A stretch of 63,083 bases of DNA, the filler included. It is 12 parts of 12 records of this genome, joined end to end, with 100 filler letters (N's around TTAATTAATTAA, not from the genome) between each part and the next. Parts side by side here need not be neighbours in the genome. Positions count along the whole stretch, not along the records: positions 46,155 to 51,493 come from SRR9670534_141; positions 51,594 to 53,791 come from SRR9670534_162; positions 53,892 to 57,788 come from SRR9670534_163; 9 more parts are not named here. One strand, written 5' to 3'. The notes under the pieces are model-generated. The model was not told the origin of the DNA and did not search any database. It was given only the letters and a program-made list of their open reading frames with translations. Shown piece by piece: positions 1 through 63,083 of this stretch. The stretch's first letter is position 1. Each line of letters starts with the position of its first letter. The position numbers were made by a program, and so were the translations under genes.

Positions 1-361
1 TATATACATAACTATTTATAAATGTATATGCACGCATGCAATTATTGTATTACAATACCGATGAATGTAAGGTACTGTAAACTCTACAGTGTAGAGCGTA
101 TTGAACTAGTGTACGTTATAACGTACGTAGGAACTAATGTACGTATAACGTACAGTACGTATAGAACTATTACACTGTATCTATGAAGAGTAATGTACTA
201 TCTAGATTCTCGATACATGTGTAAGAAACTTTAACACAAGAGTAGATGTATGTACAGTAGTAACCTTCCTGCAATCGTTGACTACGTAATGTCCACCTTT
301 CATAATGGGAAACGCTGCAGTATCAGGACGTAACAAACGACCAATTTAAGCGTGCAACTTC

Positions 362-2319
362 CTAATGCCCTATCAGGTATTCGTAAATAACGAAAGTAAT
401 ACATGTTGCTGGAACAACGCGAATTAAATTAGCTTCAAGGCCTTTGTAAAATGCCAAAAGTCCTTCGTTCCTAAATAAGATTGGTTAATTTGATTTTGCA
501 AGTTAATAAAATTCAAGTTAATTACCTGTAAGTTTGTCGAATGCAATCTGTGACACCAGAATAATGAGAATGATGATCTTGTAATCTAGACCTAACTACT
601 TGATATGGGTATGTTATAGTAACTGCTATGAGCTTCGAAATTGCGGCAAAGGTCAAATATAATCGAGCACCAATATACTGGTCCTGCGGCATTGCTTTGT
701 AGCGAATGTATTTGGCCTTCATATATTCGTAAACGGAATACTGAATACCTCCGTGAGTTACACCGAAAAGGCCGGGAATGAAGCCCTAAAATTAATAGTG
801 CAAACTTTGCTATAAAACAAAATACTGTAATTTAGTGATATTAATTCATCGGTTAGTATGGTTCAGATGATGTACCTTATACAGTCCCTTGACACCTTCG
901 TATCGAAATATGCGTACAAGCGCATCCCTCATTCCTTTGTACTGGTATTGTTTTATTACAGTTTCGCCTTTGTATTGAAGACACACCCTTGTTTTTACTA
1001 CCCATAACGGATTCGTAATTCCAAGTGAGCAAACACCTATAATAAATAACAAATACACAAAGTATCATATAAATATACAAAGATACATATGTAATGATGG
1101 TTATCAATCATTACTTATCATAAACAAGTGAGCGCATTCTCAGTAAACAACCATGTGTTAATAATCAGGTAAATTAACTGACATCTGCATGGACAAAATA
1201 TGCCCTCGAAATGTTACAAATTACATTTAGGTATATTGCAGAATAAATCTACATAACATACTACCTAGGTACATTATGTACCGTACATAGTCTATGTAAC
1301 ATAGACACCCTATCACGTTATCAACACAACATGCAGCGTATCATGATACGTCAAATATATGTTCACGTACAAATATATGTATGTACGTGGATGCGTTACG
1401 CAGATGTTTGTGCAATATAATATGTAATTACAATGTACATCTGCATATATAGTACAATATCAATATAGAATATTTACTAAATATTATTTAGGGTGCAAAA
1501 TTACACCGCAAGCCTAGAAGTATACATAGCCTAGAAGGGTACATATCAATACATATATCGCAATACTAGTGTAGTACCTGCGACACTAGACAACATGAAA
1601 TATGTGGGAAAATTTATCTTCTCAGTTTCAAAAGAATACTTGTAGACTTTTTTAAGTTCATGAATGCTACAAATAAACAAAGTTGTATTATGTATATTTA
1701 AAAATATAGTGTGCATATTATGTTATTGAATACAGTTTTCTTGAAACAATTCAGTTACGTATTATAATTGAGAAAGCATAGGTAGTACTTACAAAAAAAA
1801 GAAAAGTCCCCATGATGTTGCATTACCCCACATATTAGGAACAACACCTTGATACAATCCCCTCATGCCACTTTCACCAATAATTTTTCTAAACGCATCA
1901 TATATTCCGTTATATCTAGGCCGCTTCGCGAGAGTGACAACACCATTGCTAGTAACGTTCACTATGTTTGATGTTTTCATTGAACTTCCTGCCCTTTTAT
2001 CAACTAAAATATTTTCCTCACTAGGTTGTAAATTTGATACAAACTGTACTTTTGTACAATACTAATTACATACCTATCTAACTATGTAACAATACATATT
2101 TCATAATAATAAATTACATACATACTATTAATATTGTTATTAATAATAACAATTTGTTATCATATAATAATGCAGTCAATATGCCCGTTATTAAGTAAAT
2201 TTTGTCACCAAACACAAACCTTGAATGCGGACACGTACCAAATCCAGAGGATGCAAAACAATAGTAGATATCACACCAGCAGATGCCCCAGCAACAAATT
2301 TGTCCAATAAACCGACCAT
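362..2319 (-). CDS. SLC25A32: Mitochondrial folate/FAD carrier (SLC25 family), 6 exons
   Basis: Hand-spliced GT-AG exons give [82 protein letters not shown] and [24 protein letters not shown]. Three Px[DE]xx[KR]-type carrier repeats are present, with the W and Q variants typical of the folate carrier. Stop TAG at 362-364. Confidence 0.9.
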
Positions 2320-3566
2320 CACAAACAACGTATGAACTATTGTAATAAAGCGAATGAGGTATGTATTTACAGCAAATTATTTTTGTCTTTTTTCTGCATT
2401 AGTAGCGCGTGCACATGGAGAATCTCTCCATAACACGTATAATATTGCAATAAGACTGGATCTCAGCTGTTCAAGAAGGCCAAATTTCCTTTCCACGTAC
2501 TGTAGCTTTCAAACTTCAGCATTCAATGCCCCTATAACGACACATATCAAGAGCTAATAAAACAAACCGCACAACAAACTCCTGTGCAACTCTTAATAAT
2601 AAAACAATCATCTAGGTATTCAGAAAACAAGGTACCTAGGTATACATTATTCTTATGTATTGTTACTGGTATTTTTCCACTACAGTTGCTATGGTACAAT
2701 GTACCAGGTAAGTATACTTGAAACCAGCAATTTTGTCCAAACTGTGGAATGACAATAATATTTACCTTATAAGGTAAATACCTACATTGTATACAATAAT
2801 ATGTACTTATTAATATGTATAATATCTGTAAAGTATTTTTAAGCTTTTTCAAAAATATTTAAATTTTATAAAATACATACTTAAAAAATTAAAACATTTT
2901 TATAGTAAAAATATAAGGGTAAAATTATCTTTAAAATGATTATTATAAATCAATATATTAATTACTTAAGTAATTATACTAATTTCTAAAAGTTTATTAT
3001 TACATAATATACCTATCAAACTTATATTATTTATATTTACAATATTAAAAATTATGTATACTAGTTACTAAATTTGTATTAAAACTTTAATAATAAAAAT
3101 AATATACTAATAAATTTTTATAACAATCTTTTATTATAGCTTTAAATAATACAATAATAAGCTATTTTTATATAGTTTTATTATTACTATTTTAAATAAT
3201 TTATTTATATTGTTTATTTATATATACTAAATTAGTAACAGTAATATACTTATGTTAGTAAGTTATGTTACCCTGAAATGCTATTTTAAAAATTATCTCT
3301 ATTAAAATAACATAAATAAACATAAAATATCACTTAATGAAAGAAAATAAGGCTACTAGAAGTTTAATAAAACATAAATAGTTATTAAACTCATAAAGCA
3401 TTAAGGTATGCTCTAGCCTTTTATATAGAATGTTAACCACAGTTCACACTTTTGTACCCTTCTATGATGGTCTGCAACCCTCCCAGGTTTTAATGTTTTA
3501 AGTTCAAATTATTTAAAATTTTCTTTAAATAATTATATGATCATAAGCTAATATTATAACACTTAG

Positions 3567-3666
3567 NNNNNNNNNNNNNNNNNNNNNNNNNNNNNNNNNN
3601 NNNNNNNNNNTTAATTAATTAANNNNNNNNNNNNNNNNNNNNNNNNNNNNNNNNNNNNNNNNNNNN
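3567..3666. other. Artificial contig spacer N44-TTAATTAATTAA-N44; also at 10591, 16387, 27826, 32911, 37372, 42809, 46055, 51494, 53792 and 57789 (each 100 bp)
   Basis: An identical 100-bp spacer with a six-frame stop linker recurs 11 times. Genes such as the polycystin, MFS and TSP1 genes lose their 5' exons at these joins. Confidence 0.97.
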
Positions 3667-4530
3667 TACTGACTATTTTGATAAAAGTTGAAATTTAATT
3701 AAGAAATTCCACTTTTTTGTAAAAATGTTCATATATAATATGTAAAATTTATAAATAATAATAAATTGTTTTTATAATATTAGTAATATTATACTAATTA
3801 TATTAAAATTTATAAATATATAGATTTTTTTATTTCATTTTTCAATTACCATTGCAGCAATTAATAATAAAAAAGGAGACATAAAAAATAATAATCACAA
3901 TGTCCAATTTATACCTATATTTTTTGGTATTAATATGGTATTTTTTATAGTATTTATATAGTATTTTTTAGTATTTATATAGTATGATAGTATTTATATA
4001 GTATAATAGTATTTATATATTTTTTGGTATTATATATTTATATAGTATTTATTTATTTATATATTTAACATTATTTTAAAATTATACTAGTTATAAAGTT
4101 TAAATAATTTAACATTTATAATACATGATATAATATTTTTTGTAATCACTATATTTTTTATTATAATAAATATATGAATTATCCTATGATGGTGATTATT
4201 TTTATGTACCAATGGTACAGTACGATATAGCATGGTATTCCTTAGGTACTTTGTATTACTTTCAGTAATATAGGTACAGGTATTGAGAAACTTTGTAGAT
4301 ACCTATATGAATATGTAGTCACTACTTCGTAGGGTGAGTCACCCTGGGTGACAATTGTATCTACGTAGTCACTACGTCGTAGGGTGACACACAATGTGTA
4401 CCGTACTACCCATAGTCTATGGGCCATAGAGATATATAAAGAAGGATATTATAGAATATTTATCATATAAATATAATACTGTATACCTATGCTACTATTG
4501 AGCTGAGATGACTTTGTTTCTTTTAGAGGA

Positions 4531-5496
4531 ATGCAACGTTGTCATGCTTTTGAAATGAGTTTTGGTACTGACATATCTCAGTGTTTTACTAACTTAGTAA
4601 ACGAAATACTTATTAATGATACTTCACCAATTCAACACGAATCTTCTGTTGATGTAATAACTGAAATTAAAGCAACTGATCAACATCATGGTGCTAATCA
4701 TAGACCTTCAAGGGGATTCAAGGTCCATGGTGCTAATTCTGACGCTATTTTGCCAGTAATGTCAACAACACAAGCACGCAATGGTGATTCGACATCTTTT
4801 TTCGATAACGAAGACGTGCCATCTATCTCTACGGAAATTCCTTGGTCAGATTCTGTTGCAAAACTTGACTCGACTTGCGCAGAAGTACTTGATGGCTATG
4901 GCAAAATGCAGTCATTACCTATCTTTTTTCTTGAAGAACCCTTGGAAATTCTTTCAGAACTACCAGTTTCTGAATTGGAGAACTCCGGTGCTAGTTGTAC
5001 CGTTTCAACAACCAAACACGATGTCTTTATGCTCTTCGAAGACGCTGTTCAACAGTTGGAAGTTCCAAGAATTGAAGCAGAAAATGGCATAACAGAAGAT
5101 GTAAACTCCATGGATTTGTACTATACTGACCTTGAATCAACTGTAATACAATGTGCTGAAGAAGTAGTTGGATCAGAACTATATGCTAACGAAAGTGATG
5201 ATGATGCTGTAATGAAATTGTTGTTAAAGCCAACTCGGAGTCAGCAAAGAAAAAGAAGCAGAAGGACATCAGCAGTTCTTCGCAGGGAGAAAGAAGTGCA
5301 ACACTCGAATGCTTTCATAAGCGAAAACATGAAACCATTTCGAAGCAGAAGAGTGAGAAAACCATCCTTACGGGCTCAAGAAAGCGAAGAAAGTGAGGCT
5401 ATTGTTAAAAGAATTGGATTAGATGCCATCAGTGTTGAGGCATTAGAACCATGTAAAAATCAAAATGTCACACCAGCTCTTAACTATTCAGGCTAA
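4531..5496 (+). CDS. Intronless 321-aa hypothetical protein with an acidic body and a basic (NLS-like) C-terminal region
   Basis: Long ORF with higher GC than its flanks, preceded by a polypyrimidine-AG acceptor (ttcttttagAGGAATG). Contains RKRSRR and RSRRVRKPS. No recognisable domain. Confidence 0.6.
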   Translation: MQRCHAFEMSFGTDISQCFTNLVNEILINDTSPIQHESSVDVITEIKATDQHHGANHRPSRGFKVHGANSDAILPVMSTTQARNGDSTSFFDNEDVPSISTEIPWSDSVAKLDSTCAEVLDGYGKMQSLPIFFLEEPLEILSELPVSELENSGASCTVSTTKHDVFMLFEDAVQQLEVPRIEAENGITEDVNSMDLYYTDLESTVIQCAEEVVGSELYANESDDDAVMKLLLKPTRSQQRKRSRRTSAVLRREKEVQHSNAFISENMKPFRSRRVRKPSLRAQESEESEAIVKRIGLDAISVEALEPCKNQNVTPALNYSG

Positions 5497-6638
5497 ACAC
5501 GGATACTTCCGATCGTCGTTTTCGAATATTCATAGGAAATGTAAGCATAAATATTTTTTTCACCGAAGTACCAATTTTTGATTTAATTTTGTTTATATAA
5601 TTTCATTTTGTTTATGAATGCTTTTTATTTTGTTTCTTGTTTTCCTTCAACAAGTGGCTTTATTAATTACAGTAATTAGTATTGGTTATGTTCAATGATA
5701 CATCGTCAAGCATATACATACCATCTCCAACAATGTATTGAATCAATATATTATATCAATATTTTGAATCAATATTATTGATACTATCAACGTCCACACT
5801 ACAAGGTGTATTACAATATTAATTGATACATATTAGTTAATGACATATCATTAACTATTATGTATTAATTAATAATAACATTGTAATACATCTTATAATG
5901 AGCTTTGATTCTCGATAAGATATCATCCATAACTTGTCATCCATAACAATCATGATATTCTCATTTACTACTTATTTGAAAACGCCTCATTTGCCAATAA
6001 TTTGTATGATTTATTTTTTTAATCTTTAGGAATTAATTCTAGGATGTTGGCCTGTACACATTATTTTTGTTACCATTTGCACGTGCAACTACTATAGTTA
6101 GGCAATCACTACGTACCTATAGAATGTTCGTTATTTTTGTTACCATTCACTACGTACATATAGGATGTTCGCCTGTACATATTTTGTTACCGTTCACTAC
6201 GTACACTTGCACGTGCAACTACTATAGGCAATCATGTTAGTGTTTTTTGCTTTTGTTGGAATACTATTCGTAGTATGTAGTAGGAAATATTGTAGTGATA
6301 ATATCTTTTGATAAGTTTTCCTAGGATTAGAGATGTTAGGTTATTAATTAATACGTAATTAGTCAGATTTTGTACTTCTTCGGATCGTACGAGTCATTTC
6401 TAGATATTTGATAAGTCTTATTATTTCTTGCTTGAATAAATTTTTGAAATATATGTTACATTGTAGTTAAATCAAAAAAATTATCACCACTGTTAATAAT
6501 AACAAATAGGAATCTCATGTTTATTTTTAAACAATATCATAAGAATAAAACATCAACAAAAAACATTTCAGCAAACAAAAAAAAGAAACTTGCATACATT
6601 CACAAAAACCACAATTGAAAAAAGGAACCATAAAATAT

Positions 6639-8447
6639 TTATGAAAAGTTTTCAATTCTTTTCAAAATAACGACAAAACTACCAATTCTTTCAGATGGAA
6701 AGTGAGTATGAAAAGTTTTAGTAACCAATGAAAAACCCTTTAATTCTGAATAAACCTGCTTAAATAGTCCATCAAACATCAACAAGTAATCTGCATTGAC
6801 CAAGTATTTTCCAATATTTTCAGTTGGATTTTCATAGAAATAGTAAGCTTCATCGTTCTTAAGTAAATCTTCACCAATATTTAAATTAGGTTCACAAGTT
6901 AAAAATGAAAAATTTGCATTTCTCAAATGAAGATAAGAATAATATGGGGTTGAATGACATGGCATTAAAGCAGAGACATTGACCATTTTATCCGAATTAA
7001 CAGATTGTTCAATATCATGCTTTATTATGCTTAATGCGGAGATTGTTCCTCTTTGATGAATGAAACTGACGTAGAAAGCAAGCAAAATATTAACAGTTAA
7101 AACCAAAGTTAACATGGTTCGACAAATTGTTCCAACTCTGTCCTTAAAGCCATGTGCAAGCAAAATATTCATTAATGGTAAAATTGGCAATAAAAAGCGG
7201 AATTCTTTATGTGGAATGAAACTAAAAGGTTTAAAACATTATAATAACATCAGGAAGATTTATTTACAGACTTTTAAGTTAAATTTTTCTAACTTTTGAC
7301 TTGGTACTGGTTACAAAATTTTAATTTAGTAAATAAAGTTTAAAAATATTTCCGTATATTGAAATTAAAACATACCTATAAATTGAAATTGTAAATAAAA
7401 CTGCAATAAGCAATTGCATAAAAATCATTTTGTTGCATTTGTTATAATGCAATTTGATTAGAACCAGTAGTAGCAGATTAGGTCCAAGTATAACAGGAAG
7501 ACCATTAAAAAAGTACCAGTACCACGGATGTGATCCATAAAACGTTCCAATGTTTTGAAATATGTTAAATTTTATAAAATTTAATGGCACCATTACAAAA
7601 CGACCATAGAATAGATAATCACAAAGAATCCATAAGGAACAGCCAAAAATTCTAAAGTACATTTGATAGGAATGTATTATTTTTTAGAAAAACTTACACT
7701 CCTATAACTTCAATTAATAAAAAAGTAATTCTTCTTCTGCATAAAAATATCCACAACCATCCCAAGATGGTAAACCATGGAATAATCGATGTTATTCTAA
7801 TACCAACGGATAATCCCAATATAAAACTGTGGCATAATAGCCTACACCTGAAAAGTTCCAAATTAACAAATTATAAATTAGAATTTTATAAAATGTTAAA
7901 TTAATGTTTTGAAAAAGTTTTAGAAGTTTTACCAAGCAAATATTGTCGATGAAATGTAACTCTTATAGAAAAAATATAATGAAATGACGAATAGGTTCAT
8001 CTCCATCGTATTACCCAACGTCCTTGTACTTGTATAGATGATAAACCAATTGAGAGAGTTTAGCATGAAGGCTTGCCTAGCCAAGTTGCGTTCACTTGGA
8101 AAAACTAACTTGCAAAATTTAAATAAAAAGATGTCACTAATCAATGAAAACATTAATTGCATCAATTTAGGGGCAAAAATCAATGCCAATTGAAAATCTT
8201 CCAATCCCAATACCTTGACCAACCAATACCCAGGCACAAAAAGTAAAGGATAAAAGTAACTTCTTATGGCTACTGAGTCTTTCCATTCCCAAGTTTGGTA
8301 ATTGTCAAAATGAGGGAAAACAATAGAATGAGCAATCTCGGTCGTCTGCCAATATTCATCAGGAACAAAAAACGTCCAAGCAGTCAACAGAGATACAAGG
8401 TATTTTACTGCTAAAACGCCAATTATCAGAATATCATATGCCATCAA
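6639..8447 (-). CDS. PIGB: GPI mannosyltransferase 3 (GT22), 4 exons
   Basis: Motifs TFFVPDEYWQ, TWEWK, IRSYFYP, FYGSHPWYWYF, HKEFRFLLPILP and LMPCHSTPYYSYLH. The short internal exon at about 7698-7847 splices in frame. Confidence 0.93.
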
Positions 8448-8712
8448 TTATTATTAATAACCATCCTATTTATTCAATATCATCTAAAAACTGACATAAA
8501 TTTGGAAAAATAACAAAGAGTCAAACCTATTCTAATTGTAACAATTATGTAACTCAATTGTTTAAAAACTTAAAAAGCAATCCATAGGACAATCCTATTA
8601 AGACTAGTATATAGTGTTCGAACACTGATCAGAGTAAGACAAATGACAGCTTGTATGATGAAGATATGTATGTATTGCACTGATGGTTTGTGTTATATGA
8701 ATAGTTTCTGCA

Positions 8713-9180
8713 TTAGCATTTTTCAACGAATGCTCTACAGCATCGGTAGCAATGATCAAACGCAGCTTCGTAGTCCTCTTCTTTACCTTGATACGGATCA
8801 GAAACATCTTTTACATCTAGCGGATCATATTCACCAAGTAATTGTATGGTACACGTGGGATTTGACTGCATCGTCTGCAAAGTTTTAAGAATACCTTCAT
8901 CTAATGCTAAAATCCACTGAAATTTGTTAAAATCATCTTCTGAAATTTTTCTTGTTGTATGAGAATAATTACATATATCATGATTGGATAGGATTTTCAT
9001 GGTCATCGGATTTGGAGTGTCACCATAATATGGATATAAGCCAGCGCTATCAAAATGCCATTTGCTAGAATCACATACAAATCTTCTTGCTACAAGATCT
9101 TTACAAATCGCTTCAGCCATGGGTGAACGACATGTGTTTCCAAAACAAACGAACAAGACATTTTTACAAATTTCGCTCAT
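8713..9180 (-). CDS. ACP1: Low-molecular-weight phosphatase paralog A (P-loop CFGNTCRS)
   Basis: VLFVCFGNTCRSPMAE, DSAG, ILALD and DVSDPY general-acid loop. Intronless ORF. Confidence 0.92.
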   Translation of the reverse strand: MSEICKNVLFVCFGNTCRSPMAEAICKDLVARRFVCDSSKWHFDSAGLYPYYGDTPNPMTMKILSNHDICNYSHTTRKISEDDFNKFQWILALDEGILKTLQTMQSNPTCTIQLLGEYDPLDVKDVSDPYQGKEEDYEAAFDHCYRCCRAFVEKC

Positions 9181-9679
9181 CTATAATAGTATTATAATTA
9201 TAATAATACGATGTAACAAAAAAAAACAATGGTATTCACAATATGCACAAATAATTATTTAAATGTACTGAACTACATTATTAATAATAATAAATTGTTA
9301 TTACATATTATTAATAATGTGGTTCAGTGCATTTTAATTATTAGTAAATTCAATATTAATGATTTAATTAAGATTTCAATAGAACAGATATCCAGCAATT
9401 ATTATTAATAATAATATTCTAATAATAATATTATAATAATGCATAATAATAATTATAATTGATAATAAACCTATTGACTCAATAGTATTGAGCAATAAAT
9501 ATAATTTGCACAATCGTTTATACCGTATAAATTATATGCATGTTGTTATTATGCCATTGTCATTGTTTAATACATATTGTATATTACATAATAACAAATA
9601 ATGATATGCATGTACTATGTATTGTTATTTATCATTATCAAATATTTTATAAAACATTTATAATTTAAGTTATAATTTA

Positions 9680-10171
9680 TTAAGAAGAATCAATTTGCTG
9701 GAAGAAAGCAATGCAACTTCTATAACACTGCTGATAAACATTCTCAAAATCTACTAGTGATCCACCCCATGGGTCTGGAATAACGGGCATACCTTGCGGG
9801 TCAAAGGAGCCTAGTAAAGAAACTTTGGAATTTGATCCAGTTGATCTCTTCATTGAATTTAAAGCTCTAACGTTTTCGTTGTCCATGCCTAAAATCCAGG
9901 TGTATCTTTTAAAATCAGATTCTTGCACCTGTCTTGCAGAATGGGAATAATTTTTAATGCCATGTTTTCGTAACGTTCTCATGGTATCTGCTTCAGGATC
10001 TGATCCAAAATTCCAATTAGAAGTTCCAGCGCTATCAATTAGCCATTCAGAAGATTTACCAGCTTTGTTTACAATATCTTTCATTACTCCTTCTGCCATT
10101 GTTGAACGACAAATGTTACCAAGACAAACAAAAAGAACGCTTTTATTATTTATATCAGTTGATGAAGTCAT
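9680..10171 (-). CDS. ACP1: Low-molecular-weight phosphotyrosine phosphatase paralog B (P-loop CLGNICRS)
   Basis: VLFVCLGNICRSTMAE, IDSAGT, ILGMD, LLGSFDPQ and IPDPW. Intronless ORF. Confidence 0.95.
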   Translation of the reverse strand: MTSSTDINNKSVLFVCLGNICRSTMAEGVMKDIVNKAGKSSEWLIDSAGTSNWNFGSDPEADTMRTLRKHGIKNYSHSARQVQESDFKRYTWILGMDNENVRALNSMKRSTGSNSKVSLLGSFDPQGMPVIPDPWGGSLVDFENVYQQCYRSCIAFFQQIDSS

Positions 10172-10691
10172 CTTGTATTATAATTTTGGTGATTTATTAT
10201 TAATACACTAGGTATTCCTCGTAGTCTTCAAAATGGCACTTATTATTGACCTATCCATAGCAAAGCGGTTTTAGAACAAAAGGTAATACCAAACGTTGCA
10301 TACCGGTAGGTACTTATTTATTAAAAAAATACGTAGGCCTACTGCAGTTCAAGTTCAAAATTATTATTATTACCTATTAAGAATGGTCGTTTCGAAAGCA
10401 TACAAAGTTTGCATTGTATCAGACAGTGAGTAATACCTATACCTATAATAATATTGGTCTAGTGAAAAGCCTGTACCTGGTACATTACAGACATTACGTA
10501 GGTAGCAATACATACCAAATACCAGGTACATACCACATACATGTACCTATGCACCTACTAGTAGTATGTACAGTGCGACACATAAGTTGTNNNNNNNNNN
10601 NNNNNNNNNNNNNNNNNNNNNNNNNNNNNNNNNNTTAATTAATTAANNNNNNNNNNNNNNNNNNNNNNNNNNNNNNNNNNNNNNNNNNNNT

Positions 10692-10788
10692 CCGTTAGTG
10701 GAATGGTGCATTCCATAGAATGAACAACTTTAATGCTCATTTTTGTTCATTTTATAGAATGCACCATTCCACTACTAACGGCCCCTAA
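10692..10788. mobile_element. Short fold-back element, MITE-like (possibly PIF/Harbinger type)
   Basis: Arms of about 36-39 nt: CCGTTAGT(AGT)GGAATGGTGCATTC..AATGAACAA and its reverse complement. The right end is ACTAACGGCCCC followed by TAA. The left end lies at the contig edge. Confidence 0.45.
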
Positions 10789-11912
10789 CACGCATACCAT
10801 AATAGATACGGAAAACATGTTCAGGTATAACGTTGTTAATAATTATCATCAATGATTTAATAACTGTTATGTATTGTGTGATTCACCAATTAGTCTAACT
10901 TCTAATCCATTTTGCTCTATCTGCAGCAGTTGTTAGAGGTGGTTAACTTACCTGTTTGCGATAACTATTGCGGTAGCTATTATGATAATTACATATTACT
11001 AGTACATATCTTTTATTATGACTCATCCTTGATTTTTTGTGAATCATTGCTATTATTATTAGTAATACTGTTATTAATAATAACAATCGCCTTCTTCCAC
11101 GTCGATATCGACATACATATTTTTTGTTTACCACTACTCTGCATTTTGATATTTATTATGGTTATTTTTTATACTACATATACTTATTACAAATCACTGT
11201 GTGCTTAGTATTATTACTATAGTGTATTTACTTATTACATATTGATAATATTAATAATAATATGTACCGTACATTATGTACGTATGATCGCGACATAGAT
11301 TATGCTAATGGTTTGTTTCATAATTATAGATATTTCACACATGAGTTAAATGTCATTCTTTTTAAAGTTTTCGTTGTTAATTTATTATGTATTAATAATT
11401 GCCAAAACTAAAATTGACCTGCTGCTTGTCATTATCTTCCAGTGAAAAACGTCCACTACTGGTATTGCTTTGACTATTTCGCAGAGTTTACGATTTTATC
11501 TATAGTAAATAACCACATCACTGGTCATCCATAATAATTAATAGGCTTTTAATAAGCTGCCACTTTTTAATAATTGCTAAAATTTCTACTGTTATGATTG
11601 ATTTTTAGGATTGCTGTGCTATTTTATCTTTTGTTTCAAAAATGTGCCTTGTGATTGCAACTATAGTATTGACAATGCGAAAATATATTGTAGTACATTT
11701 GTTACACATGATATGTAGCGACATTTTTGCACTTATTCTATGATTATAAATGTAGAACAAATTTAAAAATGCTGTAATTATTGTACATTTTATTACTAGC
11801 AAATTATTCTACCGACTATGTACTACCGGTATTTGCTTTGATTCGACATTATTTTTGCTATCATTGTTATTATTGATTTTAATTATAGAGGTAATTGTTA
11901 CATTTGGACAAA

Positions 11913-12381
11913 ATGGAACCAGGACAAACTGAACCGCCACCGCCTTCATATCAAAGTGGAGGACCCGGACAACAGCGTGCACAGCCAAACAAACGTTTGC
12001 AGCAAACGCAAGCTCAAGTAGACGAGGTTGTTGATATCATGAAGGTTAATGTGGAGAAGGTAGTTTAAAGTTTATTACATAATGGTAACTATAGCTATAT
12101 ATCAACGAATTCAATCTTTATTAACTTAGGTTTTGGAAAGAGATTCCAAATTAACTGATTTGGACGATCGTGCAGAACAGTTGCAAGTTGGTGCCAGTCA
12201 GTTTGAACAGAGTGCTGGAAGATTAAAGAGAAAGTTTTGGTGGAAAAATTGCAAAATGATCCTGATTTTAGTGGGTATCGGCGTAGTAGTTGTCATCATA
12301 ATTGCTGTTTGGATAGCAACTAGTGTAAAGTCGGATAATAAAACCACCACCGCCGCACCACCAACAACAACACCCCATTAA
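11913..12381 (+). CDS. VAMP: Synaptobrevin/VAMP1-3-type R-SNARE, 2 exons (11913-12059, 12130-12381)
   Basis: [63 protein letters not shown], followed by a TM helix and a short Thr/Pro luminal tail. Confidence 0.95.
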
Positions 12382-13633
12382 TTACCTTAATTAATTAACA
12401 ACCTTAATTAATTACCTGGCTGTAACGTTAGGCGTTGTCCTTCTTTAAGCCATTTTTTCTGTTTTTATGTCAATCTTTATGTACTATGTTGAACGGTTGA
12501 AGATTTATCTATGTACATGTTTCAGTTTATACTCATGTCTTGAAAACGCAAAGGTTTTTTTTTCATTATTATTATTAATTAATAATATGTAATAAGCTAC
12601 TTCACTTATATCTTTTTAGTCGTGCTGACTTTGCCTATTGTCAAATTATTGCAGTACATAACACCGTATTACTAATACGTATGTACCAGGTATATACACA
12701 TAGTATGTATATTATATTGTATATGGATACAGTGTACACTGTACAGTGTACAGTGTACAGCCTGTTTCGTTGCCATGAATGCTGTATGCATACTGTATGA
12801 TACAGACTATACAGCACAGTTGGTACTACCAGACTATACGGTAGAGTACCAAGTAGATACTACCAACTTAAGTTAAATTTATACCAACTACACAGGACCA
12901 ACTTGATACAAGACTACAGTATGTATGATTATCATACTATGATACCACAACGTCATTATTTAATACATAAATATATATTGTTTTGCAATAATTGTAGCAT
13001 ATGTGCTACAATTACATATGTATGTATGTACAATACATGGAACGAACGGTACGAATTGTAGTGTTCTAACATGTTCTATGAATAATGTATATTATATTGC
13101 TACGTTAAACGAATATTAGACGTATATTATATTAGTACGTTAAACGAATATTAGATTGCTATTATTGCTAATCAATTTTAGACGATAATCTGCAATATTT
13201 TGATTTTTCTATCGTCATTATTTGCATAGATGCTAATTTTTCGCAATAGTGTTTTATATTGTAAAACACTATTTAATATTGTTACCAAAAATTAGAATTT
13301 ATATAATATACTAATATACTAAAATAATAATCTCACGCGCGGCTTTTGAGATAACTATATACTATATAGTTATTGTACTATATAGTATATAGTAACTATA
13401 TGTTATACTTTATATTTTATTGAAAATAATACTTGTCTTAGCTGTTACATTCCTTCGTTATTGGGCTTTTTTGATTTACTGTATGTTCTAGCGTTTCCTT
13501 ATTATTATAATGTTCTAAGTTTTATATGAATGTAAGTTACATTATTATGTAAGAATTGTAGTTTGTTAAATGTTAAACTTATGTATTTATTGAAGTTGTG
13601 CTCAATAACATGTAGAAACACTTTGGCTGTGAA

Positions 13634-15234
13634 ATGGTATTGCTTGCAAGGGATATTGCTTGTGATATTTCCAAAGAACCTGTTGAAAGGGTGCGGGCTT
13701 TGTCTGAATTTGGTGCAACCATTGAAGTATCTGCTCAAGTTCCCATTCAGCGTTATGTCCGGTAAATTTCAATATTTTAATCGCTAAATTTTTCGTTGTA
13801 ATCGAAGCTTTTTCTAGATCCGGAAAAGAAGTTTTAAATATGGGAAATGTGTACGTTGATGAAAAGAATTACATCAATGCGTACATTCTGTATAACAAAT
13901 ACATTACGTAAGGATATGAAAACGTTTTTGCGTTATGATATTATTTAGGGCAGTTTTTTAGACTTTTTGTCGAAAAGCTTCCAAAACACCCTGAATACAA
14001 AACGTCACTTGTAGTTAGAGACCCAAACTTGAAAAAGGTGGTTTGTCTGTACGGTTATCTACTACTGTGTGTACTTACATGTGAAATGTTTTAGAAAGTA
14101 GGAACTACTTTTGCTATTGCGGAAGAGCTGAAGAAGAAATTAATTGTCCAATTTAATACCGAATATGAAGAATTCAAAAAGAAAGAAGAAGAACGCTTAA
14201 AAATACAGAAAGAACGAGAAGCAGAGGAAGAGCGGCGACGAAAGCAGGAAGAAGAGGAACGTTTAAGAATATTGAGTGAGTCAGCAACGATCGTTCCACC
14301 AATTGCTCCAACACCACCAACGCCAGATGTACCCTCGTACAACGACATATTTATTCCTAAAGAACATCCAGAATTGCCATCAGAGTACTTATCGTCATAT
14401 AATATTAGTTAGCAATGCTAACTTAGCATCGTTCACAATATTGAATAAGACGAATTCTTTATTTTTAATTACTAATTTAGGGATAAAAATGATACTGGTG
14501 CTGTGGTTTTGCCTCCTTCAGTTGATCGTTCAACAAAGCCTGGAAGTTCCTTTTACTTTGATATAGTAAATGCAGGACCTAATGAGTTTGGTTTTCGAGA
14601 TGTTGTTCTGCCTCGGGATTTATCAAAAAAATTTACCCAGGCCGCTTTATCAAATTCTAATCAGAATATTGAAACTTGTGGTATCCTTTGTGGAACTCTT
14701 AAAGGAAATCAGTTTACAATTTCGCACTGCTTATTACCGAAACAATATGGTACTTCAGATTCTTGCAATACAGTTGGTGAGGAAGATTTGTTTCAATTTC
14801 AAGATACACACGACCTAATTACTCTTGGATGGATTCATGTGAGAGCGTTTTCGAATTTTTTATAAATTTTTTATTTTTATTTTTAGACTCACCCAAGTCA
14901 AACGGCCTTTTTATCAAGTATAGATATGCACACTCATTATCCATACCAATTGATGTTACCAGAAGCTATTGCAATCGTGTGCTCTGTTAAATTTAATGAG
15001 TAAGTTGACTGTTCATAATAATGTATAATAACGTACGCGCACTCAGTAATACAATACATTGTCAATGTTAGGACTGGAATATTTATGCTAACACCTGACA
15101 GAGGTATGGAAGATATAGGAAATTGTCGAGCAAAAGGTCATCACCCTCATTCGAAAGATCCACCTTTGTTTGACACGTGCCCTCATGTAAAATTAACTGA
15201 TTCTATACATTGTGATTTAGTTGATATGCGATAA
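13634..15234 (+). CDS. STAMBP: STAM-binding protein / AMSH JAMM deubiquitinase, 7 exons
   Basis: N-terminal USP8-dimer/MIT-like region ([21 protein letters not shown]), coiled coil, SH3-binding [17 protein letters not shown], and JAMM motif [20 protein letters not shown]. Ends LVDMR*. Confidence 0.95.
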
Positions 15235-15464
15235 ACAGCCGTTCCCCCTCTGTATTTAAATTCCATTGCTTACACTAATTACTACTTATTATACATAATT
15301 GTACGAATATGTACCTAATATTTTATAAACTTTGCTTATTTATAATAAGTTTGCAACTTTTTTAGATTGAATGCCTTACCCTTTATTATTTTCTATAAGG
15401 GATTTTAATTATTGTAGGAAAAAAAAGATAATTATGTGTAAAACTGTCATAACCAAATGGTGAT

Positions 15465-16333
15465 CTAGCTATTCTTCATAAGTTCCAAGTAGAACTGGTC
15501 AACTTCCAGACTTTCCTCGTTAAGCGGAGGAGATTTAGGATCAGGAGTTTCACTCACAAAACGCGCTTCTTTTAATAAATCACCCAAACCAGCGAAATCA
15601 TCATCTAGCAAGCCATCGTTAACAAGGATATCTGGTCCACAAGCAATTTCTTGTTTTGCCTCTGAAATTATATTTGCCATTATTTTATTTTACAATATTG
15701 AAACGAAATTATTTCAAATGCCCGATTTTATACCTGATTCCTTTTCCTCTTGTTTCTTAAGCTTTTCGTCATATTTTGCCCATGGATTCACTGTGCCATC
15801 ATAATCTACGGTATCATCCATCCCCAGTATAGATTTAAATTTGGATATCATAAAACCAACCAAGAAATATTCATCCTTCTTCTTTGAATATTCCATTCTA
15901 ACCTTGCTGAAAGTCCCCAAGATGATTGTCAGTAGCATATTTATAACTACGAAGACAGTTGCTGCAACGAAAGCTATGAAGTACAATGGACCAAGAATTC
16001 TGTCTACTGTTTCAATTTCAGCTAAATTAACTTCACCCAAAATTAATGCAAAAAGTGTTTCTGAACTCGAAACAATGCTCTTGTATGATCTAGTGTATTT
16101 TCCAAAGATTTGATAACCCAGCAGTGCAAAACTAAAGTAAAGGATCACAAAGATGACCATAAATGCTAGTAGGGATTTAGATGCTGTTTTTAGGGTATCT
16201 CCCAACATAGCCACCTTCCTATTAAATCTCAACATCTTCATAAACTTCAGTGTAGCAACGAAACACAAGAAACCATACATCCACATGTATATTTCATCCC
16301 ATTGAGCTATTCTTTGGAAGTTGACGTATTGAT
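15465..16333 (-). CDS. 3' part (last two exons) of a polycystin/TRPP channel-domain protein (PKD1L/PKD2-like); 5' end lost at the contig break
   Basis: YVNFQRIAQWDE, LKFMKMLRFNRK, SFALLGYQIFG, TLFALILG, DRILGPLYF and INMLLTII match the polycystin cation-channel helices. Confidence 0.85.
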
Positions 16334-16959
16334 CTACAAGTGAAGAATTTCTACATTAAATTTATTATTATTATTATTATTAATAANNNNNNNNNNNNNN
16401 NNNNNNNNNNNNNNNNNNNNNNNNNNNNNNTTAATTAATTAANNNNNNNNNNNNNNNNNNNNNNNNNNNNNNNNNNNNNNNNNNNNGACGTGTTTCGCAT
16501 GCACTGTCTGAGAAAGTCACTTTCTTCCATACCAATAATCACGTGTTTGCATTTAGAAATGACTTGGCCAGCTACAGTAAAGCTATACCCATATCATCCT
16601 AATTTTGAGCCTCCTACGAATGTCCTATCAAATTAGAACACCTTTTCAAAATTTTGTAACTCTAGCCATAACATGCAAAAAATACCTACTAAAATTATCC
16701 TGCACCTCAATGAAAACATATACCACTATATACAAATTGTATAATACAATATACATACAATTGAATTAATTCATAGGCCTACTATACTACTTGGTGGAAT
16801 ATATCAATAATGTACTAATAATAAGTATACCAATAAATATATGTAAATGAGGTTAATGTTGTGTAGGACTGCATAAATTATTGTTAATATTATTAATAAA
16901 ACAATGGAACGGTAATAACATTCTCTATATAATTATTAAAACATGATGCCACTACAATG

Positions 16960-16967
16960 TGACGTCA
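16960..16967 (+). promoter_or_regulatory. Perfect CRE palindrome TGACGTCA about 80 bp upstream of the first IL-17-like ATG
   Basis: Exact 8-mer seen in sequence. A one-mismatch version (TGATGTCA, 18502-18509) precedes the second gene. Confidence 0.35.
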
Positions 16968-17046
16968 GAGAAATCCGCAAAAGGGCATATTCAAAAACTC
17001 GACCTGTCTCAGTTACTTAGTACATTTCTTTTTGTCTTCAAGATCC

Positions 17047-17792
17047 ATGGAGTACCATAACGGAATTAATAAATTATTTTTTATGTCTATTATGTACTTT
17101 ATAATAAGTTCTGCATATAAGGTTAGTGGAACCTTTCCTGGAATTGACTTGGAAAATGAAGTCAGGTTAACCCTTGGTACAAAAATGATTTCCATGGTAA
17201 GTTGCTAGGGTTTTGTTCATTTACCAATTATTATTATTAATAACATGCGTTCCAATAGGGTAACAAAAAGAGCGTTGCTTGGATGGATGGCAAATGTAAT
17301 ATGACCATTGATGAAAAGATAGATATGTATTCAAAGATACGGGAAAAAGTTCTGCTAGGTGAAATGATACCAACATCAGATGCTTTGGATAATCCAAGTC
17401 TAGGAACTGGTCCCTATATAGTACAGATGAGTGGTACGAACGTCATTGAAGATGAAGTAAGCAACAACCGTGAAGTTAGCAAGCCGGTATCAAAGAAGGT
17501 GTCGAATACCTTCATTCTGGATGAAAAAACGTGGATACCCCATGAGGTGGAGAATTCAGTACAATGTGACCATGACCAGTCAGACAGACCATGCTGTAAT
17601 ACTATTGCAGGTGAAGAAAACTTAACGTTTAGAGAAACAACGGTGGTTAGACAGCCTAGGTTATTTCTAAAAAGAACTGTTAATTCAGCAAGTAACAACT
17701 GTTCGTATGAACCATTTATTTTAAAAGTACCAATTGGATGCGTTTGTAGTCTTGTCAAAATTGACAGAGGTAATCAATGTTCTACACACTAA
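17047..17792 (+). CDS. Secreted cystine-knot protein, IL-17-like gene 1 (exons 17047-17196, 17259-17792)
   Basis: Hydrophobic N-terminus (LFFMSIMYFIISSA) and a phase-0 intron. The C-terminal WIPHEVENSVQC..PCC..QPRLFLKR..CSYEPFILKVPIGCVC matches the IL-17 pattern (P..I.EA.C..GC..VLRR..V.VGCTC). Confidence 0.7.
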
Positions 17793-18627
17793 AAGTGAAT
17801 CATAACGACTACCATTGATGTTACTTTTAATAATAAAGGCAGGTACCTAAATAGTGATTGTTATTATTATTTTATCAATTAATAATAATATTTGAGACTA
17901 AATGATTATGTATTTCAATGGTTGGGTCTGGCTTTTCGTAGCAATTGCTGAAAACTGACTAGGAAGGGCTTTTTGCTATGAATTTTTATTTTGGAGATTG
18001 TATATATGTATTTGTTCATTTTTATAAAATTAGTAAAAAAATTTATGTGAATTTCATGAATTTGAAATATTTCAATATATGTCATAATTATTAATAATTT
18101 ATTTGTTTTGTCGTTGTATGTGATCTTTTTTTTAAAAAATTTATTCTGCTGGCCAGAATAATATTGTAAATTCTGGCAATACAGTAACTTAATGATAATA
18201 TTATTTATTAATAATAAGAACTTCCTGCCTTTTAATATTATTTTAGCCAGATTATTTTTGCTTTTTAAAATTATTTGACTAGTTTTAATAATAAATAGCC
18301 AGAAGCATAAACTTTGTCATAATTATTTCGTAACACCAAAACGATTGTCCATGTGTGAATGTAAAAAGAGCAAGAACAATTAGCGGAGGAGGCCTACATC
18401 CATGAGCTGATTTGCCAATAAACCCCAATGACAGGGAATATGAGGGTAGGTAGGTGACTTAATTGATTGTTCCTTCCTGATCGGAGGTTGAAACCACACA
18501 ATGATGTCATTAGACACTCCAAGCTTACAATAAATAGTCAAGCATATTCTTACTAGCTCGTATTATTTATTTACAACAGAAGTTAGCAAAATTCTGGCTG
18601 ATCAATCTGTTGGTTCGAAACATCAAA

Positions 18628-19719
18628 ATGAACTTCTCCGTTTATTCACTCATCATGTTATTAACCTGTACCTTCACAATCTCTGTTTCAAAAAAGCAGG
18701 TAAAAAGTCAAATGCAATTATTATTACTAATACATTACTAACCAGAATTATGTAATATCTTAAATAGTAATAAATAATACAAGTTAAAGTTATTAACTCA
18801 TAACGTTATTCAAAAACTAACTAAGATATAATATATAATTTTAAAATATAATTATATATAAAATTAATAATTAAGCTTTCTATGTAAAGGGCTGTAGTAT
18901 TTACGAAAAAGAAAAGATACTTCAAACTAAGATTTTAAAAGAAAAGGCTAAAGACGTGGAAGATATTGAAGAATATAATGAGACTTTCATTGAAGAGTAC
19001 AAGAAATTTTGGCACAACAAAAGCGACAAACATATGTATCCAAGTTCTGAGAAAAGATCTTCATTGTTGGACACGGTGACATCCTCATTACAAGTGACAA
19101 TTTCAGCCATGGCTCCTTGGACAGACATTCTTCATGACCTTTCTGAAGGAAATAATGTCAAGAACTTCAAAAACCAGAAGGGTTTCAGATACTGGCCTGA
19201 AATGGCAACTATGGCCATATGCCTGAATGAGTAAGTACCTACGTTTTCAACATTGCGGAATTTCCACAAATTTAGTCAAAATTTGAAACTTTCAGCAAAA
19301 ATGAAATGTGCCAAATTGGTGATGACATACCAAAGCAAATGTACAATGATGATGAATGGGATGCCACTGCAAAGGCAGAACTTAGAACAGACTACTTTTT
19401 AAGAAACAATATATCTGGAAATTCAGCAGATAAATGCGAGGATTATAAGTTGGTTCAAATCAGATATCCTGCGTATTGCGCCTGTATTCTTTCTCGAAAG
19501 GATAAGGATGGAGATGACAAATCCAAGCTTTCACGCGCACAAGTCAAGTCACATATTGGATCTTCTCACGAACTCAACAGAAAGAGCATGAGAAAATTGT
19601 CAAACAAGAATACATACCGAGTAGCAAACTCTTATTATAGGCCTGGTCAGCTTCAGCAACTTTTTCAAAATTACAAAACAAATTTACATGATTTTTCATA
19701 TAATTATTACTACTATTAA
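18628..19719 (+). CDS. Secreted cystine-knot protein, IL-17-like gene 2 (exons 18628-18699, 18890-19230, 19296-19719)
   Basis: Signal peptide MNFSVYSLIMLLTCTFTISVS, then SAMAPW..RYWPEMATMAIC..MC..YFLR..C..YKLVQIRYPAYCAC. The splice phases are compatible. Carries a basic C-terminal tail. Confidence 0.65.
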
Positions 19720-19824
19720 TAATATCTAAAAGTCATGATGCTTTATGTTGCTGTTTCTCGAATCTCGATGCTATACTTATTAATTAGTTAATGAGGAAAA
19801 TATTATATATAATAAATACTAAAT

Positions 19825-22800
19825 TCATTTATCAGCCAAACTTAATTGAACAAATTTTAAAACTGAGTCTAAACAAGGAATAATACCTTCATCCAAATAA
19901 CCAAAATGAACAAATACTTTACACAGTTTCTTAAACAGATCTTCTTGACATTCAACTTGTTGTGCTGACAGCTAAAATCAATGGCAACTATTATTAATAA
20001 TAACTACCAACACATTATTTATGAGAGGAATACATACTTGACAAATGCTATTTAAAAAGTTGGCAAAAACGTCAACGTATTCTGCTGGCAAGAGGGCAAA
20101 CAGCATCTTCGTTAGACCCTAAAGATATCGTGCATAGCATCACCTTAGAAAAAATTCAATTAATACTTACTCCTAGCAAGTGATGCATCTGTTCATTGAA
20201 TTCAGAAGAACCTGGTTTCTTTTTCAAAAAAATGTAAAATTCCGAATTTTGGATAAACTTAAAGCTAAAAAGCAGTAGTAATTCATTATTATGAACACTC
20301 AATTGACTTATTAAGTAATTTAAGTAATTTACTTCAACAATAAATGATCTCTCGATAATTTTATCGGATAGTATCGATCCTTTAAAACTTCAATGCTTTC
20401 AATTGTTGCCATATCTGGTAGTATACATGGCAAGGACATTGTTTGAAAGGCACCATTTACCAACAAAGATGCTGTAGCCCCGGAAATTTCGCTTGCTGAT
20501 TTAATGTCTTTGACACACAGCAAACCAGGAATGGTGCTTTTGACATATAAGTGTCGGAGAGCTTGCAAATGTCGTCTATTGTCATTTGGATTGTCAGGAT
20601 ATATTGGCCAAAAGGAAAGAAGCAGACAAATCAATGAAATATCACTGGCACTTGAAATTGTCATCTTGCAGCCGCCCATGAAGTTCAGGCCTAATGCCAT
20701 ATGGACTGCCATGTGATGTCCATATGTGACTTGAGGAAAGTGAGAAGAATCCAGTCTTTTTCTTAGAGCACGACAAAGCCTTAAAACTGTAAGATCGCCA
20801 GAACCAGCCATCACCAATGCCAAAGAAGTAACAATCATTACGATATAATTGTTATAATCTTTCTGAATACATGTTTCTGATTTCATATAAGATTTACTTT
20901 CAATTGCTTCTTTCGCTTTGGTTGTCAATAACTGGTAAGCATCTCTGTCTTGGGTACCAGCATATTTTAATCCAATACAAAAGTATACAGTACCAAGGGC
21001 TACCAACCAGGATTGCCTGTGAAAAGAATTTAAAATACTTACATGGTATATTTTAAAAATTGAAACTATAAAACTACAAATTTAATACAAATCATTTAAA
21101 ATTTTTTAATTATTTAAAATTTGTAATAACTCAATAAAATTAAAAATTTTTAACTTCAAACTATAAAACTACACATTTAGTACAACTTATTTAAAATTTT
21201 TTAATTATTTAACACTTTTTAATAACTCAATAAAATTATTCCTTTGAAATTTAAATTAGCCTACATCATATTATTAGAACTTTAAATTTTTAAAATCTTC
21301 ATTCAATATCTACCCGAAAAGTTCCTCATCAACATCAGCTTGACTGCTTATGGGCAGTATAGAGTTAACCTTTTGTTCAAGGGCGGAGGTGGTAGTAGGA
21401 ATACTTTGAGTCATTCGTTTTATAATATTAAACTTTGAATTAATTGCAAATTCAATCCATGATTTAGGGATGATCAAATTAACCCAGCTATCATATGGAC
21501 AAATCAGTGACCAATTTATCAAAGCCTTGGCAATAACTTTTGATACATAAAATTCGGGCTTACTCTTTGACAAGTGACCTAATGTATGTGGGAAATCAAA
21601 CCAGGAAGAAACTGTCCTACAAAGAATCTCAATATCACTTCGTTATTTATTGACTGTTCATTATGCAACTGCGTCAATCAAGAGTTATTCATTATGCGTA
21701 CGACGTCGACAGACTTCAATATTCTCAGACCTACTTACCTATTATTGGACTGGTAGAACATCAGTCCAAGAGCAATTGCTGCGGGGGCGAAGGAAATGCC
21801 TAAATTTGCCATACCATGATCCAGAATTACCTCAGAAACTTGCTTCTAAAACATTATTATTTTTGATTATTATCTTCTTTATGAATATTATTATAAATTT
21901 AATTTATTAAATTAGTATATATTTATATTACTAAATTTTAAATTAAATTAAACTTCTAAATTATCAAATTTTATTAAATTAGTATTTTTAAATTAGTAAT
22001 TAGTATTTATTAAATTTGTATCTATTTCTTAAATTAATAAGAGTAATAATTTTTTGTACAACAGACCATTCTTCTGGGAGCAGTGGGTTCTGAAGGTGGA
22101 AGTTTCTTGCCTTCCAATATGAGATGAAGACGATCTGTTATACTTGCTTCATAACGATCTTGGTTGCCTCCAGCAAGGACCATGTCCCCGTAACGGATGT
22201 TTATCATTCCAAGAGCAAAACCAGCACAAAGACAATAAGCTTCTCGTTCAGAATTGGCACCAAATGAACAGGAAATGTCACGAGATATTTCGGACAGTAG
22301 AATTTGAGATAAGTGAATATGCCGCAAACCAAATTGAATAATTCCTAAGCCAACCAACGCAGCACATTGGACTGTGGGGTGGAAATTTAAATCTATTGTC
22401 ATATCAGGAAAAAAGGCCGGAATATGCATGGTCAAGGTTCTTGCTATTGTGGTATCTACCTTACCAAATCTACAACATAGAAACGTCATGTATTTGAACA
22501 ATATCTCTGAGGTGCAATAGCCACTATAGTTTACTTACTTTGAAGATGCCAAGCCAAGTAAAATACTGATGCTAACATTGTTGTCATGCTACAGCACAAA
22601 ATATCCGACATTATTAATTAATTTATATTAAAAAAGTGCGTAATTAGATTTAACGCTAAAAGCTGGCGTTGTTAAAATAAATTTTAAATCAATTCAAATA
22701 ATGGAAAAACTAAAGTTTACCTTAAGCAAATACTTGGTAATTTCCAGTGGTGTAAGTTTTGACAAAAACCCATTCAACCCAAGGCCAAAAAGAAAGCCAG

Positions 22801-25800
22801 CACCACCTTCATCTGTAAGGCCAGAATCCTCATCATCCTGGTCAGTATCTTCATTTCTAAGATGCAGTCTATGGTCTATCTTGAAGAGCAAGTATTCCTC
22901 AATAATTTCAGCTGTAATCTTTGTTGAAGGATCATTGACATCAAAACTATTGGCGATCTCCAAAGCAGCAGCAACACCATTATGATACTTAGGCCAAGCT
23001 TGCAAGTCATCAAGAGTCTCTTTTTTCAAGAAAAATTCTGTGTTCCTCAAAAATTAGCTCATATCATGTTGACTGTTACATAAGTTTTAATGTAATTTAA
23101 TGGTATTCATACTTCGGTGGAGTAACACCATTAAAATTAACTGCTGCAAAGTCAAAATCTCCTGTTGGAATGGCATATTTTTTCGTTCTCAATTTCTTCA
23201 TACCTCTAAAGGAATTCTGTTAACGAATAATAAACTCTTTGCTACAAACAGGCTTAAATAACTAACCTGCCAATGCAAGTAGATATGTTTCGTAAGACAT
23301 GGCATAGCAACAGTTTATTCCTGGCTTCCAAGAACTCTTCATCACTAAAGTTTACACAATGAGCACGAAAAGATGTGACATCTATTTGCATTTTATTGTT
23401 AAAAACCTGCAATTAGATGTCTACCTATGTCTATGAGAAATTCTCTCACCTTTGCATTTCAGAACGATGGATAGGAACTAAGCATGGTTTGTTAGATGAA
23501 AGGATGCAATCAACCAATTGAACTCTGAAATCATCTGCAAATAATTCTGAATACAACTCCAAACTGGTACTTTCATCTTTCGTGTCACTCTCATCCTTCA
23601 AACTGTCCAATTTTCCACCAAGAAGGTATACCAAATCTTCTCTTCCAACAACTTTGAAGAGAACTATGAGCTTGTCAACTTCTTCAATGAAATCAATAGT
23701 ATCTAAGTGAGCAAGAGCATGGTTTGCACATAATGCAGAACAAAATTGTAGAAAGAATTGGAATGCAGGAGAACATGAAAGTCTCTTGAATGCCATTTGA
23801 TCTGTTAATCCTCCTTCATGGATAAAATATTCCATAGCTTTAAAAGGTCTCAAGTAAAAGTTTCCAGAGGATTGGAATAACTTTAAAGTATTCAAAATTA
23901 AAGAACCAAAGGGATAGATTAATAATGGCCACTCACTGTCTTGAGAACTTCCAGCAGATAAAAGTCTGTCAGAGAAAAAATTAACAGATGGAACAACGCT
24001 TAATTGTAACGACGAGCGAATGTTTTTAAATAAATTCTTCTTAACACATGTAGCTAATAGTTCTGTATAGTTTGGTGATTTAACAGTTTGTTCAATGGTC
24101 CAAATAGCATTAAATAAAATGTTGTAATCCTGAACAATACTACATTGAAATGTCATGCTTTGTAAACAAGATAAAATTACAGGTATGTATTCATATAAAT
24201 AGGCGGATTTTGTTTCAGGTAAGGGGATCTCAGCAAAATTGTCCACACTTGTATAACCAATTAATTCCCTCAGAAATTCCCAATCAGAAGTCATCAAAGC
24301 ACCAGAGTTCAACCGCTTTCTCTTGTTTGCTGTCTCATCAATCTCGTTATTATAATCTAAACCTATAAACTTTAAGTAAGGAAACATCGACATCTTTTAA
24401 TAGGAACTACCTGACAAAAACGCTATCTTTTCACATTTATAGCCCATTCCTTCAAACAAAACTTGAAAGAAAGCGTTCACTTCATCAGAAGTGTTAAATG
24501 ATCGAGCAAAGGTTAAATTATTTTTTCGAATATACCAATCGCTGTATAATCTAACAAACGTGTCATTTGGGAAGTTATCTTTGAGCACATTTAAAAGTGA
24601 AATTAGAAACTTTGATGTGCATGCCGAGGGTATTTGTACAACGTATTTTTCTTTATGGATAGTTTCCATGATGAGGCTTTGATGACCAAGAACTTTCAAA
24701 GCAGAAATTGCTATGCTGTCATTATTATTAACATTTCTGCTAGGTTCAGGAAGGACGGGTGAAACAAATTCCTCAGGATTCTAAAAATTACTTATATTTC
24801 AATTAATATTTAAATAATTTTAAATAAATTTTAAATAATATAATATTTATCAAAGTTATGTTATTAACAATTATTGTTACTATAGTATAGTTAATTGGTA
24901 GAGGTTAATTAATAACATCTTTTACAGGTTCGTTGAACAAAGAGGTTTTCTTGACTTGATGATTTGATGGAGTTGCATGTTTTGGAGCATTAACCAGACT
25001 CATGTTCTTAAACAACTGTTGTGTCTTTTTGATCAAAGAAAATTTCCATTGAAGGTGGGTTATCTAAAGCGTTCCAATTAAAGGTCCATATTTTTAGGGT
25101 TTTAATAATAAAGATTGTGTCTAATAAAAATATTATATAATTTGATAACAAAAAATGATAATAATTAATAATAATAAATGCTCACTTTTGACAAACCACT
25201 ATACAAGCACAGTGACGAATCGTTCTGTAAAACAGCCATAAATGGTAAATTCTAAAATTTTTGATTATGCCAGACATTAATAATTTATGTAACTATAATT
25301 ATTATAGTATAATACATTGTAAAAATATACCGGAAACACCACCACATCTTTTACTTCTCGTATCACTGTAGGAATCTCTGATAGAAATCTAGGCCTGGAG
25401 TTTTTGTAAGATCCCAGGACAGGAAGACATTCAAATTCTAACAGACAAATTTCTTCGCTGTCTTTCAAAAAATATCCCAACCAAGATTTCCCATGAATAT
25501 CTTGATGACAAAAAAATGAGGAAGCACAAGGACTTTTGACTCCAGAAGACTTTCGATCAGGCCAAGACCAAACCTTTTCAATACAAACATCAGGAGCTAA
25601 AGGCTCAATGTAATCCATTGCAAAAGAATCGTAGGTTTTATTGTCAAATGTTTGAAATGACAAATTTTTGGCACTAAGCAAATTACTATTTAATAACGGT
25701 GTTTTTCTAAGTAATGGTGTCCTGGCAGAAAGAGTGGATGCATAACTGCCACGATGATGGCTTTCTTGCCGCAGTGAAACCTTCTTAGCTGAAGCTGGAG

Positions 25801-26869
25801 TTCCTACATAATGGGCAGATGCTCCTCCGAGCATATAACTTCTTTGAGGAGTTAGTGGTACTTTCAGTAAACCACTCTTTGATGCCGCACCATGTTTAGG
25901 AAGAAAGACACATTCATGATCTGTAGGATCACCATGAAGCAGCAACAGATCATTAGATTCAATTTTACGAATGATTAAAATTTCATGAACTTGATAGACT
26001 GTGTCATAGGCCAGCAGAAAGAGAACCTTTACTATATCAGGGTTATTTCCATCATAAACTGTGCAAGAGTCAACAAACATGAAGTGAGATTCTTTTTGGA
26101 AATCAACAATCCCATCACGAGCTAAAACAGCGACATCTTTTTAGGTATTCGAAATTTCGAAAACATACAGATAATAACAGGTCGACATTCTTCCAAAGGA
26201 TGAAATATTGAAAATAAGTTTGCAACATCTGCATAAGATCCAACATTTTTTCTTTGTATTAGCAAACCTCCAGGAAATGTAAAGATGTTCGAAACCTATC
26301 AATAATCGAAGATATTTGTAATTTAATTAATTAAGACTATGAATTAAAATTAATTAATTAAGACTGTGAATTAAATTTAATTAACTAAGACCGTACCATA
26401 AAATTTACAGCCATTATGAACTCTTCTCCTGATTCTGAGTATACCAAGATATTAATATCATCCTTCAGAATACATATACTTCGAAAATGACCGGTTGTAT
26501 CTGTTAGCGCATGTTCACTATCAAGAGTAAAGCTAGCGAACATTGCTCTTCGAGAATTTGGTATGCTGAAAACTTTTTTCACTTTACCACTAATTCCAGA
26601 AGAACTAACTTTAGAAAGAATAACTGCTGAACTACAAAGAAAAATTTCTTCACAGTTCTTTGAGTAAGATGAGTCACATTCTATTATGTCCTACAAACAA
26701 GACATTATTATTATGGCAAACATGTTGCTGCAAAATCAAATTCTATTAATAGCATTTATAAAAATTTATTGAGTCTTACATCTCCTTCTTGTAGTAATCC
26801 TAAATTTGATTCACGAACACAGTTTGCCCCATGTGGTTTGAAAGGTTTTGGTTCTACTGTTATAACCAT
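19825..26869 (-). CDS. ANAPC1: Anaphase-promoting complex subunit 1, multi-exon (an alternative in-frame ATG lies at 26878)
   Basis: WPKYHNGVAAAL, GFLFGLGLNG, TLTMHIPAFFP, VQCAALVGLG, REAYCLCAGFALGMI, IGLKYAGT, VMAGSGDLTVLR, YGHHMAVHMALG and DNRRHLQALRHLY (PC-repeat region). The introns checked in the 3' half are canonical. Confidence 0.95.
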
Positions 26870-28418
26870 TTTTGTCATGTTAAGATCATTCCTAATGATA
26901 AAATAACTTGGAAAATATCATTTCTATTTACAAGCTTACTCAAACATACCAGAAGAAAAAGACAAATGCCAATAATAACAAATACAGTGTAAAAACAGAA
27001 CAGTGACTTATTTTGACTAAAACATAGCACCATAATCAGAAATTGTTAATATATATGCAAGATCAATAAATATTCATTAAAAATAAAAGGGAATGAAGAT
27101 TTTAGCATGCATATGTAAAATACTTATTGACATTATAAGCCATAATACTAATGATTGAATAACAATTTGATACAATACAGTAATAGACTATATATTACTC
27201 TACACGATAAAATATTTTATATATTATTAACACATATTGATAGTAGTACTGTAGTACATATTGAAAGTTTTATTGTTAATAACTTAATAATGCAGTCAAG
27301 GCTCAATCATAACTCTGCTTTGCATATACCATGTAGTATTTCGAATGGATGACTGTTATGCTTCTGTTTTCATTGGTTATTGATTTTACTGTTGTTAAAT
27401 AAATAGCACGGCCCGTGCTGTACGGGATAACAAAGAATGTAATGATTCATGGTAACGTAATTAGTAATTACATGGTAACTTAATGCCTAAAGGTTAGGGC
27501 CCTAGACTTTTGATTTAATAACCATAAAAGTTATGGGCTTTATGTTAATAATAACATGAGCCATGTTACATATATTAAGTATATAATTGTTCAAAAAATG
27601 AAATGTAAATAAAAGCAATAACCACGAACTGAACATAAAAACTTAGCGTGATCATTTCATTGATCAGTATTTGCCTTGTATTGAATCAATACTACTGATT
27701 GTATCGTACATACATATTTACATATTTACAAGTTTTACAGTATCGATAATAATAATAAACAATGTATATATTGAAAAATTTACATGATTTTGCTATACAT
27801 GTACCGTACATGATGTACATGTACCNNNNNNNNNNNNNNNNNNNNNNNNNNNNNNNNNNNNNNNNNNNNTTAATTAATTAANNNNNNNNNNNNNNNNNNN
27901 NNNNNNNNNNNNNNNNNNNNNNNNNAAAAAAAAAATTTTTGAGACACCCTAGTGTTACATCACTATTGATCATTATGTAATGAGAAGTAGAGGGGTTAAA
28001 TTTTGCATGTTTTTGACAAACTTTCTCAAATTTTACCCCCAACTAGGTGACGTCTATTAACATTGTGTACATAAGATAGATGTCAGGTAGTCAAGCCACC
28101 AAATAATCAAATGGTATTAATTAAACATCTACTGTTAATTAGTTATTCCAAATTAGTTTTAGTGTTATACTCAAACAAATGCAGAGACATCTTTTTTTCA
28201 ATACATTTTTACATGTAACTTTATTTTAAGCTGATTTTGAGAATTCACATTTTATTTTTGATAATTTTATTTTAGTGTACTACAGACTGTAGTACAGTAT
28301 AGTAACTACACAGTGTGTATATAAATGACATTGTACTTTTAAAAGAGCAATGAAAGCTATATTAGACGTAATTACTAGAAATGCACGTTCAAAGTATAAA
28401 AATAGTGATTTTTTTTAG

Positions 28419-29112
28419 AAATTACAGCCCATACAAATTTGCCCTAACAAACAAAGGAGCATTTTTATCTCTAACAATAAACACCTTGATTGCTTCTGGA
28501 GGAGTAGGCTTAGTATCATTTTCCTTCATCTGGATGGCTGCCAATCCATCAATTGGAGGACTTGGTTTCACACCAAAGGATAATGGGCTAATGTCTGCTA
28601 TTAGCATGAGCATAGGCTTGTTATTCACTTTTGTTGGAATGAACAAGTTTATGAAGCATTTTGGGCCTATTTCAACCATTGTTCTTTGTGCTACTGGAAT
28701 TTCTTTAGTAATTATCTTTTTTCCACTTGCAACCCTTATGATCCCACTAGGAGCGCCATCTATTTGGACTTTTTTGCTCATTGTAGCAACATTAAGAAGT
28801 ACATTCCAACCAATCACATTTTCTGGAGCATCATTGTGTTTGAATAATTCTGCACCAAATGCAATTGTTGGAACCATAAATGGCCTTTCAATTGCTTTGA
28901 TTGGTGCTGGAAGAATTGGTGTAGTTTATGGTTGTGGTGCATTATTTTCATGGTGTGTAACATATGGTAGACATATCTCCTTTATTTTTGGATATTCTTT
29001 TCCATTTACATTGTTTGGAGTGTTGTATTTAATCATTGTAATTATTGCTTCTTTTTTACCTGAGACCTTGCTGAGAAAATATGAAGAGAAAGAAGTCAAT
29101 GTAATTAAATGA
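28419..29112 (+). CDS. Last exon of an MFS transporter (C-terminal six TMs), ZIFL/DHA1-like
   Basis: Hydrophobic helices with GGLGF, LNNSAP..VGTING and ALFSW. Acceptor at 28417-18. The 5' exons are missing from this contig. Confidence 0.75.
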
Positions 29113-29862
29113 AACAGATGGCGCCATCATCTTATTATAAAGATTTACATATATAATAAAATAAATAGGTTATTAATAATCAAATGATTGTTATAATTAT
29201 TGGTTAATAAAGTATTATTTAAATATCAATATTATTTATTATAAATATAAATATTATTTATAAATATTAATTATAAATAGTATTTATTTTATAAACAAAA
29301 CAGTTTGATCTATTTTTTGCACTATTAGTTTTTTTGTTTTTTTACTTTTGTTAAATACATAGTATGTATATTTATAAAGTTGAATTGAGTTTATTAATAA
29401 AATCTCTTTATTTTCTCAATATTATATATATATTTTTATTGATTATAGATTTATTAAATTTAGATTTATTGAATATATGTTTATAAAATTTTATTTATTA
29501 AGCAATATTTTATATTTATTATTAGTTATAGATTTATTGATTATAGATTTATTAAATACAGATTTATTGAATATGTATTTATACAATTTTATGAGATATT
29601 TAATAAAATGTCTTTACTTAGCAACATTTTATATTGATTATTGATTATAGATTATTATTAGAATTATAGAATATATATTTATACAATTTTATTAGATATT
29701 TATTGAATTTTGTCTATTTAGTAATATTTTATATTTATTATGGGTTATAGACTTATTGAATGTAGATTTTAAATCATTTGTTAAATATTATTAATAGTAA
29801 TATCATATATAAGAAATATGGCAAATTGTTAATTAATAACTCAATAATTTTGAAAAACGAAG

Positions 29863-30116
29863 TCACTTGTTTATTCCACCGGCAGCAAGTAGTATACCTA
29901 TCATAAGGTAAATAACAATAAAGACACAAATAGAGGTGGCGGAAAGTGCAATGGCCTTCCTTGACATTTCCTTTGCGGTTATGTAGTAACCATGCTCAGC
30001 TGCTTTGTTGGCCCTCATCATCATCAACAATACAATAACGCCAATGGGTGCTGCCAGGATGAGAGTAGCCCACGCACAGATATTGGCCATTGTTATTAAA
30101 CCTGGCCTTGGTACAC
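29863..30116 (-). CDS. Terminal exon of a CD225/dispanin (IFITM/PRRT-like) protein
   Basis: P..L..ANICAWATLILAAPIGVIVLLMMMRANKAAEHGYYITAKEMSRKA plus a second TM fits the CD225 pattern (PlG..A......G....A...S..A). Acceptor at 30117-18. Confidence 0.65.
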
Positions 30117-33100
30117 CTAAAAAAGTAATAGCAACAGTTTTGTAAAGATGAAAATATTATGTAATATGTATTTCTATAAATTAATTGAGCTAAAATTAAC
30201 TATTAATGAAATTTAACTAAAAAATGAAATTATTTAGATTAATTTAAATAAAAATAAAAATATTTAAATTAAATAAAATTATTTAAATTAAAATAAATTA
30301 AAAATGAGATTATTTAAAGTTACCAAAAAAATGAAATTATTTAAATCATAGCTTTTGATTTTAAAATAATAAAATTCAAAATCATTTCTTTATTATAATA
30401 TAAAAAAATTGTTAAAACTATTTATTTATTTAATATTTTTATTTCGTACATTTATTTGATGTTGAATCAGGTTTTGATGATGTGTCTTCAGCAATAATCA
30501 TTGGTTGTGGCCAACTCAAGATTGGGTGGATTTTTGAAACTAGCTGCACAAAGGAGTGCATCAGCCTTTCTTAATTAAAAATTAATATATTGAAAAATGA
30601 ACTTTAAATTATCAGGAAAACTGTTGAATTAAAAAAGTTTAAATTCTTTGTAATTTCTATCACTACATAATATCCTTTGTCTGTTATTTCATAACATTAT
30701 TTTATAAATTAAGAATCAGAAGAAAATAATTTTATAAAATCCTAAAAGTTTAATTAAATATACTATAATAGAAATTGAATTAAAATTTTGTGAAATGATG
30801 ACTAAATTGAATGAGAGTTTGACTAGATTAAATGTGACTAAATAAGATAAACTATATATTAAATTATTATGTGGAATAACTATACAAATTCAAATTTTAA
30901 GTTAATTATTAATTCAAATTAGTTCAAAACTGCAACAAATAATGAATGTTTAAGTAATTAGAATAACTTGCTTGGTAATTTTTTTAAACTAAAATAAAAT
31001 TTGAATTTTTCTAATTAATAAAATCAATTAATTTATCTTTTTATTAAATTCAATTACATTTCAAAAGTTGTAAAAGTGAATTAATTGTAGTAAGATATGT
31101 TTTAGTTCTTTTTTATTAATATAAATTTTAATTCTTATTTATCAAATTTTTAGTACCATGCTTAGCGTATAATTTTTTATTCTTCAGAAATAAAATCAAA
31201 TAAGCTTCAATATGATTTATAAAATGTTTTAATTGTAAAAAATACCTTTTTACCTTGAACAAATTCAATTCGGAGTTCATCTAAATAAAATGCTCTCTAC
31301 AATTATACAAGACTACTGCTAAAAAGGATAAATCAGATATATACCAAATGGTTTCCCCCTAGAACAATTGCTGTCAAAGCCAATTTTCCAAACCTTTCCA
31401 AGAAAATTAATTTCATTACATTTCTACAAAAGAAAAAGAACTCTCAAATTTAATTACGTTTTCTTAATTTAATTTATTTCCACAACAAAAATGACGAAAA
31501 TCGAAAACTTGGCGACATCTTTTGAAGGTGCATAAACTCAATTTCACTCAGATCCTTTTAGGTTCTTTCACTCCTTTGGTTTCAATACAGGTAAAATTTA
31601 CCTGGTTTTAAACAAAAACAAAGAACAATGGAAAGTATCAACAAATGGTGTTGCTTTTTTGAAGTTGGATGGCATCTTTACCTGACAGTATTAGAAGTTT
31701 ATCTTTCTCTCAAATCCTGCCAGGTAAGAAGACAGCAAACTCCCAAGAAACCAAAAAAAAGCTTTGAACCTCTTCTTTGAATCATCCCTAATTAGCCATT
31801 TATATACAATACAAGCCTATGTGAAAGTTTGCAAAGGAAATTTACATAGATAATAGACATTACATCATCCAACAAATTGCCTACAAATAACTGAGGAAAG
31901 GTAAGAGGTCAGGAGCATCCTGTGTTGATATATAGCAAATATAATTGGTAAATTTCAGGTAACAATAGGTGGATGGTTAACTCCTTAGGCAAACAGCTAA
32001 GAAAGTGACTATGTGCACACCTGGATTGCAACACCTTCTTTTATGAGAGATAATACAGGTATTGTTAAGCTGCTATTGTTAGATGGTTTATGGCTGTAAA
32101 TCCCGTTATTGATAGGCACTTCTTATTTAAGATTGTAATAGAAGCTATTATTCTTTTATTGTGCATAGATTAGGTTAAATTGGACTGTAATTACATTGGT
32201 GAAGTAATTGTAAAGGCACTGTGATGAGGAAAGGTCATAAAAGGAGGGATGCTTTGGGTAGTGATGGAAAATTGTTCATTTCAATTTAAAAATTAATAAT
32301 TAATAATTAATGATTTTATGATGACTTATAATTGTTCATGTAAATTTAATAATTAATAATCAATATTTAATAATTAATAATTTTATGAAGACTTAATAAT
32401 TAATAATTTTATGAAGACTTGAAATTTGGAGATAAACAATTAGTAATTATAAATATATTAATGTTAAATATATTTTTAATATTTTAGTATTTTGTAGTTG
32501 TTGAATTAAATTGGTAAACTTATTGAATCGTTTAGTTTTTGAGTTGATTTTATTTAGTTGTTTAGTTTTTTTTCAATATTACCATTAATTAAGTATTTAT
32601 TTACTTGCTAATTTTATTATTTGGTTTAATCTCAATTATAATTAATAATAATAATGTTTTATTGTTACTTTTTATTATTACAAATGAAATTAGGTTAAGT
32701 GTAAGTATATATTATGTTCAATAAAGTTTATTGATGAAAATAAATTAATTGTATATGTTAATAACATATTATGTTATGCTTATTATTTAAAGTTAAAGGT
32801 TGTAGCTTTTGTTCATCTTTATTACTAATATTATTATTAATAATGATATTTCTTGATTTCAAATGATCTAAATCTCTAGATAAAATTTACTAAACAACAA
32901 CATGTCGAAANNNNNNNNNNNNNNNNNNNNNNNNNNNNNNNNNNNNNNNNNNNNTTAATTAATTAANNNNNNNNNNNNNNNNNNNNNNNNNNNNNNNNNN
33001 NNNNNNNNNNCTATAGGAAATGCCATAGAGCAAAAATTATCAATATAATGGATTTTGCCATAGCAAATCCAAGATTTTAATATCTCTATACTGAGCATGA

Positions 33101-35383
33101 ATGTAGGTAGTGTAGATAATAATGCTGAATGTCACAAATATTGGTAGGCACATCACTGCTAATGAGCCATTAGTTGTAAGTCACCTGCAAAATAAGTGGC
33201 GCAAATCAACCTACCTTCAATAATAATATCATAGTATATTATACAATAATAATACTTTATATTATAATAATTGTAAAGAATAACCTCAATGATTTACGTT
33301 AGACCAAGAGGAAATGTTTGACTACAAATGTGTTAGCATATGCTTCCGAAGGGTTCCTTGCCTAATAATATAGATATACCTAATTGATTTATTATTAATA
33401 AAAGGTGGAAAGGCAAAAATCTCTTTTTTTTATTATTGAATATGCCATGCCTTACAAATAGTAATTCTACCCCGTATTTTATGGATATATTTCATTATTA
33501 TTAACATATTAAATAATAATTATAATTATATGTTATATAATGTAACTATAATTATATTATAATTATATATATAATATATATTATATAATGTAATTATAAT
33601 TATATATTATATTATATAATTATATATTATAATTATATATAATGTTATAACATTAAAGTATTTCATTATTAATAATAATAATTAGTAACATTATTATTAA
33701 ATATAATAATAACTAATTTTGTTATTATTATTAATAATAAAGCTGTGAGCAATGATTTGGCCACAACTGGAATAATAATACATTGCATGTTTGTCAATAA
33801 ATTATGAATCAAAATTTGTGACACATGTGCGTGTTCTTTGTTAAATAATAATATTGACATACATATAAATCGTTCATGCATGTGTTTTACTATAGAATAT
33901 ATTCAGTTTTGATTTTTATTTAGATAAAATCTCTTTTATTATTAACAAGAGTCAACCTAATTTTCATTATTTGCAAAGCTGAAGAACACCAGACTGTTGA
34001 ACCAAAAGTAAATTGCACCAGCCACATAATCCTAGTAAGTATAAATTGAATTTCCCATTAGACTGCCTTTTCTGCAATTGATGGAGTTTAGAGAATATTG
34101 ACATTTTCATCCATTATTTATTATGATTATGTCAAAATGGAGTGCAATAACACATTACTAAGGCCAAATAATGCCCACGAGAATTTGAATGGCGCGTTGC
34201 TAGGCGACATTTATAATCTAGGCCATTATACATATTGAATACATATAGTGCAGAAATCAATGTAACCATTGCTATCGGCTTTGGTGAACGTTATAATAAA
34301 AATACCAAAAATCTATACCATTATTATTTATCTTACAAGGGACTTCCTGTACATCAAATAAATCCATTTAAGCCAGTGATTTGAGGATAATTAGTCTAAC
34401 ATTGTCCAGCCTTGTGTGGCAGTTTAACTGATGACCTTGAATAATTTGTTCTTATATTTCAAGAATGTCTCCGATTAGTTTCTTATTATTATTATTAATA
34501 AGAATTTTTTCAAAATTACTTTATTTTTTGATATTCAATATAAGTTTTAGCATATATTGAATTGATATTGTTATAAATTATAACTTATATTCAGTTAATA
34601 TTCAATATATTATAAGTTATGATATTAATAATAAAAGAATTCTATTGCTCTTTAAAAATGGGCATTATATTTATATTACCCATTTTTAATTCATAATTTT
34701 AACAATACGATTTTAATAGCACTATATATTAATAATAATACTAATACATTATGTTGGTATATTATTATTAATAATAAGCCTATATAGTATGTATACATGC
34801 AATTGCTAACCTCTGCTAGATGTCGCCATATCATTTTATGATAAATTTTTTATCATACTATATATTACTGCTAGATTATCAATATGATTCTATTATACTA
34901 TATATTATGTATTATACTATATATGTATAATTGTTATTTTCTGGCAGATGACGCCATTTGGCGGCAAAATTACCCGCTAATTGGAGATATCCCAAAATGA
35001 CAGGCATTTGCTTGCATGCCTGTAAAACCCGTTCCTAATGATCAATTTTTTCAAGTGTGACGTAATACATTGTCCAACTCCTTATATACGTTATAATGTA
35101 AACTGCAGCTCTGTCTAAGCTTATTACCTGTAAGCAAATTCCGCCTACTACCTACCTATGTACAGGTAAATAATTCCGCATCTGCGTGAGCATTTTTTGT
35201 GAAGGCAAACGTGTTTATTCCCAATAAACGTATCACCTTTCGTGTTATGCTTTAAAAAATGCACTTGTAAATTGTTTTTTAAAATACAAAATGAATCATA
35301 CATTTTTCTACGTCACGTGATGAAGGATTGATTACATGATATTTATATCAAATTTTTATTTATAGCTTTTAAACTTTTTTGAA

Positions 35384-35903
35384 ATGTTAGCCAAATTAAA
35401 AAAGTTTCGCCATTCCTCCAAAGAACGCTCAAATCAAGTGATAAGAAAGTCCTCAACATCAAGCTTACCAATCAATACCTATGTAAATAATAATCATCAT
35501 ACTACATCGACTCCAAATCGGGAAGATTCCTTGTCATTGGCAGAAACCGAACCAGAGACAAGTTTATTTTCATTTGATTGTGGGGGAAAGAAGAGAAAAA
35601 GACCTCGTTTAAAGGGAATAAGAAGCATGCTTAAGAAACGCTTTACGAAAAGTGTTACTGAAAATCCATCAACACCAAATGCAGGAAAAAAGGAAGCTGA
35701 TCATGAATGTCCAGAGCCAATTATGCTTATTAATAACAATAGCATCAATGAATTAGATGACAAATCCCATCAGTCTGAAGAAATTGATACCAAAGATCAG
35801 ATTCCCACGACAGTACAGATAATGGAAGATGGTAAGGGCTTATTATTAATGGATGGTGGAACAAGCAGCTTGGTTTTGAATAATGAAGAGGTTGATAACA
35901 CAG
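35384..35903 (+). CDS. Probable first coding exon of an unknown protein (disordered, Ser-rich, NLS-like KKRKRPR)
   Basis: Acceptor-like tttatag shortly before the ATG, a coding-like ORF and a strong donor ACAG|GTAAGT at 35903/4. No downstream exon recognised. Confidence 0.55.
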
Positions 35904-37712
35904 GTAAGTCAGTTCTTTTCCTACTAAGAAGGTCGTTCCCACCTGTTCAGGTAACAAAAGGGATACGAACAATGAGGCTGTACTGTTAGTAGAGGATATT
36001 TTCAATAATTTTCAAGGAATATACATATGGAAACAGGCTTGTACATTCGTTGAGTGGGCATTAGCCTTGGGGGTTTATTATACGGTTTTACTGGGTACTC
36101 GATATTTAATATACCTAATAAGAATATTGGTAATTGGTAATTTTAATAATTGTATTCCAAATTAATAAGCATAATGTAGATGTAGTACAAAAGTGTTTGA
36201 GAACTAATAATATATTATTTTAAGAAATGGGGCAACTGGGGACAAATCATAACCATATGATAAGTTGTTGATTCTGCACCCCTTTTCTTTTATCTATTAT
36301 TATTAATAATTATTGATAAGTAATTTATTAATTATAAATTATTGATATATTAATTATTATTATATAACTAATAATAATAATAATAATTATTAATTATTAT
36401 ATAATTATTGATATATTAATTATTGCTATATTGATAATTTATTAATTATTGATAAGTAAATAAAGCTTTACCTAAATATATCGATTATATTTAGTAATTT
36501 AATATTCTGTTTAATAATATTTACTTACATATAATTAAATATTCATTTCTATTAGTTGCTAATTATAAATTATTACTAATAAAGACAACCTTGATTTATG
36601 CTATTCTTTATTAGCAATAATAACGATTTATCATTACAAATATAATTAATTATTATTTAATTAGCACTATTAATTTTAGCTGCATTAATAACTGTATATA
36701 ATTAATAATAATTAATCATACATGATTAGTATACTTAGTTAAAACAATTAATATTAATTAGATATTATTAATAATGATTATTCAAGTGATTTATTAGAAA
36801 TTAAAAAGGTAGTAATTATTATTAATATTATATATATTGAAAATAAGAATAACGTTAAAAGATCAATATTATTACATTATTATATAAAAGATGTAGGATA
36901 GTAACAGTACAGGCTGAAATTTACAGCTGTAATCTAATTATAAAGCAAGAAAATGCAAATTTCATAAATGCTAATGCTAATTAAATGCAAAGATCATTCT
37001 TTTTTACTACTTATGAATTCTGGATAGACTTTTACGATAACAATAATAACAATAAATCAAAATGAAAGGTAAGTGAATTTGCACAATTTGTGGTTTATGA
37101 TTTTATTAAAGTAATAGGACAATAAAGACTTTTTTTTATTAGATGTACGAAATGAAAATAACCATAATTTAATAGATAATATTTTAATAATACAATTATA
37201 ATTTTTCCTTTTACAGTGTATATTTATTAATAAAAATAATTATATTTTGTAAATGTAAATATTATAATTTTGATAATTTTTAATGTAAATATTATAATTT
37301 TAATAATTTATCAGCATCAATAAATGATTTATTATAAACCCAAGGTAATTAAAATAATTACATCTATAAATNNNNNNNNNNNNNNNNNNNNNNNNNNNNN
37401 NNNNNNNNNNNNNNNTTAATTAATTAANNNNNNNNNNNNNNNNNNNNNNNNNNNNNNNNNNNNNNNNNNNNTTAAGTGTATTAAGTGGTCCATGATAATA
37501 CCTATTGTTTGCTACTAAAATGGTTTACATCGTTAAATTATTAATAATAACATTAAATCATAACCATGATTTATGGAGTACATTCTGCATTATTAAAAAT
37601 GGTATATTATTAATATTATTACAATGTATTACTATTACTACGGCCAAAAAAAGGTCTATAGTACATGTATACTGATCAGGATAAAATATTGTCAAAAAAA
37701 AGTTCTTTCCGT

Positions 37713-40700
37713 TCACAAACTCAACAATCTTGAACGGAATTCGTCCTGGATTGTCTGAGTAGCGAAAGCGTGCTTATGCGAATTCTTGACTTTTTTGTAC
37801 ATGTTAACGACACCAAGTTGCTGCAATCGAACGCGTTGTTTTTCCGCAACCGCTGCCACCATTCCAGCACCAATTCCTGAACCATCATGAGCCAAAATCA
37901 GTTTGCACTAAAATTTAATGAATTATTAGTAAATAATGAACTATAAATGTCTATACTATAATAGTCAATTGTTATTCGAATAATAATAATAATTACTTCT
38001 GTATCCTTGACAAGTGCTTTGATATTTGCAGTCATCAAATCATGAAGTCTTGGATGAAATTTGTATAATGACCCATCAATTGCAACTGTGACCTTTGGTT
38101 TCTTGATATGTTTCAAGAGGACGCTGATGCATGCTGCCACCAATTCTGCTGCTCTATTCGATATCACTTCGCAAACGTAGTTGACGATGTGGTAATCGTC
38201 GACAGTGGCTACACTCTTTAGGTTTAACTCTTCAAATACCTCCCGTGTATTGGCAAAGTGGGTACTGTCATCGGCTTCAATCATTGACACATATCTGGTT
38301 TCGAAGGCATATTGTGTGAACAGTTCAGCTGAACCCTTTCCCTCAAAGAGAAGTCCCTCAGTGGTTAATTTCACCAAAACCTTGCGAACAATTTCACCAA
38401 GGTACATGCCACTGATTAATTTTTCAAATCTGAAACGATGTCGCTGTTACAAATCTAATTATTGTTAACATTAATAATAATAATATTAATTACTTATGCA
38501 CGCCTGCATTAGGACTTTCTACATCAACTTCTTTGTCAAATTCTGTCATGATAAAATCAATGTTGCCGTTGTCTCCAAATGCCCCCCATTCCATGTTAAT
38601 TGCTACTTGCTTGCCATTGTTTTCTGGAATGCCATCCCATTTGTCCACATTACTGATATACTCCATGTAGCAAGCATTTGTACCTGTTCCGAGAATAATA
38701 CCAATTTGGCATTCATGGTCATCCAATGCCCCTGTTACTAGCGTTCCAGTTGTGTCATTCATGATAGCAACAACGCTGATGTCCATTTCCTATGCATGTT
38801 ATGATAAGTTAATTTTTTAGTTATTGGACCTAATAAGCTTACGCCTCGTCTTTTAATGGCAAGTTCCAAATGTCTGGTAGCATTTTCATTGACACCGCCA
38901 ACAATTTTGAAGGCTTTCGTCCAGCGAAGAATGAGGCCTTCTTTTAAACTTTTTTGATGCACTGGAAAAGAAAAGGTAAACCCCAACGATAAATGTTGGT
39001 TCAAAAGATTATGATCATCCAAAAAGCCATGCAGTTTGTCAGCGATGAAGTCAAAAAGCTAAAATAGAGCATACCTAGGTAAGTCCTTGCTACAGCTAAG
39101 TACTTCAGATATTTATAAATGACAAATAATGTGTCACAAATTATTAATAATAAGGAATGAAATAGAAACCTCGCCAATGGTTCCGTTTAAAACTTTTGGT
39201 GTCAATTTAAACCCTTTGCTAACTGCTTTGGCTTTGCCATTTCTTATGCGAAGCAACATTGCTCTGAAATTAGTTCCACCAAGATCAAGAGCCAAAAAGT
39301 CGCCATTTTCTGCAAAAATATCATGTAATTTATAATAAGCACATGTTACATCATGTTGGAAAAATTATGATAATTATAACTACTAGGCCTATTAGTAGTA
39401 TTTCCTTATTATTATTCCTTATTAATAAGATGAATTTACGTCACAATATTTACCTGAACCGTCTGGTAAATCTGTTACATAGGTAACTAGCATGGGTAGA
39501 GAACTACGTGCTCTTTGGTCTTCACTTTTGCTCAACCCCATTTTCATTTCCTGCTCAAAAGTTGTCATAAGGGTTTGGAGACATCTTTCGCTTAGTTTGA
39601 AACCGTCTAAATCCTCCTCAATCTGCAAATAATTCATGGATACTTTACGATATTGATAGATGTTTTTCCCCTGCGCTTTGTGTTGTTCAAAACAGTAGCT
39701 AATAACAAAAGGCCAACAAAGTAACCCATGTTGTGCAATAAAAATGTGGTTGCTAAGGCCCTCTTTGTCAAGCTCAAAACCCTCAACATAATCTGCAGAG
39801 ATCGATAGAATGATCGAAGAAAACTTGCTTATGCAAGGCTGTATAAGAAAGGTGTGGTAGCACACCCAAAATTTGACCTAATTTTTACATTTTACTCGAA
39901 TTTCTTAAGATACTATCAGATGACTATGAACATGTGAATATTATAGAAAATTTCTATTAAAAATTAGCATTTTGCTGATGCAATAAGTTGTTTTAAGTGA
40001 TATCATATAACTTAAATGGCAAAAAGCCAAGAATTGATTATACCAACCTCATCAAAACCACGTGGCAATTGACGCGCTTACTACTGCCTTGGGTTCAGCC
40101 TACGTGAAAAACATGGCATGAGAGCAGCCACACCAGCAAGAAATCAGAATTGCCTATGTGTGTGTCTGTCTTTTTTTAGAAATGACTTCATGTTTTGCGT
40201 AGAAAACATTGAAGACTTCTAAATATTGAAAAGAAACTCACCATATCATACTATCCTCAATTTTGCGCCCGCGAGTCATGTGAAAATTACTCATACTTCA
40301 AAATACGCTTTCTCACCTATTATTATTAGTAAGAATACCCTAAATTGTATACCTAGATACTATCTATTAGATAGGTTGCACCTATGATTCACCCCAATTG
40401 GAATCAACCATATTTAGAATCCTGATTCATCTACTTCTATCAATACATGCTCGCTGAACCAGGTGTTGAGGTTCCTCAGCAATAAATTTTGCCTTATTAT
40501 AGAACTTTCAAAAATCACGTATGAATTGCAGATCCAATAAATTAAAACGCTGAACACATTACTAATAGTAACGTTGCTAACTTCAAACTTTGCGAGTTGG
40601 CATACATGATTCAAAGTCCTTTACAAATTTTAATAATATGTAGTTGTGAATCAATACGAGTACATAAGTATATGTATTTGGTATTAGTAAACGCCATCAG

Positions 40701-40936
40701 TATAGTGACAGGGTGGAAATTGCCTCATTTGCGCGGTGCAATAGTTACATTGCGCCACAATAGTTACATATTATAAGCTACTGCTTCAAACACCCCAAAT
40801 TAATTTCAAAGAGGATTTTACAAAATTTAAATGTTTACACAGCGCACCTATATGAGTAAACAACAAAACTTACCTTGGGAGCTCGGGAAAGGTGTTTTGC
40901 AGAAAGTTCTAACCTTCGTACAGCTGAGTCAGTCAT
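37713..40936 (-). CDS. HK: Hexokinase (single-domain, about 50 kDa type); six core exons 39622 to 37713 plus candidate alternative first exons (40874-40936; 40242-40244 with 40082-40099; 39649-39789)
   Basis: PMLVTYV, FLALDLGGTNFR, LGFTFSFP, RWTKAF, MNDTTGTL, ILGTGTNACYME, INMEWGAFG, FEKLISGMYLGEIVR, VAIDGSLY and DGSGIGA. All core introns are canonical. The 5' exons are inferred from splice signals and phase. Confidence 0.92.
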
Positions 40937-41096
40937 ATTTCAAAAGGCAATAATAAACTAATAATAATTGGTTATTTGAAAGAAAATTGTAAACAGGGTA
41001 AGAAAAGAGCTCTCAACCAGTATGATGGCAAATAATAATGGCAAAGAAAGAAGGAGTGGTGTATGAATATGTCAATAATTATACATCACTAAAGCA

Positions 41097-41157
41097 GTGG
41101 GCGGAGCTAAAACCGGTATAGTTTGTATGGTAACCATAACAAAAATTAATGACGTCA
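41097..41157 (-). promoter_or_regulatory. GC box (GGGCGG) and CRE (TGACGTCA, 41150-41157) upstream of the distal hexokinase exon
   Basis: Exact motifs lie about 160-220 bp 5' of the ATG at 40936 in a CpG-containing patch. Confidence 0.35.
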
Positions 41158-42403
41158 ATTCAGCCACAGCAGCTGCAGACGTACACACCCTGATTTGTGT
41201 TGGCATTGATCCAAGTATCGATTTTCTTCTTTAAACATAACCCTACCACGCCACTCATGCAATCAATCAAATAAATACCACACCAGTAAGAAGTATAGCT
41301 AGCAGAAAATTATAATATTCGTATTATACGTATTATTATTATCATGAGCTATAATTGCACACGGTTTCTTCCTTGCCTACGCAAAGCCCTATGTAAACTC
41401 TGTATTGTATTTTTAGTCATGGCTGCTAACGTAGTAAACTCTACAAAGTAGGATGAGTACACAAATGCCTCCCTAATTTGTCATGGGGAAAAATAGCAAT
41501 ATAGTGACGCATCTCCAATTTAATCAAAAATGTTAGTGACATCAATAGTGTAATTGAATTTATTTCATAATAAAAAATTGAAGTGCACGGGTGTTGTCTA
41601 CAGCTGGGAAAAAGACCACATATGAAATGTGTATTTTAAATGTTAGGCCACCTAATATTACGGTAAAATTGTTTCTCATTCACACTTTCCATTCATAAGA
41701 ATGTCGTGGCATTAGCTATTGATCACATCCCTACATTCCTTCCTGCTGTTATTAAAATAAATAAGCAAATAATCTCAAAAAATTCCATTAGACGTCTGAT
41801 TATACAGCATTAATAATAAATGACAGTTTTTTTACTGCAGTAATCATAAAATTTTTTGGAGAGATTTGTCAGTCTAGACAAAGCTTTTAATAAATATTCC
41901 ACAAATATTAAATAATTTAATGGTAAAAAATGATCTTATTAATAATAACGTTACAGTGCAGCTTTTTTAGTGGTAGTTATACTATAACTGTTATAGTAAC
42001 TACATGTAATAAAAAGTGACTGATTTTTTATCGAAAACTGCAAATTGCTACTGTCTGTCAGACACGTAGAATGATTCTGCTAGAATTATACCATGATATT
42101 GTTAATTTAGTAATAATATATGATATCTAAAAACTTGTTTGTATGCATTTGCAAAATAAATAAAATTTAATAATGGTGTTTATACAACAGTAATGTTAAT
42201 AATAAAGAGGTTATTGAATTAATAATAATAAATAAAATATTGATATGAAACTTTCATAATGAAAGTTCAAAACGAAATTTCAAAAATTCATAATGAAATT
42301 TTTATAAAGTTATTATATATTTTAACAATGTTGTAAATTATTACAACATCAATATTATTATTTGCAAATTGCAAGTTTACACTGTTGGCAAACTGTAATT
42401 ATT

Positions 42404-42579
42404 CTAGTAACAAGGTGGTAATTCACAATATCTCCTTTCAATGTAAGGATCACATGGTTTTCCTCCAAATCTAGGTCTCTGCTTTAGTCTTCTACTTCTT
42501 TCTTGGATAGAATCTACATATCCACACGTGACTGGACAACTTGACCATTCAGACCAATCTCCCAAAACGCAATCTTTAG
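42404..42579 (-). CDS. Terminal exon encoding a spondin-type thrombospondin type-1 repeat (not in the ORF track)
   Basis: KDCVLGDWSEWSSCPVTCG..QERSR..QRPRFGGKPC..IERRYCELPPCY* has WxxW, CxxTCG, RxR and GGxxC. Phase-1 acceptor at 42580-81. Confidence 0.85.
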
Positions 42580-44346
42580 CTAAAGATTTTCTATTATCTT
42601 CATATTATATTAATTATTATTAACTAACATTATTATTATTAATAACATAGTAATATTATGTATTACCAACAAGAGTATTTGTATACTTACAGTATAATTA
42701 TAAGTAAATTTCATAAATAATATGGTATACCATGCTATTTATATATTATTATATACTATATATTATTATTATTATTATTATATATTATATACTATATATA
42801 GTATATAGNNNNNNNNNNNNNNNNNNNNNNNNNNNNNNNNNNNNNNNNNNNNTTAATTAATTAANNNNNNNNNNNNNNNNNNNNNNNNNNNNNNNNNNNN
42901 NNNNNNNNTGTATTGCATTGTTATTATTATTAAATACAATAACTTCATAATCTATTACTAATAATATTATCTGTTTTTTAGTATAATTTCATAGTCTAAT
43001 AGTATCATAATTTATTAAAACTCATAATGCTAATATTCTAGCTTTGCTCCTTATTATTTTATGTCTATTAATATTAGCAGGCAATTATTACAAACATTAA
43101 TAATAAATTAATGATCAACATTAATAATAAATTAATGATCAATTCTTTCTGAAATTTGCCAATTTGTTGATATTTCTTGAGAATGTTTAAGGTGCAATTG
43201 CTAATTACCTGTTAATTGCTAAGCTATGATAATCATAGTATTGTATGATTGTCATAGTTTTTGTATCATTATTATTATATGTAGTTGCAGTAGTTATTAT
43301 AAATATTACATATATTAAAAAATTGAATATTTTTAGAATAAAGTTTATTGCAATGAAAATATTGTGTATTTATTATTAATGAGCAAAGTTGTAGGAACAA
43401 AATTAGAGAACAGTAACTCAAGCAAAGAAAATTACTACATGTAAAGAACAATTGTGATCAATTGGACAATGACAAAAGTGCATTAATTAACAAGCTGAAC
43501 ACCATTTTGAAACAATACTAATAATAAAAGAATAAAATGTAACAAAGGAAAAATGATGCGGATTAAATGCAATAAGATACGTGTCTGCATATTCTGTAAC
43601 AATTTTCATTGCGTATTGCAAAACTACAGTCTGATGTACAATGGTACAATTTGTACTGTACAATATCTATACATTATAAAGACTTAGTTTTACAGCAATA
43701 TACATTGTATATTATACAAGCATTACCATGGGACATACTGTAAGGTGAACCGCATTGATGTACTGATACAGCATATAGATGTACGATACAGATGTACTGT
43801 AAGAAAAACGTAAATGTACAGTACAGTATATCTACTGTATAGCTTCGTAGTAAGATGTACCATATTGCGTCGTTAATGTACTGTACCGTACATGTACCAT
43901 CAAAATTTCGTTGTAAAATGTACCGTACATATAAGATACATCTTACAGCGAAATTTTTATAGTACATGTATGGTACGTTACATTTAATACGCCATATAGT
44001 ACATCTTACAGAGAAAGTTCATAAATCTACTAGCTTTGCAAATCTTCGTAAATGTATTGTACCATACATACATAATACATTTTGTAGTACTGCGCATAGT
44101 ACATTTTGTAGTACTAATATGTAGTACATTATGTACTGTACATATTGCTATCTAAGTTAAATGCAAAACATAAGTATTTGGAAGAAGCATATAAGTATTT
44201 TATAACGTAGTAACAACAATTACAGTAGGAGTATTTTTATAAAACTAAGCTCTTGATAAAATAATGTTGTATATTTTCCAAACAGTGTAACAATAAACAA
44301 AGTACGAACAGGCATGAATAATAAAAGTCGTAATATGTTGCAAAAA

Positions 44347-45098
44347 TTATGGAGAAATTATGGATTTTACAATCTTGTCACTTTTCATCGGGCTTCGGTG
44401 TGTCTAAAATATGCGTATGCTGCATAACGTGACGTTATTATTAACCTCACTTATTATTACATAATATGTATATAATTATTACCCTGATAATACGAAACCT
44501 TGAACCCGCGTGGTCTTACAGCACCTCTGGCTTCTCGCTCCACCTGTTGAGAAAACCAAGCCTTGAAATCTTTCACGGTTGGTCTTGCAGTACTTCTGTT
44601 TCGTTCTGAAGACCTTGTGGTGCACTTCTGGCTTGCTGCTGGCAAAACTTTCGAAACATTTGGTTTCCAAGCCATTTTCGAAAGATTTGGATTACAAACC
44701 TTTGGAATGGTAGGAACTGAAACATTATAATCCTTCTTCAGTTTACTGGCCAATCTTTCAGTTGTGTCTTTGAAATTTTCTGCCTGTCGAATAGTACGAA
44801 ACTTCAAGCAATACTTTTCACCTTCATCAGACCAAACACATGAAAATGGGTATCCTTCATCTTCCGAAACATCGACATCTTGACAATCATAATCTGTCGT
44901 AATGATGTGATCAAAGAAGAGCGGCTTTTCTGGAGAACTTCTCACAGTGATTCTAATCTTTTTCGATTGGTTTATCTCTTTAATTATCATCATTCCAGAT
45001 CCGCGCAAAGCCCATGAGTTATTTTTCACCCTCGAAAGCCGAAATAGTGAAATATCCGCAGCCAGATAAATATTTTCGCATATACATGTAGCATCCAT
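44347..45098 (-). CDS. Divergent Ran-binding-domain (RanBP1-like PH fold) protein with a basic tail, 2 coding exons
   Basis: LFRL..NSWALRGSG..IRITVR..DHII..SCVW..YCLKF..AENFK parallels the RanBD consensus (LFRF..EWKERG.G..IRLLMR..NH.I..AWVW..LAIRF..A..FK). A short last exon ends ISP*. Confidence 0.65.
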
Positions 45099-46154
45099 TT
45101 TTACAAATTTCTAAAACAAAATCATCATAGTAAGGCTATTGTCAATGTAATATGATACGTATCATACAATACATGCACCTTCCTTTCTTCGTACTAAAAA
45201 GACTAAATCCTTGTCATTGTAATAACATAGGTAGGTACATAAAATTTTTGTGACAAAAGATATTTTATTGTTATTACATATTATTATTAATAACAATACT
45301 GGATTTGATACAATTATACAATGTAGTATGTATAGTTGTATCAGTAAATTACATGCCTACAGTAGTATGTACATATGTGCAAATTAAAAATACATATAAA
45401 ATATAATAATAATATGTAATACATTGTATGTAATACTATGTATGTAATTTATTGTTTACAAATTTACATTGCAACAATATATAAAAAAAATATCTTTCTT
45501 TTTTGCTACTTGTATCATATGTATATACAATTTGCATAAAACTTATATGATAAAATTAACAAATAAAAGCTTATATAATGTATATATAATGATAACAATA
45601 ATACTTATGAATGTATGAAAAAACAACAGTTATTGAAATTTGCTACAGTAGTACTACAAATGCTAGAAAAACAACAGCAACTTGGGCAATTCTTAGTTAC
45701 CATAAATGTTTGATGTTTTTTATAAAAAGCTAATATATCTTAATTGTAAAGTATATTATATTTATAAATTAAAGTAGTTTATAAACCATATTACTTAATT
45801 TCAAACAAAAATGAACTATTCAAATATACTTAAAAAATTAGATAATTTTATTAACAATAATCTTTTTTTTCTATTTTAAAGTTTTATCATGAAAAATTTA
45901 ACAAATAATTAACTATAATGTACTTACTTAGTTATTATAAAAACTATTGATAGTAGATGTTACTTTATAATAAAAAAGTATAAACAAAGACTTGGCTAGT
46001 AAATAATATTTATATATTACTATTATTTTTATCAATAAAAGTACATATAAAAAANNNNNNNNNNNNNNNNNNNNNNNNNNNNNNNNNNNNNNNNNNNNTT
46101 AATTAATTAANNNNNNNNNNNNNNNNNNNNNNNNNNNNNNNNNNNNNNNNNNNN

Positions 46155-46923
46155 TAAAAATTAAAATAGTTTATAAAAATTAAATTAATAGTTCTGCAAA
46201 TATAACAAAGTAAGATATAGTAGTTTTTATATTTTTATTCAAAAGTTGATAAAGAAAAGAGTATTAATTTTCAACCATTGAAGCAAAGCATTCAATCTAA
46301 TATATCTCCCAAAATTAATTCACAAAAATATAACAATCAAAATAGTTTATAATAATTAAAATAGCTTATGAAAATTAAAACAGTTTATGAAAATTAAAAA
46401 GTTAATAAAAATTAAAATAATTTATAAAAATTAAAATAGTTTATATAAAAATAAAATTAATAGTTTTACAAATATAACAAAGTAAGATATGGTAGTTTTC
46501 TATTTCTGTTTAAAAGTAAATAAAAAAAGCATTTTAATTTTTAATTATTGAAGTAAATAATTTAACCTAATATATCTTCCAAAATTGAAACAATAGTTAA
46601 GACAATAGATAAAAATCAAAAATTAAGTTATAATTATACCTATTTGGCAAAAATTAACAATAATCTTAAATAAGATAATTTGCAAAAATACAAAAGAAAT
46701 TTTAACATAAAGTAGGAAAGTAAAGTTGAAATTATCAAACAACTTTTATCATTACAAAAAAATATAACTACAATTTCACAGATTAAAGATAATAAAGCCT
46801 ATATAATCTGTCATTTTCATTAGAAGTTTTTAGTTTTATTATTACAAAAAAATACAACTATAATTTTACAGATTAAAGATGATAAAGCCTATATAATCTA
46901 TTATTTTCATTAGAAGTTTTTAA
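46155..46923. repeat. Degenerate direct repeats, including a 90-bp tandem pair (46744-46833 and 46834-46923)
   Basis: Aligned by eye: the 90-bp copies differ at 8 positions, all transitions, with no indels. Confidence 0.85.
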
Positions 46924-47859
46924 TTAAGAATCTAGCATTGTTGGCTAAGAATTTGCTACTTATAATAGTTAATAAGAAAAAGTGATTATATAAATATACT
47001 TGTTTATTGTTGTTATTTATATATGTTTTTTGAATTAATTATATTTATATTTAGAAATGTTAATTTTTTAATATGTCATATCATTTTTTACATTTAATAA
47101 AGAAGCATTATAGTTTCTAAAAGCTTATGCTATTATTATTATTTTTTGCTTATTATTGGATAAAAGTTATTTTATTAACTATAAGTAAATTTCTATTATA
47201 CTATAATATATGTTACCATATTATGAAATATGTCTATGTAGTGTTCAAACAGCTTAAAACTTTACAAAAATCGAAAGTTTATAATTTATTCTATAATTTT
47301 TCTTCTTCAAAAGTATACAATTATATTGTCAAAATTATAATTATATTATTTAATATGATGTTATAATAACTAGAAGATTATTAAAAAGATAAAAACTAAA
47401 ATATGCTGTAATAAGTAAAATAATACAAACTTATAATGACTAAAAAATATTAAAGAGGTAAAAGTTAAAAAAATTTAGAAATACATAAGATAATATGACT
47501 ATAAAGTGATAAAAAGGTAAATGTATGGAATAAACAAAGTTGACTTATGTATTTATAGACTTTTGTTGAATCAATTAAGTTAAAACAATAATGTCTGTTT
47601 GAGTTATGTTATTTTAGAACATTATATAAAAGGAAAAAGTAATAGGTAGGCTTTTATACATTGTTTACCACTGAAATCCTAAGAAATAGATAGCATAACC
47701 TTATTTTACTTGTGTAACCTTATTTCAAGCCTGTTTATGAAAAGAATATTACTACTACTCTTACCACCAAAATCCTAAGAAATAGATGGTGTTATTTAAA
47801 GGACTTTCAATTGCCACATGAACATCTCAACATCTTTAACATCTTGAAGTCAGCAATTA

Positions 47860-49100
47860 TAAAATGCCTTTCCCTCAATTGGGACATTCGATACAATAAA
47901 CTAGTTCTTCTCCATAACCTAGATCCCCATTTTCTGAAATTTAAAACTCTCTGGGTATAATGAATTTAATTCCTTATCTGTTGATTTTCCAGAACCTGTC
48001 GATTTTCCAAAACCAATTTCATTTGATGATAATGTACCAAACTTCCTACTACCATTAGAATTGAAACTTGAAACAGCTGAAGCTATTCAATGGGATCCTT
48101 TATCTGAATTGAATGATTCTTTCAGCGAAATTGAAACAAAATGGGGAACCACTTACCTGTTGAATGATGCAACAGAGAAAGAAACTGCCAGCTTTCATGA
48201 AAGTGCCATTGTAAAAGAGAATGCCAGCATTGATTATCCACAGCTACCACCTAATTTTATGAATAGTAAACAATGTAGCACTATTGATCCTATTGAATAT
48301 GATATGATGTCAAACATGAGGCCTATTTACTTTCAATCATGTTATTGTTCTTTTCATAGTCAAGTAAGGTACAAATATAGCCTGTTTTACCTGGCAAATC
48401 TCTCTTATAGAGATTTACAAGCTGAATGTCGCAAATGGCCAGGTCTAAGTTCATGTAGAACCCGCCTCAATTTAATTTATAAATTGCTTTCGATTATGGA
48501 AGAAGGCGTGGTTAAATATAGTAAACAGTGCATTGATTATGTACCTTTAAATATACATATGCATTGTACCATTAATGCTACGAATTTGTGTAACCTTATT
48601 CAGGCCCTTTTTCAGCTTTATTTTGATAATTGTATCGAGAAGAAAATGTAATGTTTATTCTTGGAAGGAGTTGTCAAAGTTTACCTTTTACAGGTATATT
48701 GCTTTTTTATGATAATTTTTGCTACTTATTATTATTTGTAGCTCTCTACTTTGATGTTTTTTGACCTTTTGCTTTGAAAAAAGACTTTTGTTAGATCAAA
48801 GTTGGTAGCTATGTTATATGTAATTGAAATGGCAGGAAAAAGAAGCATTAAATAATTAATTATTCATACATTATCAAAACATTTAAAGAATGTGGTAAAC
48901 AGTCTTTCTATATGGCAACAATCAAATTGATTAGTTAAAGATGTGAATAAAGTTCATATAATGGTGTCAAATCTGTTCAAGATGGTTTATTTATATGAAC
49001 AAACACTTAGTAATCCTGTATTACTTATTAAGTGGTCTTAAGATGATAATTTAATGTATTTATGTATGTAGAAGGCAAGAAGGTAATATAATTATATACT
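47860..49100 (+). pseudogene. Decayed ORF region including 48061-48651 with a SAP-like motif; probably transposon-derived
   Basis: LANLSYRDLQAECRKWPGLSSCRTRLNLIYKLL resembles the SAP helix-loop-helix. The flanks are stop-riddled and CpG-poor. Confidence 0.4.
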
Positions 49101-50099
49101 TTTTGCAAATAACTTTGATAACATTATATATAAATTTAAATTTCTAAGTTAGATTTAAAAAAAAGTATAACTGCAACAAAAATACAACATTTATGTAGCT
49201 GTTATTGCAAAAACAAATTTTTAGTCAGCTAATTTATTTGCTACTCTTAATTACTCATTGGTATATGCTGATAAGAATTTAAATATCATTGACAAAAAAT
49301 TGAATAAAGGCATCTTAATTGCTGTACACAGATCCATCTTCTAATAGATCTTAATTGCTGTACACAGATCTATCTTCTAACTATAATAGTTACCTAACTT
49401 TTTTAATAATATTGTTTCACTATGAAACAGGCTAGAAAGGAGGCTACTTAGCAAGAATCATACCAGCCTTGGTGAATTTAAGTACTATGTAAGACAAATC
49501 TTATGGGACCACTTTTTGGAGGATCCAGCATTTATGTAACATACATTTGAACAAACCTACCCTACTACTAGTTACTTCTGTTACTTGTTGCTATTTACAT
49601 TTCAATATCTAATCTCATATTTTTTTTGTTTAGACATAGTTTAGCAGTATGTCAATTGTAGTCAAGATCTTCTACTCTACTGCTATTTTGTACCTACATA
49701 TGCTGTCTATGTTGTGCTATTATATAATTGCCATTATTACCTCAAAATTTTTCCATATTATAGCCATGATTCTTAATGAACTAATTATCATCATATTATT
49801 AAGCTTACTTATCTGATCTACAATCATTTGAAATATTTCTTTCTGGTGAGAAATTTATGGAGCTTTGTTTTTTACATTATAGCTTTTGATTTTTTATTGA
49901 TTACAAACTATATCATGGCTATTTCATTAGTACTTTACACTGATATAGCCATATTATACTATTATATGTGTTTTTACCTATTTATTTTCTCAACAATAGA
50001 GAAGTACCCTAATACATAATATTATGTGAGAGAATAAAGAAGTAATTAACATAACAAAAATTAACAAGTATTATTAATATCAACAAAAACCTAGAATTT

Positions 50100-51493
50100 G
50101 CAGATATAAGGTTACAGTTTACCAAAGGACCAGTAGCAATTTATGAGGTTTATAAGCCCTCTAACATTTTTATTAATATAAGAAATAACCAATTGTGGGC
50201 AGCTATTAACAAATTGGTTAAAATGAATTGTAAGAATTTTTACATGCTTACAATAATATAATGTCATTGAGGAACATAAATCTATAAAAGATAAATTGGG
50301 TAACCAAACAGTTTCCTGGTAAACATGTTCAAGTATTTAGTGAATTTTAATTGAAACCATTTTGAACAATATTCAGTTTAAATTTACTAAGAATTTGAAA
50401 ATTTTTAATCTTATCCTTGCAACCTAAGACAATAATATTTTTTAGTGCAAAGATTATTTGTTAATATAAGTTTACCAAGGGAAACAAATAACAAGAAAAA
50501 AGATAAGTTAGTTTGTAATTGAAAACAGTGTAACTAGAAAGCATTTAGTTTATTTCTAGAAAAGATAGAAAATAGATCTTGTATATTTGATAACTCTATT
50601 GATGTTATTTTTGATCAAAATTATATCAAAGATCTTTGAGATACTTTTTTTGCATTTATTACTAAAAAAATGGATTTATATGCTCATTTTACTAGGCTGT
50701 CTGCTACAAAATGTTTCTTAATGGTGAAAAAGTTTTCTATCTTAAGAACTGCTAAAACCTATAGAAATAAGCTTTTTAAAAAATGAAAATAAGAATCTAT
50801 GGTCTTTAATAAGCATAAGCTGAATAGGGCTTATAGAAAAGTGAGATATCATTTTTGCAAGAAACTTATTATTTTAGAATTGTTAGAAATTTGTAGCATA
50901 AATAAGGATAATAAAAAGCTTTGAAAAAAAGTAAACTTTTAGCAGAATAAGTATATTTCATACTTAATATTAAGGCTGTAGATAGATTTGTGCATTAGTT
51001 TGATGAGTTTAAGGCATTCTGTTTTAATATATTTTAGCATTTTTGTAAAAGATGATAAAAGTGAATTCTCCTTAGCTATTAAATGCAACTTGAAATTTTT
51101 GATTACTGATTTTGAATTTTGAGAGTTGAACAAAATAATTAAATTAAGTATAAAATTTAGTTACATATGAAAATATGAAGATAACTATAAAATTTTAAAT
51201 ATAACTGCTAATTATAAAGAGCTGCAAAGTAATTTAGATCAAATTTGTAAATGGTTGATAGATTAACTACTGTTTTTTGTAAAGTTAAAATGTTGCCATA
51301 TAGAATTTTTTACAACAATACATTCTATAGTAACTTTATTTATTAATAATTAAGCACTTAAAACTATATAGAGGGAGAAAGATATAGAGATCTGACTAAA
51401 CAATGATGTGAACTTTTATCTAAATTACTTTTATGTACATTATAGAGAGCCTTTCAATAAAACTTTCTCTTATAGAGGTAATAGTGGGAACAT
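50100..51493 (+). mobile_element. Decayed CR1/L2-type non-LTR retrotransposon ORF2 (APE endonuclease and RT C-terminal relics)
   Basis: IYEVYKPSN (cf. ICGVYRPP), LRNINL*KINW (cf. GDFN...INW), KYEDNYKI (cf. YADD.K), LQSNLDQICKWLID*LLF..KC (cf. LQ.DLD....W...W.L.FN..KC) and REKDIEI (cf. EKDLG). Confidence 0.75.
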
Positions 51494-51615
51494 NNNNNNN
51501 NNNNNNNNNNNNNNNNNNNNNNNNNNNNNNNNNNNNNTTAATTAATTAANNNNNNNNNNNNNNNNNNNNNNNNNNNNNNNNNNNNNNNNNNNNTAAATTG
51601 TTATTAATTTTAAAA

Positions 51616-52158
51616 TTAATTTATCTCTATTGCTTCTACATTTTTCAGCAAATTTGATCTTGTTAAGAGAGTATAGCTTTTGCAGTTTATTAAACTTAAG
51701 GATTGCCAGAAAAAAAATAAATATTTATAGCTGCCAGTTGAAAGGGTTTTACATTCATACTTGGAATAATAAACAGCTGATAGGTAGTCAATTAGCTTAC
51801 TATTGTATTCTTTTAAAGCATACATAATTTTTTTTTTATTTTTAAATAATAACTTGGGCAGAATTTCCATAACTATAGTAACAAAGTCATTAGCTGTATC
51901 TTCAAAGCGATGCATTAAGGAATTGATTTTTATTGTTGGTAATTTACTGTAATCCAAAGTTTGTGCTGTAAATTCAGGTAATTTTAAAGATCTTAACACT
52001 AGTTTAATTTCATTTTCATAGTCAGCTATAGGTACTGCTATGATTATATCCAATAACTCTTCATCAGATTTTCCATAAGTAAATAGTTGTTTAAATAAAA
52101 TATGCAAAATTAAAAGTGTCTTTTCAAAGTATTCTCTAGAACGAAAAATGGCATACAT
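51616..52158 (-). CDS. Hypothetical 180-aa ORF, divergently oriented from the collagen-repeat pseudogene; possibly part of the same virus-like element
   Basis: Intronless helical-looking ORF in CpG-poor DNA. No recognised domain. Confidence 0.3.
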   Translation of the reverse strand: MYAIFRSREYFEKTLLILHILFKQLFTYGKSDEELLDIIIAVPIADYENEIKLVLRSLKLPEFTAQTLDYSKLPTIKINSLMHRFEDTANDFVTIVMEILPKLLFKNKKKIMYALKEYNSKLIDYLSAVYYSKYECKTLSTGSYKYLFFFWQSLSLINCKSYTLLTRSNLLKNVEAIEIN

Positions 52159-52317
52159 ACTATATGGAAAGTTAACACTGAATGATTTACCAATATAAGA
52201 TATTTAAGTAGAGTGTTTTGATTAAAATTGTATATATGTTTTTGATTGATCCTAAAGCTGTTTTGAATTAATTTAAAAGAGATAAATATTCATATTTGTA
52301 TAGTAATATTGAATCTA

Positions 52318-53090
52318 GATGGTAATGATGATGCTGATGGTCTATAGAGATCCCCAGGTCTGCCCAGTAATAATAATGCTAATAGTTAGCCTGATAATAA
52401 TAGTAATGATAATCTGCAGAGATTTTTAGGTCTGCCTAGTAATGATGGTGCTGATGGTCAGCTTGATGGTGATAGTTTGCTTAAACCTTCTGGTCAATCT
52501 AATCCTCAAGGTCCTCCTGATCCTCAAGGTCCATTTGCTGTAGTAGTTAGATCAATATACTTTGGAGGAGATTTTAATGTTGGAGAAAACTTGAGGTTAA
52601 TGGTAAATGCCAATAGTAATGGCAGTACTACTGCATATACCTGAATACCAGCACAATAGAAGAAAAAGAAAAAAAATGTATATAGAAAAGGCCAAGATGT
52701 TAGAAAATTAACATAGAAACATGTAGAGGCATTAAAGGTAGAATGTTTTAAAAAGCAAGAGAAATAGAAGAGAATAAAAAATGCAGATATGGCCAATTAG
52801 CTTAATAAGAAATACTGTGGTTTAGATGCTAGTCCAGGCATAGTAGAGTATCAAATAGCAGACCTTCTCAGGACTGGGGTTTTAAATTCTTATTTTAAAA
52901 AATATGGATTAGATGTAGGAATACAAAGCAATAAACATGAATTACCAGTAGATATAGGGATGCAAACTGAATTGGTTTAACTGATGAATAATAGAGAAGG
53001 CAACTCAAATCTTGAACATCTAAAATTTGGCATAAGTGACATCATTGCCAATATCATATATTATAGGTACATAAATTGTATGTGCAGCTA
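52318..53090 (+). pseudogene. Intronless collagen-like (Gly-X-Y) repeat protein pseudogene with many in-frame stops but no frameshift
   Basis: DGNDDADGL*RSPGLPS..GADGQ..PQGPPDPQGP, followed by about 180 codons in the same frame interrupted mainly by TAG. Contains a 72-bp tandem duplication (52321-52392 and 52393-52464). Confidence 0.75.
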
Positions 53091-55149
53091 ATTAATTATT
53101 ATTCATAGGAATGATAACATTTATTCTTTCCAATATTAGGTGGACTATGGTATATATTATCTATTGTACTAATCTATTGTAATAGTAACTAACATATTGA
53201 TAGTATGATCCTGTTTAAGTTTAAGCTTATGTTACATTTAAGTTTACAATATAATTATATGTAGGTATATATAAAAACAAATTACAGTATGCATTGAAAG
53301 TTTAGAAATTTGTAGTATATACAGAAAAAAAACTAATAATTATATATCAAACTTTATACCTAAAAAATACATTTTAAGTAGTATTATATTTTTTCTATAT
53401 GCAAGCTAGATTCACTATTTTTTTATAAAATCATAAAATCTACAATTAAAAAAGATCTACTATAGAAGAAAGTATACTATTTTTTACAAAAATTTTATAT
53501 ATATTTTTTTAATACATTTACTGTATTATGTATAGATATGTATTATATTGTTTACAATTATTAATAAAAAAAGTCTACAATGCTATCCTAAAAATAGTAT
53601 TTTTGTAAAACATTTCTGAGAAATATACCATTAAAGAAGATCCACTATTAAAAAAAGTCCATAAATAAAAATTTATAATATGATATATTTTTAACTTATA
53701 TTTAAAAGTTTACTAAAAATAACAATAGCATACATACCATAATATCTGGATAACTGGCCACATTTGATAAGTAACCATACTTAATAAGTAGNNNNNNNNN
53801 NNNNNNNNNNNNNNNNNNNNNNNNNNNNNNNNNNNTTAATTAATTAANNNNNNNNNNNNNNNNNNNNNNNNNNNNNNNNNNNNNNNNNNNNGGAAATAAA
53901 CTCTTGCCTTTTAAAAAAAACAAGTTTATAGAAAAAAAGTTTAAAACTATAAGAGCTATTTGTAATTATTATGCTAAACTTTCTAGTTAAAGTATTAATC
54001 TATTTTACAAATAATTTATCTATTATTATTTATATTGTTAGCAATAATGTTCTTTAAGATATGTAATTATAATGTTACTTTAAAAAGATATTTAGATATA
54101 AAAAGTTTATTATTAACAAAATAATTTCAAAGTGTTTTACAAATAAACTAATATTATTTAATAATGATTATTATGCTATTATCTATTATCTATGAAAAAA
54201 TTAGGTACTTTAGTCTATTTATTTAAATTTGTAAAAAACTTAATAAGTTTCTTTTTTAATGTAATAAAAGTTATATGTAACAACATAAATTAAGAATTTT
54301 TAAAGTTAAATATTATAAAATATTTAAATATAAATATAAAGTTACAAAAATAAAAATAACTTAAATTATATATAATATTTATAATACTATTAACACTATT
54401 ATTAATAGACCTCTACCATTTTAATTGATTGAAGACGATGCAATACCTATGCCAATTAACTGTTTGAAACTTAACAAATCTAATTAGATTTAAAATACTT
54501 CAAAGATTTTCTAAGTTCAATTATTAAAGTTTTTTGTCTTAAAATTTTTGAAATGAAAATAAGATATACTTATTTTTATTATCTATATATAAATTGCAAA
54601 GTAAGCTATGCTTGAAAATATTACAGAGTGAATTTTGCTATGGTAAATTTAATCTATCTATTATTAAATTTATCTATAAAGATAAATTTAATAAAGATAT
54701 TTTATACAAAATTTCTTGCTGATTTTTTTTGATAGTTGCTGAAATTGTCACTGTCTTGGACATACTCTTTTATCAATGAAGATATATTACATATTATTTA
54801 TATGTAATTAGTAAACTTCTCCTGTTAGATCAAAGGTGTTTAGAGATTGTATTTAAGGTTTGAAAATTTAGATGATTGCTTTAAATATGTTCAAGGACAA
54901 AAAGTCTAAATTTTTCTATAGATGAAATACTGTGAGACCATTCCACAAAATTTCTGATGCTGAATTTTATCATATTAGCATTCTTCTAAATACTAATTTC
55001 AACCCTTTGAAGTACAATTTGGATACTGAAAAGAACAAGGCTTGATCAGAACATTTCTAAGGAAAACAATATCTTCCACATTGGTAATTTTGTATGAAAT
55101 ACAGCTTAATGCAAAATATTAGTATTATATTTTGTACTTTAGATCTAAC

Positions 55150-56330
55150 CAATGTCTGCTTTCAATGAAAGCAATTGAACCAAGTGGCTTTTATGAACTC
55201 ACTTTTCTGGGTGAGCCATAATCCTGTTGCCACTTAGTTTGGTGCCAAATGAAAAATGAACATGTCTAGATTTTTGCCAAGTTTTTCAAGGCTGTGTATA
55301 GCTCTCAAAAATTCTTTGGATATAAGAGCATTGATGTTTTTGGATATAGGCCTTGCACTTCTGAGAAGAGATCTGGACAATCAAGCCCCTTTACAGCTGT
55401 GGCTGGATTATTTATCTAAAGAACCCTCTAATGTTACTTACAGAAGAGAAACTTCTAGCTTTTGAACAAAGTTTTACCTGATACTTTACCAAAAAACAAT
55501 GCTTTCTTTGCTAGTGTAGAAGAGATTGTGGGTTCTTCTACCAGCCAATTGTTTTTTTTGCCAATGCACATTCTTCAGACCTTGCTGGTATTGCTGGTAT
55601 TTCTGCTATTTTTGGTATAATTTTTTTTCTTTCTTTATTATTGTTATTATTATTATAATGATAGATTTCCCACAGTGCCTTATTCTACTGCATGCATTTA
55701 GTATCTCTCGACACTGACAAACTTGAGACCATTATTCATGAGTCTCACAAAAAATGTCTCTTTTGGGTCACAATAATAATGAAAGAAAAATTAGCAGTCA
55801 CATTGGTTGGATAAAGTGTCCTCAAATTGATATGTTTTATAAAGTTACTTATTATAAAGTAATTCACAGTTACTTGAATATACAGGCCATTTGTTAGCAT
55901 TTTGATTGGCTAATAAAAGAGCTTCTAACCATCAGATCTGTCTATGTCCCTAATGAGGTTGTTTCTAAATATATTTTAGAAAAAAATCAAGTAAGAGAAC
56001 ATTGTCATAATAACTCTTACTTACAGTTGGAAGTTTCCTAGCAATAAGCTATTGCTTTTGCATCTAATTCTTTCTATTTGGCTTTGCTATTCCTTAAGCA
56101 TATTCATAACACATCACCTTCCAAAGAAGGCTTCAAAAAAAATGTCCTGAAAGTCATAGATCTAAGAAAGAATATGCATGTAAAGAATTTTTAGTGGAAG
56201 TTTGTAAGAAATCTACTAATATATGCAAATACTTACATAATAAGGCAGTGGATAGGCACCCCATGTTTTTTACCAGAGAAAACCCTTCTAAAAAGAAGAA
56301 ATAATTAATAATTAATTTATTATTATTTTA
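55150..56330 (-). pseudogene. Decayed, apparently intron-containing gene; possibly a SWIM zinc-finger (MULE-type) transposase
   Basis: Two GTAAGT donors with coding-like segments, QCDC*FFFHYYC (SWIM-like CxC...C) and a downstream CSFFIW (GRF-finger-like). Many stops. Confidence 0.3.
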
Positions 56331-57276
56331 AAAATTTTATAATTTTTCAAAGTTTAGGTAGTATGGCACTACTTGATGCTATGCATCTTTTGCAGTTGCC
56401 TGATCTTTTACTTGTTTCAGCAAAAGAATATGTGCTATCTGTGTTAAAGTATAGTAACTTGTCTGCCCTAGCTATATATGACTTTAAAAACTGCTTTTAT
56501 TTGAATGTTTGACCATCTACCCTCTCTGGGATTGCTTCAAAGTATGAAAATAATCTTAGATGGGCCAATATTACTACAGTGTAGCAAATCTATAACAAGT
56601 TGATTAAATTGGGTGGCTATTTTGCTGATTTCAGTAACTGATTAATGAGTATTACCCAAACACATTACCCTTATAACTTTATTAGCACTTATAATGCCTT
56701 ACATAAATAACATCATATTTATATAGGGAATCATCTCAAAAGTTTGCATAATACTACCAAGTGATTTTGAAAAATTCTAAAATTTTCATGTGATAAGCTT
56801 TAAAAACTGTGTTAAGCTTTTTATATTACTTACCTTATGGCTTAATAGATGTTAAGAACATTTTGGAGTATTTACTTTTCTTTAAAGTAGCACTGTAGTT
56901 ATGCCAATTAGCTCAAAATCTAAATCATAAAGTTTCTCTATATTATTGTTATTATTATTATTATAATATTAAGTTTATTAAGTTTAGCTGAGTATGCCAT
57001 GTTTGTTTTTGTTTATCATATCATTATTGATAACAATAAATAATAAAGTACTTTTATTATCAAATCTTTCTTATGTTATCTTGTTAGTAAATGGATGACA
57101 TCAGTATACAAGCAGGTGGAGACTTATCTCATTAAATTTGAGCTTTGCAAATTTTTCAAACTTACAAGTTTACTGAGTATGTCTGACATCTTTTTCTAAA
57201 ATGCATAATAATTGTGATTATTTTAAAATAATTTATTAAATTTTGTCAAGTTACCCCTAACTTTAGGAAGTTCTTA

Positions 57277-57788
57277 GTGAATGCTATTGACAGATGTTGC
57301 TATTTGTATAGCTATTTATATGAAGAAGATACAAAACTTATTGATTTTATTAATAATAAAGTAAAAGCTCCAACTTTTGCACTGATTCACATTAAAAACA
57401 CTAAGTTTAAGCAATTAATTTTAAATATAGAGTTGTTTTTGAAGCTTCAGAAAGTCATCAACCAAACTAATGTCTATTGTATTGTAAAACATGGCACATG
57501 GTTAATTACTAATAGAAAATTACCTGTTATTGCCCATTCAAGAAATAACCAGGAATTCATTGATGACTTTAATACTTGGCTGCCTCAGTTTCAAGAAGAA
57601 ATTGATTGTGGTAATCTTCTGTTCATAAATACACTTTCAGCCATCATTTTTTCTCTCTTTCTTGTTTCTAAACCAGACAGAAAAATAAGGCTAATTACTA
57701 ATGGAAAACAATCCCTAAAAACAGGGTTTAACTCTTATAGCTCTAATCCTCCATCCTTTATTATTATTATTATTATTTATTGGCTTCT
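57277..57788 (+). mobile_element. Fragment of a DIRS/Ngaro-like (tyrosine-recombinase retroelement) reverse transcriptase
   Basis: FQEEIDCG..SLFLVSKPDRKIRLITN..GFN resembles the start of the RT domain (E...G..SPl..VPK.DGK.RLI.D...S.N). Cut by the contig end. Confidence 0.5.
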
Positions 57789-59009
57789 NNNNNNNNNNNN
57801 NNNNNNNNNNNNNNNNNNNNNNNNNNNNNNNNTTAATTAATTAANNNNNNNNNNNNNNNNNNNNNNNNNNNNNNNNNNNNNNNNNNNNTAAAATGAAAGA
57901 GTTATTCTCAAAAAATGTAGCTACCTGATAACTACATATTGAATTAAGAATCTTAATTTTAATCTTAATTTAAGATTGATCTATATTTCTAGGATAGAAA
58001 CAAGTCACTTACAGGTCCCAACAATGCAAGTTGCAAAGAAAAGTAAGTATATATTTCTCAGGCAGCAACAGAACATACTTTCCTTAACAACATTAAACGT
58101 TAATGATAATAACAAAAGTCTTATTATTATTAATTGAAATTGATCCTATCGCGATATTAGTAGTGACACATAAACAGCATTATTATACATGAACAATTAG
58201 TTGTTATCACAATTGCTGTCACAATTATCATACCGGCACTCATAACTAGACATAATGTGCACCATTATTCATTTATAATGGTCAAATGTTATTTCTTTAT
58301 GCTTGATAACCATAACAGTCTGCATTATCTATTCAGGGGATTGTGTCATTATTGTGTTTCAAGAAATTAGTTGAAGTCAACTACTACTACTACTACTACA
58401 AATACTCTTACTACTAGTAATATTAAAATTTGTCTGATCTATGAATGTCCTTGGTGTAGCAAGACCTGAAAAAATGTTATTAAAGCCCAATAGTTATAAA
58501 TGGACCTAGAATTTTTAACTGTTCTAAGAGCGAAACATAAGCGACAAGTGTAGCTTACACTGTGTAAGTGCCAGCGTGTCCTATCGTCACCAGTACTACT
58601 CTGAGAGTACTACTACTATAGTACTACTCTGAGAGTAGCAATAAATAGATCTCTGAGATATAGGCTATATCATATAGCATACAGGTATGAAAACGAGTCG
58701 TTTACATACAGTTTGCAACATACCTGTATGCCATATCCTTGTTGTAATGATACTTTCAAAACCAACGAAGGTAATTAACTTTATTAATTAATAATAATCA
58801 TTATAGCAACCATAAAGTCTGATGAATCAATGGCTTTCTCAAAGTTCAAGATTTCCTCCATTTTGATTTATCTGTTATTATAATCTTATCAACATATGTA
58901 TTGTAGCTATAGCGAATATTACAAAAGTACTGTTTCCAATACACGATTAAAATTCTGGACTCCAATTGGAGTATTTAAAAACACAACACTTTCTAAGAAT
59001 TTGAAAATG

Positions 59010-62000
59010 CTATTGAAATCGTTGATGATAAACCTAATTAAATGGTATACAATAGAATTTTATTCCACAAGTATTGCTTTGACTTTACCAAAATTTAATC
59101 TCGGTGGAAGTATTGATCTATAATTTATAGACTATAATTTATAGACTATAAAGTATATACTATAGATAGATTCTATAGGCTTACAGACATCAATCACCTC
59201 ATACAAACCAAACTATAAGAAATTGGGCTGAATCAACACTGTTTATAAGTCTCAAGCAGATTATATTTTATTTGTAAAAAAAGTAATTATATTTGAAAAA
59301 AAGTTGGATAAGTATTCTACTAAAAATTTGCTGAGCCATTTGCATGTCTTTTTTGTACCTAAAAGCAGCAACAAATTCTAACTATTATAGTGAATAGTAT
59401 TGACTCAATACATATGCTATTGACAGTTATTAATTTATATTATAATTTTAAACATATGTAACCTTACCTGAGCAATTCTTTTACTTGCAGCTTCGCTTAA
59501 TATTTTTTGATGCATTCTAGAAGTCAATTCATTGTCATACACACTGTGGGATCCTCTACGTCCACCTTGATGATTCTCAAAGCTATTAATATCATGCATT
59601 CTGATATTTTCACCATAAGTAACCTCAGAATAAATTTGATGTCCATCATCGTCTGCACTCAGGGAACCATAATCATCATTTCTATCTGCTCGATGATGAC
59701 TATGATCATTACTTTGATTCAAAATAATTGGGCGTCTTGGTAGTGTTGTTTGGCGAACGCTTTTAATGTGGCGTTTACGAACAATTAAGATTATGATTGC
59801 ACAAATGATAATAATAGCAACAATGGAACCAACAGCAATCAAAGCAGTTGCTGTTGTGTCAGGTCCAACATTAGAAGATTTGGTAGAATACCTTTCATTA
59901 AGTTGTGTTGTTTCTTTTGACTTTGAACTTCTTGTAATTGTTCCATCCTTTGAAGTTTCTGCACCCTGTGAAGTTTTCTCTGACTTTGAAGAACTTAAGA
60001 TAGTGGATGTGGATTTTTTGGATTCTTCTGCTCCAGAAGAAGTTACTGGGGTAGGTATAGTGGATGGAATAGTTTGAGGCACATATTCCCTTTTCTTAAC
60101 TTCAACAAAACTTTGCCCAACATATTGGGCATTACTCAATTGGCTAACTTCAGCTATAGCTAACTTAGCATTGAATGCTTTTTGTTTGTCTTTTACTATT
60201 TCAACAACATCTGTTGTGTTTTTAACAAACATTGCTTCATAATGAACATCAAGATTTGCATTTGATGAGGGCTTTCCATCTACATTTTTCCTGATCCTTG
60301 CATGTGGTTGTTGGCTTGCTTTCATTGATTTCCTCAATATTATTTGATTAATATTGATACCAATAAACCCAGAAAGATCTTTAAACATATTCTCTAGCTA
60401 CAATTTTAATAGTAATTACTAATAACTTTATTATAATAATTATTAATAATAAAAATATTTTAGTAATTGTAATATATTATATAATAATAAAATTTTAAAA
60501 TCACATGATTTTTTTTTAATATGATATAATGTTTTTTGAATATGATGTCATATAATTAAATTTTAAATATCATAATAATAATAATAAGAAGTATATTAAA
60601 AATATTATTTTTGCTTCACCTGTTTTCCAAAGGTTCTCTTGAATTTAATGTGTGCTTCAGACTCTGGGTTTCTTAGAGCTGCATTCAATTTATTTATTTC
60701 AGCCATGTCAGCAATATTTAGCTGTAATGTTAGTTCAACCTCAACAATTTCCTGTGTAGCTGGATTTGGTAATTTTTTTAGATGAGTACATCTTCTAGCA
60801 GGCAAAGGAATATGTTTAGCCAATACATCTGTCTTAAAGTGAAGAATGCTGGCACTTGGAAAATGGTCTATTACATTTTCTTTGCGTCTGGGAAATTTAG
60901 AACTAATAGCATTATGTAAGGATGAGGTATCACTAATAACATTTTTTGAGACAATTCCTATCATTACAGTTATCTCAAGAGATTTTGCATGTAAAAAAGC
61001 TTTTAGGTAATGTGTTGGTATAAGAAGACATTGTGATGACACATGTGATTTATTGGATACTGCATTTGCCACTATATAAACCAAAGAAGCTGCTAAAACA
61101 TCTTTACTATTGGAAGATAACCTACCATTTTCAATATTCATGTTCTTTGGTATTGTTAAACTCAAGTCAATATTAACTGGGTAATAATAGTAAATGGTTT
61201 TTACAAATTTCTCCACTTCTCCTGTAGTAGTTAATTTAATGTGTTTGGGCTCAGATATAGTTATGACTGGTGGATCATCACTAGTCCATAAATCAGATGG
61301 TGAAAGATTTTCTTTAATTTGAAATTTGACTAAATAGCTAAAAAGACAATTATATTTATTAATTTTCTTCAATTTTAAAATAGCTAAAAAGTAATTTTGT
61401 TCTTATTATTAATAATTTGTAATGCTATCAGTATTTAATAATTTGAACATCATTAATTTTATCTGTACTACCATTATTATTAATCGAGATTTAATAATTC
61501 ATATATCCCATTACATAGATATATTTTTATCAAATAATAAGATAGTATACAAATATACTAATAATTTGTTATTTATTATTAACAATTTATTATTTATTAA
61601 TGATAATAATAATTGGAAAATATCAAACATATTATAATACCTAGTGTTACTAGCAATTGTCCCTTCATACACCAAGACATCTGTACTTGTTTTGCTGCTC
61701 TGAAATTCATTAAAACATTTTATATTACTAATATATTATAAACTTCTTATATGAAAACTAGTTGTTAGTGATAAATAATACAATATTGCAAAGCATTACA
61801 AATTCTTTTTTAATTTCTTCAATTAAAATTGCATCCAAGTTGATATCCAAAACAGAATACAAATTTATGCTACTACTTAAATGGACAGAATAATCTGACA
61901 ATTCATCCAAAGGATAACTTGAAATTGCACATTGAGGTTTAGTTGCAGCATCTAACATAATTGTCTTTCCATTGTTAATTATATTCAAGCTAATATCATT

Positions 62001-62280
62001 TATCTTTGTAGTAATAGGTTTAAACCCTTTGGTAAATTCATTGTTAAATAAATTAATCATTTGTCTAATGAATTTTGGATTAGATAACTGATATAGGTTG
62101 ACAAATCTTTTATCTACTAAAGCTTTAAATGAAAAAGTTGTTTTAAACAAGCGAACATTATTTCCCAGGGGTCTTATTGGTGATGGATTAATTTGTGGCT
62201 GAGTATAAGCAAGACATAGTAAACCATGTGGACCTCTTTCAGCATTTTTGAGCTGAAACATTAATAATAATTCTGAATTT
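59010..62280 (-). CDS. 3' part of a type I membrane protein with a SEA-like domain, Ser/Thr-rich stalk, TM helix and Tyr-motif cytoplasmic tail
   Basis: VEVELTL..LRNPESEAHIKFKRTFGKQ|LENMFKDLSGFIGINI (SEA-like), an S/T-rich stalk, TM ALIAVGSIVAIIIICAIIILIV then RKR, and a tail with YGSL and YSEV. The probable last exon is VYHQRFQ* (59010-59033). Confidence 0.65.
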
Positions 62281-62669
62281 CTGAAAATTTTATCATATAA
62301 CAAAATACATATTATCAACTTCATTCAATTTACAACAGTAGTTTTAATAAGCTAAAAGTACTGTTATGAATTGTAATGCTGATAATATGAACTTTATTAA
62401 TAATAAATTATTATATGACATCAATGTTACTTGGTAGGCTTTACCTTATTATTATAGTACAGCAACCAAGTATATGTAAACTATTGGGTGAGTGAAAGAT
62501 AAAGTAGCCTCTTATAATTAGTAGCTAGTAATTATTAATTACTGATTTCTGGAAAAAAAATGTTCTGTTATGCCTACAACATATTAGCATCCTAAAATAA
62601 AAGTCGCAGAAACACATTTTGCGACTTTTCCCCTTAAAATGCTAACCATACAAAATTTTATAAAACTGG

Positions 62670-62770
62670 CTTAGTTTGGCATAGGTCACCACATAACTAG
62701 TTTTATCAACCAACAACCACCTTAGTTTGGCATAGATCACCATATGACTAGTTTTACCGACCAACAACCA
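62670..62770. repeat. Tandem duplication of a 50-bp unit
   Basis: CTTAGTTTGGCATAG..CCAACAACCA twice, with 5 differences, all transitions. Confidence 0.85.
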
Positions 62771-63083
62771 GAAGACCCAAAGATAGTCATCTTCATTATC
62801 CAATTTGTATATTGATGACTACTGTGATAACTAAGATGACTAGTCACTAGTCCTCATAAAAACATGAAGAAGGCTACTTTATTTCACACCCACCTACTAA
62901 TATACTTATATAGTAATATCCATAATTTCGTGCTGCCTAATGTAAGTATAGTAAGGTTATGCGTATTTGGAATCCTATAGAAAGGTTATAGTCATGCTAC
63001 GGTAAAGTAAGTATTAGCACATTCTGAACGAAGTAAATTACGTTTCCCGTGCCTTTTTTTAGGTAAAACCCATTGAAAATCAA

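Follow-up and report, generated by a model that had tools for sequence, protein, structure and literature searches.

The 63-nt stretch at 40874..40936 on the minus strand of the analysed window (63,083 nt of DNA, 12 parts joined end to end) is probably the ordinary exon 1 of a hexokinase gene; on this reading the RL-x5-HL sequence that it encodes arose by accident or lacks the strength to act, and the enzyme would be cytosolic. Very probably the exon is part of the hexokinase gene and provides the start codon. We propose that translation of a single-domain bilaterian invertebrate hexokinase (~50 kDa, 503 residues) would begin in this short exon, which adds 21 N-terminal residues of hydrophilic, basic character, and that a phase-0 splice over an intron of 1251 nt would join it to exon 2, the exon in which the Pfam hexokinase match starts; the protein itself is most likely cytosolic. 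With this exon, the gene model of an unannotated invertebrate hexokinase is complete.

All seven exons of the model lie on the minus strand. Exons 2–7 were placed by tblastn with three relatives (P0123, P0135 and P0143), whose matches span 39625-37767, and their splice sites were read from the sequence. Exon 2 (39454..39622; IEEDLDGFKLSE...DLPDGS, donor CAG/GTAAAT) matches Pfam PF00349 (E 6e-09), while exons 5 (38494..38789) and 6 (37997..38429) match PF03727 (E 4.8e-24 and 1.7e-42, respectively); exon 3 (39170..39309, ENGDFLALDLGGTNFR...), exon 4 (38843..39058) and exon 7 (37713..37907, with the stop codon and the C-terminus ...RSRLLSL) rest on tblastn and splice sites. Both hexokinase domains are encoded downstream of exon 1. 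Joined together, the seven exons make 1512 nt and 503 codons with one terminal stop, and the reading frame stays intact across the phase-0 junction of exon 1 with the acceptor at 39622, as the earlier sequence-only reading of this DNA had proposed. GT..AG borders are present in 6/6 introns. Intron 1 (39623..40873) has 1251 nt and 35% GC, and the remaining five have 53–144 nt and 16–28% GC; the intron-1 acceptor, ttatttgcag/ATT, is of the same quality as the other five, with 10 pyrimidines at positions -23..-4 versus 11–13.

The nearest hexokinase found is that of the annelid Owenia fusiformis, with 50% identity across the large exon; in another search, whose listed matches were dominated by vertebrate tandem hexokinases, no relative exceeded 45% identity. 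The ESM Atlas search returned generic hexokinase clusters only. Short runs of N occur in the window at about 27878-27925, 32955-33010, 37370-37419, 42810-42900, 45928-46106 and 57790-57840 (15–16 X in the translations), none of them within the hexokinase gene or its upstream region.

Exon 1 has the letters that were described for it: on the minus strand aaatATG begins at 40936, the ATG and 20 further codons encode MTDSAVRRLELSAKHLSRAPK, and the exon ends at 40874 in AAG/GTAAGT, in phase 0. An in-frame TGA (40940..40942) stands two codons 5' of the ATG, so that the 63-nt stretch can only be a start exon; it cannot be internal to the coding sequence of another gene. The start context, aaatATGa, has a purine at -3. 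To place the exon among comparable stretches, all ATG-started, stop-free stretches ending in phase 0 at a GT were collected from the minus strand of 39623-42400. There were 41 such candidates, and just one, 40874..40936, matches the donor pattern MAG/GTRAGT at 7/7 positions, the runner-up scoring 5/7. Inside intron 1 the scan for other start exons gave a top donor score of only 3/7. Of 3000 random 2.8-kb regions, generated by a first-order Markov model matched in size and composition to the real region, 0.4% held a candidate with 10 or more codons and a 7/7 donor, and 7.8% held one of 6/7 or better. The exon is also richer in GC (47.6%) than intron 1 (34.5%) and the upstream spacer (29%), a value attained by 3.5% of the 63-nt windows around it.

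Two promoter-type motifs lie upstream, and in this respect too the sequence-only reading was accurate, since a CRE and a GC box are both present 160–220 bp 5' of the ATG. The CRE-like element is the palindromic octamer TGACGTCA (41150..41157, ~215 bp 5' of the ATG), which has 2 matches in the whole window versus 0.25 expected; the GC box (41099..41104) reads GGGCGG on the plus strand, CCGCCC on the strand of the gene, ~165 bp 5' of the ATG, with 3 matches of GGGCGG in the window versus 1.38 expected. Both would be promoter elements by sequence and position. The 9-mer AAGGTAAGT occurs 3 times in the 63 kb, with 0.83 expected. Transcription probably starts in the ~200 bp that separate the CRE/GC-box pair from the ATG.

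A short variable first coding exon is what should be expected of a hexokinase gene, as indicated by the junctions of HK1 isoforms and by the extension lengths of relatives. We compared sets of proteins named as products of one HK1 gene: Macrotis lagotis X1-X3 (P0007-P0009), Sminthopsis crassicaudata X1-X4 (P0062-P0066) and the pair P0033/P0036. Members of a set differ wholly in their N-termini and then meet at I-D-K-Y-L-Y-x-M-R-L-S-D-E, which implies that alternative first exons join a common exon 2 at this point. Exon 2 of the window's gene opens at the aligned residue, with I-E-E-D-L-D-G-F-K-L-S-E, so its phase-0 junction falls directly ahead of the I/V-D/E-x-x-L start of the common body. 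The standard HK1 peptide ahead of I-D-K-Y-L (e.g., P0008) has 21 residues, exactly as many as the window's exon 1. Extension lengths were taken from 46 representative hexokinases of single-domain size that start with Met, 23 of which could be aligned to exon 2 (for the other 23, the first 120 residues showed no match to it); the median extension of the 23 is 23 residues versus 21 here, with exactly 21 in three, at most 8 in four and more than 30 in ten.

Phase, donor, continuity of the reading frame, promoter motifs and the homologous junction position together make it very probable that exon 1 belongs to the hexokinase gene, and the ownership claimed for it is upheld on each of these points. 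The exon had also been called hidden; its place and size are those of the canonical hexokinase exon 1, and the match to mammalian HK1 in first-exon position and 21-codon length is expected rather than surprising. The peptide itself, compared by blastp-short with the first 80 residues of 372 hexokinases, found nothing better than four residues at E 2.8, and is lineage-specific. A short echo exists within the gene between L-E-L-S-A-K-H-L of exon 1 (40889-40915, minus strand) and F-K-L-S-E-R-C-L of exon 2 (39590-39613, minus strand), with 3/8 residues identical and a shared L-S-x-basic-x-L; it is probably a coincidence.

Other connections of exon 1 were tried. The gene next upstream on the same strand has a thrombospondin type-1/spondin-like terminal exon (PF19028, E 1e-14) at 42404-42604; as an owner of the 63-nt exon it was rejected, its frame stopping at 42404-42406 with an AATAAA at 41564, and read-in from it is blocked by the TGA ahead of the ATG. 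A route from exon 1 via 40099, which had been offered as a variant of the junction, does not hold: after the acceptor ...cacgtag/ the frame meets a stop after 15 codons, and a rescue needs an 18-nt micro-exon with a poor donor (GTA/GTAAGC). An acceptor near 39795 joined to exon 1 was likewise discarded, the frame stopping at 39634 (ORF 39634..39828).

The suggestion of an alternative promoter found no second good first exon to attach to; the sole other possible start is an ATG at 39635..39637 (minus strand), which lies in the ORF of exon 2 (39422..39877) just 5' of the acceptor and would give MNYLQ ahead of IEEDL.... A transcript beginning within intron 1 could use this ATG, for the main or for a second form of the protein. 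It is unlikely, though less so than the explanations discussed further below, that the main protein starts at 39637 from a promoter within intron 1 and that the 63-nt ORF is minor or lies outside the main mRNA. The frame is indeed open 5' of the exon-2 acceptor, with this in-frame ATG five codons ahead, and extensions of at most 8 residues occur in 4/23 relatives. Intron 1 is much longer and GC-richer than the other five (1251 nt and 35% versus 53–144 nt and 16–28%), which would fit an embedded regulatory sequence, and mammalian HK1 has several first exons. However, the context of this ATG, tccATGa, has no purine at -3, whereas aaatATGa has one. Moreover, 39637 lies within a 52-codon ORF that begins at an out-of-frame ATG (39789) and stops at 39634-39636; any transcript starting above 39789 would carry it as an upstream ORF. 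The donor statistics and the promoter motifs of exon 1 would also have to be a coincidence. The out-of-frame ORF as a whole (39634-39828, minus strand) begins MLRVLSL..., contains the hydrophobic stretch GYFVGLLLLATVL and stops 12 nt short of the exon-2 acceptor; it may have arisen by chance or may belong, as an upstream ORF, to a transcript that starts in intron 1.

With exon 1 as the probable ordinary start of the hexokinase, the nature of its nonapeptide has to be considered. Translation and motif scan give RLELSAKHL at residues 8-16 (40889..40915, minus strand), with all four classical PTS2 residues (R8, L9, H15 and L16); it fits R-L-x5-H-L, and its third x is Ser, just as had been said. 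The sequence is proline-free and helix-compatible, the first Pro of exon 1 being residue 20, and it falls within the first ~40 residues in which a PTS2 nonapeptide is expected (PMC7710942). It passes the original consensus, (R/K)-(L/V/I)-X5-(Q/H)-(L/A), but fails the extended one, R-(L/V/I/Q)-X-X-(L/V/I/H)-(L/S/G/A)-X-(H/Q)-(L/A) (PMC4585086), at Ser12, the central position. According to the accounts in PMC4585086 and PMC7710942 the central residue is large and hydrophobic throughout; charged substitutions at this position abolish function, an effect that the relevant passage of PMC4585086 reports for charged residues only. The same source describes an unstructured stretch after the nonapeptide. 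Between the nonapeptide and exon 2 the window's protein has five residues, SRAPK, and the match to the Pfam hexokinase domain runs from exon-2 residue 4.

How often such a motif arises was assessed in several sets. RLx5HL has 5 occurrences per 263,886 hexokinase residues and 3 per 112,736 six-frame residues of the window; it is present in 1/504 first-ATG ORFs of the window, the one being exon 1, and arises in 0.19% of shuffles of the exon-1 21-mer. The motif is thus rare by chance, and the match in exon 1 is not trivial. Neither RLx5HL nor the extended motif, used here in a broad version wider than the published one, was found in the first 60 residues of any of the 372 hexokinases, the nearest relative found being only 50% identical. 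A loose PTS2 pattern occurs in the first 60 residues of 19/372, always beginning at residues 19-34; 16 of the 19 are K/R-V-D-K/R-Y/F-L-Y-H-L, the common start of the HK body in fishes and a reptile, and these lie in the body of the enzyme and not in a private extension.

It is improbable that the nonapeptide is a weak functional PTS2, through which PEX7 would import part of a dually cytosolic and peroxisomal hexokinase pool. Such a role would draw on the position of the motif at residues 8-16, its proline-free build with R, L, H and L all in place, and the rarity of RL-x5-HL by chance. It also has parallels, as many of the PTS2 nonapeptides predicted in Nannochloropsis are encoded by a short exon 1, ahead of a functional domain that begins with exon 2 (PMC7710942), and hexokinases 1 and 2 of Trypanosoma brucei bear a PTS2 (PMC3195984, Table 1). 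Against it stand the central Ser in place of L/V/I/H, the short stretch of five residues, SRAPK, where an unstructured linker is described for PTS2 signals, and the absence of such a motif from the N-terminal extensions of the 372 hexokinases. Furthermore, the canonical RLx5HL of NgHIT1 failed on a reporter, the protein reaching mitochondria and not peroxisomes, and that of the thiolase NgPKT targeted only weakly in plant cells (PMC7710942); RLx5HL alone, therefore, does not predict import. Nor does the C-terminus of the hexokinase provide a PTS1, as ...LSL is outside the PTS1 patterns quoted in PMC4690255. The presence of PEX7 cannot be assumed either, since all nematodes have lost it (PMC4690255), and its loss is also described for C. 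elegans and some algae (PMC8172628), so that whole animal lineages lack the receptor.

The RL-x5-HL of exon 1 is incomplete as a signal, and most likely accidental or too weak to act; "accidental" is a judgement, because the find was post hoc while the motif itself is rare by chance. The description of the motif as peroxisomal is not supported, in view of the failure of the extended consensus at Ser12, the five-residue linker and the 0/372 count, and the present evidence does not justify a peroxisomal reading. A bilaterian animal that keeps part of its hexokinase in peroxisomes by a non-canonical PTS2 with a central Ser in the first exon would be a case with little likelihood. The best literature matches on PTS2 hexokinases deal with kinetoplastids, diplonemids and yeasts or with peroxisome biology in general, and their titles and abstract openings name no animal PTS2 hexokinase. 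If it were true, this would be, as far as the literature search shows, the first PTS2-targeted hexokinase beyond the kinetoplastid/diplonemid lineage. It would place step one of glycolysis inside an animal peroxisome, an arrangement established, by the account in PMC3195984, only for kinetoplastid glycosomes, and it would mean that PEX7 tolerates a small polar residue at the PTS2 centre.

The 21 residues of MTDSAVRRLELSAKHLSRAPK include five Arg/Lys and one His versus two acidic residues, in a Leu/Ala/Ser-rich helical pattern. It is very improbable, more so than a weak PTS2, that exon 1 is real and supplies a basic amphipathic peptide for another localisation or regulation (mitochondria, another membrane or a phosphorylation site), even though the basic excess and the helical pattern would suit this, and the first exon of HK1 sets localisation, by porin binding and by a unique N-terminus in the sperm isoform (PMC11050395, PMC4736023). 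The peptide resembles none of the 372 hexokinase N-termini (best E 2.8, four-residue matches) and, unlike the HK1 N-terminus, is not hydrophobic. With five Arg/Lys and two acidic residues it does not resemble the porin-binding hydrophobic helix of the HK1/HK2 type. Acidic residues are untypical of a mitochondrial presequence, and here two of them are followed by the acidic start of exon 2; on composition a mitochondrial presequence in exon 1 is unlikely.

The remainder of the window gives some indication of its source. A precursor of the mir-8/mir-141/mir-200 family lies at 31668-31736 on the minus strand (52.3 bits versus the Rfam gathering threshold of 47, E 1.2e-08). This match and the animal best matches indicate a bilaterian animal, perhaps a spiralian. 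Two tandem genes of LMW phosphotyrosine phosphatases (PF01451; 8716-9180 and 9683-10177, both on the minus strand) stand ~500 bp apart and are apparently intronless; their database relatives, at most 54% identical, come from fishes, gastropods, an aphid, amphioxus and a bryozoan. A compact, AT-rich region (29% GC) with short introns holds an APC1-like gene (20332-26140, minus strand; weak PF21282 match), a polycystin-type cation channel (PF08016; 15717-16355, minus strand), a JAB/MPN deubiquitinase-like exon (PF01398; 14476-14862, plus strand) and an Alg9-like mannosyltransferase (PF03901; 6642-8447, minus strand). An ORF at 17259-17789 on the plus strand has a weak interleukin-17-like match (PF06083, E 0.0011, 19.7 bits, under the 24-bit cut-off) and could encode an invertebrate IL-17-type cystine-knot ligand. 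An ORF with a RanBP1 domain (PF00638) is located at 44457-45110.

Among known systems, glucokinase (hexokinase IV) has short hydrophilic first exons, tissue-specific promoters and no known organelle targeting. The window's gene resembles it in its single-domain product and in having an N-terminal exon that is short and hydrophilic; glucokinase has its tissue-specific promoters, whereas two promoters were not found for the window's gene. The hexokinases of the kinetoplastid glycosome, TbHK1 and TbHK2, are PTS2 proteins imported through PEX7, and share with the window's enzyme an N-terminal nonapeptide of the R-L-x5-H type (PMC3195984). In kinetoplastids, however, PEX7 import has been established and the glycolytic pathway is largely compartmentalised, while the window's putative motif, from a bilaterian animal, has a central Ser and a five-residue linker. 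With the PTS2 of peroxisomal 3-ketoacyl-CoA thiolase the motif has in common its N-terminal position, the four key residues and helix compatibility, but thiolase and other compiled PTS2s have a large hydrophobic centre and a cleavable unstructured linker (PMC4585086), from which it differs.

Vertebrate HK1 is a tandem enzyme of 100 kDa, whereas the window's gene encodes a single unit of 503 residues. HK1 has alternative first exons, in contrast to the window's gene, for which none were found, and its standard first exon encodes a hydrophobic peptide that attaches to the mitochondrial outer membrane and porin (PMC11050395), while the peptide of the window's gene is hydrophilic, basic and dissimilar. 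Nevertheless, the somatic, sperm and erythroid-type isoforms of HK1 likewise have a short coding exon ahead of a shared exon 2, which begins with I-D-K-Y-L in HK1 and with I-E-E-D-L in the window's gene, and the standard first exon encodes 21 residues in both.

Follow-up and report, generated by a model that had tools for sequence, protein, structure and literature searches.

Organization of the window and features of contigs 9 to 11

The window, i.e. the whole stretch of 63,083 nucleotides that was analysed, consists of 12 short contigs joined by synthetic spacers (44 N, TTAATTAATTAA, 44 N). The DNA for which a RIP-like hypermutation of repeats and transposons had been proposed is not a single locus and comprises three unlinked contigs: contig 9 (46155-51493; 5339 bp, GC 24%, bounded by the spacers at 46055-46154 and 51494-51593), contig 10 (51594-53791; 2198 bp) and contig 11 (53892-57788; 3897 bp). 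The JAB/STAMBP-like, hexokinase and mitochondrial carrier genes with which these were compared sit on other contigs, and one of the cited repeat pairs, at 62670, belongs to contig 12, beyond the region to which the phenomenon had been assigned.

The DNA is of animal origin, as proposed. Contig 5 carries a mir-8/mir-200 precursor, and contigs 1 to 8 encode conserved domains (PKD-channel, hexokinase, JAB, APC1 and RanBP1) and a phosphatase whose best matches are in animals, with up to 54% identity. Contigs 9 to 11 resemble the animal contigs in GC content and GC3, and we infer that all contigs come from one genome. In the single-copy genes of every contig GC3 is 0.21-0.41, which indicates a strong general GC-to-AT pressure.

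An ORF of 237 aa, measured from stop to stop, lies on the plus strand of contig 9 (47938-48651); it gave no Pfam family and no metagenome relative, its best Atlas score was 0.78 and its AlphaFold2 model had a pLDDT of 38. Contig 10 contains an ORF of 195 aa on the minus strand (51616-52203) and an open frame of 84 aa on the plus strand (52390-52644), which runs on from the second copy of a tandem duplicate and is Gly/Pro/Gln-rich, then hydrophobic; neither matched a Pfam family. On contig 11, a CpG-free plus-strand ORF of 185 aa (57232-57786) reaches the contig end; a search of 1.84 billion representative proteins gave no homologue for it. A relic reading frame interrupted by many stops is found on the plus strand at 50050-51450, with the frame constant from about 50500 to 51325; it contains 28 stops in 530 codons, as compared to 57 and 70 in the other two plus frames. 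This frame is LINE-like by eye only, and the LINE motifs reported earlier were not verified: with stops translated as X, Pfam gave no family for contigs 9 and 11 in any of the six frames (for contig 11 at E ≤ 0.01) or, with E values up to 10 allowed, for the three plus frames of 49900-51493, and the relic frame, likewise with X at stops, gave no match in PDB sequences or, at E up to 10, among 5.8 billion proteins. No LINE or other transposon was confirmed by profile, PDB or protein searches, and no second copy of any transposon is present in the window.

CpG loss is regional

Contigs 9, 10 and 11 are nearly CpG-free, in agreement with the original prediction. They contain 10 CpGs against 79 expected, 2 against 37 and 2 against 68, respectively (14 against 184 in sum), which corresponds to observed/expected (o/e) ratios of 0.13, 0.05 and 0.03. 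The genes used for comparison do keep their CpGs, the o/e of the JAB/STAMBP-like, hexokinase and mitochondrial carrier ORFs being 0.72, 0.74 and 0.78. When only noncoding DNA was considered, the ratio was 0.00, 0.00 and 0.04 in contigs 9 to 11 as compared to 0.98-1.08 in contigs 1 to 3. From contig 1 to contig 12 the values (1.04, 0.98, 1.08, 0.65, 0.29, 0.72, 0.65, 0.54, 0, 0, 0.04 and 0.44) form a continuum and not two classes, with contig 5 likewise CpG-poor (0.28 overall).

In contigs 9 to 11 the loss is contig-wide and affects unique noncoding DNA as well as long ORFs; it is not targeted to repeats. Ten of the 14 remaining CpGs fall in two long ORFs that make up 1302 of the 11434 bp, namely 8 of the 10 in contig 9 in the 237-aa ORF and both of those in contig 10 in the ORF at 51616-52203, as expected from a mutational decay in place that is opposed by selection. 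Contig 12 is a mosaic with sharp boundaries, with 24 CpGs in 58098-59778, 3 in 59779-62604 and 9 in 62605-63048.

The RIP indices suggested as a check did not behave as predicted. In contigs 9 to 11, TpA/ApT was 1.01-1.03 and (CpA+TpG)/(ApC+GpT) 1.21-1.30, so that the composite index was negative (-0.19 to -0.29), and in windowed analyses no window of these contigs stood out from the CpG-rich ones. Neither a depletion of CpA/TpG nor a rise of TpA is seen when these contigs are set against the others: TpA o/e is 0.92-1.13, as elsewhere, and CA/TG o/e, at 1.08-1.14, does not exceed that of the other contigs. CT/AG is the class that rises, and only where CpG is lost (o/e 1.12-1.22 vs. 0.76-0.95). 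Among the trinucleotides of contigs 9 to 11, those containing CA/TG (ACA, CAC, CAT) are relatively depleted and those containing CT/AG are enriched.

Trinucleotide profiles of contigs 9 to 11 are closer to each other (r 0.62-0.87) than to those of contigs 1 to 3 (r 0.21-0.49). This might be taken to mean that these contigs derive from another organism in the sample (a symbiont, a parasite, a food item or a fungus) with a CpG-free, transition-biased genome of its own, in which case the comparison with the genes would be one between two genomes. The coincidence of CpG lack and transition bias on contigs 9 to 11, where no gene is tied to animals, no Pfam family was found and the 185-aa ORF is without homologues, would fit such an origin. 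We nevertheless consider it improbable, given the matching GC content and GC3, the continuum of CpG o/e, RIP indices unlike those of RIPed fungal DNA, and the features of two other contigs: contig 5, with its bilaterian mir-8 precursor, is CpG-poor and correlates with contigs 9 and 11 (r 0.70-0.72), and contig 12, in which CpG-normal stretches alternate with CpG-free ones, correlates with the hexokinase contig (r 0.84).

Differences between duplicated copies

It had been claimed that duplicated copies differ almost only by transitions and without indels. This is true of the pairs that were listed. The 90-bp tandem duplicate (46744-46925, plus strand, 2.0 copies, 46744/46834) shows 8 differences and no indel; all 8 are transitions, 7 in a CpA/TpG context and 1 at CpT. 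The 72-bp tandem duplicate (52320-52476, plus strand) has 22 differences between the copies at 52321 and 52393, of which 21 are transitions, and an alignment extended to 85 bases gives 24 transitions and a single transversion. The 51-bp duplicate of contig 12 (62670-62770, plus strand, 62670/62721) has 5 transitions in 5 differences over 50 bp, one of them CpG vs. CpA; the sixth difference, a transversion, is at the terminal position 51. In addition, a 36-bp tandem duplicate (49312-49380, plus strand) has a single difference, C/T at CpA.

The claim does not extend to other repeats. The longest pair of contig 9, a direct repeat (46155-46316/46425-46586, plus strand) that flanks a 19-bp minisatellite (46329-46457) and was absent from the list, differs by 15-16 transitions and 7 transversions, with 4 gap columns in the alignment. 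Several small AT-rich repeats differ mostly by transversions, among them three in contigs 9, 11 and 12 with transition:transversion ratios of 1:2, 1:6 and 1:3; contig 11 has no informative internal repeat. The list was selective, since it cited 3 pairs where the window has at least 15, and this choice, together with one codon-structured repeat, strengthened the impression that only transitions occur. The repeat in question, the 72-bp pair, lies in a triplet-periodic (RRT)n tract that looks like coding sequence for Gly/Asp/Asn/Ser. Sixteen of its 24 transitions are A/G differences within the GGT/GAT/AAT/AGT codon repeat, where A/G is the only difference that two (RRT)n stretches can have.

Pooled transitions and transversions were 57:19 in contigs 9 to 12 (54:8 in the repeats of contigs 9, 10 and 12, plus the three small extra repeats) as compared to 42:63 in contigs 1 to 8 (Fisher p = 4e-6), the control repeats of the latter being mostly very AT-rich and in part poorly aligned. 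The excess persists among differences involving G or C (Fisher p = 5e-5) and in ungapped, well-aligned pairs only (54:8 vs. 22:26, p = 7e-6). Repeats of contig 5 gave 21:36, although this contig is CpG-poor; low CpG alone does not predict transition bias.

The 54 transitions of contigs 9, 10 and 12, a small sample of 5 pairs in which 24 transitions come from the codon-structured repeat, have CpA 34, CpC 12, CpT 7 and CpG 1 as 3' context, as compared to 0.41, 0.16, 0.42 and 0.01 in the background (chi-square p = 2e-4); CpA is still preferred when the codon-repeat pair is left out (19 of 30, p = 0.01). An enrichment of non-CpG transitions with 3' CpA preference is thus supported for these contigs. 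No adjacent double difference is TG vs. CA and a single transition touches CpG, which indicates that the differences between duplicates did not arise by CpG deamination. The 5' neighbours (TC 21, AC 16, CC 12, GC 5, against background 0.33, 0.33, 0.16 and 0.18) show no preference of APOBEC type (TpC, CpC or WRC), and C-to-T and G-to-A changes are intermixed, not strand-coordinated.

These counts could also reflect nothing more than an ordinary transition-biased spectrum seen through the choice of striking pairs and the codon-repeat artefact. In line with this, without the 52320 pair the ratio is 30:7, marginal against an expectation of 2:1 (p = 0.04), against which 8 of 8 gives p = 0.04 and 5 of 5 gives p = 0.13, and in the very AT-rich control repeats a ratio of about 1:1 is what chance mismatches yield. 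This explanation seems to us hardly probable, as the heterogeneity between contig groups survives in well-aligned pairs and the CpA/CpT asymmetry would not be expected from selective picking.

Origin of the CpG-free domains

The original prediction is partly confirmed as an observation, in that its base-level counts are correct, its scope and selection of pairs do not hold, and its LINE motifs were not verified by the searches. Its interpretation is likewise supported in part, by the animal DNA and the non-CpG transitions, but not by the RIP indices or by a CpG loss that extends beyond repeats. That interpretation, a true RIP-like mutator triggered by homology, or else a deaminase directed at repeats and transposons, acting in an animal, could draw on the 3-4 tandem pairs that are transition-only, indel-free and CpA-preferring, and on the relic frame, which spans about 0.85 kb with many stops and no evident frameshift. 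It could also draw on the 52320 pair, in which a single uninterrupted patch of A/T states, about 65 bp long (about 52372-52437), crosses the repeat junction: G/C is in copy 1 for 12 of the first 15 differences and in copy 2 for 9 of the last 10. We regard it as very unlikely. Unique DNA is equally hit by CpG loss, the composite index is negative with no distinctive window, the longest pair carries transversions and indels, no transposon was identified by any of the searches or has a second copy in the window, and the changes are neither strand-coordinated nor in a TpC or WRC context. Furthermore, the units compared (51-164 bp) are shorter than those on which Neurospora RIP is known to act, and in the literature searched RIP is described in fungi only.

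A somewhat less unlikely explanation, although still an unlikely one, is a regional, methylation-coupled C-to-T process outside CpG, in which the silenced domains, also subject to CpA (and some CpC) methylation or to DNMT-mediated deamination, would have C-to-T at CpA raised throughout, visible only where duplicates permit comparison. It would resemble the mutational arm of RIP without the sensing of repeats. The 3' CpA excess, a transition excess confined to contigs 9, 10 and 12, the relative depletion of CA/TG trinucleotides and enrichment of CT/AG ones, and a CA/TG level not raised despite total CpG decay are consistent with it, and at two sites of the 52320 pair an in-frame TAG codon of copy 1 faces a CAG in the open copy 2, so that two changes can be polarised as CpA to TpA. 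However, the sample is tiny with only these two sites polarised, TpA o/e is not raised, the RIP indices are negative, and the CpG-poor contig 5 has no transition bias. Moreover, AG/CT enrichment follows from CpG loss alone in the model as presented in a preprint (10.64898/2026.09.02.747768).

The duplicates are more in keeping with an ordinary, methylation-driven decay than with a repeat-induced mutator of the fungal type. Our preferred reading, to which we give about an even chance, is that the CpG-free contigs belong to a compartment that is heavily methylated in the germline of an unsampled bilaterian, both the methylation and the direction of change being inferred, and that RIP is not involved. 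The AT-rich genome would be a mosaic of CpG-normal and CpG-free domains, contigs 9 to 11 representing gene-poor DNA in which orphan ORFs and relic frames predominate. A near-complete methylation of CpG cytosines to 5-methylcytosine in the germline, against the strong general GC-to-AT pressure, may have removed almost all CpGs except where held by selection. The process would be regional and not repeat-specific, the few short tandem duplicates would have diverged under a spectrum dominated by C-to-T, and homology-sensing machinery of the RIP type would be unnecessary. By our own rough arithmetic, a k-fold hypermutability of CpG at 22% GC leads to an equilibrium o/e of about 1.1/k; for an o/e of 0.05 or less, k must be about 20 or higher, a large value but not an exotic one.

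This methylation-driven decay is supported by the contig-wide loss, the sharp mosaic of contig 12, the continuum of o/e, the GC3 values, the negative RIP indices, and the approximately 2:1 ratio and indels of the largest contig 9 pair. The CT/AG increase confined to CpG-poor DNA agrees with the preprint cited above, where AG/CT enrichment is reported to accompany methylation-driven CpG loss more strongly than any other signature and CpG depletion to be strongest in transposons; for invertebrates, a CpG methylation targeted to transposons has been described (PMC8857917). On the other hand, CpG deamination cannot yield the differences seen, the transition share in contigs 9, 10 and 12 is well above that in contigs 1 to 8, contig 5 is CpG-poor with repeats at 21:36, CpA is significantly preferred and CpT avoided, and CA/TG, which decayed CpGs should have fed, is not raised.

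Comparison with known systems

RIP of Neurospora and other fungi (RID, DIM-2) resembles the present case in the C:G to T:A-type differences between copies, the CpA preference, the few indels and the stops aligned with CAG. It differs in that here the indices are negative, without CpA depletion or TpA enrichment, CpG is missing from unique DNA to the same degree, the units are short (51-164 bp), the spectrum of the largest duplicate is normal and the DNA is that of an animal. AID/APOBEC editing of vertebrate retroelements, as far as described in PMC4866542, shares clustered, indel-free G-to-A and C-to-T changes in mobile-element relics; here there is no 5' TpC, CpC or WRC preference, both strands are affected within one cluster, and the copies are tandem genomic duplicates instead of retro-copies. 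The TpCpG or CpG hypermutation of basidiomycete transposons, in the account of PMC3318451, is similar in its methylation-linked CpG loss in repeats, whereas in the present case the differences that are informative lie outside CpG, and CpG loss goes beyond repeats.

The remaining system is the mosaic or transposon-targeted germline CpG methylation of invertebrates, to the extent that PMC8857917 and 10.64898/2026.09.02.747768 describe it. With respect to it, the depletion in the present case is extreme (noncoding o/e 0.00-0.04), conserved housekeeping genes are the CpG-richer class, TpG/CpA is unraised and the duplicates differ by non-CpG transitions. What the two have in common is a regional CpG depletion with sharp boundaries, remaining CpGs in coding sequence, CT/AG enrichment along with CpG loss, and affected DNA that is gene-poor and contains relic frames.

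Make-up of the window and source organism

Eleven identical joints, each made of 44 N, the 12-mer TTAATTAATTAA and another 44 N, divide the 63,083 bases into 12 contigs of 2.2-11.3 kb, here called c1 to c12 in order of position. The joints lie at 3567-3666, 10591-10690, 16387-16486, 27826-27925, 32911-33010, 37372-37471, 42809-42908, 46055-46154, 51494-51593, 53792-53891 and 57789-57888. Since the 12-mer interrupts each of the six reading frames with a stop, we consider the joints synthetic. All analyses drew on the window sequence only. The window is thus a concatenation of 12 contigs, and therefore any comparison across a joint is one between unlinked sequences. The original prediction had treated 46155-57788 as one region, in which repeats and transposons of an apparently animal genome would have undergone hypermutation from C:G to T:A resembling the RIP of fungi. 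The coordinates equal exactly three contigs, c9 (46155-51493), c10 (51594-53791) and c11 (53892-57788). The genes with which this region had been contrasted sit on other contigs, and one of the repeat pairs that had been cited (62670/62721; pairs are named by the start positions of the two copies) sits on c12.

The animal origin was upheld for the contigs with recognisable genes, on the basis of Pfam, phosphatase and microRNA matches. Pfam confirmed the domains Mito_carr (c1), Glyco_transf_22 (c2), JAB and PKD_channel (c3), APC1 (c4), Hexokinase_2 (c7) and Ran_BP1 (c8). For a low-molecular-weight phosphotyrosine phosphatase that c2 encodes in a single exon, the best-matching proteins come from fishes, an adelgid and molluscs, with an identity of at most 54%; this therefore points to a lineage without a close relative in the database. 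This contig carries two such single-exon paralogues in tandem on the minus strand (8713-9180 and 9680-10177), with a DNA identity of about 63%. The Rfam search gave a single match above threshold, a mir-8/mir-141/mir-200 precursor on the minus strand of the CpG-poor contig c5 (31668-31736, 52.3 bits). The mir-8/mir-200 family is bilaterian, and the precursor marks the source as a bilaterian. No tRNA was found by the tRNA scan, and the APC1-like exon gave no match in a search of the longer proteins of the database. The ciliate code (table 6, TAG = Gln) opens a frame at 52267-52644, but it was rejected, because it also gives long frames everywhere in this AT-rich DNA and because the genes of the other contigs read well with the standard code.

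Trinucleotide profiles, compared with CpG-containing words excluded, correlated with r values of 0.62-0.87 among c9-c11 and of 0.21-0.49 between these contigs and c1-c3. The profile of c5, which contains the bilaterian microRNA, correlated with those of c9 and c11 (r 0.70-0.72), and the profile of c12 with that of the hexokinase contig (r 0.84). These correlations, together with the matching GC and GC3 and with a continuum of CpG observed/expected ratios (o/e), make a single genome with compositional compartments more likely, although not proven, than the presence of a contaminant. GC3 is 0.21-0.41 on all contigs, evidence that single-copy genes are under a general pressure from GC to AT.

Regional loss of CpG

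The contigs c9, c10 and c11 contain 10, 2 and 2 CpGs where 79, 37 and 68 are expected (14 against 184 in total). The corresponding CpG o/e values are 0.13, 0.05 and 0.03, as compared to 0.55-0.92 in c1-c4 and c6-c8, 0.28 in c5 and 0.33 in c12. This regional depletion spares GpC, whose o/e on c9-c11 is 1.51-1.58. When noncoding DNA was considered, by masking ORFs of at least 70 aa, CpG o/e was 0.00, 0.00 and 0.04 in c9, c10 and c11 vs. 0.98-1.08 in c1-c3, the other contigs being intermediate; the long ORFs of c9-c12 gave values of 0.0-0.41. The loss of CpG is regional rather than repeat-specific, and covers both unique noncoding DNA and long ORFs. The ORFs at 47938-48651 and 51616-52203 hold 10 of the 14 surviving CpGs of c9-c11 in 11% of the sequence, as predicted by decay in place opposed by selection.

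The CpGs of c12 are distributed unevenly, with 24 in 58098-59778, 3 in 59779-62604 and 9 in 62605-63048. The central stretch of 2.8 kb, which covers two long orphan ORFs on the minus strand (60605-61402 and 61758-62324), lies between CpG-normal flanks and gives this single contig a methylation-like domain boundary. The domains of c12 thus form a mosaic on one molecule, and the distribution of surviving CpGs in c9-c11 is that expected under selection.

The reciprocal excess of TpG and CpA was not observed, CA+TG o/e being 1.08-1.14 in the noncoding DNA of c9-c11 vs. 1.08-1.36 elsewhere. AG and CT are co-enriched, with an o/e of 1.12-1.22 in c9-c12 vs. 0.76-0.95 in c1-c8. A 2026 preprint that covers 1,234 genomes reports that AG/CT is the strongest of the signals accompanying CpG loss driven by methylation, that a CpG-mutability term alone reproduces this signal in the model, and that CpG depletion is strongest in transposons (10.64898/2026.09.02.747768). 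CpG methylation targeted at transposons is described for cnidarians and other invertebrates (PMC8857917).

Open reading frames and transposon searches

Nothing in c9-c11 was recognised by any search made. Ten ORFs of c9-c12 gave sub-threshold Pfam matches only, and six-frame read-throughs with X at stops, scanned for c9 and c11 out of the three contigs, gave no Pfam family in c9 and none at E <= 0.01 in c11. The original prediction had named LINE motifs, and a frame at 50050-51450 in c9 resembles a LINE by eye. This likeness was not confirmed: no endonuclease or reverse-transcriptase domain was detected, and Pfam, with X at stops, gave no match on 49900-51493 at E up to 10. The frame had no match among PDB sequences, nor, at E up to 10, in a 5.8-billion-protein search in which proteins of 291-928 aa were searched. 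Over 49902-51493, one frame of the plus strand contains 28 stops, as compared to 57 and 70 for its two alternatives, and remains the best frame at about 50500-51325; therefore, a relic ORF that has decayed for the most part by substitution is plausible. Self-BLAST of the 12 contigs revealed no dispersed repeat common to contigs, except AT-rich low complexity, and left no transposon family to compare. No transposon was confirmed in c9-c11.

The ORF at 57232-57786 (plus strand, c11) encodes 185 aa, is CpG-free and reaches the contig end. HMMER found no match to it among 1.84 billion representative proteins, and an open frame of this length is very unlikely to occur by chance at 28% GC. As for the ORF at 47938-48651, its best score in Atlas (0.78) was not usable, a metagenome scan gave 52 pattern matches and no relatives, and AlphaFold2 on the single sequence yielded a pLDDT of 38.

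Differences between repeat copies

The difference counts on which the prediction was built were reproduced. Transitions account for 21 of the 22 differences in the 72-bp pair 52321/52393, for 8 of 8 in the pair 46744/46834 (7 of them at CpA/TpG), and for 5 of 5 over 50 bp in the pair 62670/62721, which has in addition one terminal transversion. Further pairs were found by self-BLAST and Tandem Repeats Finder. The broader claim that copies differ almost only by transitions and without indels does not extend to the longest c9 pair (46155-46316/46425-46586), in which 15-16 transitions are accompanied by 7 transversions and the alignment has 4 gap columns, nor to three small repeats located in c9, c11 and c12, whose transition:transversion counts are 1:2, 1:6 and 1:3 (together 3:11). 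The five main pairs of c9, c10 and c12, the longest c9 pair included, sum to 54 transitions and 8 transversions, polarity being known at only 2 sites among the pair differences. Majority-rule polarisation on a 19-bp minisatellite was discarded, because C-to-T decay occurring in parallel would turn the derived state into the commonest one.

With the three small repeats included, the count in c9-c12 is 57:19, as compared to 42:63 in 11 control pairs on c1-c8 (Fisher p = 4e-6). The difference persists when only differences involving G or C are counted (Fisher p = 5e-5) and when only ungapped pairs are considered (54:8 vs. 22:26, p = 7e-6), a contrast that is less clean than these p-values imply because the control repeats are very AT-rich (GC 9-16% in c5), with chance mismatches at about 1:1. 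The repeats of c5, itself CpG-poor, gave 21:36, without transition bias. When the pair 52321/52393, which is a codon repeat, was left out, the count of 30:7 was marginally above the 2:1 expectation (p = 0.04). There is some excess of transitions over chance in the c9-c12 repeats.

The codon-repeat pair sits in a triplet-periodic tract of GGT, GAT, AAT and AGT codons, and 16 of the 24 transitions of its extended alignment are A/G changes at codon positions one and two, where the structure of the tract leaves A/G as the sole possible difference between two tracts of this kind. Between the codon runs lie 27 bases, with 7 transitions and not a single transversion. The two in-frame TAGs of copy 1 both face a CAG of copy 2, which runs on into an 84-aa open frame. 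The G or C state is found in copy 1 for 12 of the first 15 differences and in copy 2 for 9 of the last 10; the A/T states, so phased, therefore form a single contiguous patch at about 52372-52437 (c10). This patch of about 65 bp spans the copy junction, with states that are not scattered, and looks like a local transition cluster or a local shift to Asn/Ser codons.

RIP indices and sequence context of the transitions

RIP is usually recognised by a high TpA/ApT, a (CpA+TpG)/(ApC+GpT) below about 1.03 and a composite index above 0. On c9-c11 these indices are 1.01-1.03, 1.21-1.30 and -0.19 to -0.29, respectively, which is not RIP by the usual thresholds. Compared with the rest of the window, the three contigs show neither a depletion of CA/TG nor a rise of TpA. 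In windows of 500 bp they resemble the CpG-rich contigs, and the few positive index values inside 46155-57788 are all small; the strongest positive windows correspond to GTAC/ACGT-rich palindromic repeats of CpG-rich contigs. Such palindromes and tandem repeats, at 43850-44009 (c8), 1-500, 6001-6500 and 12501-13500, reach a composite index of up to 0.67 and keep many CpGs. The arms of the 160-bp palindrome at 43850-44009 differ by 8 transitions and 7 transversions. The substrates of RIP are duplications of several hundred bp, a length not reached by the repeat units found here (36, 51, 72, 90 and 164 bp). The reading of a RIP-like mutator targeted at repeats does not pass the index test that was proposed with it.

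The preference for CpA to TpA changes, also part of that reading, was observed in a small sample of 54 transitions, scored by assuming the G/C state to be older. Immediately 3' of the changed C, 34 sites have A, 12 have C, 7 have T and 1 has G, against background shares of 0.41, 0.16, 0.42 and 0.01 (chi-square p = 2e-4). When the codon-repeat pair is omitted (n = 30), the counts are 19, 5, 5 and 1, with p = 0.01 for CpA and p = 0.003 for the deficit of CpT. The 5' neighbours (TC 21, AC 16, CC 12 and GC 5 vs. background shares of 0.33, 0.33, 0.16 and 0.18) show no preference and therefore no APOBEC-type signature. The pair differences display neither the 5' TpC, CpC or WRC contexts nor the strand-coordinated clusters of AID/APOBEC-type editing, C/T and A/G differences being interleaved within pairs. 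Adjacent double differences never oppose TG to CA, and a CpG is involved in just one difference, so that simple CpG decay does not explain these sites.

Interpretation and comparison with known systems

Known biology, together with the fact that the window is a composite, accounts for most of the finding. The best-supported reading, in which methylation is inferred, is that c9-c11 represent a gene-poor compartment, heavily methylated in the germline, of an unsampled bilaterian with an AT-rich genome. The CpGs of this compartment would have decayed almost completely, and its few short tandem duplicates differ mainly by transitions. The window offers a clear-cut case of a compartment stripped of CpG next to CpG-normal genes, in a lineage without a sequenced close relative.

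This methylated-compartment reading leaves unexplained the excess of transitions in CpA context, which is small, statistically significant and confined to c9, c10 and c12. Because of this excess, a methylation-coupled non-CpG mutator is still a possibility, though a minority one. We regard it as improbable that, in silenced domains of this bilaterian, such a mutator also produces C-to-T changes outside CpG (CpA > CpC, both far above CpT), fully erases CpG and makes duplicates and relics diverge by transitions without indels. It would correspond, in an animal, to the mutational arm of RIP, whether repeat-sensing or not. In our literature search, RIP turned up in fungi only and deaminase editing of retroelements in vertebrates only. 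A repeat-directed, RIP-like mutator in an animal would, if true, overturn the fungal-only view of this defence, and the evidence falls short of that; the CpA excess provides a cheap lead to the question of whether heavy methylation in invertebrates carries a non-CpG mutational cost.
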